Of a stretch of 64,000 nucleotides of DNA, positions 1 to 64,000 are shown one piece after another. The DNA is from Hyalangium minutum (lineage in GTDB: Bacteria; Myxococcota; Myxococcia; Myxococcales; Myxococcaceae), in NCBI RefSeq assembly GCF_000737315.1, contig NZ_JMCB01000006.1, forward strand, positions 124,001-188,000, in the 5' to 3' direction. The notes beneath the pieces were generated by a model. That model was not told where the DNA came from and did not search any database. It saw nothing but the letters and a program-made list of their open reading frames with translations. Every line of letters begins with the position of its first letter. Positions within the stretch are counted from its first letter, which is position 1. The position numbers and the translations under genes were made by a program.

Positions 1-433
1 GGAGCGGCGGACGCGTGGACTCCCACCGGTCCACCAGGTAGGTGTTCTTGATGATCTTGATCAGGTTCTCCTGGCGAAGCACCGCCTCCGCGGCGGCCTT
101 CGTCGGCCCATCCACCTCGTTGGCCGGCCGCATGGGGTTGGGCGGATCCGGGTTCAGGAGGTTGGGCCGCTCCGGGTTCACCAAGCCGGGGATGATGGTG
201 CTGGCGGTGCGGCGCGGCAGCAGCTTGGACTCGGAGTGCCAGGTGCGCGGCAGCAGCTTGGCCGCCAGCAGCCCCAGCACCGCTGTCATCAGGAAGGTGG
301 CCAGCGCCAGCTTCCAGTGCCGGACCACGGCATTCTTCACGTAGCTGAGGTAGTCGCGGATCTGCTCCCAGTCGAAGATCTGGGCCTGCTCGCGCTCCAC
401 ATCGGGGAGCCGATCCTCATGAGGTGCGGGCAT
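1..433 (-). CDS. epsV: Polysaccharide co-polymerase / chain-length determinant (Wzc/Wzz family, EpsV-like); N-terminal part only, runs off the window edge
   Basis: Manual translation from ATG 433: MPAPHEDRLPDVEREQAQIFDWEQIRDYLSYVKNAVVRHWKLALATFLMTAVLGLLAAKLLPRTWHSESKLL. This is a Wzz-type N-terminus with a TM helix. Its position after epsW matches the M. xanthus eps order. Not in the ORF track. Confidence 0.8.
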   Translation of the reverse strand, partial: MPAPHEDRLPDVEREQAQIFDWEQIRDYLSYVKNAVVRHWKLALATFLMTAVLGLLAAKLLPRTWHSESKLLPRRTASTIIPGLVNPERPNLLNPDPPNPMRPANEVDGPTKAAAEAVLRQENLIKIIKNTYLVDRWESTRPPL

Positions 434-842
434 CGCTCTTACCTCCCGGGGTCGCCTCAGCCGCCTTCGCCAACAACCTCACCACTTGCTGAATGAACTC
501 GTCCTGGGTGAACGGCTTCGTCAGATAGCCGTCCGCCCCCACTTCCTCCGCCTGAGCGCGGTCCAGCAGGGTGCCGCGCGCGCTGATCATCAACACCGGC
601 AGGCCCGCCAGCTCCGGCTGGCCACGGATGTACTCGCACACGTCGTACCCGGACACGTCCGGCAGCGTCAGGTCCAGGCACACCAGGTCCGGCCGGCTGT
701 GCGCCAGCTGCTCCAGGGCCGAGCGCCCGTTGGACGCTTCCTGGATGCGCGTGATGCGCAGGGCGTGCAGGAACTCGCCCACCATCTTCCGGAAGAGGGG
801 CGAGTCCTCTACGACCAGGACCGTGCATTGCGAGACGTCCAT
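417..842 (-). CDS. epsW: Single-domain response regulator (EpsW-like)
   Basis: Receiver motifs VLVVEDS, LVCLDLTLP (phospho-Asp intact), MISAR and YLTKPF; no output domain; lies between epsX and epsV. Confidence 0.85.
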   Translation of the reverse strand: MDVSQCTVLVVEDSPLFRKMVGEFLHALRITRIQEASNGRSALEQLAHSRPDLVCLDLTLPDVSGYDVCEYIRGQPELAGLPVLMISARGTLLDRAQAEEVGADGYLTKPFTQDEFIQQVVRLLAKAAEATPGGKSDARTS

Positions 843-862
843 GAACCTTTCCGGGTCCTCTC

Positions 863-1036
863 CTAATCGTCGAGCCGCGGCCAGATGACCAACACCATGA
901 AGGTGTAAACCAGGTTGAAGACGACCATCATCAAGACGGCCTTTTTGACACCCCGGACTTGGTGACGCTCTCGCGCCGCCAGGCTCGGCAACAGAATCAG
1001 CGAGTACAGCACGGACAGCAGGATGAACTTCTTCAT
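863..1036 (-). CDS. Small 57-aa membrane protein with two hydrophobic segments, inside the eps export operon
   Basis: ATG 1036 to TAG 863: MKKFILLSVLYSLILLPSLAARERHQVRGVKKAVLMMVVFNLVYTFMVLVIWPRLDD. Fills the epsX-epsW gap with 12-bp and 20-bp spacers. Below the ORF-track length cutoff. Confidence 0.75.
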   Translation of the reverse strand: MKKFILLSVLYSLILLPSLAARERHQVRGVKKAVLMMVVFNLVYTFMVLVIWPRLDD

Positions 1037-1048
1037 GACCGGGTGGGA

Positions 1049-2299
1049 TTAAAGCCTACCATTCTCTTGCCGGATCACCAATCCGACGCCCATGAACCAC
1101 TTATAGATGGGGTTGGGGTCGATCACGAATTCTCGCAGCCTCAAGAGTCGACCGGACGCCACTACAGCGGCCGACCGAGTGAGCGGCCACTGAACCTTGA
1201 AAGCGAGGCGTTCCTCGCCATCGTTGGCGTGGATGCCGCCGGTGGCCGACTGGGCGGCGGCGATGTCCAGGTTGATCTGGGCCTTGCGGCGGCCCACCCA
1301 CTCGAAGCCGAAGCTCTGCTCGAAGCGGGGATAGTTGAGGGTGGAGAAGACGTCCACGAAGGGGACGTAGCGCGCGGCCAGCTTCGCCTTCACGGGCCAG
1401 TGGTAGCCCACGGGAACGGGGGTGGTGAGAGAGACTTCGCCGATGGGGTGGAGGATGCTCTCGTAGGCCACCGGGAAGGAGTAGCGGATGGGGGAGAGGA
1501 TGTCCTCGTAGGCCAGCGGGAAGGAGTAGCGCTGGAGACGGTGCTCGCCCACGGCCACACCCATGGCGAGGCGGCCTCGGATCAGCGGGTGGAACTGGTA
1601 CTCCACCAAGGGCGAGGCCTGCAGCAGGGACAGGCGCCCGCCGGTGGAGAAGTGCACGTCCCGGCCCCACATCTCCGTGCCCAGCGTGAGGCGGCGGGTG
1701 AGCGAATGGAAGGCATAGAGGCGGAATTCCGGGCCCACCTGCGAGGGCGTCACCCGGTCACCGAACGGGCGCAGCTCCTTGGGCGGATCCAACAGGCCAT
1801 TGATGACGAGCCCCCCCATGAAGCCGATGTACGTGCGCCGGATGCCCAGGATGTCGAAGCCCACCATGTTCTCCGAGTAGACGTACTTGCTGGCGTCCAG
1901 CACGCGCTGCTGTTCGGGAGGGCTCGTCGCGGGGACGCGGAAGTTTTCGAAGGGGAACGCGCCGTAGGTGGTGGCCTCCATGGCCCAGACCTTGAAGCCC
2001 CGGGAGACCTGGTACTCGCCGCGCAGGAACAGGAAGGTGAGCACCTCCAGCGTGGGCTGGGTGAAGGTGCGGCGCAGCAGGAGCTGCGGCTCGAGGATGG
2101 CCTTCAGCTCCATGCGGTTGGTGTAGAGGATGGCCTGGCCGCGCGGGGTGATGACCAGGTCCTCGATGACCGAGCGGTCCTGGGCCTCCGTCAGGCTCGA
2201 CGAGCGCAGGAAGCTCTCCACCCGCAGCTGGGATGAGTAGCGCACGGCGGGAGAGCTCGCCAGCACCATGCCCGTCACCAGCAGGGGAAGGACCGCCAT
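1049..2299 (-). CDS. epsX: Outer-membrane beta-barrel for polysaccharide export (EpsX-like)
   Basis: Signal peptide, alternating aromatic beta-strand pattern, C-terminal strand YKWFMGVGLVI; directly downstream of the OPX gene as in M. xanthus. Confidence 0.75.
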   Translation of the reverse strand: MAVLPLLVTGMVLASSPAVRYSSQLRVESFLRSSSLTEAQDRSVIEDLVITPRGQAILYTNRMELKAILEPQLLLRRTFTQPTLEVLTFLFLRGEYQVSRGFKVWAMEATTYGAFPFENFRVPATSPPEQQRVLDASKYVYSENMVGFDILGIRRTYIGFMGGLVINGLLDPPKELRPFGDRVTPSQVGPEFRLYAFHSLTRRLTLGTEMWGRDVHFSTGGRLSLLQASPLVEYQFHPLIRGRLAMGVAVGEHRLQRYSFPLAYEDILSPIRYSFPVAYESILHPIGEVSLTTPVPVGYHWPVKAKLAARYVPFVDVFSTLNYPRFEQSFGFEWVGRRKAQINLDIAAAQSATGGIHANDGEERLAFKVQWPLTRSAAVVASGRLLRLREFVIDPNPIYKWFMGVGLVIRQENGRL

Positions 2300-2305
2300 G
2301 GCGCG

Positions 2306-2932
2306 TTACTCCACCACCACGATGTCGCCGGTGCGCAGCTGGAACGAGGCGCCCTTGCCCTCGGTGCGGCTGGCGGCCTCGTAGTCGAAGCGGATGCGCA
2401 TGGGTACGGGGCTGTCCGGCTGGCGGCGCAGCACGTAGATGCCGTCGGGCTGGGCATAGTCCGTGAAGCCGCCGGCCTGCGCCAGCGCGTGCAGCACGCC
2501 CGAGCCGGGCTCCAGGCCCTTCATGCCGGGGCTCTTCACCTCGCCGAGCACCGCCACCTCCAGCTGCTTGGGCTCGCGCACGTACACGGTGACGGAGGGG
2601 TTGCTCACCATGGGCTTGAGCAGCTCTTCAATCCGGCGCGCGAGCGTCGGCGGTGTCATCCCCGCGGCGTCCACGTCATTGAGCAGCGAGAGGGTGATGC
2701 GCCCATCCTCGCGCACCAGTGTCTCCGGCGTGTCCAGCTCCCGCTGGTTCCACACCTTGATGAAGAGCTTGTCGCCCTTGCGGATGACGTAGCCCTCGTC
2801 CTGGAGCGAGGGCGGCTCGCGGTAGTCGTCCACCCAGATGAAGCGGCCCGGGGTGTAGCAGGCGGCCAGCGCCAGCAGCGCGGCTGGGAGGACTCGGAGG
2901 AGGCTTCGAGAGGCTGAGGTTGAACGGCACAT
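2306..2932 (-). CDS. epsY: Short OPX (Wza-family) polysaccharide export lipoprotein (EpsY-like)
   Basis: Lipobox LAAC; Poly_export motif YVIRKGDKLFIKVW...VREDGRITLSLL; SLBB motif VLGEVKSPG; ends LRTGDIVVVE with no C-terminal OM helix. Confidence 0.9.
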   Translation of the reverse strand: MCRSTSASRSLLRVLPAALLALAACYTPGRFIWVDDYREPPSLQDEGYVIRKGDKLFIKVWNQRELDTPETLVREDGRITLSLLNDVDAAGMTPPTLARRIEELLKPMVSNPSVTVYVREPKQLEVAVLGEVKSPGMKGLEPGSGVLHALAQAGGFTDYAQPDGIYVLRRQPDSPVPMRIRFDYEAASRTEGKGASFQLRTGDIVVVE

Positions 2933-2962
2933 AGAAGAGAGGCTCCGAAGAGGGGCTCCAGC

Positions 2963-4501
2963 TCACGCGGCGGCGGACGGCTGGACACGCGAGCGCCGCT
3001 GGCGCACCACGCGCAGCAGGCCTTGCAGCTCGTCCAAACGCACCGCGCCTGTCACGAACACGAGGACGATATAGAGACACGCGCCCACCACCAGCCGCAC
3101 CGGGCCCAGGTCCACGAGCGCCAGATGGACGCACGTCACAACGCCGCAGACGGCCAGCGTCTTCCCCATCCGGGTGAGGCTCTGCTTGTCGAAGGCGCGT
3201 CCTCCCACGGCCCACACCAGCATCCCCACGGCCACCACCTCGCAGATGAAGAGCGCCAGGGCGGAGGCGCACGCACCTCCCACGGGGCCGAACCACGCCA
3301 GGAAGGGGCGCGCCAGCGTCAGGTTGAGCGTGGAGTTGAGCACCATGGACACCACCGAGGTGCGCGTCACCCACCAGCCCTTGCCCAGCGCCGTGAGCAC
3401 GCTGGCGCACACCATGGCCACATACGTGAGCGCCAGAATCGGCGCCTGCAGCCGCAGCACCGCCGCCGCCGGCAGGAAGGCCTCGCCGTACACCAGCTGG
3501 ATCCACGTCTCCGCGCCCAGCGCGATGGCCAGCACCATGGGGATGGAGAAGGCGCTCACCGCCTCCAGCGTGCGGCGACTCAAGCGGAACAGATCGTCCT
3601 GCGACTGGGCCGCGGCGCGCGCCATCAGCGGCGTCAGCACCCACGTCACCACGGGCGCGGCCATGAGCGTCATGCCCGCGAGGTTCCACCCGGCGCCGTA
3701 CCAGCCCACCTCGGTGGTGTTCGTCAGGAAGCCCAGGAGGAAGATGCCCATGGGGCCGTTGGCCGCCAGCGCCGCCTCGTTGAGGAAGAAGGGCAGCGCG
3801 CCCGTCATCGCCTCCTTCGTGCCCTTCGCGTCCAGGCGAATCTCCAGGCCCGTGTGCACACGCGAGAGCCGGAACAGCACCACCGCCCGCACCACCTCGG
3901 ACGCGAGAATCGGCACGCCGAGCCATGGCAGGGGCAGCCCCAGTGCCAGCACCAGCAGCTGCCCGCCGCCCCACACGCACTTGGTGGCGATGTTGGCCAC
4001 CGAGAGCCCATCCACCCGCTCACGCGCGTGGAGCACCGCCGCCAGCGTGCCGTTGCACCGGAAAAACAACTGATACACGCCCAGCAGCAGCACCAGCACC
4101 CGTAGGTAGTCGGGCTTGCCGTCCAGGTGCATCAGCCCCTGCATCACCCCGAGCAGCGTCACCGCCATGGTGAGCTGGAGCAGCAGCGTGCCGCCGAAGA
4201 ACTCGCTGGCGTGCTGCGGCCGCAGGGCCACCTCCTTGCGGATGTAGACCTCCAGGCCCAGGCCAGCCAGCACGAAGAAGACGGCGGTGAAGCCCTCCGA
4301 GGCCCAGTTGAACTGGCCAAACGCCTCGGGCCCCAGCACGCGCGGCAGCAGCAGGCGCACCGCCAGGGCGATGCCGTACGTCACCATGAGCGAGCTGCCC
4401 AGCTTCACGGCGTTGCGCATGGACGTCGACACGTCCAGCCCCGCGGGCTGCGGTGCCGGAGGAGTCGCCGCGGCGCTCGAATCAGGGGAGGGCGTGGACA
4501 T
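2963..4501 (-). CDS. wzx: Wzx flippase (polysaccharide biosynthesis, MOP family)
   Basis: Many TM helices; RVLGPEAFGQF and EVGWYGAG motifs. Start placed at ATG 4501 (ORF track starts at 4531). Confidence 0.9.
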   Translation of the reverse strand: MSTPSPDSSAAATPPAPQPAGLDVSTSMRNAVKLGSSLMVTYGIALAVRLLLPRVLGPEAFGQFNWASEGFTAVFFVLAGLGLEVYIRKEVALRPQHASEFFGGTLLLQLTMAVTLLGVMQGLMHLDGKPDYLRVLVLLLGVYQLFFRCNGTLAAVLHARERVDGLSVANIATKCVWGGGQLLVLALGLPLPWLGVPILASEVVRAVVLFRLSRVHTGLEIRLDAKGTKEAMTGALPFFLNEAALAANGPMGIFLLGFLTNTTEVGWYGAGWNLAGMTLMAAPVVTWVLTPLMARAAAQSQDDLFRLSRRTLEAVSAFSIPMVLAIALGAETWIQLVYGEAFLPAAAVLRLQAPILALTYVAMVCASVLTALGKGWWVTRTSVVSMVLNSTLNLTLARPFLAWFGPVGGACASALALFICEVVAVGMLVWAVGGRAFDKQSLTRMGKTLAVCGVVTCVHLALVDLGPVRLVVGACLYIVLVFVTGAVRLDELQGLLRVVRQRRSRVQPSAAA

Positions 4502-4595
4502 GGGCTCGGCGCAAAGAGGGAAACCGGGCAAGTGAACGACAGCCCCACACCCGCGTCAATTCGCGGGCAGCCCCCCAGCCCCGAGCCCAGGCGGC

Positions 4596-6113
4596 CTAGC
4601 TGGCGCCGTTGCCCGTGATCACCACCGGAACCGTCTTGAGGATCAGTCCCAGATCCGTCAGCAGGGTCCAGTTGTCGATGTACTGCATGTCCAGGTACAT
4701 CCACTCCTCGAAGGAGATCTGATTGCGGCCGGAGACCTGCCAGATGCAGGTGAGACCCGGACGCACGGACAGGCGGCGGCGCTGCCAGGCAGCGTACTTC
4801 TCCACCTCCTTGGGCAGCGGCGGACGCGGGCCCACCACGCTCATCTCACCGCGCAGCACGTTGAGCAGCTGAGGCAGCTCGTCAATCGAGTACTTGCGGA
4901 TGAAGCGGCCGATGGAGGTGATCCGCGGGTCGTTCTTGATCTTGAAGACGGGGCCGCTCTGCTCATTGAGCGCCTCGAGCTTGGCGCGCAGCTCCTCGGC
5001 GTTCACCACCATGGAGCGGAACTTGAGCATGTCGAACGGCTTGCCGTGGAGGCCGACGCGCTTCTGCTTGAAGAAGATGGGGCCGCGCGAGGTGAGCTTG
5101 ATGCCCACCGCCACGGAGATGAGCAGCGGCGAGAGCACCAGCAGGCCCGCCGCCGAGGAGATGATGTCGAACAGGCGCTTGATGGCCATCTGGTGCGGCC
5201 GAGGCTGGTACGAGACGAAGTGCAGGTAGCCGTCGGACACCGCGTGGTTGTGCTCCGGGCGGGCCCGGTCCATGCGGAACGGGTGCGCCGGCAGCGCGAA
5301 CGGAATGCCGAAGCGCTCGCACAGCTTGATGGCCGCCTGCATCTCCACGCCGTGCTTCTGCACGTTGCCCGAGATGTAGACGACATCCACCGGCACGCGG
5401 CAGAGCACCTCTTCCAGCTGCTCCACCTTGCCCAGCAGCGGCTGCGGCGAGTTGGGATTCACCTTCTCGCTGCCGAAGGCCAGGTAGCCAGTGACGCGGC
5501 GGCGGCCGTGCTCGGCCAGGTGCTCGCCCGTAAGGCGGCCCATGGCGCCCAGGCCGAGGATGAGCGCCTCGTCGATGGGCTCCTCGCGCACCGCGAGCCG
5601 GCGGAACACAAAGTGCCGCAGCCCCACCACGCTCCCCCAGAGCAGCAGCGGGAAGAACGTCAGCGCCACCACGGGGTAGCCGCCTGCAATCAGCAAGCGC
5701 TCCAGGTAGAGCATGAAGGTGATGGACACCACGGTGATGGACACCAGCGCCAGGTCATCCAGCGGCGCCCGGTCCGAGAACCGCGGGTCATACAGGCACA
5801 GCGCGGTGCCCAGCAGCAGCCAGCCCAGCCCCGCCATGCCCAGCAGCAGCCACAGGTCCAGGTTGCCCACTTGCAGCTTGTGCCCCATCAGCAGCGTGGA
5901 GCCCAGCAGCGCGCCCACCACCAGGAACAAGTCCACCAGCAGGTTCAGCTTCGCCGCGAAGCCCGGCGCCAGCCGTCCCCGAGTGGCCTTGGCCGCCAGC
6001 GCAGGCACCGCCATCATCCGCGAGGGCTCGGGGGCCGGCACCACGGCAGGCTGAACGGGCGCCGCCGGCTGCGGATTCTCGGAGACTTCTTTCTGGACCG
6101 ATGCGGATTGCAT
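4596..6113 (-). CDS. epsZ: Priming polyisoprenyl-phosphate hexose-1-phosphate transferase (EpsZ/WcaJ family)
   Basis: N-terminal TMs, CoA-binding-like domain and Bac_transf motifs KRLFD, LKFRSM, DELPQLLNVLRGEMSVVGPRP, GLTCIWQVSGRN, DMQYI. Start placed at ATG 6113. Confidence 0.95.
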   Translation of the reverse strand: MQSASVQKEVSENPQPAAPVQPAVVPAPEPSRMMAVPALAAKATRGRLAPGFAAKLNLLVDLFLVVGALLGSTLLMGHKLQVGNLDLWLLLGMAGLGWLLLGTALCLYDPRFSDRAPLDDLALVSITVVSITFMLYLERLLIAGGYPVVALTFFPLLLWGSVVGLRHFVFRRLAVREEPIDEALILGLGAMGRLTGEHLAEHGRRRVTGYLAFGSEKVNPNSPQPLLGKVEQLEEVLCRVPVDVVYISGNVQKHGVEMQAAIKLCERFGIPFALPAHPFRMDRARPEHNHAVSDGYLHFVSYQPRPHQMAIKRLFDIISSAAGLLVLSPLLISVAVGIKLTSRGPIFFKQKRVGLHGKPFDMLKFRSMVVNAEELRAKLEALNEQSGPVFKIKNDPRITSIGRFIRKYSIDELPQLLNVLRGEMSVVGPRPPLPKEVEKYAAWQRRRLSVRPGLTCIWQVSGRNQISFEEWMYLDMQYIDNWTLLTDLGLILKTVPVVITGNGAS

Positions 6114-6467
6114 GCCAAGCTCCCCACGACCCGGGATCCTCCCCCGGAGTGACACCGCCCACCTGCGAGAGTGGGCAAGAAATCACGGCACCACCACGCT
6201 CTGGACCCGCGAAGATTGTATGGGCCTGTGAAAAGTGCACGCAAGCACGTGAAAAATTACGGACTTCCTCCCACCTGACAGGCGGGGTGCTTGTTTGCCG
6301 ATCGGAAATTCGCCCCTACTCCCGAGCACTTGCGGCTCTGATTGTCGACAGTGATCAGTATGTATCAATCCAGCCGAAGAGGACCTGATAGGTCGTCTCC
6401 CCTGGCCGCTACCAGGATTTCTCTGGAAGTGTTTTGTCGGGATTTTCCGGTTCTGTAAATTTGGAGG
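6114..6467 (-). promoter_or_regulatory. Relatively AT-rich upstream region of the eps operon with a GTGAAAA direct repeat
   Basis: GTGAAAA at 6228 and 6249 (21-bp period), interleaved with palindromes GTGCAC (6235) and CACGTG (6246). No clear sigma54 box. Confidence 0.35.
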
Positions 6468-7496
6468 CTAAGAAAACGGAGCGAGGATGCGCTCGACGTA
6501 GCGCTCCACGGAGAAGTCCCGCTCGGCCTTCTCGCGGGCGCGGCGGCCCATGGCCTCGGCCTCCTGGGGATGATCCAGCAGCCACTGCAGGCGCTCACGC
6601 AGTGCTACAGGATTGCCCGGCTCCACGTGGAAGCCCGTGACGCCGTCCTCGATGAAGCCCTCGACGTACGGGTTGCGCGTGAGGATGACGGGCTTGCCCA
6701 TGGCCATGCCCTCCAGGGCCACGGTGATGCCGCTGATGATGGGGCGGGCCAGGGGCACCACCACCACGCGGGACTCGGCGTAGAGCTGGCGCAGGTTCGC
6801 GTAGCTGCCCCACGAGCGCATCTCCACGTTCGGCGGCAGCATGGCGCTCTGGGTCTCGCCCTTGTTGGCCACCGAGTAGCGCCAGATGGTGTCCGCGGCG
6901 ATCTTCACGTCCGCGTCCAGCCCCGTGGCCGCCTCAATCAGCGTGCCGTAGTCGCGGTTCACCGCGCCCGCCGCGCATACCTGGCGCTTGAGCGGCGTCT
7001 CCGGCTGGGGCTGGAAGTAGGCCGTGTCCACGCGCGAGTAGATGACGCTCACCTTCTCGCGCGGAATGCCGTAGTGCTCCACCAGCACCTTCTGGCTGTG
7101 CGGGGACAGGCACAGCACGTGGTCCACGCGCCGCTGGAGGCCCAGCTTGGAGAGCGCCAGCCAGCGCTTCTTGCTGGACACGTTGTGCACCAGCAGCACG
7201 ATGCGGCGCTTGCGGCGGCTCATCACCGCGTCGCACGCGAGGAACTGGAGCGCGGGGAACTCCTCGGCGAGAAAGAGGTTCTGGCGCTCGCGCGTCTCCT
7301 TCCACGCGGCCAGGGCGAAGCGGGCGCAGTCCACGTTGGACGCGGGGTTCATCCCCCGCTGCGCCATGGAGACCACCTGGGTGAAGGCCCCCTGGCTCAT
7401 GGCCGCGAACTCCAGCATGGGGCCCTTCTTCTCCAGCGCATCGGTGACGCGGCTGACGGGCTCACCCACGCCGATGTATGCGGAGTCTTGGGGCAT
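6468..7496 (-). CDS. Glycosyltransferase family 4
   Basis: GT-B C-terminal motif ISGITVALEGMAMGKPVILT...IEDGVTGFHVEPGN; VDTAYFQP. Confidence 0.9.
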   Translation of the reverse strand: MPQDSAYIGVGEPVSRVTDALEKKGPMLEFAAMSQGAFTQVVSMAQRGMNPASNVDCARFALAAWKETRERQNLFLAEEFPALQFLACDAVMSRRKRRIVLLVHNVSSKKRWLALSKLGLQRRVDHVLCLSPHSQKVLVEHYGIPREKVSVIYSRVDTAYFQPQPETPLKRQVCAAGAVNRDYGTLIEAATGLDADVKIAADTIWRYSVANKGETQSAMLPPNVEMRSWGSYANLRQLYAESRVVVVPLARPIISGITVALEGMAMGKPVILTRNPYVEGFIEDGVTGFHVEPGNPVALRERLQWLLDHPQEAEAMGRRAREKAERDFSVERYVERILAPFS

Positions 7497-7508
7497 GCCC
7501 CTCCTCTA

Positions 7509-9137
7509 TCACGAGCCCTCGGTGGGGCGCGCTGGCAGAGAGACCGTGAAGACGGTGCCCACCCCCTGCTCGCTCTGCACCTCGATGTCTCCCCCGAGCC
7601 GCCGGACGATGTCCCGGCTGATGGAGAGCCCCAGCCCCGTGCCCGTCGTCATCCCCTTCGTGGTGAAGAAGGGCTGGAAGACGCGCGACAGGTGCTCCGG
7701 GGCAATGCCCGGCCCCGTGTCCGCCACCTCGACGATGGCCCGGTCTCCCGCTCGAAGGCTGGTGACGCGGATCTCCCGCCGGGGGCCCTTCCAGTCGGAC
7801 AGGGCCTGCGCCGCGTTGATGATCAGGTTGCTGAAGACCTGGGAGACGCGCCCCGGTGTGCCCTTCACCTGGATGCCGTCGGACAGCTCCACGACGACCA
7901 TGGCGGCGGGTGTCGTCTCGGCGCGGGTGATGCGCAGCGCGGAGCGGATGGCCTCGTTCAGATCGAACCACCCCGCCGTCGCGTCATCCATCCGCGACAG
8001 TGCCCGCATGTCCCGGATGATTTCACAGATGCGACGCGTGCCCTCGTACGCCTCGCTCGCAGCCTCCTGGATGGCCTCGAACTCCTCCTGCTCGCGCGGC
8101 CCCCAGCTGAGGGGCTCCCGCGGCTCCTTCGCGTGGGGCTCGTGGTGCAGGGTGCGGCTGAGCAGGTTCAGGCCCTTCTGGATGTACAGGAGGTTGCTGA
8201 GGACAAAGGAGGCCGGGTTGTTGATCTCGTGGCTGATGCCGGCGGCCACCAGGCCCATGGAGGCCATCCGCTCGGAGGCGGAGAGCTGGCCGGCCATGCG
8301 CGCGTTCTCCAGCGCCAGCACGGCATGAGAGGCCAGCAGCGAGGCCCGGTCCAGCTCGCCCCGGTTGAGCGCGCGCATCTCGGAGCGGCGCAGGACGACG
8401 AGCACCCCCAACATCCGCTCCCGCGCGGCCAGGGGCAGCACACAGACGGAGAGCTCCCGAGGCAGCGTCTGAAAGTCCTTGAAGCGCCAGTCCCCGCCCA
8501 GCGGCCCGAGCACCGCGGGCATCTGGTCCCGCGAGAGCATGCGGACCATCCGCTCGCCCAGGGACAGGCACAGCGCGCTCTCCTCCTCGCCCAACAGCCC
8601 CTGGGCGTGCGCCACCTGCAGCTTGCCGTCCGTGTCCGGCAGCGCCAGCAGCGCCGCGTCCGCGGCCATGAACGAGCGCACGCTGTCCACGATGGCGCGC
8701 GGCAGCTGCTCGATGGCGTTCTGCTCGAAGAGGGCCTGGCTCAGCCGCACCAGGTCCGTGGAGACGTTGAAGCGGCGCTTCTCCAGCGCGCGTGACACGC
8801 AGCTGAACAGCTCCTGGAGGTTGAACGGCTTGCGCAGCAAGTCGAACGCGCCGGCGCGCATGCACTCGATGGCGGTGTCCAGCTCCGCGTAGGCGGTGGC
8901 CACCACCACCTCGGTGGAGGGAGACACCTCGCGCACCCGGCGCAGCAGCTCCATGCCGCTCAGGTTCGGCATCCGCACGTCCGTCAGCACCAGGTCGAAC
9001 GAGGCGTCGCGCAGCCGCGACAGGGCCTCCGCCCCGTTGGTGGCCTCGGCCACCTCGTGCCCCTCGAGCGTCAACATCTCGCGGAGCAGCTGACGGATGT
9101 CCCGCTCATCGTCCACGATGAGGATATGTCCCGGCAT
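7509..9137 (-). CDS. Hybrid histidine kinase, REC-GAF-HisKA-HATPase
   Basis: REC ILIVDDE/LTDVRMP; H-box SHEINNP; N-box QVFSNLIINA; G1 DTGPGI; F/G2 PFFTTK...GTGLGL. Confidence 0.92.
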   Translation of the reverse strand: MPGHILIVDDERDIRQLLREMLTLEGHEVAEATNGAEALSRLRDASFDLVLTDVRMPNLSGMELLRRVREVSPSTEVVVATAYAELDTAIECMRAGAFDLLRKPFNLQELFSCVSRALEKRRFNVSTDLVRLSQALFEQNAIEQLPRAIVDSVRSFMAADAALLALPDTDGKLQVAHAQGLLGEEESALCLSLGERMVRMLSRDQMPAVLGPLGGDWRFKDFQTLPRELSVCVLPLAARERMLGVLVVLRRSEMRALNRGELDRASLLASHAVLALENARMAGQLSASERMASMGLVAAGISHEINNPASFVLSNLLYIQKGLNLLSRTLHHEPHAKEPREPLSWGPREQEEFEAIQEAASEAYEGTRRICEIIRDMRALSRMDDATAGWFDLNEAIRSALRITRAETTPAAMVVVELSDGIQVKGTPGRVSQVFSNLIINAAQALSDWKGPRREIRVTSLRAGDRAIVEVADTGPGIAPEHLSRVFQPFFTTKGMTTGTGLGLSISRDIVRRLGGDIEVQSEQGVGTVFTVSLPARPTEGS

Positions 9138-9155
9138 GATGTCGCGGCCTCTCCC

Positions 9156-10991
9156 CTACCTCGCCGCCGGAAGCACCAGCCGGAAGACACTGCCTCCCGA
9201 GGGCCTCGGTGAGGCGGTGAGGTCCGCGCCCATGCGGCGCAGCAGCCGCCACGCCAGCGCGAGCCCGAAGTTCAGGCGCAAGGTGTCCCCGCTCTGTGAA
9301 TCGGCCTGGATGCGCGGGTCGAAGATCTCCGCGTGCCGCGCCTCACTCAGCGTGAGCAGGGAGTCCTCCAGTTGGATGAAGGCACGCCCATCCGCGTACC
9401 CAGCGAGGACCTTCAGCGGCACGGGCGGCTGGCCCTGGGGCAACGGGCTGGCCTCGCACAGGAAGGAGAGGATGCGCTTGAGGCTGGAGGTGAAGTCCTG
9501 CAGCCCCACCCACGCGAACACGGGCCCCGAAGTCTCTACCTGGAATGGCCGGCACAAGGTGGTATCGCGCACCTGGCGCTCCAGCAGCTCCGTGATGTCC
9601 ACCCGCGCGGCGGGCGACACCGGGCTCCCTCCCGACACGGCACGCAGCTCCTCGAGCAGGCGCTCCACGCGGCGGATGCCGTCCATGGCATCCACGGCCG
9701 ACTCCTCCACGTCCTGGATGGAGGTCTCCGTCTCGTGGCCCGCCGCGGTGAGCAGCTTGTGCGCCAGTTCCTTGCAGCGAGGGTCGTCCTTCTGGGAGAG
9801 CTCCTGCGCCGCGTCGCGGGCCGTGCGCCACAGGGACTTCACATCCTTCGAGTAAGAGGACAGCGCCTGCAAGCCGGCCTTGGTGAAGGCCAGGGGGTTG
9901 CTCAGCTCGTGCGTCACCCCGGCGGCCAGCTTGCCCACCGTGGCCAGCTTCTCGGCCTTCACCAGCTCCTCGCGCGTGGCCTCCAGGTCCTTCACGCGGG
10001 CCTCGAGCTCGCCGTTGAGGCGCGCCGTCTCCAGCGCCAGTGCGAGCTGCGCGGCGAACAGGCTGCCCCGCTGCAGCTCCGAGACCGAGAACCCTGGCTG
10101 GCCCACGCCGCGCAACAGGATGAGGCAGCCTGCGGGCGCATCTCCCACTTGCAGCGAGTACGCCAGCGCCGAGCCCAGCCGATCCACCGGCACGAAGGGC
10201 CAGTCGCGCGAGGTGCGCACCAGACACACGGGCTCCTGCGCCTGAATGGCCCGCCGGGACAGCTCCCGCAGCGCGAGGGGCGGCACCTCCAGCCCATCCG
10301 TGGAGGGGCAGATGCTCAGCTCGGCCTGCCCTCGCTCCGGCAGCAGCAACCGGAACGCCTGGTGCGGCACGAGGTCCAGCGTCAGCTCGCCCAGGTGCGC
10401 CAGCACCTCGGCACGGGTCCGCAGCGAGAGCAGCGCGCAGCTCACCTCGTACAGCGGCACCAGCGAGCGCAGGCGCCGCTTCTCCACCGCCCGGAGGATG
10501 AGGTGGCGCAGCTCGGCGATGTCATACGGCTTGCGGATGTAGTCGTACGCGCCCTGCTTCATGCAGGCCAGCGCCGTCTCCAGGCTCGCGTAGCCGGTGG
10601 CGACGATGATTTCCATGTCCGGGTCCAGCTCGCGCAGCGCGGACACCGTCTCCACGCCATTCATGCCCGGCATCTTCAAGTCGGTGATGGCCACGTCGAA
10701 GCGGCGGGTGCCCAGCAGCGACACCGCCGAGCGGCCCCCGTCCGCCGTCACCACCTCGAACTCGTTGGCGGGCAGCGAGAAGGCCAGCATCTCGCGCATG
10801 TCCGGCTCATCGTCGATGACGAGCACGGAGATGCCTCCTCCCGGGGTGAGCTCCTGCACGCTGCGCTTGGGGAGCGGCGAAGCGGAGGCGCCGCGGGACG
10901 CGGACGCGCCCCCGGCGAGGCTCTCGTCCCGGGTGGCAAACCGGCCCTCCCCAGGAGCCTCTGGCGACGGACCTATGAGCTTCACTTCCAT
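9156..10991 (-). CDS. REC-GAF-HisKA protein with degenerate ATPase domain (pseudokinase)
   Basis: REC intact (ITDLKMP); H-box THELSNP intact; N, G1, F and G2 boxes eroded (SSLKRILSFL, EDSLLTL, IFDPRI, LNFGLAL). Start placed at ATG 10991, overlapping the upstream stop. Confidence 0.85.
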   Translation of the reverse strand: MEVKLIGPSPEAPGEGRFATRDESLAGGASASRGASASPLPKRSVQELTPGGGISVLVIDDEPDMREMLAFSLPANEFEVVTADGGRSAVSLLGTRRFDVAITDLKMPGMNGVETVSALRELDPDMEIIVATGYASLETALACMKQGAYDYIRKPYDIAELRHLILRAVEKRRLRSLVPLYEVSCALLSLRTRAEVLAHLGELTLDLVPHQAFRLLLPERGQAELSICPSTDGLEVPPLALRELSRRAIQAQEPVCLVRTSRDWPFVPVDRLGSALAYSLQVGDAPAGCLILLRGVGQPGFSVSELQRGSLFAAQLALALETARLNGELEARVKDLEATREELVKAEKLATVGKLAAGVTHELSNPLAFTKAGLQALSSYSKDVKSLWRTARDAAQELSQKDDPRCKELAHKLLTAAGHETETSIQDVEESAVDAMDGIRRVERLLEELRAVSGGSPVSPAARVDITELLERQVRDTTLCRPFQVETSGPVFAWVGLQDFTSSLKRILSFLCEASPLPQGQPPVPLKVLAGYADGRAFIQLEDSLLTLSEARHAEIFDPRIQADSQSGDTLRLNFGLALAWRLLRRMGADLTASPRPSGGSVFRLVLPAAR

Positions 10992-13159
10992 GCGGTCGCC
11001 TCCATGCGGTGCGCCTGGGGGGGCGCTCCTGCCGCCGGAAGCCACAGCCGGACCGTCGTCCCGGCTCCCGGAGATGTCTTCACGTCGAGGGCACCTCCGT
11101 GCGCCTCGACAATGTTCCTTGTAATGGACAATCCGAGCCCTGTCCCCTGTCCGACGGGCTTGGTGGTGAAGAATGGATCGAAGGCGCGCAGAAGCACCTC
11201 CTCGGACATACCGCTGCCGGTGTCCGTCACCACGAGTTCCACCCCGCCCCCTGGGGCCACCGGCTGGGCGCTCACCTGCACGGCCCCCCCGCTCGGTGTC
11301 GCGTCCAGCGCGTTGGTAATCAGGTTGAGCAAGGCAGACTCGATTTCCTGGACGCTGACTTCCAGCTCGGGCAGCTCCGGAGAGGGGGGGAGTACCTCAA
11401 AGGAGACCCCCGCCCGGTTCGCTTGACCACGCACCAGCTCCGTTACCCTCTCGAAGAGAACGGCCACCGCCACGCGCTCGCGGATGGGGACCTTCTTGCG
11501 CGAGAAGTCCAGCAGCGCCCGGACGAGCTGGGCACAGCGCTGGGCCTGCCGCTCGATGGAGGCCACCGCACCCCGGACACTGTCCTCCAGGGTATTGCGC
11601 CGCGCCAGCCCTTGGGCGTAGCCGATGATGATGCCCAGCGGGTTGTTGAGCTCGTGCGAGAGCCCCGCGACGAGCGTGCCCATGGCGGCCATCTTCTCCG
11701 ACTGGACGAGGGACTCGCGCAGCCGCTTCACCTCGCGCTGATCCCTCATGATGAAGAGATACCCCATGGGCTGGCCGGCCGCGTCCGCGATGCGTGTCAC
11801 CTGCAACTGTACCAGGACGGGCCCCGCCTCCCGGCTCGTGAGGGTGACCTCCGCCTCGGCGGGCTGGCCGGTGGCGCTGGCGCGGGTGATGAGCTCGGAG
11901 ATGGCCTCCCGGGCCCCCGCGGCCACCATCGGGGCCAGGAAGGAGCTCTCGGCAAGCTGCTCCAGGCGCCACCCGAAGAGGCCCTCCGCGGCCTGATTCC
12001 AGACGCGCGCCTTGCCCTGGAGATCCATCAGCGCGATGGCGCTCGGGGCGGCGGAGGTGATGTGGGCCAGCAGGGCGGCCTTGTCTCGCGAGCGCTCCAG
12101 CTCCGCGGTGCGCTGCTCCAGCCGCTCGAGCATCTCGTCGAAGGTGCGGGCAATGGAGCCCAGCTCGTCCCGGGACCGGAGCCGGATGCGCTGGCTCAGG
12201 TCGCCTTCGTCGACGATGCGCCGCATGGTGTCCTCGATGCGCTCCAGCGGGTGCAGCAGGCTGCGGGTCCCCCAGACGATCACCACCGCGAACAGCACGG
12301 CCAGCAGCGCTCCGGCGCCCACCATCTGCTGGCGCAGCTCCTGGAGCGGCAGGGTGAGCCTCTCGGCGGGCACGGAGAGCACCAGGGACCAGTGCAGCGC
12401 GTGCTGGAGGGGGAAGCCCTTCAGCGGCTCGACCAGGTAGATGGTGTCCTCCTGCTGGAAGGTGGTCTGCACGGGGGTGGGACCCAGGCTCCGGACCTTC
12501 TCCAGCGCCTCCGAGGGAATGAACCCGAACAGCGGCCCCTGGCCGGAGAACAGGGCTGCCTCGAGACCGCTCCTCAGGGCAACCTCCTGCAGATGGGAGA
12601 GGTCTAACTCGGACACCACCGCCCCCTCGGCGTGCTCCTGGTAGAGGACGGGAACGGCGAACAGCAGGTGCGTGTGGTCCTCTCGCTGGGTGACGGTGAG
12701 GACGCGCTTCCCGTCCTGCACCTGCGGCCACCAGGGCTCGTCGGCGAAGTGCACGGCATGCGCGGGGCTGTCCGCCGGCACCCTGTTGCGGGCGATGGTG
12801 CGCCCCGCGAAGTCCACCAGCCACACGTCCGTCTGGTCCCCGCCCAGGCCGGGCAGCTCCAGCCGCTGCATGAAGGGCACCAGGTAGTCACCGCGCCCCA
12901 TCGGGTCGATGACGCTGTTGACCATGAACGTGTTGGAGGCCAGCGACTTCATGAAGTCCCACTTGAGGGTCAGCTGGGCCTCGATGTCGTTGGAGACGGT
13001 GACAGCCGTCAGCTGGAGCTGCTGCTCGATCTTCTCCGCGAGCGCCTCCCTCGCTTTGCCCGAGACAGTGGCGACGAGCACCCCTACGGTGGCCACGTCG
13101 ATCAGGAAGAAGAACAGGAGGATCTTTCCCTGAAGGCTTCGGAAGAAGCGCACGGCCAC
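10982..13159 (-). CDS. Membrane sensor histidine kinase (periplasmic Cache-like, HAMP, PAS, HisKA, HATPase)
   Basis: Two TMs flanking a periplasmic domain; HAMP PLERIEDTMRRI...RDELG; PAS; SHELNNP; NLITNA; DTGSGM; GTGLGL. Confidence 0.92.
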   Translation of the reverse strand: MAVRFFRSLQGKILLFFFLIDVATVGVLVATVSGKAREALAEKIEQQLQLTAVTVSNDIEAQLTLKWDFMKSLASNTFMVNSVIDPMGRGDYLVPFMQRLELPGLGGDQTDVWLVDFAGRTIARNRVPADSPAHAVHFADEPWWPQVQDGKRVLTVTQREDHTHLLFAVPVLYQEHAEGAVVSELDLSHLQEVALRSGLEAALFSGQGPLFGFIPSEALEKVRSLGPTPVQTTFQQEDTIYLVEPLKGFPLQHALHWSLVLSVPAERLTLPLQELRQQMVGAGALLAVLFAVVIVWGTRSLLHPLERIEDTMRRIVDEGDLSQRIRLRSRDELGSIARTFDEMLERLEQRTAELERSRDKAALLAHITSAAPSAIALMDLQGKARVWNQAAEGLFGWRLEQLAESSFLAPMVAAGAREAISELITRASATGQPAEAEVTLTSREAGPVLVQLQVTRIADAAGQPMGYLFIMRDQREVKRLRESLVQSEKMAAMGTLVAGLSHELNNPLGIIIGYAQGLARRNTLEDSVRGAVASIERQAQRCAQLVRALLDFSRKKVPIRERVAVAVLFERVTELVRGQANRAGVSFEVLPPSPELPELEVSVQEIESALLNLITNALDATPSGGAVQVSAQPVAPGGGVELVVTDTGSGMSEEVLLRAFDPFFTTKPVGQGTGLGLSITRNIVEAHGGALDVKTSPGAGTTVRLWLPAAGAPPQAHRMEATAWK

Positions 13160-13162
13160 CTC

Positions 13163-14347
13163 CTAGGGCGCGGAGGGCACCAGGACGCCCTCGGAAGTGA
13201 AGGTGGTGAGCTGGTAGTCGGAGAGCTCCAGCGCCTCGTGGCGCGTGGGGGTGAAGGCGGGCTGATACGTGCGGATGAGTCCTTTATGAGGCCCGAGCTG
13301 TTCCAGGGCGTCGCGGACCTTCGGCCGATCCGTGGTGCCCGCCTTCTTGATGGCCAGCGCCAGCAGCCACACGGCGTCATACGCGTGCGCCGTCCCTACC
13401 GGCGCGGAGATGTCCTCGGCCCGCGTCGTCCCGAACATCTGGTGGTAGGCGGTGAGGAAGTCCTGGGTCCGCTTGTCCTTGGCGCCCACGAAGGAGAACG
13501 TCTGGAACACGGAGAGCTCGACCTCGGAGAGGGCCGGCCCCGCCATCGCCACGAAGCTCCCACCCGAGAGGCCCCAGTGCGCATAGAGGGGCACGCGCTT
13601 GTCCTGGGGCCTGCGCGCCATGCTCTTGATGGCGTTGCTGCCCTCCGGGGCGTTGGCCACCAGGAGGATGGCCTGGGCGCCCATGCGCTCGAGCGCGGCG
13701 ACCTGTGCGTCCATGTTCTCGTCGGCCCAGTTGAACCACTGCACGCCTGCGGGCGTCAGCTTGCGCCGGGCCAGCGCCTCGCTCATGGCCTTCTCATTGC
13801 TCCGGCCCCACGCGCTGCGCTCCAGCAACAGCCCGAGCTGGGTCCGCCCCGGCTTCAGCGCCTTGGAGACCAGGAACTCCCCCACGAGCGAATCCTGGGC
13901 GGAGACCCGGAAGGTGTAGCTGGGTGTCTCGCCGTGATCGATGAGCTCCTTGGTGGACGCCCACGTCCCCATGAACACGAGCTGCCGCCGGTGGATGTAC
14001 GGGAGGCTCGTGAGGAAGGCGGCGCCGTGCAGCCCCCCCAGCACGGCCACGAGGTTCGGCATGTCCGCGAGCTCGGGGAGCTGGGACTCGGCCCGAGCGG
14101 GCACGCCGTGGTGGTCTCTCACCACGAGCTCCAGCTTGCGTCCGCCCAGGAGGCCGCCCTGGCCGTTGATCTCGGAGATGGCCAGCAGCGCCCCGCGGCG
14201 GACGGCCTCTCCCGCCATGGCCGAGCCGGAGCTCATGTCCGCGTGAAGCCCCAGGACAATCGGAGGCCTGTCGAGAGGCTTGTCCTGCGCGCCCGCAACC
14301 CCCGCCACCAGCAGGGCCGCGCACAGCATCCACCCCAGTCGTTGCAT
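13163..14347 (-). CDS. Periplasmic solute-binding protein (branched-chain amino acid / Peripla_BP_6 type)
   Basis: Signal peptide from ATG 14347; motifs EINGQGGLLGGRKLELVVRD, YTFRVSAQD, AHAYDAVWLLA. No ABC permease or ATPase nearby. Confidence 0.88.
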   Translation of the reverse strand: MQRLGWMLCAALLVAGVAGAQDKPLDRPPIVLGLHADMSSGSAMAGEAVRRGALLAISEINGQGGLLGGRKLELVVRDHHGVPARAESQLPELADMPNLVAVLGGLHGAAFLTSLPYIHRRQLVFMGTWASTKELIDHGETPSYTFRVSAQDSLVGEFLVSKALKPGRTQLGLLLERSAWGRSNEKAMSEALARRKLTPAGVQWFNWADENMDAQVAALERMGAQAILLVANAPEGSNAIKSMARRPQDKRVPLYAHWGLSGGSFVAMAGPALSEVELSVFQTFSFVGAKDKRTQDFLTAYHQMFGTTRAEDISAPVGTAHAYDAVWLLALAIKKAGTTDRPKVRDALEQLGPHKGLIRTYQPAFTPTRHEALELSDYQLTTFTSEGVLVPSAP

Positions 14348-14526
14348 GTACGCCCCCTGGGTCGCCCGTCCCAAGCCCCACCTGTCCTGAGTGCCAGCGG
14401 TGATAACGCGTCTTCTCGCGAGGTGCAGCCACCTCGCTTCCCCCGGGTCTTCTGACCGACACCCACAATGTATCAGGTCCAATCCCGAGCCCTGCAAGCC
14501 GCCGGGGTCCCCGCTATGGTGGGGAC

Positions 14527-15366
14527 GTGAGCCCGCCCCGCTTCGTCCCCGGTCATGAGCCCCCCACCCGCCGCCGCGAAGAGGCCTTCCTGTTTGCCGC
14601 CCAGGGCCTGGAGCTCCTCATCGAGGAGCGGGAGGGCGGCGTGGCCATCCCCCAGGGTGCTCGCCTGCCGGAGCTCGCCGAGGGCGCGCACTTCATCGGC
14701 ACGCTGGATGGGGTGGACTGCTACGCCGCCAGCTGGCCGAAGGGAAAGGAGCCCCCCACGGGGCTGAAGCTCATCGGCGGGCGCAACCTGTTCCGGCAGG
14801 TGGACGAGGAGCTGCTGTTCGTCGCGGGCCGCGCGCTGGCCATCGCCGAGTGGGATGTCACTCACCGCTTCTGCGGCCGCTGTGCCACGCCCACGGACCT
14901 GGTGCCCGGCGAGCGCGCGCGCCGCTGCCCCGCGTGCCACACGCCCTTCTATCCGCGCATCTCGCCTGCGGTCATCGTGCTGGTGACCCGGGGGGACAGC
15001 GTCCTGCTGGCCCGCTCCGCCAGCTTCCCGGACGCCTTCTTCAGCACGCTCGCGGGCTTCGTGGAGCCGGGCGAGTCGCTCGAGGAGACGGTGCACCGCG
15101 AGGTGAAGGAGGAGGTGGGGGTGGAGCTGAAGAACCTGCGCTACTTCGGCAGCCAGCCGTGGCCCTTCGGGCGCTCGCTCATGGTGGGCTACACCGCCGA
15201 GTACGCGGGCGGCGAGCTGCACGTGGACGACAAGGAGATTGCCGAGGCCGGCTGGTTCACCGTGGACACCCTCCCCCGCATCCCCCCGCGCCTGAGCATC
15301 GCGCGCCACCTCATCGACTCGTGGGTGGAGCGGATGAAGGGGAAGGCCGGCCCCTCGGGGAGCTAG
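14527..15366 (+). CDS. nudC: NAD(+)/NADH diphosphatase NudC
   Basis: Zn ribbon FCGRC...CPAC, YPRISPAVIV, Nudix box GFVEPGESLEETVHREVKEEVG, SQPWPF. Confidence 0.95.
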   Translation: MSPPRFVPGHEPPTRRREEAFLFAAQGLELLIEEREGGVAIPQGARLPELAEGAHFIGTLDGVDCYAASWPKGKEPPTGLKLIGGRNLFRQVDEELLFVAGRALAIAEWDVTHRFCGRCATPTDLVPGERARRCPACHTPFYPRISPAVIVLVTRGDSVLLARSASFPDAFFSTLAGFVEPGESLEETVHREVKEEVGVELKNLRYFGSQPWPFGRSLMVGYTAEYAGGELHVDDKEIAEAGWFTVDTLPRIPPRLSIARHLIDSWVERMKGKAGPSGS

Positions 15367-15469
15367 GGGCGGAGCGCCTGCCTGTCAGGCGCGTGGAACG
15401 TCCCGGGTCAGCCAAGCGGTTGGAATCCTCCGGGGACCGTGCTTAAAAGCGCCCCCCGCTCGCCCTCCC

Positions 15470-16162
15470 ATGCTTGCCGCGCGTCCTCATATCCAGCCCC
15501 GCCGCACACCCACCGCGGACTCCGTGATGGTGAAGGAGATCTACCTCTCCGTGCAGGGCGAGTCTTCCCACGCGGGCCTGCTGTGCTCCTTCGTGCGCCT
15601 CACCGGCTGCCACCTGCGCTGCACCTACTGCGACAGCGAGTTCGCCTTCCGGGGCGGCACCCGCATGAAGAACGCCGAGGTGGTGGAGCAGGTGAAGGCC
15701 CTGCGCGCCCCGCTGGTGGAGGTGACGGGCGGCGAGCCCCTGCTCCAGCCCGGCGTGTACCCGCTCATGGAGGCCCTGCTCGCCGAGGGCCTCACCGTGC
15801 TGCTGGAGACGAGCGGCGCCATCGACGTGCGGCTGGTGCCCCCGGCCGTGCACAAGATCGTCGACATGAAGACGCCCTCCTCGGGCGAGTGCGACCGGAA
15901 CGACTTCGGCAACTTCACCTCGATGAACGCCAACGACGAGCTGAAGTTCGTCATCGGCAGCCGGGCGGACTACGACTGGGCGCGCGCGCTCATCACCGAG
16001 CACCGCCTGCTGGACAAGCCCTTCGGGCTGCTGTTCTCCACCGTGTTCGGCAAGCTGCACCCGCGCGAGCTGTCCGAGTGGATCATCGAGGACCGGCTGC
16101 CCGTGCGCTTCCAGCTCCAGCTGCACAAGTACGTGTGGGACCCTGCTGCCCGGGGCGTGTGA
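15470..16162 (+). CDS. queE: 7-carboxy-7-deazaguanine synthase (radical SAM, QueE)
   Basis: EIYLSVQGES, FVRLTGCHLRCTYCD, VTGGEPLLQ, LETSG, FQLQLHKY. Confidence 0.92.
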   Translation: MLAARPHIQPRRTPTADSVMVKEIYLSVQGESSHAGLLCSFVRLTGCHLRCTYCDSEFAFRGGTRMKNAEVVEQVKALRAPLVEVTGGEPLLQPGVYPLMEALLAEGLTVLLETSGAIDVRLVPPAVHKIVDMKTPSSGECDRNDFGNFTSMNANDELKFVIGSRADYDWARALITEHRLLDKPFGLLFSTVFGKLHPRELSEWIIEDRLPVRFQLQLHKYVWDPAARGV

Positions 16163-16175
16163 GCGCGCTCACCGC

Positions 16176-16619
16176 TCACCACCGGCCGCGGCGGGCGATG
16201 AAGGAGACCAGCAGCCCAACCCACGCCAGCACCAGCAACCCGTTCACCACGCCCAACCCCAGCGCGAGCCAGGCCTGCCCTGCGCCGCCAACGGCTCCTT
16301 GGCTCTCGCGGATCCGGCGCCGCTCTCGCGTGCCGACCCACAGTCCAAGCACGGACATCACCAGGTTCTGCAGCGGCAGGGCCCCCAGCAGCGGGAAGGT
16401 GACGAGGACAAGGACGTTGAGCGCGAGGATGACCTTCATCCTCCGGGGCGGCACGGCGCCCTTGTGCAGCAACGCGAGGCAGCTGGCGCAGGAGGCCGCC
16501 TCTCCCAGGAGCTCGGTGCAGGCGCCGCACAGGAAGGTGCCGCAGCGCGCGCAGGAGGCCACCGCGGCGGCCTCGGGGTGATTCGCGCAGCGCGCGCCAG
16601 CCGGCTCGGGCGTGAGCAT
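16176..16619 (-). CDS. B-box-like zinc-finger membrane protein
   Basis: CANH...CARCGTFLCGAC...CASC followed by hydrophobic segments. Confidence 0.7.
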   Translation of the reverse strand: MLTPEPAGARCANHPEAAAVASCARCGTFLCGACTELLGEAASCASCLALLHKGAVPPRRMKVILALNVLVLVTFPLLGALPLQNLVMSVLGLWVGTRERRRIRESQGAVGGAGQAWLALGLGVVNGLLVLAWVGLLVSFIARRGRW

Positions 16620-16655
16620 TCACCACCTCCAGCGCCAGGAGCCGAAGCCCAGGCC

Positions 16656-16934
16656 TCAGTAGTCCGGCGGGTACCCCACCATCACCCGCGTCACCCCATG
16701 GGCGCCCAGGCCCAGGAAGACGGCGGCCAGCACCGAGCAGCCGAAGAAGCCCGCGAGGATGAGGTTCTTGCGCGGGTGCTCGAACTGGCTGAACGCGTAG
16801 AAGAGGATGTAGCAGGGGATGAGCAGCACCATCATCCCCGTGCCCACGCTGCGACGGAACGCGTGGATGAACAGGAAGACGGCGCAGACGAGCGTCACGA
16901 GCCCAAACAGAGTGGCGAGCGGCAGGAGCGGCAC
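16656..16934 (-). CDS. Small membrane protein of unknown function
   Basis: Three hydrophobic segments; GC3-biased codons. Confidence 0.7.
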   Translation of the reverse strand: MPLLPLATLFGLVTLVCAVFLFIHAFRRSVGTGMMVLLIPCYILFYAFSQFEHPRKNLILAGFFGCSVLAAVFLGLGAHGVTRVMVGYPPDY

Positions 16935-17026
16935 GATAGGCCACAGATAACACGGTCCAGGCTTTGCGGCGGCCCCAAGCGCATATAAATGACGCTCACC
17001 CGCCCTCCTTCCGAGGTACCCCTGCC

Positions 17027-17338
17027 ATGGACAAGCTCAAGACAGTGCTCCTCTTCACGCTCGTGGGCGGGCTGATCGGCAACGTGGTGGCCACCTTCAC
17101 GAACCGCAGCTACCAGGTGTGGAACAACACCACGCCGCTGGCCACGGAGACGAAGTGCAACCTGCCGCAGGTGGTGCACGACGTCACCACGGAGCTCATC
17201 CACGCCCAGGCCCTCGGCGCGGGCATCGGCGCGCTCGTCTTCCTGGTGCTGGGCATCGTCTTCGTCCAGGCCCGCGCCAAGAAGCAGCGCGCCACCCCGC
17301 CCGCGCCCCCGGCCGCGCCCACGCCCACGGCGGGCTGA
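17027..17338 (+). CDS. Small two-TM membrane protein with Pro/Ala-rich tail
   Basis: MDKLKTVLLFTLVGGLIG from ATG 17027; second TM GAGIGALVFLVLGIVF. Confidence 0.7.
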   Translation: MDKLKTVLLFTLVGGLIGNVVATFTNRSYQVWNNTTPLATETKCNLPQVVHDVTTELIHAQALGAGIGALVFLVLGIVFVQARAKKQRATPPAPPAAPTPTAG

Positions 17339-17342
17339 GCCT

Positions 17343-17726
17343 CTACGGGCGCGGGTGGACCTGGACCGTCGTCGAGCCGCTCAGCGAGGAGCCCTCTCCG
17401 TCGCGGATGTTCACCCTGAGCAGGAAGCTCGTCACTTTGGTGACCTCGGGCGCGATCCAGGTCGGCTCCCCCACCTCGGGGTTGCTGTACGTCCCCGCGG
17501 GCTCCGACGGCGACTGGATCCACCGGTAGCGCAGCTCATCCCCATCCTCGTCCGTCACCACCAGGTGCATCTGCACCTCGGTCCCGGAGACCACGTCCTT
17601 CATGGAAGGCTCGGGGCCCGCGGAGACGATGGGATTGTGGTTGGGAGGCCCGTAGCCACACCCCGTCCCCAGCACTCCCAGCAGCAGCAGCGACGCACCA
17701 CCCCGATGCGAGAAGAACGATTTCAT
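17343..17726 (-). CDS. Lipoprotein with one Ig-like (PKD/REJ-type) domain
   Basis: Lipobox GTGC; NHNP...VTDEDGDELRYRW...PTWIAP pattern. Confidence 0.7.
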   Translation of the reverse strand: MKSFFSHRGGASLLLLGVLGTGCGYGPPNHNPIVSAGPEPSMKDVVSGTEVQMHLVVTDEDGDELRYRWIQSPSEPAGTYSNPEVGEPTWIAPEVTKVTSFLLRVNIRDGEGSSLSGSTTVQVHPRP

Positions 17727-17811
17727 GAGAGCCGGCCCTCCAGCGCGGTGAGTAGGAGCCGCACTTTAGTGCCTGCCCCCCACCCCCGCATCTGCCTCCG
17801 GGCAGGGGATG

Positions 17812-19188
17812 TCACGCCAGCAGCAACTCGACCGTGAAGCGCGCCCCGCCCTCCGGGCGGTTCTCCGCGCGCAGCGAGCCTCCGAAGGTCTCCACGTACT
17901 CGCGCGAGAGCGCCAACCCCAGCCCCGTCCCCTTCCCCTGTGCCTTGGTGGTGAAGAAGGGCGTGAAGAGCCGCGACAGGTGCTCCGGCGGGAAGCCCGG
18001 CCCATTGTCCTCGAGGACCAGGTGCACCCGCTCCTCTCGCGGCTGAACCCTCAGCGCCACCCGAGGGCCTTTCACCCCAGTGTCCTCCAGCGCGTCCGCC
18101 GCGTTGAGCAGCAGGTTGAGCAGCACCTGGCCCAGCCGCCGCGCATCCGCGCGCACCAGCGGCATCGCGGGAGGCACCTCCACCTTCACCTCCAGCCGCT
18201 TCAGCCGCACCGAGGCCAGCCGCATGCTCTCCTCAATGACGGTGGAGAGCTGGCAGTTGCCCACCTCCCTCGGCGTGGGCTCCGCGTCGCCGCGCGCCAG
18301 CGCCGTCAGGTCCTGGACGATTTGCTGGATGCGCACCACGCCCGCCTGCGTCTCGTTCACCACCTCCAGCCAGTCCGCCATGGGCCGGCTCTGCTGACGC
18401 GGCAGCTCGTCCGCCAGGAAGCCCAGGTTGGCCTGGATGAAGGCCAGCGGGTTGTTCACCTCGTGGGCCACGCCCGCCGCCAGCCGGCCCACCTGCACCA
18501 GCCGATCCACCTCCTGAGCGCGCGTCTGCGTGGCCGCCAGCGCCTCCTGCGCCACTTGCCGGTGGGCCTCCGCGTCCGCGCGGGCCTGCTTCATCCGCGC
18601 GTAGAAGTACGAGGCCTGAACCGCCACCATTCCCGAGGCGGTGATGAGCAGCCCCCACAGCACGAGGAGGGAGGCGGAGCGGCCCTCCAGCACCAGCACC
18701 CCGAGCGCCGTCACCAGGCTGGCGGCCGCGCTCAGCAGGGAGCGGTACAGCACCCCCATTGACAGGGCCATGCCCAGCAGGGGCAGCGCGCAGAACCACG
18801 CGAACACGGGGCTCTGGCTGCCGCCCAGCCGCCAGATGATCCACGCCACGAACACCTGCGGCAGCACCAGCCCGGTGATGGACCAGCCCACCGTGCCCCG
18901 GTACCGGGCCTGGATGTGCCGCAGCCCCCAGAACGTCAGCAGCGTCAGCAGCATCCAGAGGAGCCGGATGGCCAGCGTGTCCCACCGCGCCTGCTGCGAC
19001 GCGAGTATGTCCACCGCCCAGAAGGGCAGGTTCGACATCGCCATCCACACCACCGCCCGCTGCTTCTGCCGCGCCACGGTGTCACGGGGAGTGGAGCCGG
19101 TGGGTTCGCGGGAGAGGCCGCGCCCTTCGACCGGAGGGACTTGTTTCAAGAGAAACTCACTTCTCGGCCATTCCAGGAAGACTGGCAA
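17812..19188 (-). CDS. Multi-TM sensor histidine kinase (true start uncertain, probably about 19040-19100)
   Basis: About 5-6 TMs; AHEVNNP; QVLLNLLLNA; DNGPGF; PFFTTK...GTGLGL. Confidence 0.88.
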   Translation of the reverse strand: MPVFLEWPRSEFLLKQVPPVEGRGLSREPTGSTPRDTVARQKQRAVVWMAMSNLPFWAVDILASQQARWDTLAIRLLWMLLTLLTFWGLRHIQARYRGTVGWSITGLVLPQVFVAWIIWRLGGSQSPVFAWFCALPLLGMALSMGVLYRSLLSAAASLVTALGVLVLEGRSASLLVLWGLLITASGMVAVQASYFYARMKQARADAEAHRQVAQEALAATQTRAQEVDRLVQVGRLAAGVAHEVNNPLAFIQANLGFLADELPRQQSRPMADWLEVVNETQAGVVRIQQIVQDLTALARGDAEPTPREVGNCQLSTVIEESMRLASVRLKRLEVKVEVPPAMPLVRADARRLGQVLLNLLLNAADALEDTGVKGPRVALRVQPREERVHLVLEDNGPGFPPEHLSRLFTPFFTTKAQGKGTGLGLALSREYVETFGGSLRAENRPEGGARFTVELLLA

Positions 19189-19241
19189 AAATCCAATCCC
19201 ATGGATCCGCGAGACCCGTCAAGTCTCTGAAATCACGGCCG

Positions 19242-19508
19242 TCAGGCCACCGGGCGGCCAATCAAGCGCAGCTTCTCGGCGCGAGTCAGCCGCTTGAGGG
19301 CGGCCTCCCGGCGCAGGGCGGTACCCCGGTCTTCGGCGGGCTCGCTCCACACCAGCTTCACGGGGAGGCGGGCCCGCGTGTACGCGGCCCCCTTGCCTCG
19401 CCCGTGCGTGGCGAGCCGACGCTCCAGGTTGTTGGTGGCGCCGGTGTACAGCGTCCCATCACGGCAGCGCAGCATGTAGACGGTCCAACAGCTGGGGGCG
19501 TCCGGCAC
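19242..19508 (-). CDS. GIY-YIG nuclease (UPF0213/YhbQ family)
   Basis: VYMLRCRDGTLYTGATNNLERRL...GKGAAYTRARLPV. Start uncertain; GTG 19508 chosen. Confidence 0.85.
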   Translation of the reverse strand: MPDAPSCWTVYMLRCRDGTLYTGATNNLERRLATHGRGKGAAYTRARLPVKLVWSEPAEDRGTALRREAALKRLTRAEKLRLIGRPVA

Positions 19509-19539
19509 GCGCGCCACTGTACCGCAACCGCGCGGAGCT

Positions 19540-19809
19540 TCAGTGGCCGTAGGCCTGGCGCCCCCAGTCCACAGGAGGGCCACACTCCTCCATCACCTCG
19601 GAAACCCGGAGGAGTGGGTCCACTTCCCAAGCTTCGAGAATCCGTGCCTCGCTGATCAGCCCGAGGAGCGTTCCCTTCTCCTCCACGACCGGAAGAAGGC
19701 GCACTTGGTGACGTTCCATCACCCTTAGGGCACACAGCAGGGTATCTGTGGGCAAAACGGTGACAGTCCCCGGTACTGCCGCTTCCTCGCTCGTTCCATG
19801 CTGCTGCAT
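19540..19809 (-). CDS. Small CBS-domain protein
   Basis: TVLPTDTLLCALRVM...LPVVEEKGTLLGLISE. Confidence 0.75.
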   Translation of the reverse strand: MQQHGTSEEAAVPGTVTVLPTDTLLCALRVMERHQVRLLPVVEEKGTLLGLISEARILEAWEVDPLLRVSEVMEECGPPVDWGRQAYGH

Positions 19810-19955
19810 CTCGAACCTCCCTGGCCTCAGTCACGGGGGAGTAATGCAACCGGCCTGCCGAACCATGTGGGTGCTCACTTTTCGACAGAGCACCCAACGT
19901 GCCAGGGCGTTAGGCTGGCGGGGTGAGGCGAATCCAGACGCCGAGGCTGGTCCGC

Positions 19956-20975
19956 ATGGCGGACCTCTTCTCCCGGGCGGTGAGCCGCAACGGCGAGGGG
20001 CTGCTGACATTGCCGTTCAAGCCGGACGAGCTGTACCGGGTGCCCACGGATGATGGAGCGGCCATTGCGTTGGGGCGCTACCACGCGCGGGGGCAGCGCC
20101 GGTACGCCGAGCCCGTCATCCTCTGCCATGGGCTGGGCGCCAACCGCTTCCACATGGACTTCGACGAGCGCTACAGCCTGGCCCGGTACCTGGCGCGCGC
20201 GGGCTTCGAGACGTGGGTGATGGAGCTGCGCGGGCGGGGGTTGGCGGGGCCAGCGTCAGACTTTACGTTTGATGATCAGGCCGAGCACGACGTGCGCGCG
20301 GCCATCCGCACGGTGGTGTCCACGGGCCCGAAGCAGGTGCTCTGGGTGGGGCACTCCAAGGGCGGGCTCACCTTATATGGGCACCTGGCGCGCAACCCGC
20401 AGGCGCCGGTGCGCGCGGCGGCCACGCTGGGGGCGCCGTTCACCTTCGCGGTGCAGCCGGGCCTGCGCATCTTCATGAGCAAGATCGAGCCGCTGCTGCG
20501 GCTCAGGAGCATCCCCACCCGGCGGATTACAGGCATCGCCGTGCTCGGCGCGCCGCCGGGGCCAATGACGCGCTACATGATGTTGGCCGACAACATGGAG
20601 CCGGACGTGGTGCGCAAGGCGATGGCCAACGTGCCCGCCGACATCGCCGGGGGCGTAGTGCGGCAGTTCGCCCGGTGGATTACCACGCACAGCTTCACCT
20701 CGTATGACGGGAGCTTCGACTACCAGGTGCCGCTGTCCGAGGTGCGCACGCCCTTCCTGCTGCTGGCGGGGAGCCGGGACTTGCTGGCGCCGCCGCTGGC
20801 GGTGGCTCGGGCGAAGGAGCACCTCGGCGGGCCGGTGAAGCTCGTGGTCGCGGGCCGGGCGCACGGCTTCGCGGAGGACTACGGGCACGCGGACCTGGTG
20901 CTGGGCCGCCGCGCGCCGGACGAAATCTTCCCGCTGGTGGAGACGTTCCTCTCCGCGAACGCGACGCGCGCCTGA
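19956..20975 (+). CDS. Alpha/beta hydrolase
   Basis: LCHGLG oxyanion motif, GHSKGG nucleophile elbow, YGHADL. Start placed at ATG 19956. Confidence 0.88.
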   Translation: MADLFSRAVSRNGEGLLTLPFKPDELYRVPTDDGAAIALGRYHARGQRRYAEPVILCHGLGANRFHMDFDERYSLARYLARAGFETWVMELRGRGLAGPASDFTFDDQAEHDVRAAIRTVVSTGPKQVLWVGHSKGGLTLYGHLARNPQAPVRAAATLGAPFTFAVQPGLRIFMSKIEPLLRLRSIPTRRITGIAVLGAPPGPMTRYMMLADNMEPDVVRKAMANVPADIAGGVVRQFARWITTHSFTSYDGSFDYQVPLSEVRTPFLLLAGSRDLLAPPLAVARAKEHLGGPVKLVVAGRAHGFAEDYGHADLVLGRRAPDEIFPLVETFLSANATRA

Positions 20976-21034
20976 CGCCTCGTGGCACCGGTTGTCCAGG
21001 CCCGCTCGCCGTGCTAGCCCGAGCGCCCGCCTCC

Positions 21035-22057
21035 ATGCCTTCTGCCCTTCGCTCCCTGCTTCTGCTCACGCTGCCGCTGGTGGCGTGCGAGCGCGCGCCC
21101 GCCCCGGGACGCGCCGAGGTGGACGTGCGCCACACGCGCGAGGAAGCCGGCACTCCGGTGGCGCGCTGGCAGGGGGACATGCTCACCGCCGAGGCGCTGG
21201 AGCAGCGCTTCCTGGAGATGAGCCCCGCCCTGCGCGAGCGCTACCAGACGCCCGAGGCCAAGCGCGAGTACGTGGAGAGCGTGGCCCGCTTCGAGCTGCT
21301 GGCGCGCGAGGCGCTCGAGCGGGGGCTGCAGAATGACCCCGAGGTGCTGGCCAGCTTCAAGCGGGCCCTGGTGAGCCGGTTGACCCGCCAGCAGCTGGAG
21401 AAGGCCGACGTCACGGTGACCGACGCCGAGGTGGCCGAGGCCTATGCGAAGGAGCGGGACAGCTTCTCGCGGCCCGCCCAGGTGCGCCTGTCGCACGTCT
21501 TCCTGGCGGCGCCTCGCGGAGATGCGGCCCGGGTGGCCACGGTTCGTGCCCGAGCCGAGGCGCTGATGAAGCAGATCCGCGCGCTGCCTCCCGCTGACTT
21601 CAAGTCCTTCGGGCAGGTGGCCCGGGAGCAGAGCGAGGAGCCTCGCACCCAGCCGCTGGATGGGGACATGCGCTTCCTCTCCGACGAGGCGCTCGCTCGC
21701 GCGTATGGCCCCGAGGTGCTCGCGGCGGCACGTGAGCTGAAAGAGTCGGGCGATGTGGTGGGGCCGGTGCAGACAGAGCAGGGCTTCCACCTCCTCAAGC
21801 TGAACGGACGGCTGCCCGCGGTGGACCTCTCCTTGGAGGAGGTACGCGAGCAGCTCACCCAGCGGCTTCGAGGCCTGAAGCAGAACCGAGCCTGGGCGGA
21901 CTTCCTGGAGGGCTTGGAGCGCCGCCAGGGGCTCTCCGTGGACGCGGCAGCGCTGGCGCGGGTGCCGGTGGACATGTCCGCGCCCATGCGTGCGCCCTTG
22001 GGGCCGCTGCCGGGGACGGTGCCCGCCCCCTATGCCTCTGAGGGGGAAATGCCATGA
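21035..22057 (+). CDS. PpiC-type peptidylprolyl isomerase lipoprotein
   Basis: Lipobox LVAC; VRLSHVFL, AREQSE, DGDMRF, GFHLLK. Confidence 0.85.
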   Translation: MPSALRSLLLLTLPLVACERAPAPGRAEVDVRHTREEAGTPVARWQGDMLTAEALEQRFLEMSPALRERYQTPEAKREYVESVARFELLAREALERGLQNDPEVLASFKRALVSRLTRQQLEKADVTVTDAEVAEAYAKERDSFSRPAQVRLSHVFLAAPRGDAARVATVRARAEALMKQIRALPPADFKSFGQVAREQSEEPRTQPLDGDMRFLSDEALARAYGPEVLAAARELKESGDVVGPVQTEQGFHLLKLNGRLPAVDLSLEEVREQLTQRLRGLKQNRAWADFLEGLERRQGLSVDAAALARVPVDMSAPMRAPLGPLPGTVPAPYASEGEMP

Positions 22058-22131
22058 AGGCTACCTTGCCGGGCGCTCAGGCGTGGGCCACCGTTGCCCT
22101 TCTCTCGCGTCCCTCGTAGAGGAGAGCTTGC

Positions 22132-23130
22132 ATGCGCCCCTTTCCTACCCGCACTTCTCCGCTCCTCCTCGTGACCCTGGCGCTCGGCACCCTGGGCGCG
22201 GTGGGCTGCAACAAGCCGCCCGAGGCGGAGCCCGATGCCAACGTGGTGGCCACGGTGAATGGCGAGGGGGTGCGCCGCGCCGACTTCGAACAGGAGCTGA
22301 CGCGGGAGCTGTCCTCCTCCGAGGGCCCCGAGCTCACGCCCGAGGAGGTAGAGCCCTTCAAGCGGGCGCTGCTGGACAGCATCGTGAAGCGGCTGCTGCT
22401 GTTGCAGGAGGCGAAGCAGCACAACATCACCGTGACGCCGGAGGAGGTGGACCGGCAGATGCTGCGGCTGACGGGCGACTACCCCACGGACAGCTTCAGC
22501 GACGCGCTGGCACAGGGGCAGCTGTCGCTGGCCGAGCTGCGGGCGCGCGAGTCCCAGCGGCTCATCATCGAGAAGCTCTTCGCGAACCACGTGTACGCGC
22601 GCGTGGCGGTGACGGAGGAGGAGCTGCGCGCGTACTTCACGGCCCACGAGGCGGAGTTCCAGGAGCCGGAGGAGGTCCACGCGGCGCAGTTGGTGGTGAA
22701 GGGGCTGGACGAGGCCAAGCGGGTGCAGGCACTGCTGAAATCGGGGAAGAAGTTCGCGGATCTGGCGCGGCGCTACTCGCTGAGCGCGGACGCGAAGGTG
22801 GGCGGGGACTTGGGGTTCTTCCCGCGTGGGCAGATGCCGAAGGCGTTCGATGACGTGGTGTTCAACATGCGGCCGGGACAGGTGTCGGACGTGGTGTCCA
22901 CGGAGTACGGCTTCCACCTGTTCAAGGTCATCGAGTTCAAGCCGGGCCGGAAGCGGGACCTCGCGGAGGTGCGAGGGCAGATCGAGGCGCGCATCGTGAT
23001 GCTCAAGCAGTCCGAGGCGCAGGAGGCCTTCGAGAAGGAACTGCAGGAGAAGGCCAAAATCTGGGTGAACGAGGCAGCACTGCAGACCATCCGTGGCAAG
23101 CCTGTGCCGCAGGCCCCGGCGGCGGAGTAG
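22132..23130 (+). CDS. PpiC-type peptidylprolyl isomerase lipoprotein (SurA_N plus rotamase)
   Basis: Lipobox AVGC; VVATVNGE; FADLARRYS; GGDLGFF; YGFHLFK. Confidence 0.9.
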   Translation: MRPFPTRTSPLLLVTLALGTLGAVGCNKPPEAEPDANVVATVNGEGVRRADFEQELTRELSSSEGPELTPEEVEPFKRALLDSIVKRLLLLQEAKQHNITVTPEEVDRQMLRLTGDYPTDSFSDALAQGQLSLAELRARESQRLIIEKLFANHVYARVAVTEEELRAYFTAHEAEFQEPEEVHAAQLVVKGLDEAKRVQALLKSGKKFADLARRYSLSADAKVGGDLGFFPRGQMPKAFDDVVFNMRPGQVSDVVSTEYGFHLFKVIEFKPGRKRDLAEVRGQIEARIVMLKQSEAQEAFEKELQEKAKIWVNEAALQTIRGKPVPQAPAAE

Positions 23131-23179
23131 AACAGAGTTCGAGCCCCGGCAGGGCCTGGGGCGCATCCGAGGGATTGAG

Positions 23180-24145
23180 ATGAAGACGTGGCTGGGAGTC
23201 ATCGCGGTGGCCGTGCTGGTGGTGGCGGGGGCGGCGCGCGCGGAGCTGGTGGACAAGGTGGCGGCGGTGGTGAACCGCGACATCATCGCACTGTCCGAGG
23301 TGCAGCAGCGGGCCTCGCCGGAGCTGGCGCGGCTGACGGAGCGGGATCCGCGCAAGCGCACCGAGCAGCGCAACCAGGTGATGAAGCTGGCGCTGGACCA
23401 GCTCATCGCGGAGAAGCTGGTGGAGGCGGAGGTGAAGGAGCTGGGGTTGACGTCCTCGGCCTCGGAGATCGACGAGGCGATGGCGGACGTGCAGCGGCAG
23501 AACAGCATCACGGATCCGGCGCAGTTCGAGCAGTTGCTGGCGCGCGAGGGCTACACGCTGAAGACCTACAAGGAGTTCCTCGGCAAGCAGATTGCGCGCG
23601 GCAAGCTCATGCAGCTGAAGGTGTCGTCGAAGATCAAGGTGTCCGAGGAGGACCTGAAGGCGGCCTACGCGCAGTACGCGAAGAACGAGGGCGAGGACGT
23701 GGAGGTGCACGCGCGGCACATCCTGGTGTCGGTGGATCCGAAGGCGACGCCGGAGGAGGTGGAGGCGGCGCGGAAGAAGGCGCTGACCATCATGGAGGAG
23801 GCGCGGCGGCCGGGGATGGACTTCTCGTCGCTGGCGAAGGCGCGCAGCGAGGGCCCGAGCAAGGAGGACGGTGGAGACCTGGGCTTCTTCCGGCGCGGAG
23901 TGATGGTGCCGGCGTTCGAGAAGGCGGCGTTCTCGCTGAAGGAGGGCGAGGTGAGCGAGCCAATCCGCACCAACTTTGGATGGCACGTGCTGAAGGTGGA
24001 GGAGCGGCGAGCGGTGGGGGTGGCGGACTACGAGGAGCTGCGGCCGAAGCTGGAGATGCAGCTGCGGCAACAGAAGACGGAGAAGTTCGTCGACCAGTAC
24101 GTGCAGGAGCTGAAGAAGAAGGCCGTCATCGAGGTGAAGCTCTGA
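23180..24145 (+). CDS. surA: Periplasmic chaperone SurA
   Basis: Signal peptide; VDKVAAVVN..II; HARHIL; GGDLGFF; FGWHVLKV; followed by pdxA as in conserved surA-pdxA synteny. Confidence 0.88.
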   Translation: MKTWLGVIAVAVLVVAGAARAELVDKVAAVVNRDIIALSEVQQRASPELARLTERDPRKRTEQRNQVMKLALDQLIAEKLVEAEVKELGLTSSASEIDEAMADVQRQNSITDPAQFEQLLAREGYTLKTYKEFLGKQIARGKLMQLKVSSKIKVSEEDLKAAYAQYAKNEGEDVEVHARHILVSVDPKATPEEVEAARKKALTIMEEARRPGMDFSSLAKARSEGPSKEDGGDLGFFRRGVMVPAFEKAAFSLKEGEVSEPIRTNFGWHVLKVEERRAVGVADYEELRPKLEMQLRQQKTEKFVDQYVQELKKKAVIEVKL

Positions 24146-24156
24146 GCACCCAGCAT

Positions 24157-25131
24157 GTGCCGGTGGTGGGTATCTCCCTGGGCGATGTGTCCGGCATCGG
24201 CCCAGAGGTGACGGCAGCGGCGCTGGCGCTGCCTCGGGTGCGCCGGGAGCTGGTGCCAGTGGTGTTCGGAGACGGCCCCACGCTGGCGCGCTTTCCGATC
24301 TTCAAGAAGTACGCGCGCGCCACTCCGGAGACACTGAGCCGGGCCACGGGCCCCACCGTGTGCGAGGTATCCACGCTGGCCGAGAAGGATCGCCGGCCGG
24401 GCAAGCCCTCCGCGGCAGGAGGGCGCGCCCAGTACACTTATGTGACGGCGGCCATCGAGGCCGCGCGCGCCGGGCACGTCGATGCGCTGTGCACAGCACC
24501 GGTGTCCAAGGAGCAGATTTCCCGCGCGGGGATTCCCTTCATGGGACACACCGAGGTGCTGGCAGAGGCATTCGGCGTCGAGGTGCTGATGCTGATGGAT
24601 GGGCCTCGGGTGCGCATCGCACTGGCCACCAACCACGTGCCCGTGTCCGCGCTGCCCCAGCTGCTGACGGTGGAGAAGCTCACGGAGCAGCTCGTGCTGC
24701 TGTCGCGAGAGCTGAAGCCCGTGGTGGGACGCCGCCCGCGCATCGCGGTGCTGGGCCTCAATCCCCACGCGGGCGAGGGCGGGCTCTTGGGGCGCGAGGA
24801 AGTGGAGATCATCTCTCCCGCCATCCAGCAAGCCCGGAAGGCGCGGGTGGATGCGCACGGACCGATTCCCGCGGATGGCCTGTTCGCGCGGCCGGATGAC
24901 ATCCCCTACGACGCGGTGCTGGCCATGTACCACGACCAGGGCCTCATCCCCGCCAAGGCCCTGGACTTCGAGCGCACCGTGAACGTGACGCTGGGACTCC
25001 CGGTGCCTCGCACGTCGCCAGACCACGGCACCGCGTACTCGCTCGCGGGCACGGGCAAGGCCAGCCGCGTGCCCATGGTGGAGGCGCTGCTCAAGGCAGC
25101 GCTCCTGGCTCGGGCCAGGCTCAGAAGATGA
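24157..25131 (+). CDS. pdxA: 4-hydroxythreonine-4-phosphate dehydrogenase PdxA
   Basis: GDVSGIGPE, TAPVSK, GHTE, LNPHAGEGG, AMYHDQGLIP, RTSPDHGTAY. Start approximate (GTG 24157 or CTG 24142). Confidence 0.95.
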   Translation: MPVVGISLGDVSGIGPEVTAAALALPRVRRELVPVVFGDGPTLARFPIFKKYARATPETLSRATGPTVCEVSTLAEKDRRPGKPSAAGGRAQYTYVTAAIEAARAGHVDALCTAPVSKEQISRAGIPFMGHTEVLAEAFGVEVLMLMDGPRVRIALATNHVPVSALPQLLTVEKLTEQLVLLSRELKPVVGRRPRIAVLGLNPHAGEGGLLGREEVEIISPAIQQARKARVDAHGPIPADGLFARPDDIPYDAVLAMYHDQGLIPAKALDFERTVNVTLGLPVPRTSPDHGTAYSLAGTGKASRVPMVEALLKAALLARARLRR

Positions 25132-26746
25132 AGGGGAAGCGGATCGCCCCCATCTGAGTCCGGTGCTTCGGGAACTTCCACCCGCGCACCACGTCTTCGA
25201 CGCAGGTCGCCAGCGCGGTCCCCTTCAACGCCTTCGTCTCCATCGTGGCCTGCTGGGTGGAGCCGCTCGGCAGGATGAACCACCGCACCATGAACTTGCC
25301 CCCGCTCAGCCCGGGGATCGCCTCCTTGTGCCGCTGGATGCAAGAGGAGATGGCCGGCTGGTTCGCGATCACCACCTGCTGGATGTCATCGGGCGCGAGC
25401 GTCTCCGGGAGGTTCGCGTCCGGATCCGGAGGAACCCACACCGACTTCACACGCGTGGACTCCGGCTTCTTCTGGATCGCATCCTTCGTGAAGCCCAGCT
25501 TCCGCGCGAACTCCTCGTCGAACTCGGAGCCGTCATCGGCTTCGCTCTGTGGCGCCGGAGGAGGCTCAGCCTTCGCCACCACCGGAGCACGTGTCTCCTG
25601 CGGCGGCTGAAGCACCGGAAGCTCTTCCTCCTCGGCATCCTCTAGGGACGGGTCCTCGAGCTGGCGCCGAGCCTCCACGGCCGGAGCCCTCCGCGCTTGG
25701 ACCTTCTCACGTGACGGGAGCGCCTCGGCCTTCACGGAGGTGCCCACCGGCCCCGGGCTTCGCGACACCGAGGCCCCGGCCTTGTCACCGGGAACCACCG
25801 CCCCCGGAACAGGCACCGGCACGGCGTGCGCGATCGACGCGGCCTCCAGCGAAGTCTTGGGCTCGGGGATTGACGCGGCCTGAGCCACGGCTCCAGCAGC
25901 GGGCTCCGCCTGTGGCGCGGGCACCGGCGCGGGAGGTGTCGGCTCACGCGTGGCCACCGCCCTCCCGGGAACCACCGGTCCCGGCACCGCCTCCACAGTC
26001 CCGTTCGCCACCGAGACCCAGTCCGCGACGAGCCGCCCCGGCTCGCGCGGGAGCGGCGAGTCCTTCACGACGAGCACAGGCTCCAGAACCGCCGCAGCAG
26101 CCACCGTGGCCACTGTGCCCGCGGGTGCATAGGCGGCCATCACCTGCGCCCGGTCCGGCAGGCTGTCTCGCGTCATCCAGAGCATCGCCGCGACGAATGC
26201 GCTCGCAGCGCTCACCCCCGTCAGGGCTCCCACCATCAGCCACGGCGCGCGGCTCGGCGCCGCAGGAGCGGGAGCCACAGGGAGGTTCCTCCCCTGCTGC
26301 ATCAGGTGCGGCGCCATGGCCAACCCCGGCAAGGGCGCAGGCAGCGGAGCCCACGGGGCCTCCAGACGGGACGGATCCACAGGCGAAGCAGGACCCAGCT
26401 CGGGTTCCGGCTTCACCCTCAGGTGCTCTGGGACTTCACACGCCGTGCTCTCGATGTCCTGAGCGTTCTCCGCGGACGGCTCCACCGCGGGCTTCCCGCG
26501 CAGCCACTGCTCCTCTTCAGCCGCCAGCGCGAGCACGCTCTGCAGACGCTCCGCGGGCTTCTCCGTCTCAGGCGCAGGCTTCGCCTCCACCGGAAGCTGG
26601 GCGGACAGCTCCCGATCCAGATACGCATCCAGCTCCGCGTCGAGTGCCTCGTGCACATCTCCTGAGACACCGCTGCCGTGATGTTCCTTCCACGCCGCGC
26701 CTTGGACGGAGAGCGGATCCGTCCGCTCCGTTGGATTCTCGACCAC
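25121..26746 (-). CDS. Single-TM protein with Pro/Ala-rich linker and AgmX/PglI-type (TonB-C-like) C-terminal domain
   Basis: TM APWLMVGALTG...AAMLW; C-terminus DIQQVV...CIQR...GKFMVRWFILPSG...CVEDVVRGWKFP. Confidence 0.75.
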   Translation of the reverse strand: MVENPTERTDPLSVQGAAWKEHHGSGVSGDVHEALDAELDAYLDRELSAQLPVEAKPAPETEKPAERLQSVLALAAEEEQWLRGKPAVEPSAENAQDIESTACEVPEHLRVKPEPELGPASPVDPSRLEAPWAPLPAPLPGLAMAPHLMQQGRNLPVAPAPAAPSRAPWLMVGALTGVSAASAFVAAMLWMTRDSLPDRAQVMAAYAPAGTVATVAAAAVLEPVLVVKDSPLPREPGRLVADWVSVANGTVEAVPGPVVPGRAVATREPTPPAPVPAPQAEPAAGAVAQAASIPEPKTSLEAASIAHAVPVPVPGAVVPGDKAGASVSRSPGPVGTSVKAEALPSREKVQARRAPAVEARRQLEDPSLEDAEEEELPVLQPPQETRAPVVAKAEPPPAPQSEADDGSEFDEEFARKLGFTKDAIQKKPESTRVKSVWVPPDPDANLPETLAPDDIQQVVIANQPAISSCIQRHKEAIPGLSGGKFMVRWFILPSGSTQQATMETKALKGTALATCVEDVVRGWKFPKHRTQMGAIRFPFIF

Positions 26747-26950
26747 GCCCCACCCCCTGGCCCAACCCGATAAAGCTGCCCAAAGCTAGGCAGTCTCACG
26801 GGCCATGCCACCCGGATGTTCACCAGCGGGCAGTGGCTCCTTCCGCTAACAGGCACTGCATCCCTAGAGCGTCGCGTGCCACGCAGCAGGACCCGCTCCC
26901 AAGGGTGTAGGCCCTTCTTCTCGCAACACGGCCGCCCATCTCGTGCCGGA

Positions 26951-28078
26951 CTACTCCTGGGCCGCGATCCGCCGCGTGGCGAGCGGTGCCAGCCTCCGCA
27001 TGGAGGCCTTGCCGACCACCACGTCCACCATCTTCCGCACCCGCGTCCAGACGCTCTCCTGCACGTAGGGCACACCATACCGCTCGCACAGGGCGCGCAC
27101 CTTCGGCTGTGCCTCGCGGTACTTGAGCATCGGCAGATCCGGCCAGAGGTGATGCTCAATCTGATAGTTCAGCCACAGGTGCGCGAAGTCGTTCAGGTCC
27201 CCGCCCGTGCGGTAGTTGGCGCTCCCCACCACCTGCTGCACGAACCGGGCGCCCCGGCTCTCGGGCGGCGCGTCGAACCGGTAGAGATCTCCGCCCGTGT
27301 GGTTGGGCCCCACCACGAGGAAGGTGTGCAGGTTCGTGAGCAGATCCGCCAGCACCGAGTTGCACAGCGCGCTGAACGCCGCCCACACCCCCAGCGGCAA
27401 GAACAGCGCCGGGAGCAGCACGAAGCAGCACACCGCATAGGGCGCGTAGCACCGCGTCACCAGCTCCCACCGCTCGGCCCGGGAGAGCGAGGAGCTCTCC
27501 CGGCGGCCCTTGCGACGCCACGCACTCAGCGTCTCCGGCGCGTAATAGCTGGCCCGCCACGTCAGCGCGAGCAACCCGAGCTGCAGATAGCGAAGCACCA
27601 GCGGCCGGCGCGTGTCGCGCAGCGTGTCCTCGGCATTGCGCTCGAGCAGATCTGGATCCGCCTCCTCGCCCGTGTGTGAATGGTGGAGCACGTTGTGCTC
27701 GAAGATCCACGCGTCCGGGAGCATCCAGTCCAGCCAGTCCAGCCACCGGCGTCCTCCACGCGCAAACCCCTTGCTCGTGCGGCCTGCGGGCAGGGACGGC
27801 ACCTGGTCATACCCGCGGTGTCCCACGTGGTGCATCAGCAGCCAGCGCGTGGAGCGCCCCAGGCTCAGCGCCGCCGCGCTCAGCGGGTTGGGCACCAGCC
27901 AGCACGTGGCCAGCCCCAGCAGCGTGGCCACCCGGCCCCAGCGCTCGATCTTCCGCAGGTGCTTCGCATCGGCCTCCCCCAGCGAGGCGTCCAGTTCCTC
28001 CCGCAGCGCCTTCAGCTCCCGCTGAAAGCCCTCCAGGTCCACGGTGGAGGGATCAAAGAAGCGCTCGGGCTGGGACAT
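26951..28078 (-). CDS. Membrane fatty-acid desaturase
   Basis: Three His boxes: HHVGH, HNVLHH, QIEHH. Confidence 0.9.
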   Translation of the reverse strand: MSQPERFFDPSTVDLEGFQRELKALREELDASLGEADAKHLRKIERWGRVATLLGLATCWLVPNPLSAAALSLGRSTRWLLMHHVGHRGYDQVPSLPAGRTSKGFARGGRRWLDWLDWMLPDAWIFEHNVLHHSHTGEEADPDLLERNAEDTLRDTRRPLVLRYLQLGLLALTWRASYYAPETLSAWRRKGRRESSSLSRAERWELVTRCYAPYAVCCFVLLPALFLPLGVWAAFSALCNSVLADLLTNLHTFLVVGPNHTGGDLYRFDAPPESRGARFVQQVVGSANYRTGGDLNDFAHLWLNYQIEHHLWPDLPMLKYREAQPKVRALCERYGVPYVQESVWTRVRKMVDVVVGKASMRRLAPLATRRIAAQE

Positions 28079-28201
28079 GCCAAGGTGTCTCGGGCAAGGG
28101 GGACAGCGCGGAGCCTACCAGCGTTTCCGCCTCGGCCCGCGCCAGAGCCTGAGTGCCGCAACCCCGCTTCGTTTGGGCCGCCCTTCTGCTATGTGCTGTT
28201 C

Positions 28202-30082
28202 GTGGTGAGACGCATACCCCGAGGCACACTCCCAACCGGCATCTTCCTCCTGGCCTGGGGCAGCCTGCTCGTGCAGGTGCTCCTCCACTTTGCCCCGGGG
28301 AATGCCGCCGTCACGGGCTGGAACTCCGACGCCTCCATCACGGTGCTGCAGTCGAATGATCCGGTGTTCGATGCCTTCCGGCTCTACTACTACGGGCAGG
28401 ATCGCATCGGCGCGTGGCCGTGGCTGCTGGCCCAGGGCTGGCGCGCGCTGACGGGCTTCGACTGGACGCCCTGGCGCGTCTTCGCGTGGCAGGCCACCTG
28501 GGCCTGTATCGCCTGCCTCGCGCTCCGAGGGCTCCAGCAACAGGCCGGGTGGCTGCTGGCGGCCACCTTCGGCGCGCTCGCCCTGCTCTCGCCCCTCTTC
28601 CAGGTGCAGCTCTTCGCGCTCAGCCAGCCGTTTGGGTGGCAGCTCACGGCGCTCTTCCTCGCGTGGTGGGCGCTGATGCGGCTCTTGCGCCACCTGGGCG
28701 GTCCCTCCTCCGGGCCTGGGGCTGTGGCCCGCTGGGCCGCTGCCTCTGTGCTCTTCTGCACGCTGGCGTGCTGGACCTCCCCCACCTCCGGGCCGCTGCT
28801 CCTGGTAGCCATCGTGGTGGAGGGCGTTCGCGTAGGGCTTGTCAGCCCGGGGAGACGGCGCTGGGCCTTGCTGGCCGCACTCGTTCCGCTGGCGGCGGGC
28901 ATCGGCTTCGAGTCCGCGACCCGCCACTTCTTCCATCGCTTCGCGAAGAAGCAGTTTGGCCATGCGTATGCCACCCAGCTGAAGGTGGACAAAGGCTTCC
29001 TCGCGGAGAACGCCCGAGCCATGTTCGGACGCCTCCTCGAGGACCCGCTGGGGGTGGTGGTACTCGTGGGGCTCGGGTTGGCGGTGGTGGCGGCGGTGTT
29101 CCTCGTGCTCCAGCTGCGCCGGCGCGCCCTGGATCCGCGCCGGCCCCAGGAGGAGCTCGCGTTCCTCACGATCGCGCTCGCGGGCGGGGCGCTCGGCAAC
29201 GCCTTCATCGCCACCGTGGTGCTCCACGTGCGCATCAATGGCCATGACATCCGGTACCTGGTGCCCACGTTCGTGCTCGGCACGCTGGCCGCAGCCTCGG
29301 GGCTGAGCCTCGTCTTGCACCTCGTACCTGCACTGCGCACCCGGGCGGCGGGCCTGTCGGTGCTGGCCGCGGGAGGGCTCTTCGCCGCAAGCCACCTGCT
29401 CGTGCAGCCCCGCATTCCCGAGCCGACGCTGGAGCTGGCACAGGCCGCCGCGGACGCGGTGGTGGCCCGCGCGGGCGAGACGGTCCTGCTCGGCGGTTAC
29501 TGGGACACGTACTTGCTGGGCGCGCTGGATCCCGAGCACCGCCTGCTGTCGGTCTCGGTGGACGGTGACTACCAGCGCACCCCGTTCTGGATACCCAAAG
29601 TCCGCGAGGCGCAGCACATCCTGATGGCGTTCTTCCACGGGTATCTCGGGAGCGCGGAGGCTCCCGCCCCTTGGCTGTTGCAGTACGGAGCGCCGTTCCA
29701 GCTCGAGGATCCGCGCTGGGAGGTTCACCCACCCTTCACCTTCGCCCGCTACCGGAATGCCTCCTCTCAGCAGGTCCCGATGCGCTCGGAGCCCGAGAAG
29801 ACCTTCACGCCCTGCGAGCCCGGCGCCACGGTGACCTATCGCTTCGAGCAGCCCGTGGAGCGAGGCCTCCTCCTGGTGAGCACCCATGCGCCCACGAGCG
29901 GCGCCGAGGCGCGAGCCGCCGATGGAACCGAGGCCCGCGTGGAGGGAGTGCCTCACCTGTGGCTCGTGCACCTCGAGCGCGGAGCCACCCCCTGGCGTGA
30001 GGTGACGCTCCGCACCGGATCGACATCGCGCCCCGAAGACTGTTGGTACCGCAGCACCGCGCTGCTGCGCCTCGAACCCTGA
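28202..30082 (+). CDS. Polytopic membrane protein, possible GT-C-fold glycosyltransferase
   Basis: About 11-13 TMs; first-loop NSD...YYYGQDRIG motif; soluble C-terminal domain. Start placed at GTG 28202; the longer ORF overlaps the desaturase. Confidence 0.6.
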   Translation: MVRRIPRGTLPTGIFLLAWGSLLVQVLLHFAPGNAAVTGWNSDASITVLQSNDPVFDAFRLYYYGQDRIGAWPWLLAQGWRALTGFDWTPWRVFAWQATWACIACLALRGLQQQAGWLLAATFGALALLSPLFQVQLFALSQPFGWQLTALFLAWWALMRLLRHLGGPSSGPGAVARWAAASVLFCTLACWTSPTSGPLLLVAIVVEGVRVGLVSPGRRRWALLAALVPLAAGIGFESATRHFFHRFAKKQFGHAYATQLKVDKGFLAENARAMFGRLLEDPLGVVVLVGLGLAVVAAVFLVLQLRRRALDPRRPQEELAFLTIALAGGALGNAFIATVVLHVRINGHDIRYLVPTFVLGTLAAASGLSLVLHLVPALRTRAAGLSVLAAGGLFAASHLLVQPRIPEPTLELAQAAADAVVARAGETVLLGGYWDTYLLGALDPEHRLLSVSVDGDYQRTPFWIPKVREAQHILMAFFHGYLGSAEAPAPWLLQYGAPFQLEDPRWEVHPPFTFARYRNASSQQVPMRSEPEKTFTPCEPGATVTYRFEQPVERGLLLVSTHAPTSGAEARAADGTEARVEGVPHLWLVHLERGATPWREVTLRTGSTSRPEDCWYRSTALLRLEP

Positions 30083-30091
30083 GGAGCTCCC

Positions 30092-31555
30092 TCATCCTCG
30101 GCGGAAGAACTCCTGGTTCAACCGCTGGGCGCGCTCCTCGGCGAGTTCCACTTCCTCCGTCACGTCCCGGTAGACGGTGACCTGGCCGAACTGGCCATCC
30201 GCGAAGGCCACGGGCTTGGACATCCAGCGGACCACGCGCCGGGGAAACTGCTGGAGCTCGAAGTCCTCGCGCCCCACGTAGGGACCGTCCGCGAGGACGC
30301 GCACCCGCCGCATGAAGTCCAAGGGGTCCTGGAAGCGAGTGGCGAAGGAGCGGACGAACACATCGCGGGGCTGGCCGATCAGCTCGGCCACGGTGCGGTC
30401 CGCCAGCAGGGCCATGTACTCGTTGGCGAAGAGGATGACGCGCCGGTGATCCAGGATCATCACCGCGTCATCCAGCCCGTTGAGCGCGGCCGCCAGGACG
30501 TCCGCGCGCAGGCGCTGCATCGCATGAGCATTCCGCTCCACATGGAGCGAGTGCTGGCTCCTGCGAAGCTGGACGCGCAGTTCGAGCTCTCCGGCCACCC
30601 GGCGTGCCAGCGCCACCAGCGCATCCACCTGCTCGGCGGAGATGGACAGCGGCTGCCGGTCGAGGATGCACAGCGTCCCCAGCACTGTGCCCTCACGGGT
30701 GATGAGGGGAGCGCCCGCGTACGAGCGGAACAAGCCCTCGCGCACCAGCCGGTTGGTGCTGAAGACGGGGTGAGTGGTGGCATCGGGGACCACCAGGGGC
30801 CCGGGCTGCTCCGCCTCCACCACATGGGCGCAGAGCGCCACATCGCGCTCGGTGCCGCGGTCCTGGAGCACCTGGCCCGCGAGCCCCACGTGCGCCTTGA
30901 ACCACTGCCGGTCCTCGAACACCAGGGACAGGAGCGCGATGGGCACGTTGAAGGCCTGGGCCGTCTCCTGCACGAGCCGCTGGAGCGACTCCTCGGGCGG
31001 CCCCTCATCCACGAGCTGCAGGCTGGCCAGCTTCGCCAGACGCGCCCGCTCACGAGCCAAGGCGGCGGCGGCACTCTCGGCGGGAACACCGGCCCGAAAT
31101 GGCACGGGGCGGGGCGGTAGAACCGGAGCGAGAGGCCCGGGAGGCTCGCCTGGAGAAGCGGCTGTAGTAGAGGCCTCTGGCGGCGTGCGTCCGAGCACGC
31201 GATGGACGGCCCGGCGGTAGGACTCGAGGGGAATGCCCTTGGCGAGGACCTCTTGGATACCCAGCAACTCCTTCCGCTCGAGCGCCGCGTTGCGCATCTT
31301 CACGAAGGAGGAGACCACGATGATCCTGGCAAAAGGCGAGCGCTTCCGGACCTCGCGGATGAGCTCGAAGCCATCGATGCCCGCGAGCGACAGCTCGGTG
31401 ATGACCACGGCGGGATCATCGCTGCGCTTGAGGAGCGTGGCCTTGGCGGCCTTGCCATCCGGAACGGAGATGGGCTCGAGGCCCAGCTCCACCAGCAAGG
31501 CATGAAACTTCGAGGAAGACGCGGTATCAGGATCGACGATCAGTCCCCAGGCCAT
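30092..31555 (-). CDS. Atypical REC-GAF-PAS signalling protein, copy 1
   Basis: REC with VITELSL (Glu at the phospho-Asp position); GAF PIALLSLV...WFKA...RSYAGAPL...GTLCILD; PAS ending YRDVT; no output domain. Confidence 0.88.
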   Translation of the reverse strand: MAWGLIVDPDTASSSKFHALLVELGLEPISVPDGKAAKATLLKRSDDPAVVITELSLAGIDGFELIREVRKRSPFARIIVVSSFVKMRNAALERKELLGIQEVLAKGIPLESYRRAVHRVLGRTPPEASTTAASPGEPPGPLAPVLPPRPVPFRAGVPAESAAAALARERARLAKLASLQLVDEGPPEESLQRLVQETAQAFNVPIALLSLVFEDRQWFKAHVGLAGQVLQDRGTERDVALCAHVVEAEQPGPLVVPDATTHPVFSTNRLVREGLFRSYAGAPLITREGTVLGTLCILDRQPLSISAEQVDALVALARRVAGELELRVQLRRSQHSLHVERNAHAMQRLRADVLAAALNGLDDAVMILDHRRVILFANEYMALLADRTVAELIGQPRDVFVRSFATRFQDPLDFMRRVRVLADGPYVGREDFELQQFPRRVVRWMSKPVAFADGQFGQVTVYRDVTEEVELAEERAQRLNQEFFRRG

Positions 31556-31619
31556 GGGGGCCCTCCCTAATGGGCATTGTGCCGGAACTCAACCGGCTTC
31601 CTCGACAGGTGTCCCTAGC

Positions 31620-32342
31620 ATGATTCAAGTCCCTCGACGGTGGATGTGGCTGCTGCTGGGTACAGCGCTGACAGCCTGTGCGTCCGTGCCAGTGGCCTCA
31701 AACGAGGAAGCTGAGGAGTCGGAACAAGCCGCACCCTTCGCAGAGCTTTGCGCCCAAGCGGGCAGCCTGGTGCCGATCTGCGGCGCAAGCCAGTGTGGCC
31801 TTTACCCTTGCCGGGAGGTGGTGGAGCACCTCTCCACTTCGGGTCAGGTGCTGTTGGCTCGCACCGGCGGCATGGTGCTCCCGGGCCCTGGCAGCTCAGC
31901 TCAGAGGTACTGGGGCAGCGCCGATGGCCTGCCGCTGAACTCGAATCCCGTCTTCATCATCCCTTGGGGTCCCAAGCCACCGCTCCTGCCCAGCCAGAAG
32001 AAGATGCTGGAGGAGCTGGAGGCTGAGCGGCGTAAGCCTCACGAGAAGCACCACATCTTTCCTCAGGAGCCGGATCTTAAGAGGTGGTTCACTCGGAAAG
32101 GCATCAACATTCACGAGTTCACGATGCCGTTGCTCGTGGATGTACACCGTCGCATCCACCATCCCCCACCTCCGGGTGGGGCGTGGAACGAAGCGTGGCG
32201 GCAGTACAAGGACAGCCACGACAATGCTCCCAAGGAAGAGATTTACCGGTATGCAGGGCAGCTCATCTATGAGTTCGAGTTGGTCGGCCCAATCGTCCCC
32301 TATTACCGGCAGTGGACGCAGCCACCACCGATCGGCGGGTGA
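31620..32342 (+). CDS. sitA6: SitA6-family (TIGR02269/DUF2380) polymorphic toxin lipoprotein
   Basis: Lipobox LTAC from ATG 31620; Cys-rich CGASQCGLYPC; nuclease-like HEKHHIFPQ...HRRIH...GGAWNEAW; overlaps a double-CXXCG gene. Confidence 0.85.
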   Translation: MIQVPRRWMWLLLGTALTACASVPVASNEEAEESEQAAPFAELCAQAGSLVPICGASQCGLYPCREVVEHLSTSGQVLLARTGGMVLPGPGSSAQRYWGSADGLPLNSNPVFIIPWGPKPPLLPSQKKMLEELEAERRKPHEKHHIFPQEPDLKRWFTRKGINIHEFTMPLLVDVHRRIHHPPPPGGAWNEAWRQYKDSHDNAPKEEIYRYAGQLIYEFELVGPIVPYYRQWTQPPPIGG

Positions 32343-33067
32343 TGAAGTCCATGCGCTACTACTTCGTGGATTACTCCCGGGCTCCACAGTACTCGGGAAC
32401 CTTTAGCGCTTCACACAAGTGGGGATTGCCGGGTATCCACTGCCCTCTGTGCGATGCGACTTGGTCCACCGGGTCGAATGCTTACCCTTCGGTGGACCTC
32501 TCTCACGTGCCGGATCAAACGAAGTACTCGGCACGGCTGGAAGAGGACTATGCCGAGTTCGAGCGGCTGCGCGAGCAGGTGCGCTCGCTGGTGCCACCTG
32601 GTGTACCGCTGTGGCCGGGAACAGAATTCGGACCTCTTGAAGGATCAGCCCGAGGTGAGTTCGGCCCTCTCTACATGTACTTCTCGTACGCCATGTTGCT
32701 GCGGGGCGAGACACTCCGACACCTGCAGGCCGAAGCTGTCCAAGGCCTCAAGGGATGCCGCACGAAGGTGGCCTTCCGCAAGAAGGACCCGCCCGAGTTG
32801 CTGGAACTTGAGCTGTTGCCTCGAGGCCATTTGCATCCGGACTGCTTGCCCGCAGATCGTGAGCCTCCGTGCCCAAAGTGTGGTCGCAGAGGGTGGAAAC
32901 GCCCGGATGATCTCATCCTCAGCGCCGCGTCTCTCCCCCAGGACCTGGACGTATTCCGGCTGGAGGACTTCCTAACGACGATCATCGCCTCCGAGCGCTT
33001 CGTCGAGACCGCACGGCGCCTCGGCTACGAGCAGGACATCGTCTTCCGCGAGCTTCCCACCCGATAG
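32342..33067 (+). CDS. sitI6: SitI6-family double-CXXCG immunity protein (TIGR02264)
   Basis: HKWGLPGIHCPLCDATW and CPKCGR motifs; TGATG stop/start overlap with the toxin gene. Confidence 0.85.
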   Translation: MKSMRYYFVDYSRAPQYSGTFSASHKWGLPGIHCPLCDATWSTGSNAYPSVDLSHVPDQTKYSARLEEDYAEFERLREQVRSLVPPGVPLWPGTEFGPLEGSARGEFGPLYMYFSYAMLLRGETLRHLQAEAVQGLKGCRTKVAFRKKDPPELLELELLPRGHLHPDCLPADREPPCPKCGRRGWKRPDDLILSAASLPQDLDVFRLEDFLTTIIASERFVETARRLGYEQDIVFRELPTR

Positions 33068-33071
33068 AAAG

Positions 33072-33105
33072 GAGCACCGTGGCCACAACCCAGGCCACGG
33101 TGCTC
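33072..33105. terminator. Perfect 13-bp stem-loop between convergent sitI6 and aldo-keto reductase genes
   Basis: GAGCACCGTGGCC-acaaccca-GGCCACGGTGCTC; on the minus strand it is followed by CTTTCT. Confidence 0.75.
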
Positions 33106-33115
33106 AAAACCACCG

Positions 33116-34201
33116 CTACCAGCGGTCCTTGTCCGTCTTCGGCGCCAGCGGGAACGCCGGCGCGGAGATGCCGTTCACGCTCAAGCCTCCATGCATGAAC
33201 GTGGGCGTGCCCTGCAGGAAGCCCGCCGGGAAGTTCAGCGCTGGCTTCGACACCTCATCCAGCGCCGCTACCTGCTGCGGCGTCAGCTTCAGCTCCAGCG
33301 CCCCCAGGTTGTTGTCCAGCTGCTCCAGCGTCCGCGCCCCGATGATCGTCGAGCTCACCCCCGGCCGGCTCTGCACCCACGCCAGCGCCACCCGCGCCAC
33401 CGTGCTCTCCTGCTCCTTCGCCACCTTCTGCAGCACGTCGATGATGCTGTAGGCCTTCTCGCCCAGGTTGCCGTCCACCCACTGGCCGCGATCCGCCTTC
33501 ACCTTGCCCGCGTTCTCCCGCGTGTACTTGCCGCTCAGCACCCCGCTCTTCAGCGGCGACCACGGCGTCACCCCCAGCCCCAGCTCGCGCGCCATCGGGA
33601 TCAGCTCGCCCTCCACCGTGCGCTCGATCAGCGAGTACTCGATCTGCAATGCAATCAGCGGCGACCAGCCCTTGAACTGCGCCAGCAACTGCGCCTGCGC
33701 CACCTTCCACGCCGGCGTGTCCGAAAACCCGATGTACCGGACCTTCCCCGCCCGCACCAGGTCATCCAACGCCCGCATCGTCTCCTCGATGGGCGTGTGC
33801 CGATCCAGGCAGTGCATCCAGTACAGGTCGATGTAGTCCGTCTGCAGCCGGCGCAGGGACTCGTCGCACGCGGCCATCAGCGACTTGCGCCCCGCTCCAC
33901 CGCCGTTCGGATCCGCCGGGAACAGGTTCCCGAAGAACTTGGTGGCGATCACCACCCGGTGCCGCTTGCTCGGGTTCTTCCCCAGGTGGTCCCCGATGAT
34001 CTTCTCCGAGTGCCCCAGCGTGTAGATGTTCGCCGTATCGATGAAGTTGCCACCCCGCTCGATGAAGCGGTCCATGATGGCGTTGGAGGTCTCGACGCTG
34101 CTGCCCCAGCCGAGATCCTCGCCGAACGTCATCGCTCCGAGGCAGAACGGACTGACGCGCAGGCCGGAGTGGCCAAGGGTGAGATACGCATTGAGTGCCA
34201 T
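33116..34201 (-). CDS. Aldo/keto reductase
   Basis: LGAMTFG, FIDTANIY, IATKF, SLRRLQTDYIDLYWMH, GKVRYIGFS, PWSPL, IIGART. Confidence 0.95.
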   Translation of the reverse strand: MALNAYLTLGHSGLRVSPFCLGAMTFGEDLGWGSSVETSNAIMDRFIERGGNFIDTANIYTLGHSEKIIGDHLGKNPSKRHRVVIATKFFGNLFPADPNGGGAGRKSLMAACDESLRRLQTDYIDLYWMHCLDRHTPIEETMRALDDLVRAGKVRYIGFSDTPAWKVAQAQLLAQFKGWSPLIALQIEYSLIERTVEGELIPMARELGLGVTPWSPLKSGVLSGKYTRENAGKVKADRGQWVDGNLGEKAYSIIDVLQKVAKEQESTVARVALAWVQSRPGVSSTIIGARTLEQLDNNLGALELKLTPQQVAALDEVSKPALNFPAGFLQGTPTFMHGGLSVNGISAPAFPLAPKTDKDRW

Positions 34202-34293
34202 GGGTTCTCCCAAAACAGGTAGAGCGGCGCGGAGGAGTAACAGGGAGTCCTCTCCTCCGCTCGCTCATCTACCTCTGGCACTCTCTCACTCCG

Positions 34294-35754
34294 TCACCGT
34301 CTGGCGAGCTCCTCGGCAAGCTCGACCTCATTCGTCACGTCCTTGTAGACGGTGACCTGTCCGAAGTTGCCATCGGCGAACGCCACCGGCCGGGAGCTCC
34401 ACCGGACCACGCGCCGCCGGAACTGCTGCAGCTCGAAGTCCTCGCGCCCCACGTAGGGGCCATCCACGGGGATGCGCACCCGCCGCAGGAAGTCCTTGGG
34501 CTCCTTGAACCGGGCCGCGAAGTCGCGAATGAACGCGTCGCGGTGCATGCCGATCAGCTCGGACACCGTCTTGTCCGCCAGCAGCGCCATGAACTCGTTG
34601 GCGAAGAGAATCACGCGCCGGTGATCAAAGAGCATCACCGCGTCATCCAAGCCATCGAGCGTGGCCGCCAGGATGTCCGCCCGCATGCGCTGCACCGTGT
34701 GGGCATCGCGCTCCGCGCTCAGCGAGCGCTGGCTCTTGCTCAGCTGGCCGCGCAGGTCGAGCTCTCCGGCCACTCGGCGCGCCAGCGCCACCAGGTTGTC
34801 CACCTGCTCGGCGGAGATGGACATCGGCTTCTTGTCGAGGATGCACAGCGTCCCCAGCACCGTCCCCCCACGGGTGATGAGGGGAGCGCCTGCATACGAG
34901 CGGAACACGCCCTCACGCACCAGCCGGTTGGTGCTGAACACGGGGTGAGTCGCGGCATCGGGGACCACCAGGGGCTCGGGCTGCTCCGCCTCCACCACAT
35001 GGGCGCAGAGCGCCACGTCGCGCGGCGTGCCGCGCTCCTCGAGCAGCTTGCCGCCGAGCCCCACGTGCGCCTTGAACCACTGCCGGTCCTCGAGCACCAG
35101 GGACAGGAGGGCGATGGGCACATTGAAGGCTTGCGCCGTCTCCTGCACGAGGCGCTGGAGCTCCTCGTCCGGAGGCCCTTCATCCACGAGGTGAAGGCTG
35201 GCCAGCTTCGCCAACCGCGCCCGCTCGCGCGACAGGAGCGCGGCATCCTCGGAGGCAGGGCTGGAGCGGGGCACCCCTGGGCGAAGCGGAGGATCCAGGA
35301 GGGGCAGCTCGGGCAGGAGGGGCAGCTCGGGCGGGAGCTGCAGCTCGGGCAGGGAGGGGAGTGCGGCCGGGGCCTCGGGCGCCGTGCGCCCGAGCGCGCG
35401 GTAGAGGATGCGCCGGAAGGAGTCGAAGGGTGCACCCTTGGCAAGGATCTCCTGGATGCCCAGCAGCTCCTTCTTCTCGAGCGCCGCGGTGCGCATCTTC
35501 ACGAACGAGGAGACGACGATGACCCGCGTGCTCGACGAGCCCTTCCGGACGTCGCGAATCAACTCGAAGCCATCCAGCCCCGCCAGGGACAGCTCGGTGA
35601 TGACCACGGCGGGCTGCTCGCGGCGCTCCTGAAGCGCGGTCTTCGCGGCCCGCCCATCTTGAGCGAGGACGGGCTCGATCCCCGCCTCCCTCAACAAGGC
35701 CTGGAACTTCGAGGAACACGCGGTGTTGGGCTCGACAATCAATCCCCAGGACAT
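34294..35754 (-). CDS. Atypical REC-GAF-PAS signalling protein, copy 2
   Basis: Colinear and highly similar to 30092-31555 (VITELSL, same GAF and PAS). Start placed at ATG 35754. Confidence 0.88.
   Translation of the reverse strand: MSWGLIVEPNTACSSKFQALLREAGIEPVLAQDGRAAKTALQERREQPAVVITELSLAGLDGFELIRDVRKGSSSTRVIVVSSFVKMRTAALEKKELLGIQEILAKGAPFDSFRRILYRALGRTAPEAPAALPSLPELQLPPELPLLPELPLLDPPLRPGVPRSSPASEDAALLSRERARLAKLASLHLVDEGPPDEELQRLVQETAQAFNVPIALLSLVLEDRQWFKAHVGLGGKLLEERGTPRDVALCAHVVEAEQPEPLVVPDAATHPVFSTNRLVREGVFRSYAGAPLITRGGTVLGTLCILDKKPMSISAEQVDNLVALARRVAGELDLRGQLSKSQRSLSAERDAHTVQRMRADILAATLDGLDDAVMLFDHRRVILFANEFMALLADKTVSELIGMHRDAFIRDFAARFKEPKDFLRRVRIPVDGPYVGREDFELQQFRRRVVRWSSRPVAFADGNFGQVTVYKDVTNEVELAEELARR
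35301..35354. repeat. Three imperfect 18-bp tandem repeats encoding the LPELPL/LPELQL linker
   Basis: ggggcagctcgggcagga / ggggcagctcgggcggga / gctgcagctcgggcaggg; absent from copy 1. Confidence 0.7.
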
Positions 35755-35794
35755 GCAACCCTTTCCCTTCTCTGTGCGCAGACGGGCAGTGCCC

Positions 35795-37441
35795 CTAGCT
35801 TCCTGCGCGAATGATTTCAGCAATGGACCGCTCCGCCAACGCGGTGATGGTCAGCGACGGATTGACCGTCCCCGTGCTCCCGGGAATCGCTGCGCCATCG
35901 ACGACATAGAGCCGGTCGTAGCCTTTGACACGGCCGTAGGCGTCGGTCGATCGCCCGAGCACCGACCCACCGAGCGGGTGCGCCGTGAAGGTGGCGTTGA
36001 CATCCGTTGCGAGCACCGGAATGCCCACCTGTGTGCCGCTGGCGGCGGCGATGCGGTTGTTGACGGCTCTCAGCGCGGCCACGGCGGCGTCGTTGCCATG
36101 GCTCGGCCAGTCGAGCACCACCTTCTTGCGGGTGCTGTCGTACCGGAAGCTCGCGCGCTGGGAGTCCAGCGCCATGCCGAGCGTGCCAATCAATCCTGGG
36201 TTGAGCGGCAGGTTGGGGACGTACCAGTTCTCCATCGTCACCGGCATCCCGCGCTCATCGAGGATGCGCGAGGCGCACGGTGAGCCCTGGTTGAAGCCCT
36301 CGAGGCCGGAGAACACGCGCGCCACGGCCGCATCCCCGTTCGTGCCCCAGCCCGTGCCAATGGTCTCATCGAGGTGGGGCAGTGCGCCCGTGTCGCGGGC
36401 CGCGACGAGCAGCTCGCTGGTGCCGATAGAGCCCGCTCCCAGGAAGAGGCGGTCGGCCGTCAGGGTGCGCTGGCGAAGGACCGTGCCGTTCGGAGCGATG
36501 ACGTTGACCTGCACCCAGTAGCGGCCATCTGCCTCGCGGCCAATGGCCGTGACCTGGTGCCCGGGGTGGATGGTCACCCTGCCGGTGGCCTCGGCCTGGG
36601 GGAGGTAGTTCTGCCCCAAGTCATACTTGGCCCCGTTCGCGTTCCCGAAGGTGCTCTCCCCGAGGATGGCGGAGGCGCGCGACGTGCCCGCCAGCTCGCG
36701 CCGCACGATGTCCCAGCGGAAGATGGAGTCGATGCGCTGCGGGGTGTATCCCGCCTGCATGACGTGGGTATCCCAGACGCGGGAGTGACCAAAGGGCGCG
36801 CTCTGGTACACGTCCGCCGGCATGGGCGAGACCGCAAGCATCTGCCGGGCGAGCGGGTAGTAGACCCGGTCCATCTCCTCGTAGCTCACGACGCCCTGGA
36901 ACACGTGGTCGAAGAAGCGCCGCTCGGGCTGCACCATCGCCCCGGTGAAGACGACCGAGCCCCCGCCGACAGCCGCTCCTCGCCACACCTTGATGTGCTC
37001 ATAGTCGGTGACGTCGAGCACGCCGCCAAAGGAGTCGACCGGCCGGACGATGCCGTCGAACCCCGGGAAGCTCGTCCTGAACCAGACGGACCGGCCGTCG
37101 ATCAGGGACTCGGAGGAGAAGATCTGGCGCCACAGATCACGCGGCCAGCGCGAGCCGCGCTCGAGCATCGTCACCTGCACGCCCGCCTGTCCGAGCCGCA
37201 GCGCGGACACGGCCGCACCGAAGCCCGTGCCAATCACGAGCGCCTGGGAGTGCGAGGGAGCCGTGGGCAACGCCCGGAAGATCTCCGGCACCTCGAGCCG
37301 GTACACGAGCTCGTTGAGCGAGCCCACGGGAGGCGCTGTCTCGGCCGCCCGCGCCGCACTGGGTCCCAAGAGGGCGGAGCCTGTGCCCGTCATGGCTCCC
37401 AGGGTCCCGAGTTTGAGCAAGCTGCGTCGAGAGAGCTTCAT
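35795..37441 (-). CDS. Tat-exported GMC oxidoreductase, cholesterol oxidase type
   Basis: Tat motif SRRSLLK; VIGTGFGAAV; LERG; GAAVGGGSVV; GTGWGTNG; TAHPLGG; YVVDGA. Confidence 0.88.
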   Translation of the reverse strand: MKLSRRSLLKLGTLGAMTGTGSALLGPSAARAAETAPPVGSLNELVYRLEVPEIFRALPTAPSHSQALVIGTGFGAAVSALRLGQAGVQVTMLERGSRWPRDLWRQIFSSESLIDGRSVWFRTSFPGFDGIVRPVDSFGGVLDVTDYEHIKVWRGAAVGGGSVVFTGAMVQPERRFFDHVFQGVVSYEEMDRVYYPLARQMLAVSPMPADVYQSAPFGHSRVWDTHVMQAGYTPQRIDSIFRWDIVRRELAGTSRASAILGESTFGNANGAKYDLGQNYLPQAEATGRVTIHPGHQVTAIGREADGRYWVQVNVIAPNGTVLRQRTLTADRLFLGAGSIGTSELLVAARDTGALPHLDETIGTGWGTNGDAAVARVFSGLEGFNQGSPCASRILDERGMPVTMENWYVPNLPLNPGLIGTLGMALDSQRASFRYDSTRKKVVLDWPSHGNDAAVAALRAVNNRIAAASGTQVGIPVLATDVNATFTAHPLGGSVLGRSTDAYGRVKGYDRLYVVDGAAIPGSTGTVNPSLTITALAERSIAEIIRAGS

Positions 37442-37567
37442 CCCGTCTCCTTATAAGGACCTGACGCGGAGCTCCCGTTACCAGCTCAGCGGGGTCTTCC
37501 GGGTATATTGAAGTGAGCCCCTACCCTTGGATCGCTAGGGGTTGTCCCCAATCCACGAGGAGGTGCC

Positions 37568-38956
37568 ATGAAGCTCCTGCAAGGAATCGCTCTCGTCATC
37601 CTGGGGGCCAGCTGCGCCCACACCCCAGAGAAAGCCTCACCCGCCGAGTCCTCACCGGCAGACCGAGCCCAGGCACTGTCCTCCCAGGCCGACAAGGCCT
37701 ACAGCGCCCAGGACTTCTCCGGCTGCGCCGAGCTGTTCCGCCAGGCTGCCGAGGCCAGCACCGAGGATGACCCGCGCGCCACCGCCTTCTACAGCGCCGC
37801 AGGCTGCTCGGCCCTGGCGGGCAACCCCACCCAAGCGCTCGAGCTCCTGAGGCGCTCGGTCCAGAGCGGCTACTTCGATCCAGACACCCTGCAGCATGAC
37901 CCGGAGCTGGTCTCGGTCCACGCGCTCCCCGGCTGGCAGGAGGTCGTCGCCGGAGCCCAGGCCAATCTGGCGAAGGCCCCGAGCCCACCGCTCCCTGTCG
38001 CCAAGCTCGCGGGCATCGACGTCTACGGCTCGCGCCGCGCCAGCACGGAGGCCGTCCGCCAGATGCTCGGCTTCGAGCTGGGCCAGCTCATCGTCCCCAG
38101 CAAGGCCCTGTTCAAGCAGAAGGAGGAGGCCCTCCAGAAGCAGTTCAACCTCGCCTTCGCCAAGATCGCCTTCATCTACTTCTTCGGGGGCGATGACAAA
38201 GGCAGCGCCTTCATCACCGCGGACCTCGTGGATGCCGAGGACGCGCAGCGGCTGCGCTTCCTCCCCGAGCCCACGGGCCATGTCCCGGATCCCGAGAGCC
38301 TCGTCGCCGAGTGGCAGGCCTATGACTTCCAGACTGAGCGGCTCATGAAGACGGGCCAGCTCGATCCGGAGAAGGGCTTCACCTGCCGCGTCGCCCACTG
38401 CACCTTCGGCTTCGCGCACCCCACACTCGAGCGCTTCGAGCCACTCTTCCTGGAGAAGGTCCCTCGCCACCAGGACGCGATCACGAAGGTGCTGCGTGAG
38501 GACGCCGATGCCGCGAAGCGCGAGGCCGCCGCCTACCTGCTGGCCTACGCCGCCTCGCCCGAGCAGACCGTCGCCCGGCTCGTGCCCTCCATCCGAGATC
38601 CCTCCGGCTCCGTGCGCAACGGCGTGCTCCGCGTGCTGATTGCCACCCAGGAGGCCGCGGACCATCCGCTCGTGGACGCTGCGGTGGTGGCCGACGCCGC
38701 CTCCATGCCGGAGACCACCGACCGCAACAAGGCCCTCTTCCTGCTCAAGATGCTGCTGGATGACCTGAAGCCCGACGCGCTCAAGGCCCAGCGCGGCCCA
38801 CTCCTCAAGCAGCTCGGCCCGCAGCTGGTGACCCTGGCCGCCATGCAGCAACCCATCAACCGGGAGCCCGCCATCGAGGTCCTCCAGGCGCTCTCCGGAG
38901 AGAGCTTCGAGACCGCCGATCAGTGGAAGGCCTGGCTCGCGCGCCAACCCCAGTGA
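37568..38956 (+). CDS. Lipoprotein with TPR, POTRA-like and HEAT-repeat regions
   Basis: Lipobox GASC, SD GGAGG; TPR FYSAAGCSALAG...DPEL; IDVYGSRR...LGFELG segment; HEAT repeats (IRDPSGSVRNG). Confidence 0.7.
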   Translation: MKLLQGIALVILGASCAHTPEKASPAESSPADRAQALSSQADKAYSAQDFSGCAELFRQAAEASTEDDPRATAFYSAAGCSALAGNPTQALELLRRSVQSGYFDPDTLQHDPELVSVHALPGWQEVVAGAQANLAKAPSPPLPVAKLAGIDVYGSRRASTEAVRQMLGFELGQLIVPSKALFKQKEEALQKQFNLAFAKIAFIYFFGGDDKGSAFITADLVDAEDAQRLRFLPEPTGHVPDPESLVAEWQAYDFQTERLMKTGQLDPEKGFTCRVAHCTFGFAHPTLERFEPLFLEKVPRHQDAITKVLREDADAAKREAAAYLLAYAASPEQTVARLVPSIRDPSGSVRNGVLRVLIATQEAADHPLVDAAVVADAASMPETTDRNKALFLLKMLLDDLKPDALKAQRGPLLKQLGPQLVTLAAMQQPINREPAIEVLQALSGESFETADQWKAWLARQPQ

Positions 38957-38972
38957 AGCGAGGCCCTCCCCC

Positions 38973-40229
38973 ATGACTGCTCCCTCCGTTTCCCTCGGCC
39001 TCGACTACAAGCCGCTCGAGCCGCCCCTGCTGGATGAGCCGTTCCCCTTCTACGCCCGCCTCCGCCAAGAGGCCCCCGTCACCTTCGCGCCCCACTTCCA
39101 CCTCTGGCTCGTCAGCCGCTACGCGGACGTGATGACGGTCCTGAAGGATCCCCGGCGCTTCAGCTCGCGCGACATCCTTCGCCCGCCTGTGGATCTCCCC
39201 GCCGACCTGCTCCAGTTGCTCGAGGCCTCCGGCTACACGCCCGACTACCCCCTGCTCGGTGACGATCCGCCCGCCCATACCCGCATCCGCGGCCTGGTCG
39301 GCAAGGCCTTCAACATGGCCAGCGTCAACGCCCTGGAAGCCCGCATCCGAACCGCCGCGCGCACCCACGTCGATGCCCTGCTCCGCGGCGCCACCCGCGC
39401 GGACCTCGTCTCGGGGCTCGCCTGGTCCTTGCCCATGGACGTCATCACCGAGCTGCTCGGCGTCCCTCGCGAGGACGGAGCGCGGATCCGCCAGTGGATC
39501 GAGGATGAGAAGCTCTTCTTCGTCCCCCACCTCCCGCCCGACGGCCTGCGCCGCGCCGTCGAGGGCGTAGCCGCCTTCCGCCGCTACCTTCGTGCCATGG
39601 TCGAGGACCGCCAGCAGCACCCGCGCGAGGACTTCCTCTCCACCCTCATCGCCGCCCGGCTCGAGGGCGAGCGCCCGCTGAGCACCCTGGAGCTCTCCAA
39701 CCTGCTCAACGTGCTCGTGTTCGCTGGCAACGAGACGTCCACCAACCTGATCAGCACCGCACTGCTCTGCCTGCTGCGCCACCCCGGCCTGTGGCAGGAG
39801 CTGCGCGCCAACCCCGCCGCCGTTCCCAACACCCTCGAGGAGGTGCTGCGCTTCGACTCGCCGGTGGTGGGGATGATGCGCACGGTCACCGAGCCCACAC
39901 AGCTCGGCGGCGTGGAGCTCCCAGCCGGGGCGCGGCTGCTGCTCCTGTTCGCCTCGGCCAACCGGGACGAGTCCGTCTTCGAGCAAGCCGCGCGCTTCGA
40001 CATCCGCCGCGCCAACGCGAACCGCCACCTCGGCTTCGGCCACGGCACCCACTACTGCGTGGGCGCGCCGCTCGCCCGGCTCGAGGCCCGCGTCGTCCTG
40101 GAGCTCCTCATCGAGCGGCTCCCGAACCCGCGCCTGGTGGCTGGAGAGTCCGTCCCCTACCTCCCCAACCTCATCCACCGAGGCCCCCAGCGCCTCATGG
40201 TCGAGTGGGACACAGCTCCCACAGCGTGA
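38973..40229 (+). CDS. Cytochrome P450
   Basis: I-helix AGNETS, ExxR (EEVLR), heme motif FGHGTHYCVG. Confidence 0.95.
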   Translation: MTAPSVSLGLDYKPLEPPLLDEPFPFYARLRQEAPVTFAPHFHLWLVSRYADVMTVLKDPRRFSSRDILRPPVDLPADLLQLLEASGYTPDYPLLGDDPPAHTRIRGLVGKAFNMASVNALEARIRTAARTHVDALLRGATRADLVSGLAWSLPMDVITELLGVPREDGARIRQWIEDEKLFFVPHLPPDGLRRAVEGVAAFRRYLRAMVEDRQQHPREDFLSTLIAARLEGERPLSTLELSNLLNVLVFAGNETSTNLISTALLCLLRHPGLWQELRANPAAVPNTLEEVLRFDSPVVGMMRTVTEPTQLGGVELPAGARLLLLFASANRDESVFEQAARFDIRRANANRHLGFGHGTHYCVGAPLARLEARVVLELLIERLPNPRLVAGESVPYLPNLIHRGPQRLMVEWDTAPTA

Positions 40230-40265
40230 GTGAGCCCGTGGGGACGCCCGTGCTAGAAAACGGAC

Positions 40266-41396
40266 GTGCCCACGCTCCCCAACCCCAAATGGTTCGAAGC
40301 GCTGAAGAAGGATCCCAAAGCCGCTGAGGCCGGGATCCACTGGTTCACCCCCGAAGAAGCCGAGGCCAAGCGCGCCGAGGTCGCCAGCTGGTACGTGCAG
40401 GGTGACGCGCGCGTGCGCCACCACCTCCCGGACGCCGCGCTCGCCGCCGCCAAGGAGCAGTTCGCCCAGTTCGTCCCCGTGGGCGAGGGCCCCACCGCCT
40501 CGGATCGCGAGGGCAACAAGATTCGCAGCTGGCTCCTGCTCGCCAAGCAGTCTCCGGAGGAGCTGAAGGTGGCGCTCTCTCCCGTGCACCCGCCCTTCCT
40601 GTGGCTCGGGGCCGGGCAGACGCTCGCCTCACTCAAGGAAACAGTGGCGCCCTACTTCCCGGCCCATATTCCGTCCGAGGACAAGCTGGAGCACACCGTG
40701 CGCGGCTTCATCGGCACGAGCGCGGTGAACCACATCGATCTCATCCAGCTCCACGACCGCTACCAGGCCTCGGACTTCCTCGACGGGCTCACCTGGGGCA
40801 GCGCGTACAAGAAGGATCCCTTCCTCGAGATGCTGCCCAAGGGCCACTACGGCCAGGAGATGATCCAGCGCTACCGCGCTCAGGCTCCCGAGGGCATTCC
40901 CACCTTCAGCTTCCGCTCGCTGTTCACCAAGTCCATCCTCCGCGCCGAGGCCCACGCCAACGTCGCGGAGGGCGTGAACATCTTCGTCGTCCAGGTGCGC
41001 TACCACCCCGCCAAGCAGCAGGCGCTCATCCGCGACCTGAACCAGCAGCTCGGAATGCGGCTCCCCGAGGACCTCCCCGTGGACCTTGCCGGCGCCTTCA
41101 TCGGGCTCCCGTTTGATCCACCCGAGGTCATCCGCGCCGCGCTGCCCAAGCAGACAGACCTGGCGAAGATCTCCTTCGGCCTGCTCTGCCTGGACTGCCT
41201 CGCCCGGGACTTCACGGAGGCCGAGAAGGACCTGCGCGAGTACTCCACCCATGCCGAGGGCGCCGTGCGGCAGCTCGTCGCCAACCTCGCGCTCCGCCGC
41301 GGACTCAAGTCGCTGCTCACGGAGATGGCCAGCCGTGAGCAGCATCCCGAGTTCAAGAAACAGCTCACCGAGGTCTCTCAGCGCCTCCCCTCCTGA
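40266..41396 (+). CDS. Hypothetical cytoplasmic protein with a possible helical/HEAT-like C-terminus
   Basis: 376-aa ORF with GC3-biased codons filling the gap; GTG start; no motif recognised. Confidence 0.7.
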   Translation: MPTLPNPKWFEALKKDPKAAEAGIHWFTPEEAEAKRAEVASWYVQGDARVRHHLPDAALAAAKEQFAQFVPVGEGPTASDREGNKIRSWLLLAKQSPEELKVALSPVHPPFLWLGAGQTLASLKETVAPYFPAHIPSEDKLEHTVRGFIGTSAVNHIDLIQLHDRYQASDFLDGLTWGSAYKKDPFLEMLPKGHYGQEMIQRYRAQAPEGIPTFSFRSLFTKSILRAEAHANVAEGVNIFVVQVRYHPAKQQALIRDLNQQLGMRLPEDLPVDLAGAFIGLPFDPPEVIRAALPKQTDLAKISFGLLCLDCLARDFTEAEKDLREYSTHAEGAVRQLVANLALRRGLKSLLTEMASREQHPEFKKQLTEVSQRLPS

Positions 41397-41407
41397 GACC
41401 TCTGCCC

Positions 41408-43651
41408 TCAGTGCCCTCCCAGCACCTTGTCGAGGGTGACGGGCAGGCTCCGGACGCGCTTGCCCGTCGCGTGGAAGATGGCGTTGGAGATCGCCGCTGC
41501 CACTCCGACGATGCCAATCTCCCCCAAGCCCTTGGCGCCCAGCGGGTTGACGACGGTGTCGTCCTCGTCAACGAAGAGGACCTCGATGTCCCGCACATCG
41601 GCGTTCACGGGCACGTGGTACTCGCCGAGGTTGTGGTTGATGAACCGGCCGAGTGCCGTGTCGACGACGGACTCCTCCTCCAGGGCCATACCGATGCCCC
41701 AGACGACGCCTCCCAGCACCTGACTGCGCGCCGTCTTCGGGTTCATGATGCGCCCGCCCGCCACGGCGGTGACGACGCGGGTCACCTGGATGATGCCCAG
41801 GTCCTCGTCCACCTTCACCTCCGCGAACACCGCCGAGTGCGCGGCCCGGGTGTACTTCTGCTGCTCGGAGAGGTTGGGCAGCGCCATCGTCTGCTCCTCG
41901 ATGCTCAGCACCTCGCCGTGCCGCATCGCCTCGAGCAGGGACACGGCCTTCGTGGGGTCCGCCTTTAGCCTGATTTGCCCACCCGCGAAGAACACCTCCT
42001 CCAGCTCCGACTTGGCGAGCGGTGAGCCGCGCACCTTCCGGGCCAGTTTGAACAACTGCTCGCGCACCTTCTCGCAGACCTCCTTCACCGCTGTGCCCAC
42101 GGAGGCCACCGTCCACGAGCCTCCCTCCAGCGGCGCGGGCGGCAGCGAGGAGTCGCCGAGCTTGAACGTCACGTCTTCCATCGGCAGCCCCAGCGTCTCC
42201 GCCGCGATCTGGGTCATCACCGTATAGGTGCCGGTGCCAATGTCCGAGGTGGCGCTGGACACGGTGAGCTTGCCGTCGATGCTCAGCAGGGCCTTGGCGC
42301 TGGCCGGCTGCTGCATCGCCTCCCAGACACCGGTGGCCATGCCCCAGCCGATGAGCTGCTTCCCGTCACGCATCGAGCGGGGCGTCGCCACCCGCCTGCC
42401 CCACCCGAAGCGCTCGGCGCCCTGGTGGTAGCAGGCCCGCAGCTCCTTGCTCGAGAACGGCTTGTCCGCGTTCTGGTCGCGCTCCGCGTAGTTCTTGAGG
42501 CGCAGCGCGAGCGGATCCACTCCCGCCGCATAGGCCAGCTCATCCATCGCGCACTCCAGCGCGTAGACGCCCCAGGCCGCTCCCGGCGCACGCATGTCGA
42601 GCGGCGTGTAGTGGTCCAGCGAGGCCACCTTGTAATCGAGCCGCACGTTGTCGCACTGGTAGAGCAGGCCGGACCAGTTGACGATGATCTCCGCGTAGTC
42701 CTCGAAGCGCGAGGTCTCCGAGATGGCCTCGTGGATGAGGGCCTGGAGCGTGCCGTCCGCCGACGCGCCGAGCGCCAGCCGCTGCAGCGTCGCGGGGCGG
42801 TGGCCGAACGTGAACATCTGCTGGCGCGTCATCACCACCCGCACCGAGCGCTTCAGCTCCCGCGACGCCATGACCGCGAGGAACAGCTGATACTGCGGCC
42901 GCAGCGCCGAGCCGAACGCTCCCCCCACGAAGGGTGAGCGCACGCGCGCCTCGCCCTCGGCCAGGTTGAACACCTTCGAGAGGTACTTCAGGCTGTTCTG
43001 CACGCCCTGCGTCTTGTCGTAGATGGTGAGCGTGCCGTCGTCCTCGTAGACCACCGTGGCCGCGTGCATCTCCATCGGGTTGTGGTGCTCGACCGGCGTC
43101 TCGTACTCCACGTCGATCCGCACCTCGGACTGGGCCAGTGCCTTGTCCGCATGGCCTCGGGGCTTCGGCGGAGGCTCGAAGCCGCCCTTGCCCATCTTCG
43201 GCGCTCGGGCCTTGCCGCGCTGCGCCCGTAGATCCGTCTCGTGCTTCTTGACTGAGTACTCGGCCCGGATGAGCGAGGCCGCGTAGCGGGCAGCCTCGAA
43301 CGTCTCCGCGACCACCAGCGCGATGGGCTGCCCGCTGTAGAGGATCTCGTCATCGTAGAGCGGCCGGAACGGTGAGCCCGCGGGCGAGTCCTCGTCCCGG
43401 TAGCTCTTATCGAACCATGGGAGCTTCGGCCGGTTCTCGTGCGTGAAGACGTGCAGCACCCCGGGCACCTGGAGCGCTTCCCTCGTCTCCAGCTTCTTGA
43501 TGCGGCCTCGGGCCACCGTGCTCGACACGACGACACCATAAGTAAGGCCGGGAGCTTGGAACTCTCCGGCGTACTTCGCCTGCCCCGTCACCTTCAGCGG
43601 TCCATCGACGCGGCTGACCGGCTTCCCCAGCAAGGGAGTGTGAGTGGTCAT
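41408..43651 (-). CDS. paoC: Xanthine dehydrogenase-family molybdopterin subunit (PaoC/YagR-like)
   Basis: [45 protein letters not shown]. Confidence 0.9.
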
Positions 43652-44643
43652 TGCTGCACCTCCGTTCCCGCCGCCTGCTCCAGCGCGCGGACCACCGCCC
43701 GCCGGGCCAGCTCAATCTTGAAGGTGTTGTGGCCATACCCCTTGGCGTCGCGAAGGATCGCGTCCGCCACGGACCGGAAGCTCTCCCCGGTGGCGCGCTG
43801 GCCGCTCAGCATCGCCTCGGCCTTCGTGTCTCGCCACGGCTTGTGCGCCACGCCTCCGAGCGCGATCCGCGCCTCCCGGATGACGCCTTCGTCCAGCTCC
43901 AGCCCCACCGCCACGGACACGAGCGCGAACGCGTACGACTGGCGGTCGCGGATCTTCAGATAGCTGAAGTTCCTCGCGAACCCCTTTGCGGGCAGGTCCA
44001 CCGAGGTGATCAGCTCGTCCGGCCGCAGGTTCGTGTCCAGGTGAGGCGTGTCCCCGGGCAGCCGGTGGAACTCGGCGATCGGGATGGTGCGCTCGCCGTC
44101 AGGTCCTTTGACTTGGATGGACGCTTCGAGCGCCGCGAGCGCCACGCACATGTCCGACGGGTGGGTGGCAATGCACTTCTCGCTCGTCCCAAGGATGGCG
44201 TGGATGCGGTTGATGCCCGCGAGCGCTCCACACCCCGAGCCGGGCTCGCGCTTATTGCAGGGCGTGCCCGTGTCATAGAAGTAGTAGCACCGCGTGCGCT
44301 GGAGCAGGTTGCCACCCGTGGTCGCCATGTTGCGCAGCTGCGCCGAGGCTCCCGCCAGGATGGCCTTCGACAGCAGCGGGTAGCGCTGCTCTACTCGCGC
44401 GTCGTACGCCACCGCCGAGTTCGTCACCAGCGCGCCAATCCTCAGCCCGCCGTCCGCCTGCTCCTCGATGGTGTTGAGAGGCAGCCGGTTGACGTCGATC
44501 AGGTGGCTCGGGCGCGACACGTTCTCCTTCATCAAGTCGAGGAGGTTCGTGCCACCCGCGATGAACCGCGCCCGCTCGTTCCGGGCAATCGCGCTCACGG
44601 CGCCCGCGACGCTGCCGGCCCGCTCGAAGGAGAACCGGTTCAT
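43648..44643 (-). CDS. paoB: FAD-binding subunit (PaoB/YagS-like, with 4Fe-4S insert)
   Basis: [29 protein letters not shown]...CNKR...[21 protein letters not shown]. Start at ATG 44643. Confidence 0.9.
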
Positions 44644-45176
44644 GGCTTCTCCTCCTTCTCGCACTCCTGCTTCGCCTGCTCGATGGCCGCGACGATGTTG
44701 GGATACGCGCCGCACCGGCAGAGGTTGCCGCTCATCAGCTCGCGGATGTCGTCTCTCGTCTGGGCCTTGCCCTCCTTGATGAGCCCCAGCGCGGAGCAGA
44801 TCTGCCCCGGAGTGCAGTAACCACACTGGAACGCGTCGTGCTCGACGAAGGCCGCCTGCAGCGGGTGGAGCGTCTCGCCCGAGGCAATGCCCTCGATGGT
44901 CGACACCTCCGCGCCGTCCTTCATCACCGCCAACGTCAGGCACGAGTTGATCCGCTGGCCATTCACCAGCACGGTGCAGGCGCCGCACTGCCCGTGGTCG
45001 CAGCCCTTCTTCGTGCCCGTCAGCTCCAGGTTCTCCCGCAGCAAGTCGAGCAGCGTCGTCCAAGGCTCGACCTCCAGCTGCTTCTCCGAGCCGTTGACCT
45101 TGAGGGTGATCGAATGCTTCGAGGGCGACTCCGCTGATGACACCCTCGCCGAGGGCTCATGGAAGGAAGGCTTCAC
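44640..45176 (-). CDS. paoA: 2x[2Fe-2S] subunit (PaoA/YagT-like), no Tat signal
   Basis: [31 protein letters not shown]. Confidence 0.92.
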
Positions 45177-45494
45177 GTGAACACGCTCCTGCTGGAGATG
45201 GATCCGGTCCTAGCGAGGTAAGGACTCGGAGCGCTCGCGTCCTTCCGGGGGAGCCCGCACCCACGGCGGAGGATTGGCTAATGGATACTGGCGCCCTACA
45301 GCTCCCCTCATCGTGTTGAGTCGTCGAAAGCGGCGCTGCGCTTACATAGGTCGACACCCCACGACAAGTGCACCTACGTGGAAACCCGCTCTCTCGGAAA
45401 AACAACCGTGGCCGCGTAAGCTGCACGCAACTGATCCGAGGGCGCGCGGAGAACCATTCCAGCCCCTTTTTTTCCCTATCGAAGGAGAAGTCCC

Positions 45495-48400
45495 ATGGCC
45501 CGCCCCATTGAATCCGGCTCCGCCGACGTCGCCGCCCGCGAGGCTGCACGCCGCGCCGCCGAAGAGGCCGCCCGCCGCGCCGCTGAAGAGGCCGCTCGCC
45601 GCGCCGCTGAAGAGGCCGCCCGCCGCGCCGCCGAGGCCAAGAACAATCAGGTGACGAACAAGGCGACCACGCCCGAGAAGCCGGTCGCCACCCGGGACGA
45701 GTTCGCCGCCACCAGCACCCCCCAGGCCAAGGGCCCGGACCTCGAGGGCGGCAAGCCCACCGAGTCGAAGCTGCCGGAGAAGCCCGAAGACTTGCCCAAG
45801 CTCTTCCCCGAGCTGAAGGACAAGCCCAAGGAGGTGCTGCAGAAGACGTATGACTCGATGAAGAAGCTCACCGAGGGCGACTTCTCCGAGAAGGCCACCG
45901 CGCTAGGCGAGCTGTCCAAGACGTTCCCGGACACCACCAAGAACGTCCTCACCAAGCTGGGCATTCAGGACAACAAGCTGGCGAAGCTGGCCACCAACTC
46001 GGACGCGCTGTCCGCGCTGGGCAAGCTCACCAGCAAGGACTCCTCCACCGCTGACAAGGCCAGCGCCGCGCTCGAGCTGGCCAACGCCGCCGGCGACATC
46101 TTCAAGCCCGAGGACCTCAAGGGCGTGCTCAACCACGCGCTCAACGGCCTGCCCGCGGGCGCCAAGCTCGCCGAGGCCATTGGGGCCTTCACCGACCCCA
46201 ACAAGAGCGCGCTGGACAAGACTAAGGCCTCGCTGGAGCTGGCCTCGGCGCTCAAGGACTTCGCCGGCAAGTCCTTCCCGCAGGTGGAGAACACCCTGCG
46301 CAAGCTGGACGGCACCTTCCGCGCCGCCAACGCCGCCGTGAAGCTGCTGGACCCCGAGGCCTCCGCCAAGGACAAGGCCCTGGCCGCCGCTCAGCTCGCC
46401 GCCGAGCTGCCGGACCTCAAGAAGGACCTCACCGAGTTCAAGAACCTGCTCAAGCAGAACGGCGTGAAGGGCGCGGACGCCGCCGTGGACGAGGGCGCGA
46501 GGCTCGCCGACGCCGTGGTGAAGGGTCTCGACCCGGCCGTGGCCCAGAAGCTCACCCCGGATCAGCTCAAGGGGCTCCAGGACGTGGCCGCCAAGGTCGG
46601 CCCGGAGAACCTCGAGGGCGTGCTCAAGGGCATCCAGGACCCCAAGGCGCTCGAGGCGCTCACGGGCCAACTCGACAAGCTGGATGCTGACTCCGGCAAG
46701 CGGCTGCTCAAGACGCTGGGCGGCATGGAGCACGGCAACCTCGCCAAGGTCCTCACGGATCCGAAGACGGCCGAGCAGCTGGGCACCCTGGCCACCAAGC
46801 TGGACGACGAGGCCGCCGAGCTCGTCGGCAAGCTGGCCAAGGACATGGACGTCGACGGGCTGAAGACGCTGATGAAGTTCACCGACGGCGTCAGCGGCGA
46901 CGTGCTCAAGACGGGCCTCAAGGGCCTCAAGCCCCTGCTGGAGGAGGGCGGCGGCAAGCTGGTGGGCAAGGGCCTCAAGCTGCTGGACGACATGCTCGGC
47001 AAGATGGGCGTGAAGGTCACCGGCGAGGTGGCCGGCAAGGTCTTCAAGAACCTGGCGAAGGCCATCCCGCTCGCGGGCGCCGTGCCGGGCCTCATCGACG
47101 CGGGCAAGTACGCCAAGGAGGCGATGGACCTCCGGGACAAGAACAAGGACCTGGGCTTCTTCGCGCTGGTGGGCGCCAACCTCAACGCCGCGGATGCGGT
47201 GGTGGGCACGGCGCTGGACTTCACCGGCGTGGGCGCCGCAGTGGACCTGGGCGCGGGCGCCGCCTTCGGCGTGGCCGAGCTGGCGCTGGACCTGGCCTTC
47301 GACGCCGAGAAGAAGAAGATGGAGGCGGATCCGCAGAACTACCAGGCGCCGGACTGGATGAAGGCCGTAAACCTGGGCGCCGCCGCCGCCATGGGCCCCG
47401 CGGGCATGACGCAGCTCGCGGCCTACTACGGGCCCGAGGGCGCCGCCGAGCTGACCCAGTGGGGCATCGAGAAGGGTGCCAAGGGCGCGGTGAAGCTCGC
47501 CGAGTTCGCGGGCGTCAGCGCCGCCAACGCCACCGGCGATGGGATGAAGCTCACGGCGGGCTTCATCCACGGGCTCGCGGATGTGATCCGCAACCCCTCC
47601 AAGTACGGCGAGGCCGTCGCCACCAAGGCGCGTGATGCGTTCAACGCCGCCATGGAGAAGGGTGGCGAGATTGCCGCGGAGGCCAAGAAGGTCCTCGGCA
47701 ACGTCATCGACGAGGCGAAGCAGCTCGGCGAGAAGGGGCTCGACACCCTGAAGTTCATCGCCCAGAACCCGGGCGAGGCCGCGAAGATGGCGCTCGACGG
47801 CGTCAAGAGCATGGTCGACAAGGGCATGGAGCTGGCGCAGCAGGGCAAGGAGGCCCTGCTGAAGAAGGCCACCGAGACGCTCGACGCGCTCAAGACGGGC
47901 TGGGAGAACCTCAAGGGTGCCGCCAAGGAGAAGGCAGCGGAGCTCATCAACGGCGCCAAGGAGGGCATCCAGTCCGCGCTGAACAAGGCGAAGGAGCTGG
48001 GCGAGAAGGGCCTCGAGACGCTCAAGTGGGCCGCCACGCACCCGGGTGAAGTGGGCGAGATGGCCAAGAAGGCCTTCACCGACCTGATGGCCAAGGGCGG
48101 TGAGGTGGCCAAGAAGGCCTGGGACGGGCTCAAGAGCCTGGGCGCCAAGGGGCTCGAGGTGGCCGAGGCCGCCGTCAAGGGACTCAAGGACGCGGGCGGC
48201 AAGGCGGTGGAGACACTCAAGTACATCGCCGAGAACCCGGGCGAGGCCGCCGCCAAGGTGCGCGACTGGGCCGGCCAGACGCTCTCGGACATGGCGCGCA
48301 AGGGCGGTGAGATGGCGAAGGAGGCCGCCACCGCCATCAAGGACTTCGTGGACCGGCGCGTGGACTGGGCCAAGCAGTTCGCCACGGACCTGCTCAAGGA

Positions 48401-48743
48401 CGGCGTGGAGTCCTTCAAGGAGGTCGCCAAGGCCTGGGGACAGAACCTCACCGAGGGCGGCAAGGAGATCCTCGGCGCGCTCAAGGATCTGGGCGGCGCG
48501 GGCGTGAACGCGCTGCAGGACCTCGCCAAGGCGGGCGGGCAGCTGGCTGAGGCCGCCGTGGGCTACTTGGGCGACCTGGCGAAGATGGGCGTGGACGCCG
48601 CGAAGGGCGCGCTCGAGGGCCTGGCGAACTTCGGCGGCGAGGTCGGCCGGCTGGCCAGCGGCGCGTTCGATGCGGTGAAGAACGCCACCAACGGCGAGAT
48701 GAGCGTCTTCGGCCACAAGGTGGACGTGAACCCGTTCTGGTGA
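45495..48743 (+). CDS. 1082-aa Ala/Lys/Gly/Leu-rich, Cys-free helical-repeat protein of unknown function
   Basis: SD AAGGAG; very strong GC3 bias; internal repeats; central hydrophobic Gly/Ala hairpin; no signal peptide. Confidence 0.85.
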   Translation: MARPIESGSADVAAREAARRAAEEAARRAAEEAARRAAEEAARRAAEAKNNQVTNKATTPEKPVATRDEFAATSTPQAKGPDLEGGKPTESKLPEKPEDLPKLFPELKDKPKEVLQKTYDSMKKLTEGDFSEKATALGELSKTFPDTTKNVLTKLGIQDNKLAKLATNSDALSALGKLTSKDSSTADKASAALELANAAGDIFKPEDLKGVLNHALNGLPAGAKLAEAIGAFTDPNKSALDKTKASLELASALKDFAGKSFPQVENTLRKLDGTFRAANAAVKLLDPEASAKDKALAAAQLAAELPDLKKDLTEFKNLLKQNGVKGADAAVDEGARLADAVVKGLDPAVAQKLTPDQLKGLQDVAAKVGPENLEGVLKGIQDPKALEALTGQLDKLDADSGKRLLKTLGGMEHGNLAKVLTDPKTAEQLGTLATKLDDEAAELVGKLAKDMDVDGLKTLMKFTDGVSGDVLKTGLKGLKPLLEEGGGKLVGKGLKLLDDMLGKMGVKVTGEVAGKVFKNLAKAIPLAGAVPGLIDAGKYAKEAMDLRDKNKDLGFFALVGANLNAADAVVGTALDFTGVGAAVDLGAGAAFGVAELALDLAFDAEKKKMEADPQNYQAPDWMKAVNLGAAAAMGPAGMTQLAAYYGPEGAAELTQWGIEKGAKGAVKLAEFAGVSAANATGDGMKLTAGFIHGLADVIRNPSKYGEAVATKARDAFNAAMEKGGEIAAEAKKVLGNVIDEAKQLGEKGLDTLKFIAQNPGEAAKMALDGVKSMVDKGMELAQQGKEALLKKATETLDALKTGWENLKGAAKEKAAELINGAKEGIQSALNKAKELGEKGLETLKWAATHPGEVGEMAKKAFTDLMAKGGEVAKKAWDGLKSLGAKGLEVAEAAVKGLKDAGGKAVETLKYIAENPGEAAAKVRDWAGQTLSDMARKGGEMAKEAATAIKDFVDRRVDWAKQFATDLLKDGVESFKEVAKAWGQNLTEGGKEILGALKDLGGAGVNALQDLAKAGGQLAEAAVGYLGDLAKMGVDAAKGALEGLANFGGEVGRLASGAFDAVKNATNGEMSVFGHKVDVNPFW
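45543..45635 (+). repeat. 24-bp tandem repeat (about 4 copies) encoding AARRAAEE
   Basis: gccgcccgccgcgccgc(t/c)gaagag-type units in residues 17-47. Confidence 0.85.
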
Positions 48744-48778
48744 TGCCGCGCCCCAGGGGGCGGCCTGGAGACGGCGGG

Positions 48779-49624
48779 CTAGATGCGCGCGAGCTTGTCC
48801 GGGTTGAGGATCGCCCGGATGCCGTGGATGCGCTCCCCGTCCGTCTCCAGCGAGATGACGTCGAAGACGGTCCCGTTCAGCCGCACCACCAATGAGGGCC
48901 AGCCGTTCACCTCGAGGACCTCCGCCCCGAACCCGAACTTCGCCTTCTTCACGATGCCGATGTACAGGCGCGCCACCGCATCCGCCCCATGGACAGGCCG
49001 CGTGGAGGCCCCGAAGGCCTTGCCTCCACCGTCCGACCAGGCCGTCACGTCATCGGAGAGCATGCGCTTGAGGCCTTCCAGATCCCCGCTGACGCACGCC
49101 GAGAGGAACCCGGTCACCAGCCGCTCATGGGCCTGCTTGGAGGGCGCGAACCGGGGCCGCCGCGCTTGGAGGTGCTCGCGGGCCCGGTGCAGCAACTGAC
49201 GGCACGCGGCCTCCTCCTTGCCCACCATCTGGGAGACCTCGGCGTGGCTGTAGCCGAACACCTCGTGCAGCAGGTACACGGCGCGCTCCACCGGCGTGAG
49301 GCTCTCGAGCAACACCAGGAACGCGACGGAGATCGTCTCGGGATCCACTGCAGAGTCCGTGCGCACGGGCTCGGGAAGCCACGGCCCCACGTAGACCTCC
49401 CGGTTGGCCCTCGCGCTCTTGAGGTGATCCAGGCACAGCCGCGTCACCACCGTGGCGAGGAACGCCCGGCCCGAGCGCACCGCGTCCCGCGGTGCTGACT
49501 GCCAGCGCAGCCAGGCCTCCTGGACGATGTCCTCTGCCTCGGCCGCCGAGCCGAGCATCCGGTAGGCGATGGCCACCAGCATGGGCCTGTGGGTCTCGAA
49601 GACCGCCATGAGCTCTCCCGTCAT
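48779..49624 (-). CDS. sigJ: ECF41 (SigJ-type) sigma factor with SnoaL-like C-terminal extension
   Basis: AYRMLGSAAEAEDIVQEAW, RE.YVGPWLPEP, LESLTPVERAVYLLHEVFGY, WSDGGGK, AILNPDKL. Start ATG 49624 overlaps the upstream stop. Confidence 0.92.
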   Translation of the reverse strand: MTGELMAVFETHRPMLVAIAYRMLGSAAEAEDIVQEAWLRWQSAPRDAVRSGRAFLATVVTRLCLDHLKSARANREVYVGPWLPEPVRTDSAVDPETISVAFLVLLESLTPVERAVYLLHEVFGYSHAEVSQMVGKEEAACRQLLHRAREHLQARRPRFAPSKQAHERLVTGFLSACVSGDLEGLKRMLSDDVTAWSDGGGKAFGASTRPVHGADAVARLYIGIVKKAKFGFGAEVLEVNGWPSLVVRLNGTVFDVISLETDGERIHGIRAILNPDKLARI

Positions 49625-50790
49625 GCCGCCAGTGTGCTCCGGCCCGGGACTTCGAGCGAGCGCGTTCGCCCCGTCTTGACCCACAGGGTCCGCACCCAGC
49701 GCCTGCGCTCGCCCAGGAGCGTCCACACAGTGAAGCGGACGATGAACTCCTTCACCCAGGCCGCCGTGCGGCCCTTGAGGACCCAGTGCGCGGGCGAGCC
49801 ATCCCGGCCCATCGGTTGGATCAGACCGTCCTTCCGGCCGAGGCTGATGCACACCCCCGCATCCATATAGTCGAAGGGCAGCTCCGGCAGGCCGCGAGCA
49901 AGCCGTGCGAGGTTCTCTCCGACGTGGGCGCCCATCGGCAGCGCGGTCTTGCAGCCCATCCCTGTGGGAGCGAGCGGCTCGACCACGCAGGCCGCATCCC
50001 CGACGACGCAGACGTTCTCGTGCCCGAGCGCCCGGAGGTACGGATCCACCAGCACCTGCCCCCGCGTGTTCACAGGCAGCCCGGACTCGCGCACCACGGA
50101 CGGCACCACGAAGCCCCCGACCCAGACACAGGCATCGAACGGCACAAACCTGTCTGACAACTCGACCGCTCCGGCCTGGACGCGCCGCACCTCCCCCTGC
50201 TGCACGGAGATCCCGAGCCGGCGCAGCACCGCGTTCAGATGCGAGCGCCCCGCCTCCGAGAGGTTCTCCCCCAGAGGACTCGAGGACAGCAGGGTCACCT
50301 GGAGCCCCGGATAGGACTCCGCCATCTCCGTGGCGCTCTCGATGCCAGTGAGCCCGCCTCCAATGACGACCACGCGCCCCTTGCGCGCGGCGATGGAAGG
50401 GAGCTGCTTGGCCAGCTCCGCCGAGGAGCCAGCATCGATCGTCCACGCGTGCTCCCGGACACCTGGCACCCGGTCCCGATCCACCTGAGAGCCCAGCGCC
50501 ACCACCAGACGATCGAAGGGCACCTGCTCTCCCTCCACCGTGACTTCACCGCGAGGATCCACCCGGGTGACCCAGCCGCGCTTCAGCACAACGCCCGTGC
50601 CCTTCAGCATCGAGGCGAGCTCCCGCACCACCAGGGACTGGCCCGCCGCCTGCTGGTGAAGCCGGATGCGCTCCACGAAATGATCGCTCGCGCTCACAAG
50701 CGTGATGTCCGCCTGCCCACGGGCCTGCCACGCAAGCCGCAGCGCGCACACAACACCTGCATACCCACCACCGAGAATGACGACGCGCAT
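49621..50790 (-). CDS. NAD(P)/FAD-dependent oxidoreductase (type II NADH dehydrogenase-like)
   Basis: VVILGGGYAG, VVIGGGLTGIE, VDPYLR...VVGDAA. Confidence 0.9.
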   Translation of the reverse strand: MRVVILGGGYAGVVCALRLAWQARGQADITLVSASDHFVERIRLHQQAAGQSLVVRELASMLKGTGVVLKRGWVTRVDPRGEVTVEGEQVPFDRLVVALGSQVDRDRVPGVREHAWTIDAGSSAELAKQLPSIAARKGRVVVIGGGLTGIESATEMAESYPGLQVTLLSSSPLGENLSEAGRSHLNAVLRRLGISVQQGEVRRVQAGAVELSDRFVPFDACVWVGGFVVPSVVRESGLPVNTRGQVLVDPYLRALGHENVCVVGDAACVVEPLAPTGMGCKTALPMGAHVGENLARLARGLPELPFDYMDAGVCISLGRKDGLIQPMGRDGSPAHWVLKGRTAAWVKEFIVRFTVWTLLGERRRWVRTLWVKTGRTRSLEVPGRSTLAA

Positions 50791-50815
50791 GGTTCCGCTC
50801 CTTTTTCGCCAGGGA

Positions 50816-50842
50816 GACGACCTGGGAAATTCGGGCGTGACA
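50816..50842 (-). promoter_or_regulatory. ECF41-type promoter, TGTCACG-N16-CGTC
   Basis: Minus strand reads TGTCACG cccgaatttcccaggt CGTC, then SD AAGGAG and ATG 50790. Matches the published ECF41 consensus TGTCACA-N16-CGTC. Confidence 0.8.
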
Positions 50843-50889
50843 CTGCGCGACGAATCGCTGAATCCCCTGTGAATCCGGGACCTTACAAC

Positions 50890-53800
50890 TCAAGCCGCCT
50901 GGCCGGTGAGCCCCGCGTGCGCGCGCTTCACGCCCTCGCGTATCAGCTCGCGCAACCGCTCCGGGTCGAAGGGCTTCTCCACCCGGGGGTTGCTCACCTG
51001 CTCCAGGAACTCCTTAGCCGCGGGGGTGTAGGCCCCCCCGGTGATGAACACCATGCGCCGGGCCTGCTCCGGCGCGGCCCGCACGAGCTGGGCGTACAGC
51101 TCCATGCCCGTCATCTCCGGCATCATGAGATCGCAGAGGATGACGTCGTAGTGGGCCTTGGGCGAGCACAGCATCTCCAGCGCTCGCCGCGCGCTCACCA
51201 CCACCTCCACCTCGTGGTCCTTCGCGAGCGTCCGCCGCAGCGCAGCGCTCACCAGCGGATCATCGTCCACCACCAGCACTTGGCCCCGCTCCACGGTGCC
51301 CGCCTGCACCGGAGCGCTGCGCTGCACCCGATCGAGCTGGCTGCTCGACCGGGGCAACGCCACCCGGAACACGGTGCCCTTGCCCACCTGGCTCTCCACC
51401 TCGATGCGCCCGCCCATCGACGTGACGAACGCATGGCACAGCGCCAGTCCCAGCCCCGTGCCCACGCCCACCGGCTTGGTGGTGAAGAACGGATCGAAGA
51501 TGCGCCCGAGCACCTCCGGCGGGATGCCGCAGCCCGTGTCCCGCACCTCCGCCACCACCTCGCCCTGGGCCCCGTGCTTGAGAACGAGCCGGACCTCGTG
51601 CTGCTCGGGCCTGCCCTCGGGCAGCGCCTGGGCTGCGTTGATGATGAGGTTGAGGAACACCTGCGACAGCCGCGCCTCGTTGCCCTCCACGGGCGGCACC
51701 TCCGCCGCGTACTCGCGCGTGAGCTGGGCCCTGGGGCGCAGCTCCCCTGCCGCCATCTTCGCCGCCGAGTCCATCACCGCCCGCAGGTCCACCGGCCCCC
51801 GCGCGTCATCGTCCTGGCGCGAGAACGTCTTCAAGTCCCTCACGATGCGCCGCACCCGATCCGCGCCCATGAGCGCCTCGCGCAGCACCTGGTGCATGTC
51901 GCGCAGGCGCTCGCGCAGCGGCTCGGAGGACTCCGCCAACTGCGCCAGCGTCTCCGTCTCCTCGCAGGAGTGCTCCAGGTTGGACACGATGTACGAGAGC
52001 GGGTTGTTGATCTCGTGCCCCACGCCCGCGGCCAGTGTTCCCACCGCCGCCATCTTCCCAGCCTGCACCAGCTGGACCTGCGTGGCGCGCAGCGTGCGCA
52101 GGTTGGCATCCAGCTCCTCGTTGGCGCGCGCCAGCTCCTGGGTGCGCTCCTCCACGCGAGCCTGCAGCCAGCGCTCGCGCCGCTTGAGCCGGCCCACGCG
52201 CCACGCGTAGATGCCTGCCGCCATCCCACCCGCCCCCAGCGCGCACAGCCCGTAGAACCACGCCGACTGGTAGAACCAGGCGCGCAGCACCACCTCCAGC
52301 ACGGCCCCGGGCGCCACCCAGTTGCCCGTGCGGTCCATCGCCTGCACGCGGAAGGTGTAGCGGCCCGGCGGCAGCCGCGTGTACGTGGCCACGCGCCGGC
52401 CCTCGGCCTCCACCCACGCGCGGTCGTGCCCCTCCAGCATGTACCGGAACTGCACCCGGGGAGCCCCCTCCTTCACGAAGGCGGTGAAGCGGATGTCCAC
52501 GTCCTGCTGCTCCGGCTCCAGCTCCAGCAGGCCACTCAGCGGCACCGGCTGGCCCTGCACCCGCACCTCCTCGATGCGCGGGTGCGGCGGCGAGTGCCGG
52601 AGCCGGACATCCTTCGTGTTCACCATCATCGCGCCCCGCAGGTTGGCGAACCACATCCGGCCATCCCGCGTCTCCCACCCGGAAGGCAGGCCCGCGTTGC
52701 ACTCGCCCGCGCGCATCCCGTCCCGCTCATCGAAGAGGACGCCGCTCACGCGCGGGAGCTTGCCGTCCGCCACCGCCTCCAGCTCGTGCCGGCTCACCCG
52801 CGAGACGCCCTTGTTGCTGCTCATCCAGAAGAAGCCCTCGGCATCCAGCAGCAGGTTGAAGATCGTCTCATCCGGCAGCCCCTGCGCGGCGGTGACCGAG
52901 GCGAAGCGCCCGTCCTTCCAGCGCGACAGGCCCGTGGAGGTCCCCACCCACAGCGTGCCGTGCGCGTCCACGAAGAGGCTCATGATCACATTCCCCGCCA
53001 GTCCCTCCTGGGTGGTGAAGCGGGTGAGCGTGCCGCGGTCGAACCGGACCAGGCCCTTCTTCGTGCCGTACCAGAGCACCCCTGACTCCTCGCGCACCAA
53101 GGCCGTGGCGGCGTCCGCGGGAGTCCCCTTCTCTGGCGGGTACAGCGTCACCCGCCCATTGCTCAGCCAGGCCAGTCCCTCCGAGGTGGAGAACCACATA
53201 TCTCCGTCCGGCTCGGGCACCATGGCGAAGATGACGGCTCCTGGCGGCATCCCCGACTCGGTCCCCAGCGGGACGAAGCGGCCCCCCTGCTGGTAATAGG
53301 CGCCGGAGGACGTCCCCACCCAGAGCGCCCCGTCCGAGCCCAGCGCGAGCGTGCGGATGCGGTCCTCCAACAAGCCCTCCTCCGCTCCCACCCGGCGGAT
53401 GACGCCGTCCTTCATGCGCTCCAGGCCCTGGGAATTCGAGGCCATCCACAGCGTGCCGTCGGGTGTCTCCAGCACCATCCGGACGTTCTCGAGAACCGAA
53501 CCCTCGGGCGCCCCGATGGGAATGAACGGGCCATTGCTCAGCCGATGCAAGCCATCCGTCCCGGTGCCGATCCACAGGTGCCCGTCGCGGTCCTCGAGCA
53601 GGCTGGCCACGAGCGCATGGGCGAGCTCCTTGGACGCGGTGACGGCGCTGAACGTCTCACCCGTGCGCCGCAGCAAACCCTGGTAGGTGCCGATCCACAG
53701 GTTGCCATCCCGGTCTTCGCGCAGCTCGCCCACCGCCACGTTCGGCATGCCCTGCTCCGGGCCGTACCGGGTGAACTGGCCCTCGCGCAGGGCGAGCAGC

Positions 53801-54546
53801 CCCTGGTTGGTGCCAATCCACAGCGTGCCCTCGCGCGACAGCCACAGGCTGAGCACGTAGAGCGGCTTGATGGGAGACTCCCCCGGCGGCAGGAAGAGCA
53901 TGTCCACCGAGTCGTCGGTGATCCGCGCCAGCCCCTGGCCCGCTCCCACCCACGCGCCGCCCGAGCCATCCACGACGATGGGGCCCGTGCCTTTGACAGG
54001 CAGCCCCTCGTCCACCGAGTACCGCCGCCATGCCCTCTGCCCCGAGCTCGGCGCCCGCATCACCCCCAGCGGCGAGCTGATCCACACATCCTGGCCGTCC
54101 GCCGCCAGCCCGACGATGGGGACGTTGGCCAGCGCGGCGGCCTCGGGGGGGCGGCGCAGCTGTCCTCTCTCGTAGCGGAACAGTCCCTGGCTGGTGCCCA
54201 CCCACAGCACCGCCGCGTCGTCCTCGACCAGTGCGTGGATTTCGCGCTGCCCCATCTCCGGCGAGGTGCGCTGATCAAAGGTGGTGAAGCGCGTGCCGTC
54301 GAAGCGCGCCAGGCCCTCGTAGGTGCCGAACCACAGGTAGCCGTCGGCTGTCTGCTCAGCGCAGAGGACGGAGTTCTGCGGCAGGCCGTTCTCGCTGCGC
54401 CAGCTCTCGTGGTTGTACTGGGAGAGGCTCCGGCCCGGTTCGAGTGCGAAGCTGGGTGTACCGAGACCCAGCGCGAGGACGAACCACAGCCCGAGAAGCC
54501 TTCTCCCACCCCGCCGCCCCTGTCTCCTTGTTCCCATGGCGAGCAT
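50890..54546 (-). CDS. Hybrid sensor kinase: Reg_prop beta-propellers, Y_Y_Y, TM, HisKA, HATPase, REC
   Basis: Repeated D..G.LW.GT..GL units; YTRLPPGRYTFRVQA; GHEINNP; QVFLNLIINA; ILCDLMMP. Start placed at ATG 54546 or 54537. Confidence 0.92.
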   Translation of the reverse strand: MLAMGTRRQGRRGGRRLLGLWFVLALGLGTPSFALEPGRSLSQYNHESWRSENGLPQNSVLCAEQTADGYLWFGTYEGLARFDGTRFTTFDQRTSPEMGQREIHALVEDDAAVLWVGTSQGLFRYERGQLRRPPEAAALANVPIVGLAADGQDVWISSPLGVMRAPSSGQRAWRRYSVDEGLPVKGTGPIVVDGSGGAWVGAGQGLARITDDSVDMLFLPPGESPIKPLYVLSLWLSREGTLWIGTNQGLLALREGQFTRYGPEQGMPNVAVGELREDRDGNLWIGTYQGLLRRTGETFSAVTASKELAHALVASLLEDRDGHLWIGTGTDGLHRLSNGPFIPIGAPEGSVLENVRMVLETPDGTLWMASNSQGLERMKDGVIRRVGAEEGLLEDRIRTLALGSDGALWVGTSSGAYYQQGGRFVPLGTESGMPPGAVIFAMVPEPDGDMWFSTSEGLAWLSNGRVTLYPPEKGTPADAATALVREESGVLWYGTKKGLVRFDRGTLTRFTTQEGLAGNVIMSLFVDAHGTLWVGTSTGLSRWKDGRFASVTAAQGLPDETIFNLLLDAEGFFWMSSNKGVSRVSRHELEAVADGKLPRVSGVLFDERDGMRAGECNAGLPSGWETRDGRMWFANLRGAMMVNTKDVRLRHSPPHPRIEEVRVQGQPVPLSGLLELEPEQQDVDIRFTAFVKEGAPRVQFRYMLEGHDRAWVEAEGRRVATYTRLPPGRYTFRVQAMDRTGNWVAPGAVLEVVLRAWFYQSAWFYGLCALGAGGMAAGIYAWRVGRLKRRERWLQARVEERTQELARANEELDANLRTLRATQVQLVQAGKMAAVGTLAAGVGHEINNPLSYIVSNLEHSCEETETLAQLAESSEPLRERLRDMHQVLREALMGADRVRRIVRDLKTFSRQDDDARGPVDLRAVMDSAAKMAAGELRPRAQLTREYAAEVPPVEGNEARLSQVFLNLIINAAQALPEGRPEQHEVRLVLKHGAQGEVVAEVRDTGCGIPPEVLGRIFDPFFTTKPVGVGTGLGLALCHAFVTSMGGRIEVESQVGKGTVFRVALPRSSSQLDRVQRSAPVQAGTVERGQVLVVDDDPLVSAALRRTLAKDHEVEVVVSARRALEMLCSPKAHYDVILCDLMMPEMTGMELYAQLVRAAPEQARRMVFITGGAYTPAAKEFLEQVSNPRVEKPFDPERLRELIREGVKRAHAGLTGQAA

Positions 54547-54672
54547 AGTGTCCAGCACAGAGGGCCCTCTCCGCAAAATAGGGGACAGGACAGCCCCCCT
54601 TGCCCCCCTATTCCCCGAGGCAGCGACGCTCTTCCCCCGGGGGGCCGCTGTGCGGACATGGGACCCCAGCGC

Positions 54673-54695
54673 TACAATCGCCCTCCGCCGAGGAG
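54673..54695 (+). promoter_or_regulatory. Putative sigma70 -10 (TACAAT) and SD (AGGAG) of the permuted papain gene
   Basis: TACAAT at 54673, AGGAG at 54691, ATG at 54701; no convincing -35. Confidence 0.4.
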
Positions 54696-54700
54696 CCCCC

Positions 54701-55291
54701 ATGAGCCAAGCCGCCATCCTGTTGCAGGACCCCGCTCCCCCGAGCGTCCCCGAGGCGATCTCGAAGGGCCGCAGCACCCTCATCGGGTTCTCCACGCCGC
54801 GCCACTTCAACCCCGTCTCGTGGGTCGTCCGCCGCTTCACCAAGAGCGAGGCCAGCCACTGCTTCTTCCTCTACTGGGACGACGACTTCGAGTGCGACAT
54901 GGTGCTCGAGTCCCATGAGCTGGGCTTCCGGCTCATCACCTGGAAGCGCTTCGTGAAGAAGAACCGCATCATCGCGCTCGTGGAGCCGGCCCATCCGCTC
55001 GACAAGGGCTTCCTGCGGCTGGGCGAGTGGGTGGGCAGCGTGTACGACTTCGGCGGGCTGATCGGCCAGTCCGTGGTGCAGTTCGGACGCTTCCTGCAGC
55101 GCAAGTGGCGCAACCCGTTCCGGTCCTCGCGGGCCATGTTCTGCAGCGAGTCCATTGCTCGCTGCATGCAGTGGGCCGAGCACCCGGATGCCAAGAAGTT
55201 CTCTCCCAAGGAGACAGCGCCGCAGGACCTGCTCGTGTTCTACCGGGAGCCGGGCCGAGCGGTGCTCCTCGACATCCAGAAGTGGAAGTGA
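54701..55291 (+). CDS. Permuted papain-like amidase (YiiX/YaeF, permuted NlpC/P60)
   Basis: His before Cys: ASHC ... YDF ... MFCSE ... P.DL. Confidence 0.8.
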   Translation: MSQAAILLQDPAPPSVPEAISKGRSTLIGFSTPRHFNPVSWVVRRFTKSEASHCFFLYWDDDFECDMVLESHELGFRLITWKRFVKKNRIIALVEPAHPLDKGFLRLGEWVGSVYDFGGLIGQSVVQFGRFLQRKWRNPFRSSRAMFCSESIARCMQWAEHPDAKKFSPKETAPQDLLVFYREPGRAVLLDIQKWK

Positions 55292-55306
55292 GGTGTCTCG
55301 GCGGCT

Positions 55307-58084
55307 CTAGGGCTGCGGGACGATGACGAACGCCACACCCGGGAGGCTGAGGCCGGGCCCGGCGATGCGCAGGGTGCCTTCCACGCGCAGGATGTCCTGG
55401 GTGGACGGGTCCACCTGTTTGACGGTTCCGGTGATCTGCATGGCGTCGCCTACACCCGTGGGCGAGATGGGGATGGCGAAGGGCTGCATGCGCAGCGTGT
55501 CTCCATCCACGCGAGCCCAGACCTCCTGGCGCTGCTGAGCGCCGAAGCGCTGCGGGAGGATGCGCAGGGTGAGTCCTCCGGGCCTCGGCGCGTCGAGGGA
55601 CTCGAGCAGGAGGTCCACGGGCATTGTTCCCGAGGGCCCCGCCGGCACCTGAAGGGTCATCTTCATCGTCTTGCGCCACTGGCCTGAGGCGGGCTGGGCC
55701 ACAGTGAAGGAGGTGGAGCGCTCGCCCTCCAGCTCGCCTCCCGAGAGGAACGGCAAGCCTGGGCGTGCCCGGAAGGTGTAGCTCGCGCCGGGCGTGAGGG
55801 GCGCGGTGGGGACGAACTCGATGCGGCCTCCCTGGAGCTCCACGGTGCCGGGGACGTGCTGGCCCTGGGCGTCTTCGAGCACCACGTACTCAGCGGCCCA
55901 CTGCGCGGAGGTCTTCCCGGGCGTGCTGTCATCCACGGGCTCCGCGAAGGCCACGAACGGGCGGACGTCGGGGTACACACCTTGATTGCTGTCCGTGTCG
56001 GGCCAGATGCCGAGCGGTGCAGCACCCTTGGGCGTCAGCTCTCGGAGGAACTCGACGAGGTCCGCCCGCTCCTCGGAGGTGAGCGGCACCTGGACGTAGT
56101 CGAGCGCCACGTCCACCGCGTCCTCCAGCGTGCGGGCTTGTCCCTTCACGAAGTAGATACCGTGGCGGTAGGCGCCGAGCAGCGAGGGCACATCGGCGGG
56201 CTCGCCGGACTTGCCCTTCGGCAGGTAGGCCCGGCTGGTGTAGAGCGGCGGCACGTGGCAGCTGGCGCAGGTGGCCTTGTTCTCGAAGAGTGCCTTTCCG
56301 CGCAGGCCCGCTTCCGTGTAGCTGCCGTCGAGCCGGGTATGGCCCGTGGCCCTCGGGGCGCCGAGCAGCGACTCCAGGAAGGCCTCGAGCCCGAGCGCCT
56401 CCTGGGGCGTGACCGGTCTCGCGACGATGGACGAGGGCCCCTGGTAGCCGAAGTTGTCCGCGTTGGAGACGTAGGCTCCCCACTCGAGCGGAGTGGTGGC
56501 GGCCAGGAGCTGCAGCGGCCGGGCGTTGTGCCAGATGGACGGCCCGAAGCGCCAGATGAGCCCGTTGTTCTGCGTCTCGATGTGGCAGCTGGAGCAGGCG
56601 TGGTTCTGGGCGAAGCTGCCGCCTGGACGCGTGAAGACGCGCTCTCCGAGCGCCACGTCCGCCGGGCGGGGCTCCTCGGTGAGCTTCACGGTGGCACGCA
56701 CCTGGGCGTCCGCGCCGAGCACCCAGGCCTCGAAGGTCTGGAAGCAATGGACGGCCACGGTGCCCTGCGCATCGAGCGCCACGAGCTGCCGCGCGCCCGG
56801 CCCCACGGTGACGCGGGCCTTCTCAGCGAGCGTGGTCCGGTCGAGCGCCACCACGAGCTCGGAGGACTCGGCGGAGACCCACACGGTGTCCCCCACCACG
56901 AGCACACCCGCGGGGTTGACCACGTACCCGCCCGAGCCCGCCTGGCGCCACAGGTCCGCGCGCCGCAGGACCTGCCCGTAGCCAGGGCGCGCGGGATCGG
57001 CACCGACGACAACCACCTCGTGAACGAAGGGCTTGGCGTTGGCATCGGACTGGGAGGGCTCAGGGTCGCCATCGGTGGCGGCGATGAACAGCTCGGCGCC
57101 ATCGTCCGAGAGCGCGAGGGCGCGCAGATCGGCCGAGACGCCCTCCACCACGGTGTCCACCTTCAGCGTCTCGGTGTTGATGATGTGGACGTCCTGATCA
57201 TCCCCAGCCTTGTAGGTGCCGCGCGTGTCCTTGATGCGGTTGCCCGAGCGGTACGAGGCCACGAAGAGGCGCTTGCCCTCCGGAGACAGCACGAGGGCGC
57301 GCGGGTCGAAGCCGACGTCCACCCGGGCCACCACCTGGCGCTGCTCCAGGTCCACCACGGCCACCTGCCGCTGCGTGGCCAGGGACACGTAGAGGGTGCG
57401 GGCATCCGGAGAGAGCGCGAGGCCCGAGGGCTCGTCTCCGACCCAGAGCGCATCTTCCAGTACACCGCGCTCGCGGTGGATGAAGCCCACGGTGTCACTG
57501 CCTCGGTGGGCCACCAGGACGTAAGGCAGCGGGGCTCTCCACGCCAGGGCCGAGGGCCAGGCGCCCACGGTCACCTCGCCCACCTTGCTCCAGAGGCCAT
57601 TCACCTGGGAGATGCGCGACACCGTGTACGCAGCGCCGTTGGCGGTCCACAGCTCGTCGCCGACACGGGCGGCGCCGTACAGCGGGGTCAGGTAGTGGTT
57701 GCGGAAGCGCTCCGCCGGGGAGCGGGCGACGACGTGGAGCGAGAGCCGGGAGTTGTCCATCTCGCCCAAGCGGAAGGTGTAGTCGCCGGGGACGTCCGGA
57801 GTGAAGCGCGGCTGGGGACTGCCCTTCGAGTGGACGGTGTTGGCGCTGCCCTCCGGAGCCGAGAGGACCTGCCACTCGAGGGTGGAGGGGCACTCGTCTT
57901 TCTGGAGGACAGCGGGCAGGTAGAAGGTCTCGCCCAGGGTGTGTGAGCGGGGATTCTGGAGTGGGAGCGGAGCCTCGGCGCAGAGCGGCTCGGACTTCGG
58001 GGGCGCGTCGTCGTCGTCACAAGCTCCCAGGCTGAAGACGAGGGCCGCGGCGGCACAGAGCGGAATCACGATGCGGACTTTCAT
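55307..58084 (-). CDS. Lipoprotein: Ig-like, YVTN beta-propeller, di-heme c (CcP/MauG-like), Big_5 Ig-like
   Basis: Lipobox LGAC from ATG 58084; RFTPDVPGDYTFRL; VG..P.GLALSPD repeats; CSSCH and CASCH; RGKALF; VPSLLG; PLTPGASYTF. Confidence 0.85.
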   Translation of the reverse strand: MKVRIVIPLCAAAALVFSLGACDDDDAPPKSEPLCAEAPLPLQNPRSHTLGETFYLPAVLQKDECPSTLEWQVLSAPEGSANTVHSKGSPQPRFTPDVPGDYTFRLGEMDNSRLSLHVVARSPAERFRNHYLTPLYGAARVGDELWTANGAAYTVSRISQVNGLWSKVGEVTVGAWPSALAWRAPLPYVLVAHRGSDTVGFIHRERGVLEDALWVGDEPSGLALSPDARTLYVSLATQRQVAVVDLEQRQVVARVDVGFDPRALVLSPEGKRLFVASYRSGNRIKDTRGTYKAGDDQDVHIINTETLKVDTVVEGVSADLRALALSDDGAELFIAATDGDPEPSQSDANAKPFVHEVVVVGADPARPGYGQVLRRADLWRQAGSGGYVVNPAGVLVVGDTVWVSAESSELVVALDRTTLAEKARVTVGPGARQLVALDAQGTVAVHCFQTFEAWVLGADAQVRATVKLTEEPRPADVALGERVFTRPGGSFAQNHACSSCHIETQNNGLIWRFGPSIWHNARPLQLLAATTPLEWGAYVSNADNFGYQGPSSIVARPVTPQEALGLEAFLESLLGAPRATGHTRLDGSYTEAGLRGKALFENKATCASCHVPPLYTSRAYLPKGKSGEPADVPSLLGAYRHGIYFVKGQARTLEDAVDVALDYVQVPLTSEERADLVEFLRELTPKGAAPLGIWPDTDSNQGVYPDVRPFVAFAEPVDDSTPGKTSAQWAAEYVVLEDAQGQHVPGTVELQGGRIEFVPTAPLTPGASYTFRARPGLPFLSGGELEGERSTSFTVAQPASGQWRKTMKMTLQVPAGPSGTMPVDLLLESLDAPRPGGLTLRILPQRFGAQQRQEVWARVDGDTLRMQPFAIPISPTGVGDAMQITGTVKQVDPSTQDILRVEGTLRIAGPGLSLPGVAFVIVPQP

Positions 58085-58181
58085 GGCGGCCCCTGCCATA
58101 AGAATCGGGCTCCGCCCCCGCCAACCTCCCGTTGCAGCCACAGTTGGCCTGAGGCCTCGCGTCCCATTATGAACAGGCCTC

Positions 58182-58547
58182 ATGCACATGAATCGACAGT
58201 GGATCGTGTCCCTCCTGGCCTGCCTCTTCCTCGCGGCGTGCTTCCCCAAGGCGGGGACGGTGCCTGGGCCTTTGTCTTCGGCGGGCCTCGAGAGCGCCCA
58301 GGCCCGGTGGCCCGGCACATCGGCCGAGGAACTCGAGCAGGGGCGTCAGCTCTTCTTGAACCACTGCAACTCCTGTCACTCCTATCCGGATCGCACCGCG
58401 TACAGCGAGGCGGAGTGGCCAGGACTGGCCCGGCGGATGGGAAAGAAGGCGGATCTAAAGGAAGCGGAGAGCGAGCTCGTGCTCCGCTTCATCCTGGCGA
58501 ACCGCTCCGAGCCGGCCGCTGCTCCGGAAGCCCCGGCCGCCCGCTGA
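58182..58547 (+). CDS. Monoheme cytochrome c lipoprotein
   Basis: Lipobox LAAC; QGRQLFLNHCNSCH...EWPGLARRM (likely His/Met ligation). Confidence 0.85.
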   Translation: MHMNRQWIVSLLACLFLAACFPKAGTVPGPLSSAGLESAQARWPGTSAEELEQGRQLFLNHCNSCHSYPDRTAYSEAEWPGLARRMGKKADLKEAESELVLRFILANRSEPAAAPEAPAAR

Positions 58548-59972
58548 TCAGCGCACGGCCAGGGTCCGGCTGCGCCAGTCGGCGGTGCTCCAGCGCTGGA
58601 AGGTGCCCGAGTCTTGGGGGCGCCCGGCGGTCTTCTCGGGCATGAGCGTCTCGCGCTTGAGCACCTGGAAGGAGGACTGGATCTTCCCCTCCACGAGCAC
58701 CTCGCGCGCCACCAGCACCCGCGAGCCATCCGGGGTGAAGCCCGCCAGCTCCACGTAGCCCACGCCCGGCTCCGTCGTCGCGGGCGAGAGCGCGTCCAGC
58801 AGCCACCCGTCGCCTTCCTGGTGGAAGACCCACAGCTCCGTCCACCCTTCCAGGAGCTGCACCGCAACGGTGACAACTGTGCCCTGCGGCGACTGGCGGA
58901 GGGAGCCCGGCCACACCAGCCCATAGGTGCAGCGCTCCGCCAGAGGAGAAGCGGGGGCCTTCGGGTTGGCCGAGGCCTTCGTCGGATCCATCAGGCGCAG
59001 GCAGGTCTCCCCGGGCCGTCCCTGGGTCAGCTCGAGCCGAGGGCCTGCGCCGGGCTTCTCCGGAACCGGCACTGACGCCCAGCGCGAGGCCGCCACCCGG
59101 ACTGCCGCTACCGCGTAGGCGGAGCGATCCTCGTCCGCCAGCTCTGACTTCAGCACCCGCGCCAGCTCCTCCACAGAGCGCTCGCTCGCCTTCGCTCCCC
59201 GCACGGCCTCGCCCCGGCGGGTCCATTGGTAGGCCAGCGAGGCGTACACTTCGGCGCGCCGCAGATGGAGGCGATTGGCCTGCCACGCGGGGAGCTGAGC
59301 GGAGTCCACCTGTTCCAGGACGCCACTGCGCCACTCGTCGACGGCCTGGCGCTCCACCTGGCTCAAGGCGGGGTCCATGCACTCGGGCCGCGTCAGTGCG
59401 AGCGCCGCCCGGAGCCGCGCCTCGGGACTGCCGCCCATCCCGAGCACCCGGCGGAAGGCCTCGCCGTCGTAGCAGATGCGGGTTCGGCCTTCCTGCTCGA
59501 TGCTGAGGAGCTTCACGCCATAGCTGGCGGCCACGTCCAGGTGCGCGGCCAGGGTCTCGTCATTGGACTTCTTGGAGGAGGCCCGCCGGGCCAACCGGTC
59601 CGCCAGGGTGCCCATGGCATCGAAGAGCTCCGGGCCCACCTGCGAGGGGTTGGCCGCGCGCAGCAGCGCCGCCGTGTAGCCGATTCCCAGCGCCTCGGCG
59701 CCCGAGGTGTCCCGGAGGAACTCCACCACCGCCTGGAGCCGGGGCACGCTGGCCTCGTCCAGGGTGTAGACGCGGACCTGCTGCTGACGGATGTAGCCGG
59801 GGCGCTCCCGGCGGTGGTCATAGACCTGGAGGAAGCCCTGGCGCTCCCCTCGGACTTCGAGCCACTCGCCCTGCCAGAGCGTGGCCTGGCGGGTGGCGGA
59901 GTCCTGCGGGGCGGCGCGCAGGGGCGTCTGGTCCTGCACCACCAGCGCGAGCGTGAGAATCGTGGCGAGCAT
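58548..59972 (-). CDS. Exported protein with N-terminal SH3b-like domain, helical middle and beta-rich C-terminus
   Basis: Hydrophobic N-terminus; TPLRAAP...LWQGEWLEVRGERQGFLQV...GYI resembles SH3b; 15 bp downstream of the SPFH gene. Confidence 0.65.
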   Translation of the reverse strand: MLATILTLALVVQDQTPLRAAPQDSATRQATLWQGEWLEVRGERQGFLQVYDHRRERPGYIRQQQVRVYTLDEASVPRLQAVVEFLRDTSGAEALGIGYTAALLRAANPSQVGPELFDAMGTLADRLARRASSKKSNDETLAAHLDVAASYGVKLLSIEQEGRTRICYDGEAFRRVLGMGGSPEARLRAALALTRPECMDPALSQVERQAVDEWRSGVLEQVDSAQLPAWQANRLHLRRAEVYASLAYQWTRRGEAVRGAKASERSVEELARVLKSELADEDRSAYAVAAVRVAASRWASVPVPEKPGAGPRLELTQGRPGETCLRLMDPTKASANPKAPASPLAERCTYGLVWPGSLRQSPQGTVVTVAVQLLEGWTELWVFHQEGDGWLLDALSPATTEPGVGYVELAGFTPDGSRVLVAREVLVEGKIQSSFQVLKRETLMPEKTAGRPQDSGTFQRWSTADWRSRTLAVR

Positions 59973-59987
59973 GGCGGGGCGCTCCTG

Positions 59988-61301
59988 TCAGTACTCGCTC
60001 TGGGAGTTCTCGGAGCCGGACTCGGACTCTGACGGGCCTCCCGAGTGCGACGCCGACGCGGCGGGGGCGTTCGCGTACGAGGGCGCGGGGGGTTGCTGGC
60101 CGAGGAGGCCGCTGGCGAAGAACCCTCCCACCTGAGGCGGGGCGATGATGACCTGGATCTTGTCGGACAGCTTGTCAGCGAGGGTCTTCTGGATGAGGAG
60201 GGGGTTCTTGCTGATGAGGCTGGCGTCGCGGGCGAGCTGCTCGGAGGCGGCCTTGCCCGTCACCTCGACGCGGTAGGCATCGGACTCGGCGAGCTTGCGG
60301 CGGGCGTCGGCTTCTCCTGCGGCCTCGATGCGGCGAGCCTCGGCCTCGGCGCTGGCTTGGGTGAGGCGGCTGACCTTGGAGGCCTCGGCCTCCAGGCGGC
60401 GCTGTTCGATCTCCTTCTCCTTGAAGGGGAGGACGTGGCGCATGGCCTCGGCCTTGGCCTTGGCGGCGATGATCTCCTCGCTGGCGGCGGCCTCGGCGGC
60501 CTTCTCTCGGCGGACCTTCTCAGCCTCGGCGCTGAGGGCCGACTCCTTGATTTGCTTCTCCTTGAGCTCCAGCGTGTAGCGCATCTTCTCGGCGCTCAGC
60601 TCCTCGGCGAGCAGTGACTCCAGGCCCTGGCGGTACCGCTGGGGCAGGTCGACGTTGCCCAGGGTGATCGAGCGCAGGAGGACGCCATCGGCGGCCAGCA
60701 GGGGGCCAATCTCATCGGTGAGGGCCTTTTGGATCTCCCTGCGCTGGGTGGAGAAGATCTCCCGAACTGTGTGCTGGGCGAAGTGGCGGCGGAGCACGCC
60801 GTCGATGACGGGCTCGACGATCTCCCGGCCCACATCCTCCGGCATGGAGGCGGCCAGGGAGGCAACGCGAGACGGCTCGAGCGCGTAGCGGATGGTCACT
60901 TCGATGCCGATGGACAGGCCCTCCGCGGACTGGAAGGGGGCGGCGCCCTCGGCCTGGGTGCTGCGGCTGGGCTGGAAGACCTGGTCCTTCAAGCTATAGA
61001 GGTGGAGCCGGTGGACGTGGGGCACGAGCAGGGCCCAGCCCTCGCGCAGCTCCTGGCTGTTGCCGGTGAGCAGGTTCATCCGGATGCCCACCTGACCGGG
61101 CTCGATGAGGGTGACGGGGCGGGTGGAGACGGCCATGGCCACGAGGCCGGTCACCGTCAGCCCGGTGGCGATGCGGCGGCCGCGCGAGGTGAAGATGAGC
61201 CAGCGGACCTGACTGACTCCTGCGCCCGCGACGGCGCGGACTCCGAAGACGCTCTGCTTGATGACTGCACTCAGCTTCTCTTTGACGTTCTGCCAGTTCA
61301 T
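59988..61301 (-). CDS. SPFH (band 7/prohibitin/flotillin) membrane protein
   Basis: TM then IEPGQVGI..N; FQSAEGLSIGIEVTIRY; LRSITLGNVDLP; long AEA coiled coil. Start placed at ATG 61301. Confidence 0.9.
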   Translation of the reverse strand: MNWQNVKEKLSAVIKQSVFGVRAVAGAGVSQVRWLIFTSRGRRIATGLTVTGLVAMAVSTRPVTLIEPGQVGIRMNLLTGNSQELREGWALLVPHVHRLHLYSLKDQVFQPSRSTQAEGAAPFQSAEGLSIGIEVTIRYALEPSRVASLAASMPEDVGREIVEPVIDGVLRRHFAQHTVREIFSTQRREIQKALTDEIGPLLAADGVLLRSITLGNVDLPQRYRQGLESLLAEELSAEKMRYTLELKEKQIKESALSAEAEKVRREKAAEAAASEEIIAAKAKAEAMRHVLPFKEKEIEQRRLEAEASKVSRLTQASAEAEARRIEAAGEADARRKLAESDAYRVEVTGKAASEQLARDASLISKNPLLIQKTLADKLSDKIQVIIAPPQVGGFFASGLLGQQPPAPSYANAPAASASHSGGPSESESGSENSQSEY

Positions 61302-61307
61302 TGGTGG

Positions 61308-61334
61308 TTGCCCTCTCCCGCGAGGGAAGGGCAA
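61308..61334 (-). promoter_or_regulatory. 5' UTR hairpin covering the purine-rich RBS region of the SPFH gene
   Basis: mRNA UUGCCCU-UCCC-UCGC-GGGA-G-AGGGCAA-CCACCA-AUG. Confidence 0.4.
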
Positions 61335-61619
61335 TGCATGAGAGATACCCACCGCGTGGGCGGAGCGTGCCGGACGTGGGCGCTCGGAGCGCGTGAGGCG
61401 CGTGGCTGCGTGGACTCAAGCACTGTGGCTGGCGTGGCTCAGTGCCGCGCGCGGGTGCGTCCGGCAGACCGCGCTTCCAGCGCGGAGGGGGCTCACGCCA
61501 TGTCAAAAAATGCGAGTGAACTGGCGTGTGCTCTTGGCGGTCCTGGGTGGGCTCCTCCTGTCCGCGCACCCAGCAGCAACCCTGGATGTGCCAGACCGAC
61601 CTGTAAGCTCTAACCCGCC

Positions 61620-64000
61620 TCAGCCCTTCTTCCCGTCATCGCCCCCGCCCGGGGCAGCGGCGCGCACCACCGTCTCCGCGTTGAAGTCCTCGGGCTTCAC
61701 CGCTCGGAGGCCCGACGAGGACAGCCGCGAGCTCGCCTTGCGCCAGTACTCGCGCGGCGGCAGCCGCTCCACCTTGGGGCTTGGCCGCGGCCAGAAGTCA
61801 CACTCGGTCAGCCCCAGCCGCTTCACCAGCACCTGCCGCTCCTCGTAGATCCGCGCCGCCCCCGCCACATCCCCCAGTTCCTCCAGCGCCTCCGCGTACC
61901 GCTGCAGCGAGGGAATCGAGTTGCTCAGGTTCTCCACCGCCCGCAGCCGCATCAGCGCCTCATCCCCCTTCGCCCACACCTCCTCTATAGGACCTCCAGC
62001 GAGCGCCTGCAGGTGCGCCAGTCCGATGAGGGACAGCGGCCCGGCCTGCTCATCCGTCGCCCCGGCGCTCGCCAGCTCCAGCCCCTTCTCGTACGCGGCC
62101 TTCGCCTCGATGTGCCGGCCCGCCACGAACTCCACATCCCCCAGGTACGCGTAGGACAGACACAGCCCATGGGTGGTGCCCTGCTGCCGCGCCAGCCCCA
62201 GCGCATGCACCAGCAGGTGCCGCGCCCGATCCAGCTGCCCCACATGGAACTGGTGCCGCCCCGCGTAGGCCGTGCCCATGCACAGGTACAGCCCCGTAAT
62301 ATGGTGGGCCTCGGTGAAGGCGAGCAGCTCCGCGCTGCGCTGCACCCCCTCGTCCCAGCGGAACTCCGCCTCTGCGATGGCCGCGTAACAGAAGGTGGAA
62401 GCCGCCATCCGCACCGGGTTGCCCAGCCTCAAGGCAATGCGCGCCGCCGACGCCGCGTACTCCCGGGCCCGCTTGAACTCGCCGCCATATGCCAGCCCCA
62501 ACGCGAGCATCCCCTCGGCGTGCGTCTGCTCCACATACTCCCCCGCCTCCGCCGACTGCTGCGCCACCTCCGTGAGCATGGAGATGGAGGGCCCGAACCG
62601 CCCCCACCCCGACAGCGCTCTCCCCATGATGCTCAACGGAGCATGGAGGTAGGAGCGCAGGTTCGGCTCCATGGCCGCCTCCAAGCACAGCTCGCTGTAC
62701 TCCAGCGCCTTCGGGAAGTTGCCCTGCGCGTAGTACGCGCCCGCCCACGAGCTGTTGAGCGCCGCCTGCTGCTCCATCGTGGGGTCCTGCAGCAGCGCCT
62801 GCCCCTGCTCCAGGTACCGGAGCATCTCCACCGCACTGCCCAGCAAGCACCCGATGCGCACCAGCCAATACAAGGAGCGCACCAGCACCTCATCCCGCTC
62901 GGCCGAGGGAGGCTGAGCACTGGCCACGGTGAACGCCTTGCGCAGGTGCTGGTTGGCGCCGATGGGGTCCAACAACCGGTCCGCCTCCAGCCCTGCCTCC
63001 AGGTACGCACTGGCCGCCCGCACCGGCTGGCCCGCCTTCTCCCAGTGGTAGCCCTGCGTCCCCGGCGGGGCCTTGCGCTGCTGCAGCCGCTCGCCGATGC
63101 GCCGGTGGATGTCCTGCACGTTCTCCAGCCGCCCATCCGCCGCCAGCCGCTCGCGCAGCGTGTCATGCGCGAAGGTGCACCGGTCCCCCGCCACCACCAG
63201 CAGCCGCGCCTCCTCCGCCTCGGTGATGGCGGTGTGCACCTCTAGAGGAGAGAACAGCCCCAGCGCCTCCAGGTCCGACAGCCGGAACCGCCGGTCGAAG
63301 AGCGCGGCCACCCGCAGGACCTTCAGCACCCGCTCGTCCAGCCGCTCCAGCGCGCGCCCCACCACCGTGGAGACGGAGTCCGGAGGCCGGTACTCCCCAC
63401 TCAACCGGTCTGACAACCGGACACGCCCATCCGCCTCCCGGCTGAGGTAGTTCCCCAGCTGCAAGTCTCGAATGATCTGCGCGGCGACCAGCGGGTTGCC
63501 ACTGGCCAGGAACGGCACGGCCTGGACCAGGGCCTTCACCACGGCCGGGCTGGCGCCCCCCGCAAGCTGCGCCAGGAGCTGGCCGTTCTCCAGAGAGCTG
63601 AGCGCATCCAGGGTGAGCATCTCCAGCTCGCCGGTCTGCGCCAGGCGCGGCGGCGGCCGGGTGGTCGCCAGCAGCAGCACACCGGGAGGAGGGGCGGCGC
63701 TGATCCGCGAGAGCACGGCCAGGGTGCCCTCGTCCGCCGAGTGCACATCCTCCAGCACCAGCACCATCGGCCGCGCGGTACCAACGGCGGTGAGCAGGTG
63801 CATCAGCGCCTTGCCCACCCGCTCCGGCCCGAGCCCCTGGACGAGCACGCCCTCGGTGTCGCGCTCGGCGCCCTCCGGCAGCAGGCGGCTCAGCTCCGGC
63901 ACCAGCCGCCGCAGCTCCTGGGCCTCGCCCGCGAGCGCCTGCCCCGCCAGATGGCGCACCCGGTGCCCAGGCTCGCTGCGGATGCCCAGCAGCACCTCCA
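61620..64000 (-). CDS. AAA/STAND-type ATPase with winged helix and TPR repeats; C-terminal part only (probably fused to an N-terminal Ser/Thr kinase outside the window)
   Basis: Walker B VLVLEDVHSAD, GNPL, FAHDTLRE, followed by TPR-like helices; open to the window edge. Confidence 0.8.
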   Translation of the reverse strand, partial: EVLLGIRSEPGHRVRHLAGQALAGEAQELRRLVPELSRLLPEGAERDTEGVLVQGLGPERVGKALMHLLTAVGTARPMVLVLEDVHSADEGTLAVLSRISAAPPPGVLLLATTRPPPRLAQTGELEMLTLDALSSLENGQLLAQLAGGASPAVVKALVQAVPFLASGNPLVAAQIIRDLQLGNYLSREADGRVRLSDRLSGEYRPPDSVSTVVGRALERLDERVLKVLRVAALFDRRFRLSDLEALGLFSPLEVHTAITEAEEARLLVVAGDRCTFAHDTLRERLAADGRLENVQDIHRRIGERLQQRKAPPGTQGYHWEKAGQPVRAASAYLEAGLEADRLLDPIGANQHLRKAFTVASAQPPSAERDEVLVRSLYWLVRIGCLLGSAVEMLRYLEQGQALLQDPTMEQQAALNSSWAGAYYAQGNFPKALEYSELCLEAAMEPNLRSYLHAPLSIMGRALSGWGRFGPSISMLTEVAQQSAEAGEYVEQTHAEGMLALGLAYGGEFKRAREYAASAARIALRLGNPVRMAASTFCYAAIAEAEFRWDEGVQRSAELLAFTEAHHITGLYLCMGTAYAGRHQFHVGQLDRARHLLVHALGLARQQGTTHGLCLSYAYLGDVEFVAGRHIEAKAAYEKGLELASAGATDEQAGPLSLIGLAHLQALAGGPIEEVWAKGDEALMRLRAVENLSNSIPSLQRYAEALEELGDVAGAARIYEERQVLVKRLGLTECDFWPRPSPKVERLPPREYWRKASSRLSSSGLRAVKPEDFNAETVVRAAAPGGGDDGKKG

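What the first reader, a model, noticed from the sequence alone, without database searches (positions are those of the whole stretch)
45495..48743. Giant Cys-free amphipathic-repeat protein with a central pore-former-like hairpin
Seen, in order: (i) AARRAAEE x4 and a low-complexity leader ending in RDEF; (ii) four repeats of L(T/L)x(2-6)SxxDK/EKAxAxx(E/Q)L; (iii) KNLAKAIPLAGAVPG and a roughly 50-aa Gly/Ala hydrophobic stretch (about 47150-47300); (iv) about 400 aa of Lys/Glu/Gly amphipathic helices with three copies of LGEKGL(D/E)TLK(F/W/Y)xAx(N/H)PGE-like units; (v) a terminal NPFW. It has no signal peptide, a strong SD and extreme codon bias, and is monocistronic. Inference: a highly expressed membrane- or lipid-binding protein. 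It could be a secreted pore-forming or translocator-like predation effector, or an apolipoprotein/perilipin-like coat for lipid bodies or vesicles.
Basis: partly seen in the sequence, partly recalled or inferred. Interest (0 to 1): 0.7.

Follow-up and report, generated by a model that had tools for sequence, protein, structure and literature searches.

The report
Uncharacterised membrane hairpin-and-belt protein family
This gene encodes a large, cysteine-free, all-helical myxobacterial protein from an unstudied family that combines one conserved greasy helical hairpin with a ~370-residue apolipoprotein-style amphipathic "belt", so it very probably binds a membrane or lipid surface, but which surface and why is unknown.

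Summary
Only "extreme codon bias" is overstated: the bias is high but not an outlier.

The protein belongs to an uncharacterised family. About 150 representative clusters were found, mostly Myxococcota, with some in other phyla. Its database name, "Dauer Up-regulated", is an automated label with no supporting evidence.

The family has three parts:
- a variable N-terminus;
- a conserved ~160-aa core with a helical hairpin, the only transmembrane-like segment in the family, which has fixed polar residues (K522, P525, G528, D535, N564, D567, D599);
- a ~400-aa C-terminal belt with hydrophobic periodicity of 3.64 residues, which is not 11/3. The phase holds across 19 predicted helix breaks, and the charge pattern is class A, as in apolipoproteins.

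No sequence or fold match was found to colicins, ClyA, translocators, apolipoproteins, LEA proteins or perilipins. Phasin and phage tape-measure similarities are weak and confined to the belt. There is no prophage context, signal peptide, secretion system or conserved partner gene.

Best reading: a protein that switches from a soluble form to a lipid-bound form, using the hairpin as a wedge and the belt as a surface binder. Whether it coats the cell's own lipid surface or is released to attack another cell's envelope is unresolved. Some relatives carry peptidoglycan-binding N-termini, which keeps the second option open.

The parts
45426..45437 (+). Conserved upstream block CGCAACTGATCC, followed by a T-tract at ~45466-45474. 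Candidate regulatory element of unknown class.
   Evidence: Conserved in the window and in loci L001, L002, L013 and L021. No sigma-70 consensus was found in the region.
45482..45487 (+). Shine-Dalgarno sequence AAGGAG, 7 nt before the ATG.
   Evidence: Read directly from the sequence. (A)AGGAG is also present upstream of the orthologues.
45495..48743 (+). Complete coding sequence: 1082 aa plus stop, Cys-free, net charge -8.
   Evidence: 40 full-length homologues.
45522..45647 (+). N-terminal Ala/Arg/Glu-rich helix (residues 10-51, with AARRAAEE x4). It is low-complexity and varies in length among relatives.
   Evidence: In some distant relatives this position holds LysM or PG_binding_1 domains.
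45648..45782 (+). Disordered Pro/Thr/Lys-rich linker (residues 52-96).
   Evidence: pLDDT 32-37. Poorly conserved and highly gapped in the alignment. GRAVY -1.16.
45783..47003 (+). N-terminal alpha-helical repeat (solenoid-like) domain, residues 97-503. It includes four ~53-aa units carrying DPxxSxxDKAxAxLxLA.
   Evidence: pLDDT mostly 80-93 and all helical. Internal repeats. Only generic HEAT/importin-like Foldseek matches at TM ~0.12. No 3.64 periodicity (power 3.2).
47007..47474 (+). Family-defining conserved core, residues 505-660. Near-invariant positions: G505, K522, P525, G528, D535, A557, N564, D567, D599, P635, G637, G646.
   Evidence: The core HMM hits 126 of 189 collected proteins. 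No PDB sequence or fold match.
47145..47327 (+). Gly/Ala-rich hydrophobic helical hairpin: helices 551-577 and 581-611, with the tip at TGVG 577-580. This is the proposed lipid-inserting element.
   Evidence: AlphaFold helices. KD19 max is 1.42 here, with a family median of 1.65; 72/111 members reach >=1.6, and this is the only such segment in the family. GRAVY +0.68.
47592..48689 (+). C-terminal amphipathic 'belt', residues 700-1065. It comprises 19 predicted short helices punctuated by Gly-Gly or NPGE, with a phase-coherent hydrophobic period of 3.64 and a class-A charge distribution.
   Evidence: The same periodicity is present in 73/75 family members with enough sequence after the core. 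Weak Phasin_2 and tape-measure profile similarity maps here.
47724..47777 (+). Repeat unit 1, LGEKGLDTLKFIAQNPGE (residues 744-761).
47997..48050 (+). Repeat unit 2, LGEKGLETLKWAATHPGE (residues 835-852).
48192..48245 (+). Repeat unit 3 (degenerate), AGGKAVETLKYIAENPGE (residues 900-917).
48690..48740 (+). C-terminal tail, predicted as a small beta-hairpin and ending in NPFW (residues 1066-1082).
   Evidence: Strands at 1068-1071 and 1074-1077 with low pLDDT. The motif GExxVxGxxVDxNPxW is conserved in most close orthologues but absent in Corallococcus and in the distant paralogues.

Best explanation
The gene encodes an abundant protein made in the cytoplasm that can switch between a soluble helical-bundle form and a lipid-bound form.

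Proposed mechanism (inferred):
- The conserved Gly/Ala-rich helical hairpin (residues ~551-611) wedges into a lipid layer. Its fixed polar residues (N564, D567, D599) would mediate self-association or line a polar path.
- The ~366-residue C-terminal belt opens at its Gly/Pro hinges and lies flat on the lipid surface. Its apolar stripe faces the lipid, Lys snorkels at the interface, and Asp/Glu point to water. This is the binding mode of exchangeable apolipoproteins and of the amphipathic helices in the 'umbrella' model of colicin-type proteins.
- The N-terminal helical-repeat domain and the variable leader act as a targeting or interaction module.

My leaning is that it acts from the cytoplasmic side on the producer's own lipid surface (inner membrane or a lipid inclusion) as a coat, stabiliser or shaper.

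Shown: the architecture, its conservation, the periodicity, the charge pattern, and the absence of a signal peptide or a partner gene.

Inferred: lipid binding itself, the conformational switch, the location and the physiological role.
For: Belt:
- Hydrophobic period 3.64, with power 625 against ~65 for the 95th percentile of shuffles. It is identical in all sub-windows and in 16 orthologues and distant relatives.
- Apolar face: 38-48% large hydrophobics and 0% Asp/Glu. Lys/Arg make up 17-27% at 60-150 degrees. Asp/Glu make up 47% at 150-180 degrees. This fits the class-A definition in PMC7451220.
- The phase is kept across 19 predicted helix breaks. A folded bundle does not need that; a helix that can extend along a surface does.
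- 73/75 family members have the belt after the core, against 8/101 with such periodicity before it.

Hairpin:
- It is the only transmembrane-like segment in the family and the most conserved block.

Cytoplasmic synthesis and own-cell action:
- No signal peptide in any of 111 members.
- No secretion, immunity, chaperone or phage genes nearby in about 50 loci across several phyla.
- Synteny is conserved within clades, which suggests vertical inheritance.
- Strong SD and above-average codon adaptation.
- Kinase-like N-terminal fusions in two giant relatives.
- Recurrent weak phasin/perilipin profile hits in the belt.
Against: - No lipid binding has been measured.
- In this particular protein the hairpin is only moderately hydrophobic (KD19 1.42, below the usual ~1.6) and contains several Asp/Glu.
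- AlphaFold predicts the belt as a confident folded array of short helices (pLDDT 85-92), so it might simply be a soluble repeat domain.
- About 7 of 43 diverse relatives carry N-terminal LysM or PG_binding domains. Those normally act outside the cytoplasm and so argue for an exported protein.
- Strict Cys avoidance (83/111 members Cys-free) is also more typical of extracellular proteins.
- M. xanthus did not turn up in the searches, so the protein cannot be a general requirement for myxobacterial lipid bodies or sporulation.
Confidence: 0.4

Rival explanations
1. Released envelope-attacking effector. The protein leaves the producer by a Sec-independent route such as a contact-dependent system, OMVs or lysis. 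It then binds a target cell's envelope and inserts the hairpin to perforate or translocate across a membrane, with the belt splayed on the surface as in the umbrella model.
For: - Hairpin-plus-amphipathic-helix layout.
- N-terminal LysM or PG_binding_1/2/3 modules with no signal peptide in relatives P0046, P0060, P0076, P0088 and P0105.
- Family-wide Cys avoidance.
- Acidic residues flank the hairpin tip (D575, D584), reminiscent (from my own knowledge) of acid-triggered insertion hairpins.
- Direction-specific profile similarity of the belt to phage tape-measure proteins, which are ejected into the host envelope (background in PMC5099701).
- The taxa are predatory.
Against: - No secretion system, chaperone or immunity gene is adjacent in any locus.
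- No fold or sequence match to any known pore-former or translocator.
- The gene is single-copy, vertically inherited and 50-85% identical across genera, which is unlike polymorphic toxins.
- Kinase-like fusions in some relatives.
- PG-type domains can be reused for cytoplasmic protein contacts (my recollection of Caulobacter SpmX, not verified here).
Confidence: 0.27
2. Soluble helical-repeat scaffold with no membrane role. The Gly/Ala hairpin is the buried core of a globular helical domain, and the belt is a folded HEAT-like solenoid that binds protein partners.
For: - AlphaFold gives confident folded helices for residues 97-520 and 850-1060.
- The only Foldseek matches are HEAT/importin-type solenoids, though not significant.
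- The hairpin in this protein is below the usual transmembrane threshold and contains acidic residues.
Against: - A folded solenoid has no reason to keep one helical phase across 19 breaks over 366 residues, nor a class-A charge arrangement.
- The hairpin reaches transmembrane-like hydrophobicity in 72/111 relatives.
- The Foldseek solenoid matches have TM ~0.12 and E>0.01.
Confidence: 0.12
3. Tape-measure relic or component of a phage-tail-like machine. The gene descends from a siphophage tape-measure protein, and either still serves a tail-like particle encoded elsewhere or has been exapted.
For: - The family profile hits the 80alpha tape-measure protein (6v8i_CF) at E=7e-4 over residues 947-1048, and reversed TMPs give nothing.
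- Tape-measure PHROGs hit several distant relatives: phrog_167 at 6e-15, phrog_1272 at 3e-12, phrog_4200 in 4 members.
- In the control, native scored 46 bits, reversed 18 bits and shuffled none.
- The 80alpha TMP shares the overall look: 1154 aa, Cys-free, a mid-protein hydrophobic segment, then a ~370-aa periodic region.
- TMPs often carry cell-wall modules (PMC5099701 and my own knowledge).
Against: - No tail, chaperone or baseplate genes sit next to the gene in about 50 loci.
- No homologue in 50,697 phage records or in IMG/VR.
- The window protein itself has no PHROG hit.
- The conserved core is not found in 80alpha or lambda TMPs.
- The similarity is confined to the belt, and part of it is compositional, since the reversed control still finds a TMP PHROG.
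- The TMP periodic region is chemically different: uncharged Trp/Asn/Ile/Thr 11-mers at 3.67 (PMC5099701).
- No significant Foldseek hit in the viral library.
Confidence: 0.08
4. LEA-type desiccation protectant, as the database label 'Dauer Up-regulated' implies. This would be a hydrophilic, largely disordered protein that folds on drying and shields membranes and proteins in dormant cells.
For: - NCBI and UniRef name many orthologues after C. elegans DUR-1, which is a group-3 LEA protein (bioRxiv 10.1101/2021.02.04.429810).
- The belt is a Lys/Glu/Ala/Gly-rich amphipathic helix.
- The hosts are soil bacteria that form desiccation-resistant spores.
Against: - No LEA_4 hit at E<=1, and none in 40 orthologues.
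- The period is 3.64, not the 11-mer 3.667.
- The belt's GRAVY is only -0.31, with 38-48% large hydrophobics on its apolar face.
- It is confidently predicted as folded.
- A conserved hydrophobic hairpin and a 400-aa helical-repeat domain are foreign to LEA proteins.
- Older records of the same proteins say 'hypothetical protein'.
Confidence: 0.06

Closest known systems
Exchangeable apolipoproteins (apoA-I, apoE, apolipophorin III), i.e. class-A amphipathic helix proteins
   Same: - A long run of amphipathic helices with basic residues at the polar/apolar interface and acidic residues at the centre of the polar face (definition in PMC7451220).
- Helices punctuated by helix-breakers.
- Predicted to be a helical bundle when lipid-free.
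- Cys-free.
   Different: - No sequence or fold similarity.
- Period 3.64 rather than 11/3.
- Punctuation by Gly-Gly or NPGE rather than single Pro every 11 or 22 residues.
- About 366 residues of belt plus a conserved hydrophobic hairpin and a 400-aa N-terminal repeat domain.
- Bacterial, with no signal peptide.
Phasins (PF09361 Phasin_2, PF05597) and perilipins (PF03036), coat proteins of storage granules and lipid droplets
   Same: - Amphipathic-helix coat chemistry.
- Weak profile hits fall in the belt: Phasin_2 at E=0.18 in the window protein, E<=0.01 in 5/40 orthologues, and above Pfam's cut-off in two distant relatives (P0099, P0052). Perilipin appears in 1/40.
   Different: - The window protein is far below the gathering score (12.5 vs 24.9 bits).
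- It is 5-10 times larger than phasins.
- It has the hairpin core and the N-domain.
- No PHA or TAG synthesis genes nearby.
Pore-forming colicins, the Bcl-2 family and the diphtheria-toxin T domain (the 'umbrella' helical hairpin inserters)
   Same: One hydrophobic helical hairpin embedded among amphipathic helices, in a water-soluble protein with no signal peptide. Acidic residues lie near the hairpin tip.
   Different: - No Pfam, PDB sequence or Foldseek match.
- No immunity gene.
- Conserved Asn/Asp lie inside the hairpin helices.
- The domain is embedded in a ~1100-aa protein.
- No evidence of export.
Siphophage tail tape-measure proteins (e.g. 80alpha TMP, PDB 6v8i chain CF; PHROGs 167, 1272, 4200, 5493)
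   Same: - About 1100 aa, all-alpha and Cys-free, with a mid-protein hydrophobic segment followed by a long region of strict helical-stripe periodicity.
- Weak direction-specific profile similarity within the belt.
- Relatives carry cell-wall-binding modules.
   Different: - Not in a tail gene module, and not found in phage genomes.
- The core is not shared.
- TMP repeats are uncharged Trp/Phe-marked 11/18-mers (PMC5099701), whereas this belt is a charged class-A helix at 3.64.
Group-3 LEA proteins (C. elegans LEA-1 and DUR-1), the source of the database name
   Same: Lys/Glu/Ala-rich amphipathic helical repeats (for LEA background).
   Different: - No LEA_4 match.
- Wrong period.
- Much less hydrophilic.
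- Predicted folded.
- Has a hydrophobic hairpin and a structured N-domain.

Membership tests
Group-3 LEA / DUR-1 ('Dauer Up-regulated' label) | Match to the LEA_4 profile (PF02987) | tested here: not met
   No hit at E<=1 in the window protein. None at E<=0.01 in 40 orthologues.
Group-3 LEA / DUR-1 ('Dauer Up-regulated' label) | 11-residue repeat, i.e. periodicity 11/3 = 3.667 | tested here: not met
   The peak is at 3.64 (power 625). Power at 3.667 is 54, below the shuffle 95th percentile of ~65.
Group-3 LEA / DUR-1 ('Dauer Up-regulated' label) | Strongly hydrophilic, intrinsically disordered when hydrated | tested here: not met
   Belt GRAVY is -0.31. The apolar face is 38-48% large hydrophobics. 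AlphaFold pLDDT is 85-92 for residues 850-1060. The hydrophilicity criterion comes from my own knowledge.
Exchangeable apolipoproteins (class-A helix proteins) | Class-A charge distribution: basic residues at the interface, acidic at the centre of the polar face | tested here: met
   Definition from PMC7451220.
Exchangeable apolipoproteins (class-A helix proteins) | Sequence or profile membership (Apolipoprotein PF01442 and relatives), or fold match to solved apolipoproteins | tested here: not met
   No Pfam hit. No PDB sequence hit. No apolipoprotein among the Foldseek matches.
Exchangeable apolipoproteins (class-A helix proteins) | Reversible lipid binding with bundle opening | not testable with these tools
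   Needs liposome or lipid-droplet binding assays.
Phasin (PF09361 / PF05597) | Profile match at or above Pfam's gathering score | tested here: not met
   The window protein scores 12.5 bits against a cut-off of 24.9 (E=0.18). 5/40 orthologues reach E<=0.01. Only distant relatives P0099 (31.1 bits) and P0052 (30 bits) pass.
Phasin (PF09361 / PF05597) | Association with PHA granules or PHA synthesis genes | tested here: not met
   No PHA genes in the neighbourhood. Granule association itself is not testable here.
Pore-forming colicin / Bcl-2 / diphtheria T-domain type | Hydrophobic helical hairpin surrounded by amphipathic helices in a soluble protein | tested here: met
Pore-forming colicin / Bcl-2 / diphtheria T-domain type | Sequence or fold similarity to the family | tested here: not met
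   Pfam, NCBIfam and PDB searches were negative. Foldseek best E was 0.01 for the full-length model (HEAT solenoids) and 0.98 for the core (TRP-channel helices).
Pore-forming colicin / Bcl-2 / diphtheria T-domain type | Adjacent immunity or lysis gene (colicins) | tested here: not met
   Neighbours are an XDH-type operon, an ECF sigma factor, an oxidoreductase and a histidine kinase. No neighbour is conserved across genera.
Pore-forming colicin / Bcl-2 / diphtheria T-domain type | Pore formation in membranes | not testable with these tools
   Needs leakage or conductance assays.
ClyA / T3SS translocators | Fold or profile match; linkage to a T3SS and its chaperone | tested here: not met
   No match. 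One relative has a YscO hit at 3e-4 only. No secretion genes nearby.
Phage tail tape-measure protein | Gene lies in a tail module, between the tail chaperone and distal tail genes as in 80alpha and lambda | tested here: not met
   No phage genes around the gene in the window or in about 50 related loci.
Phage tail tape-measure protein | Profile match to TMP families | tested here: inconclusive
   The window protein has no PHROG hit (best E=0.08 to a family of unknown function). The family profile matches the 80alpha TMP at E=7e-4, 21 bits. Distant relatives hit TMP PHROGs down to 6e-15. In the control, native scored 46 bits, reversed 18 bits and shuffled none, and the match lies only in the belt.
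Phage tail tape-measure protein | Homologues present in phage genomes | tested here: not met
   tblastn against 50,697 phage records found none. For relative P0060, only its LysM module matched. Scans of IMG/VR found none. The Foldseek viral library gave nothing significant.
Phage tail tape-measure protein | Trp/Phe-marked 11- or 18-residue repeats (PMC5099701) | tested here: not met
   The period is 3.64 with a charged polar face. The 80alpha TMP shows 3.67 with an uncharged Trp/Asn/Thr-rich pattern.
Sec/Tat-exported protein | N-terminal signal peptide | tested here: not met
   The N-terminus MARPIESGSADVAAREAARR... has no hydrophobic core. None of 111 family members has one. This was a hydropathy inspection, not a dedicated predictor.

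The most novel reading that the evidence does not exclude
This is the founding example of an unrecognised, multi-phylum family of Sec-independent membrane-inserting proteins ('hairpin plus belt'). Its conserved Asn/Asp-bearing hairpin would oligomerise into a pore or translocation channel, while a ~55-nm class-A belt grips the bilayer. The family may be a cellular cousin of the membrane-penetrating part of phage tape-measure proteins, used by predatory myxobacteria (with peptidoglycan-binding variants in other phyla) to breach neighbouring cells' envelopes.
Probability: 0.2. Interest if true: 0.85.

Novelty: new variant of a known kind. Interest (0 to 1): 0.55.

Why it matters
About 150 representative clusters of large proteins, conserved across myxobacterial genera and present in other phyla, have no Pfam family and no structure. 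Their only name is borrowed from a nematode LEA protein and is misleading.

The architecture is unusually legible: one conserved hydrophobic hairpin and a ~400-residue amphipathic helix that keeps its phase across the whole region. That makes a clear, inexpensive prediction of lipid binding.

If the protein coats or shapes a bacterial lipid surface, it would be a new bacterial counterpart of apolipoproteins or perilipins. If it is released and inserts into foreign membranes, it would be a new class of membrane-attacking protein in predatory bacteria, and a possible evolutionary link to phage tape-measure proteins.

Either way the annotation 'Dauer Up-regulated' should be replaced.

Tried and rejected
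Profile and sequence searches
- Pfam, NCBIfam, PADLOC and PHROGs on the window protein: nothing significant.
- PDB sequence searches:
  - The single sequence found nothing.
  - The family profile found only the 80alpha TMP (E=7e-4) and a designed helical protein.
  - The diverse-core profile's best hit was ankyrin-consensus DARPins at E~0.09, over a short ...LLxxGAxVNxxD-like motif. I treated this as chance.

Structure
- Foldseek on the full-length model: against the PDB only generic HEAT/importin solenoids (TM ~0.12), and nothing significant in the viral library.
- Foldseek on the core-only model: best E=0.98, to transmembrane helices of TRP channels and GPCRs, not significant.

Gene neighbourhood
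- No neighbour is conserved across genera. Downstream genes are unrelated to each other: a lysozyme-like gene in Corallococcus, a monooxygenase, NtrC-type activators, a transposase and GyrA.
- Relatives in other phyla are also stand-alone genes.
- A large upstream ORF that overlaps paralogue P0038 is an unrelated Kelch/Ig surface protein.

Phage link
- tblastn of the window protein against phages found nothing.
- tblastn of relative P0060 matched only its LysM module.
- Scans of viral contigs were empty. One attempt with the diverse-core alignment failed for lack of a conserved stretch.

Other attempts
- A homologue search with the diverse-core profile returned only one hit.
- Literature searches for 'dauer up-regulated' with Myxococcus, and for orthologue locus tags and accessions, found nothing. 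The M. xanthus lipid-body paper contains no lipid-body proteome.
- No sigma-70 promoter or intrinsic terminator consensus was found.
- The GC-rich hairpin after the stop codon folds no better than shuffles (z=0.08).
- A sigma-54-like reading of the upstream TGGCC...CTGCA was rejected by eye because the spacing is off by one.

Full report

Yes. The window holds an ATG-initiated ORF at 45495..48743 (+) encoding 1082 residues.

- four AARRAAE(E/A) octads at residues 17-48, and RDEF at 67;
- the DK/EKAxAxx(E/Q)L units, as two strict and two looser copies, backed by internal BLAST at E=2e-5;
- KNLAKAIPLAGAVPG at 518;
- the Gly/Ala hydrophobic stretch at residues ~553-603, which corresponds to nt 47150-47300;
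- LGEKGL(D/E)TLK(F/W)xAx(N/H)PGE at 744 and 835, plus a degenerate third unit ending at 917;
- the terminal NPFW.

Internal repeats in residues 700-1075 reach E=7e-14.

The protein has no Cys, where ~10.8 would be expected from the other 43 genes of the window (P about 2e-5). Its composition is A 18%, K 12%, L 12%, G 11%.

AAGGAG sits 7 nt upstream of the ATG. The gene is flanked by a divergent upstream operon and a convergent downstream gene, so it is monocistronic by geometry.

Codon bias is high but not extreme: Nc is 29.5 (5th of 44 genes), and third-position C-over-G preference ranks 6th of 44. No sigma-70 promoter or intrinsic terminator consensus was found. The GC-rich hairpin after the stop is no more stable than shuffles.

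**2. What family is it?**

Profile libraries and PDB sequences give nothing significant for the protein itself.

The homologue search returned 40 full-length relatives of ~1040-1180 aa. They come from Stigmatella, Hyalangium, Cystobacter, Corallococcus, Archangium, Pyxidicoccus, one Myxococcus sp. and MAGs. Many are named 'Dauer Up-regulated' by NCBI/UniRef, while older records of the same proteins say 'hypothetical protein'. DUR-1 is a C. elegans group-3 LEA protein (bioRxiv 10.1101/2021.02.04.429810). The name is therefore an automated, untested transfer.

An exhaustive profile search found 150 representative clusters, 112 of them below 1e-10. These include proteins of 1500-3000 aa.

A scan of one genome per species found 42 loci:
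- some genomes carry two paralogues (Hyalangium versicolor, an Archangium MAG);
- there is one Thermoanaerobaculia MAG and one 'Proteobacteria' MAG;
- M. xanthus did not appear in this scan or.

**3. Anatomy**

The AlphaFold model built on the 40-sequence alignment is all-alpha, with mean pLDDT 76. From the N-terminus:

(a) An Ala/Arg/Glu-rich helix (residues 10-51) and a disordered linker (52-96).

(b) A confident helical-repeat domain (97-503).

(c) The most conserved block (505-660).
- It contains a helical hairpin, 551-577 and 581-611, with the tip at TGVG.
- Across 96 diverse cores the near-invariant positions are G505, K522, P525, G528, D535, A557, N564, D567, D599, P635, G637 and G646. 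These are polar Asn/Asp residues fixed inside Ala/Gly-rich helices.
- A core-only HMM finds this module in 126 of 189 collected proteins.
- The hairpin is the only transmembrane-like segment in the family. The median maximal hydropathy (19-residue window) is 1.65. It is >=1.6 in 72/111 members, against 1/111 anywhere else.
- 83/111 members are Cys-free, and none has an N-terminal signal-like segment.
- In the window protein the hairpin is milder (1.42).

(d) A C-terminal 'belt' (700-1065).

(e) A small terminal beta-hairpin ending in NPFW, conserved only among the closer orthologues.

**4. The belt**

Period and phase:
A first coarse spectrum showed a very large peak near 3.65.
- On a fine grid the peak is at 3.64, with power 625 against ~65 for the 95th percentile of shuffles. 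Power at 3.667 is only 54, and at 3.60 only 23.
- The same 3.625-3.65 period appears in every sub-window and in all 16 relatives tested, including ~30%-identical paralogues and giant proteins.
- Family-wide, 73 of 75 proteins with enough sequence after the core have it (median period 3.635, median power 510). Only 8 of 101 N-terminal flanks do.
- The phase is maintained across 19 predicted helix breaks. A folded bundle does not require that.

Charge pattern at period 3.64:
- The apolar face (0-60 degrees) is 38-48% large hydrophobics, 23-36% Ala and 18% Gly, with no Asp/Glu.
- Lys/Arg peak at 60-150 degrees (17-27%).
- The centre of the polar face is 47% Asp/Glu.
- This is the class-A pattern defined for exchangeable apolipoproteins (PMC7451220).

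Stretched out, the belt would be ~55 nm long.

**5.

- Foldseek of the full-length model against the PDB gave only generic HEAT/importin solenoids (best E=0.01, TM ~0.12).
- The core-only model (pLDDT 68, with residues 529-659 mostly above 85) gave nothing better than E=0.98, and those matches were to transmembrane helices of TRP channels and GPCRs.
- No colicin, ClyA, Bcl-2, diphtheria T-domain, translocator or apolipoprotein structure appears among the listed matches.
- Pfam over the 40 orthologues shows only weak, sub-threshold coat-protein signals in the belt: Phasin_2 in 5 (best 2e-4), and Perilipin and Phasin in 1 each.
- Two distant relatives exceed the Phasin_2 cut-off.
- LEA_4 never appears. 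The belt's GRAVY is -0.31, so it is not strongly hydrophilic as LEA proteins are.

**6. The tape-measure question**

Evidence for a link:
- The family profile weakly matches the 80alpha tape-measure protein (PDB 6v8i_CF) at E=7e-4 and 21 bits, over residues 947-1048.
- Tape-measure PHROGs hit several distant relatives: phrog_167 at 6e-15, phrog_1272 at 3e-12, phrog_4200 in four members and phrog_5493 in three.

Control on relative P0060 from residue 480 to its C-terminus:
- The native sequence scored 46 bits (3e-12).
- The reversed sequence still found a tape-measure PHROG, but at 18 bits (1.5e-3).
- The shuffled sequence found nothing.
- So part of the signal is composition and periodicity, and part is direction-specific.
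- The matched stretch lies after the core, in the belt.

Evidence against membership:
- The window protein has no PHROG hit.
- tblastn against 50,697 phage records finds nothing, or only the LysM module of a relative.
- IMG/VR scans are empty, and the viral fold library gives nothing significant.
- The core HMM does not match the 80alpha or lambda TMPs.
- No tail genes flank the gene in the window or in about 50 related loci. Bona fide TMPs lie between the tail chaperones and distal tail genes.

Comparison with the 80alpha TMP:
- It shares the overall look: 1154 aa, Cys-free, a hydrophobic segment near residue 700, then ~370 residues with a 3.67 stripe.
- Its periodic region is chemically different. 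It is made of uncharged Trp/Asn/Ile/Thr 11-mers with 0.3% Glu, like the Trp/Phe 11/18-mers of the TP901-1 TMP (PMC5099701).

I conclude that there is a resemblance, and possibly a distant relationship of the belt repeats. The protein is not a tape-measure protein, and there is no prophage context.

**7. Context and accessory domains**

Neighbours in the window:
- upstream and divergent, a three-subunit xanthine-dehydrogenase-type operon;
- downstream and convergent, an ECF sigma factor, a pyridine-nucleotide-disulphide oxidoreductase and a hybrid histidine kinase.

No neighbour is conserved across genera, and synteny holds only within clades. Genes directly downstream in different genera are unrelated to each other.

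Among 43 diverse relatives:
- peptidoglycan-binding modules recur: LysM in 4, PG_binding_1 in 3, PG_binding_3 in 2 and PG_binding_2 in 1;
- they sit at the extreme N-terminus with no signal peptide ahead of them (for example, PG_binding_1 at residues 2-55 of P0105 and LysM from residue 6 of P0060);
- they occupy the position that the window protein gives to its Ala/Arg/Glu leader.

The LysM-bearing near-full-length relative P0046 comes from a Pseudomonadota MAG and is again a stand-alone gene. Two giant relatives have weak kinase-like N-terminal regions.

**8. Interpretation**

The shown facts are:
- a conserved hairpin that is the sole transmembrane-like element;
- a phase-coherent class-A belt;
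- Cys avoidance;
- no signal peptide;
- no partner genes;
- moderately strong expression signals.

They are best explained by a protein that binds a lipid surface with the belt and wedges the hairpin into it. It would switch from a soluble bundle to a lipid-bound state. That step is inferred.

Where this happens is open.
- For action on the producer's own inner membrane or lipid inclusions:
  - there is no export signal or export machinery anywhere in the family;
  - inheritance looks vertical;
  - the gene has abundant-protein features;
  - some relatives have kinase-like fusions;
  - the belt resembles phasins and perilipins.
- For a released, envelope-attacking role:
  - some relatives have peptidoglycan-binding N-termini;
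  - Cys avoidance is family-wide;
  - the belt resembles tape-measure proteins;
  - the hosts are predatory.

My probabilities are:

| Explanation | Probability |
|---|---|
| Own-cell coat or stabiliser | 0.40 |
| Released effector | 0.27 |
| Soluble scaffold | 0.12 |
| Tape-measure relic | 0.08 |
| LEA-type protectant | 0.06 |

The remainder is unassigned.

**9. Novelty and verdict**

The family is present in databases but uncharacterised and misleadingly named. The working principle (amphipathic belt plus insertion hairpin) is known from apolipoproteins and umbrella-type inserters. The defining features of every named family that could be tested were not met, apart from the class-A pattern and the hairpin layout.

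I rate it a new variant of a known kind, with interest 0.55.

Noticed in passing
window 41408-45176 (-): A three-subunit xanthine-dehydrogenase/aldehyde-oxidase-type operon (2Fe-2S, FAD and molybdopterin subunits) lies between the P450 plus 376-aa gene pair and the target gene. In Hyalangium versicolor (L013) and MAGs L002 and L021 the 376-aa gene directly precedes the target, so this operon is an insertion here or a loss there.
   Followed up: partly
window 48779-~49660 (-) and 50890-54843 (-): An ECF sigma factor with a ~130-aa C-terminal extension, and a 1317-aa hybrid histidine kinase with Reg_prop/Y_Y_Y sensor repeats. These are the downstream neighbours conserved only in the closest clade (L002, L013, L021).
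   Followed up: partly
window 45426-45437 and 45466-45474: The upstream block CGCAACTGATCC and a T-tract are conserved in the window and four related loci. Corallococcus orthologues share a different conserved upstream block (GGCAACATTCGCCGCGAAATGTAGAGAATCC). No known promoter class could be assigned.
   Followed up: partly
L009 11198-12784 (+), and the equivalent gene in at least nine Corallococcus loci: A ~530-aa gene lies directly downstream of the orthologue on the same strand. By eye it has a lytic-transglycosylase/lysozyme-like motif (..AIASRESRAG..GFGVMQVD..) and a PG_binding_1-like segment (..DGKFGPVT..), with no signal peptide. The precomputed Pfam record lists no hit, so this is unverified.
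   Followed up: no
L048 3272-8029 (+): A 1585-aa Kelch-repeat and Ig-like protein with a MYXO-CTERM-like tail (GC...hydrophobic...RR). Its called ORF overlaps the start of distant paralogue P0038 by 29 nt. It is unrelated to the family by HMM.
   Followed up: yes
window 47145-47225 (residues ~551-577): The family-wide core motif ..E(I/V)RxLALxGAxxNxxD.. weakly resembles the ankyrin-repeat consensus ..(I/V)VxLLLxxGAxVNAxD.. (DARPins at E~0.09). It is not significant and was treated as chance.
   Followed up: no
L046 1729-5193 (Staphylococcus phage 80alpha tape-measure gene): The 80alpha TMP shows three regimes: a 3.5 (heptad) periodicity over residues ~361-846, a very hydrophobic segment at ~696-716 (KD19 3.0), and a 3.67-periodic array of uncharged Trp/Asn/Ile/Thr 11-mers at ~720-935. 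Lambda gpH shows no comparable periodicity.
   Followed up: partly
window 1049-2299 (-) and 59988-61352 (-): These are the only other Cys-free ORFs among the 44 crude gene calls. The second also has the strongest third-position C preference in the window (0.757).
   Followed up: no
P0124 (2515 aa, from the representative search): An ankyrin-NACHT-HEAT protein matched the family profile at 1e-23 through its HEAT repeats. This is probably a repeat-driven false relative, and a warning that low-scoring belt-only hits may not be family members.
   Followed up: no
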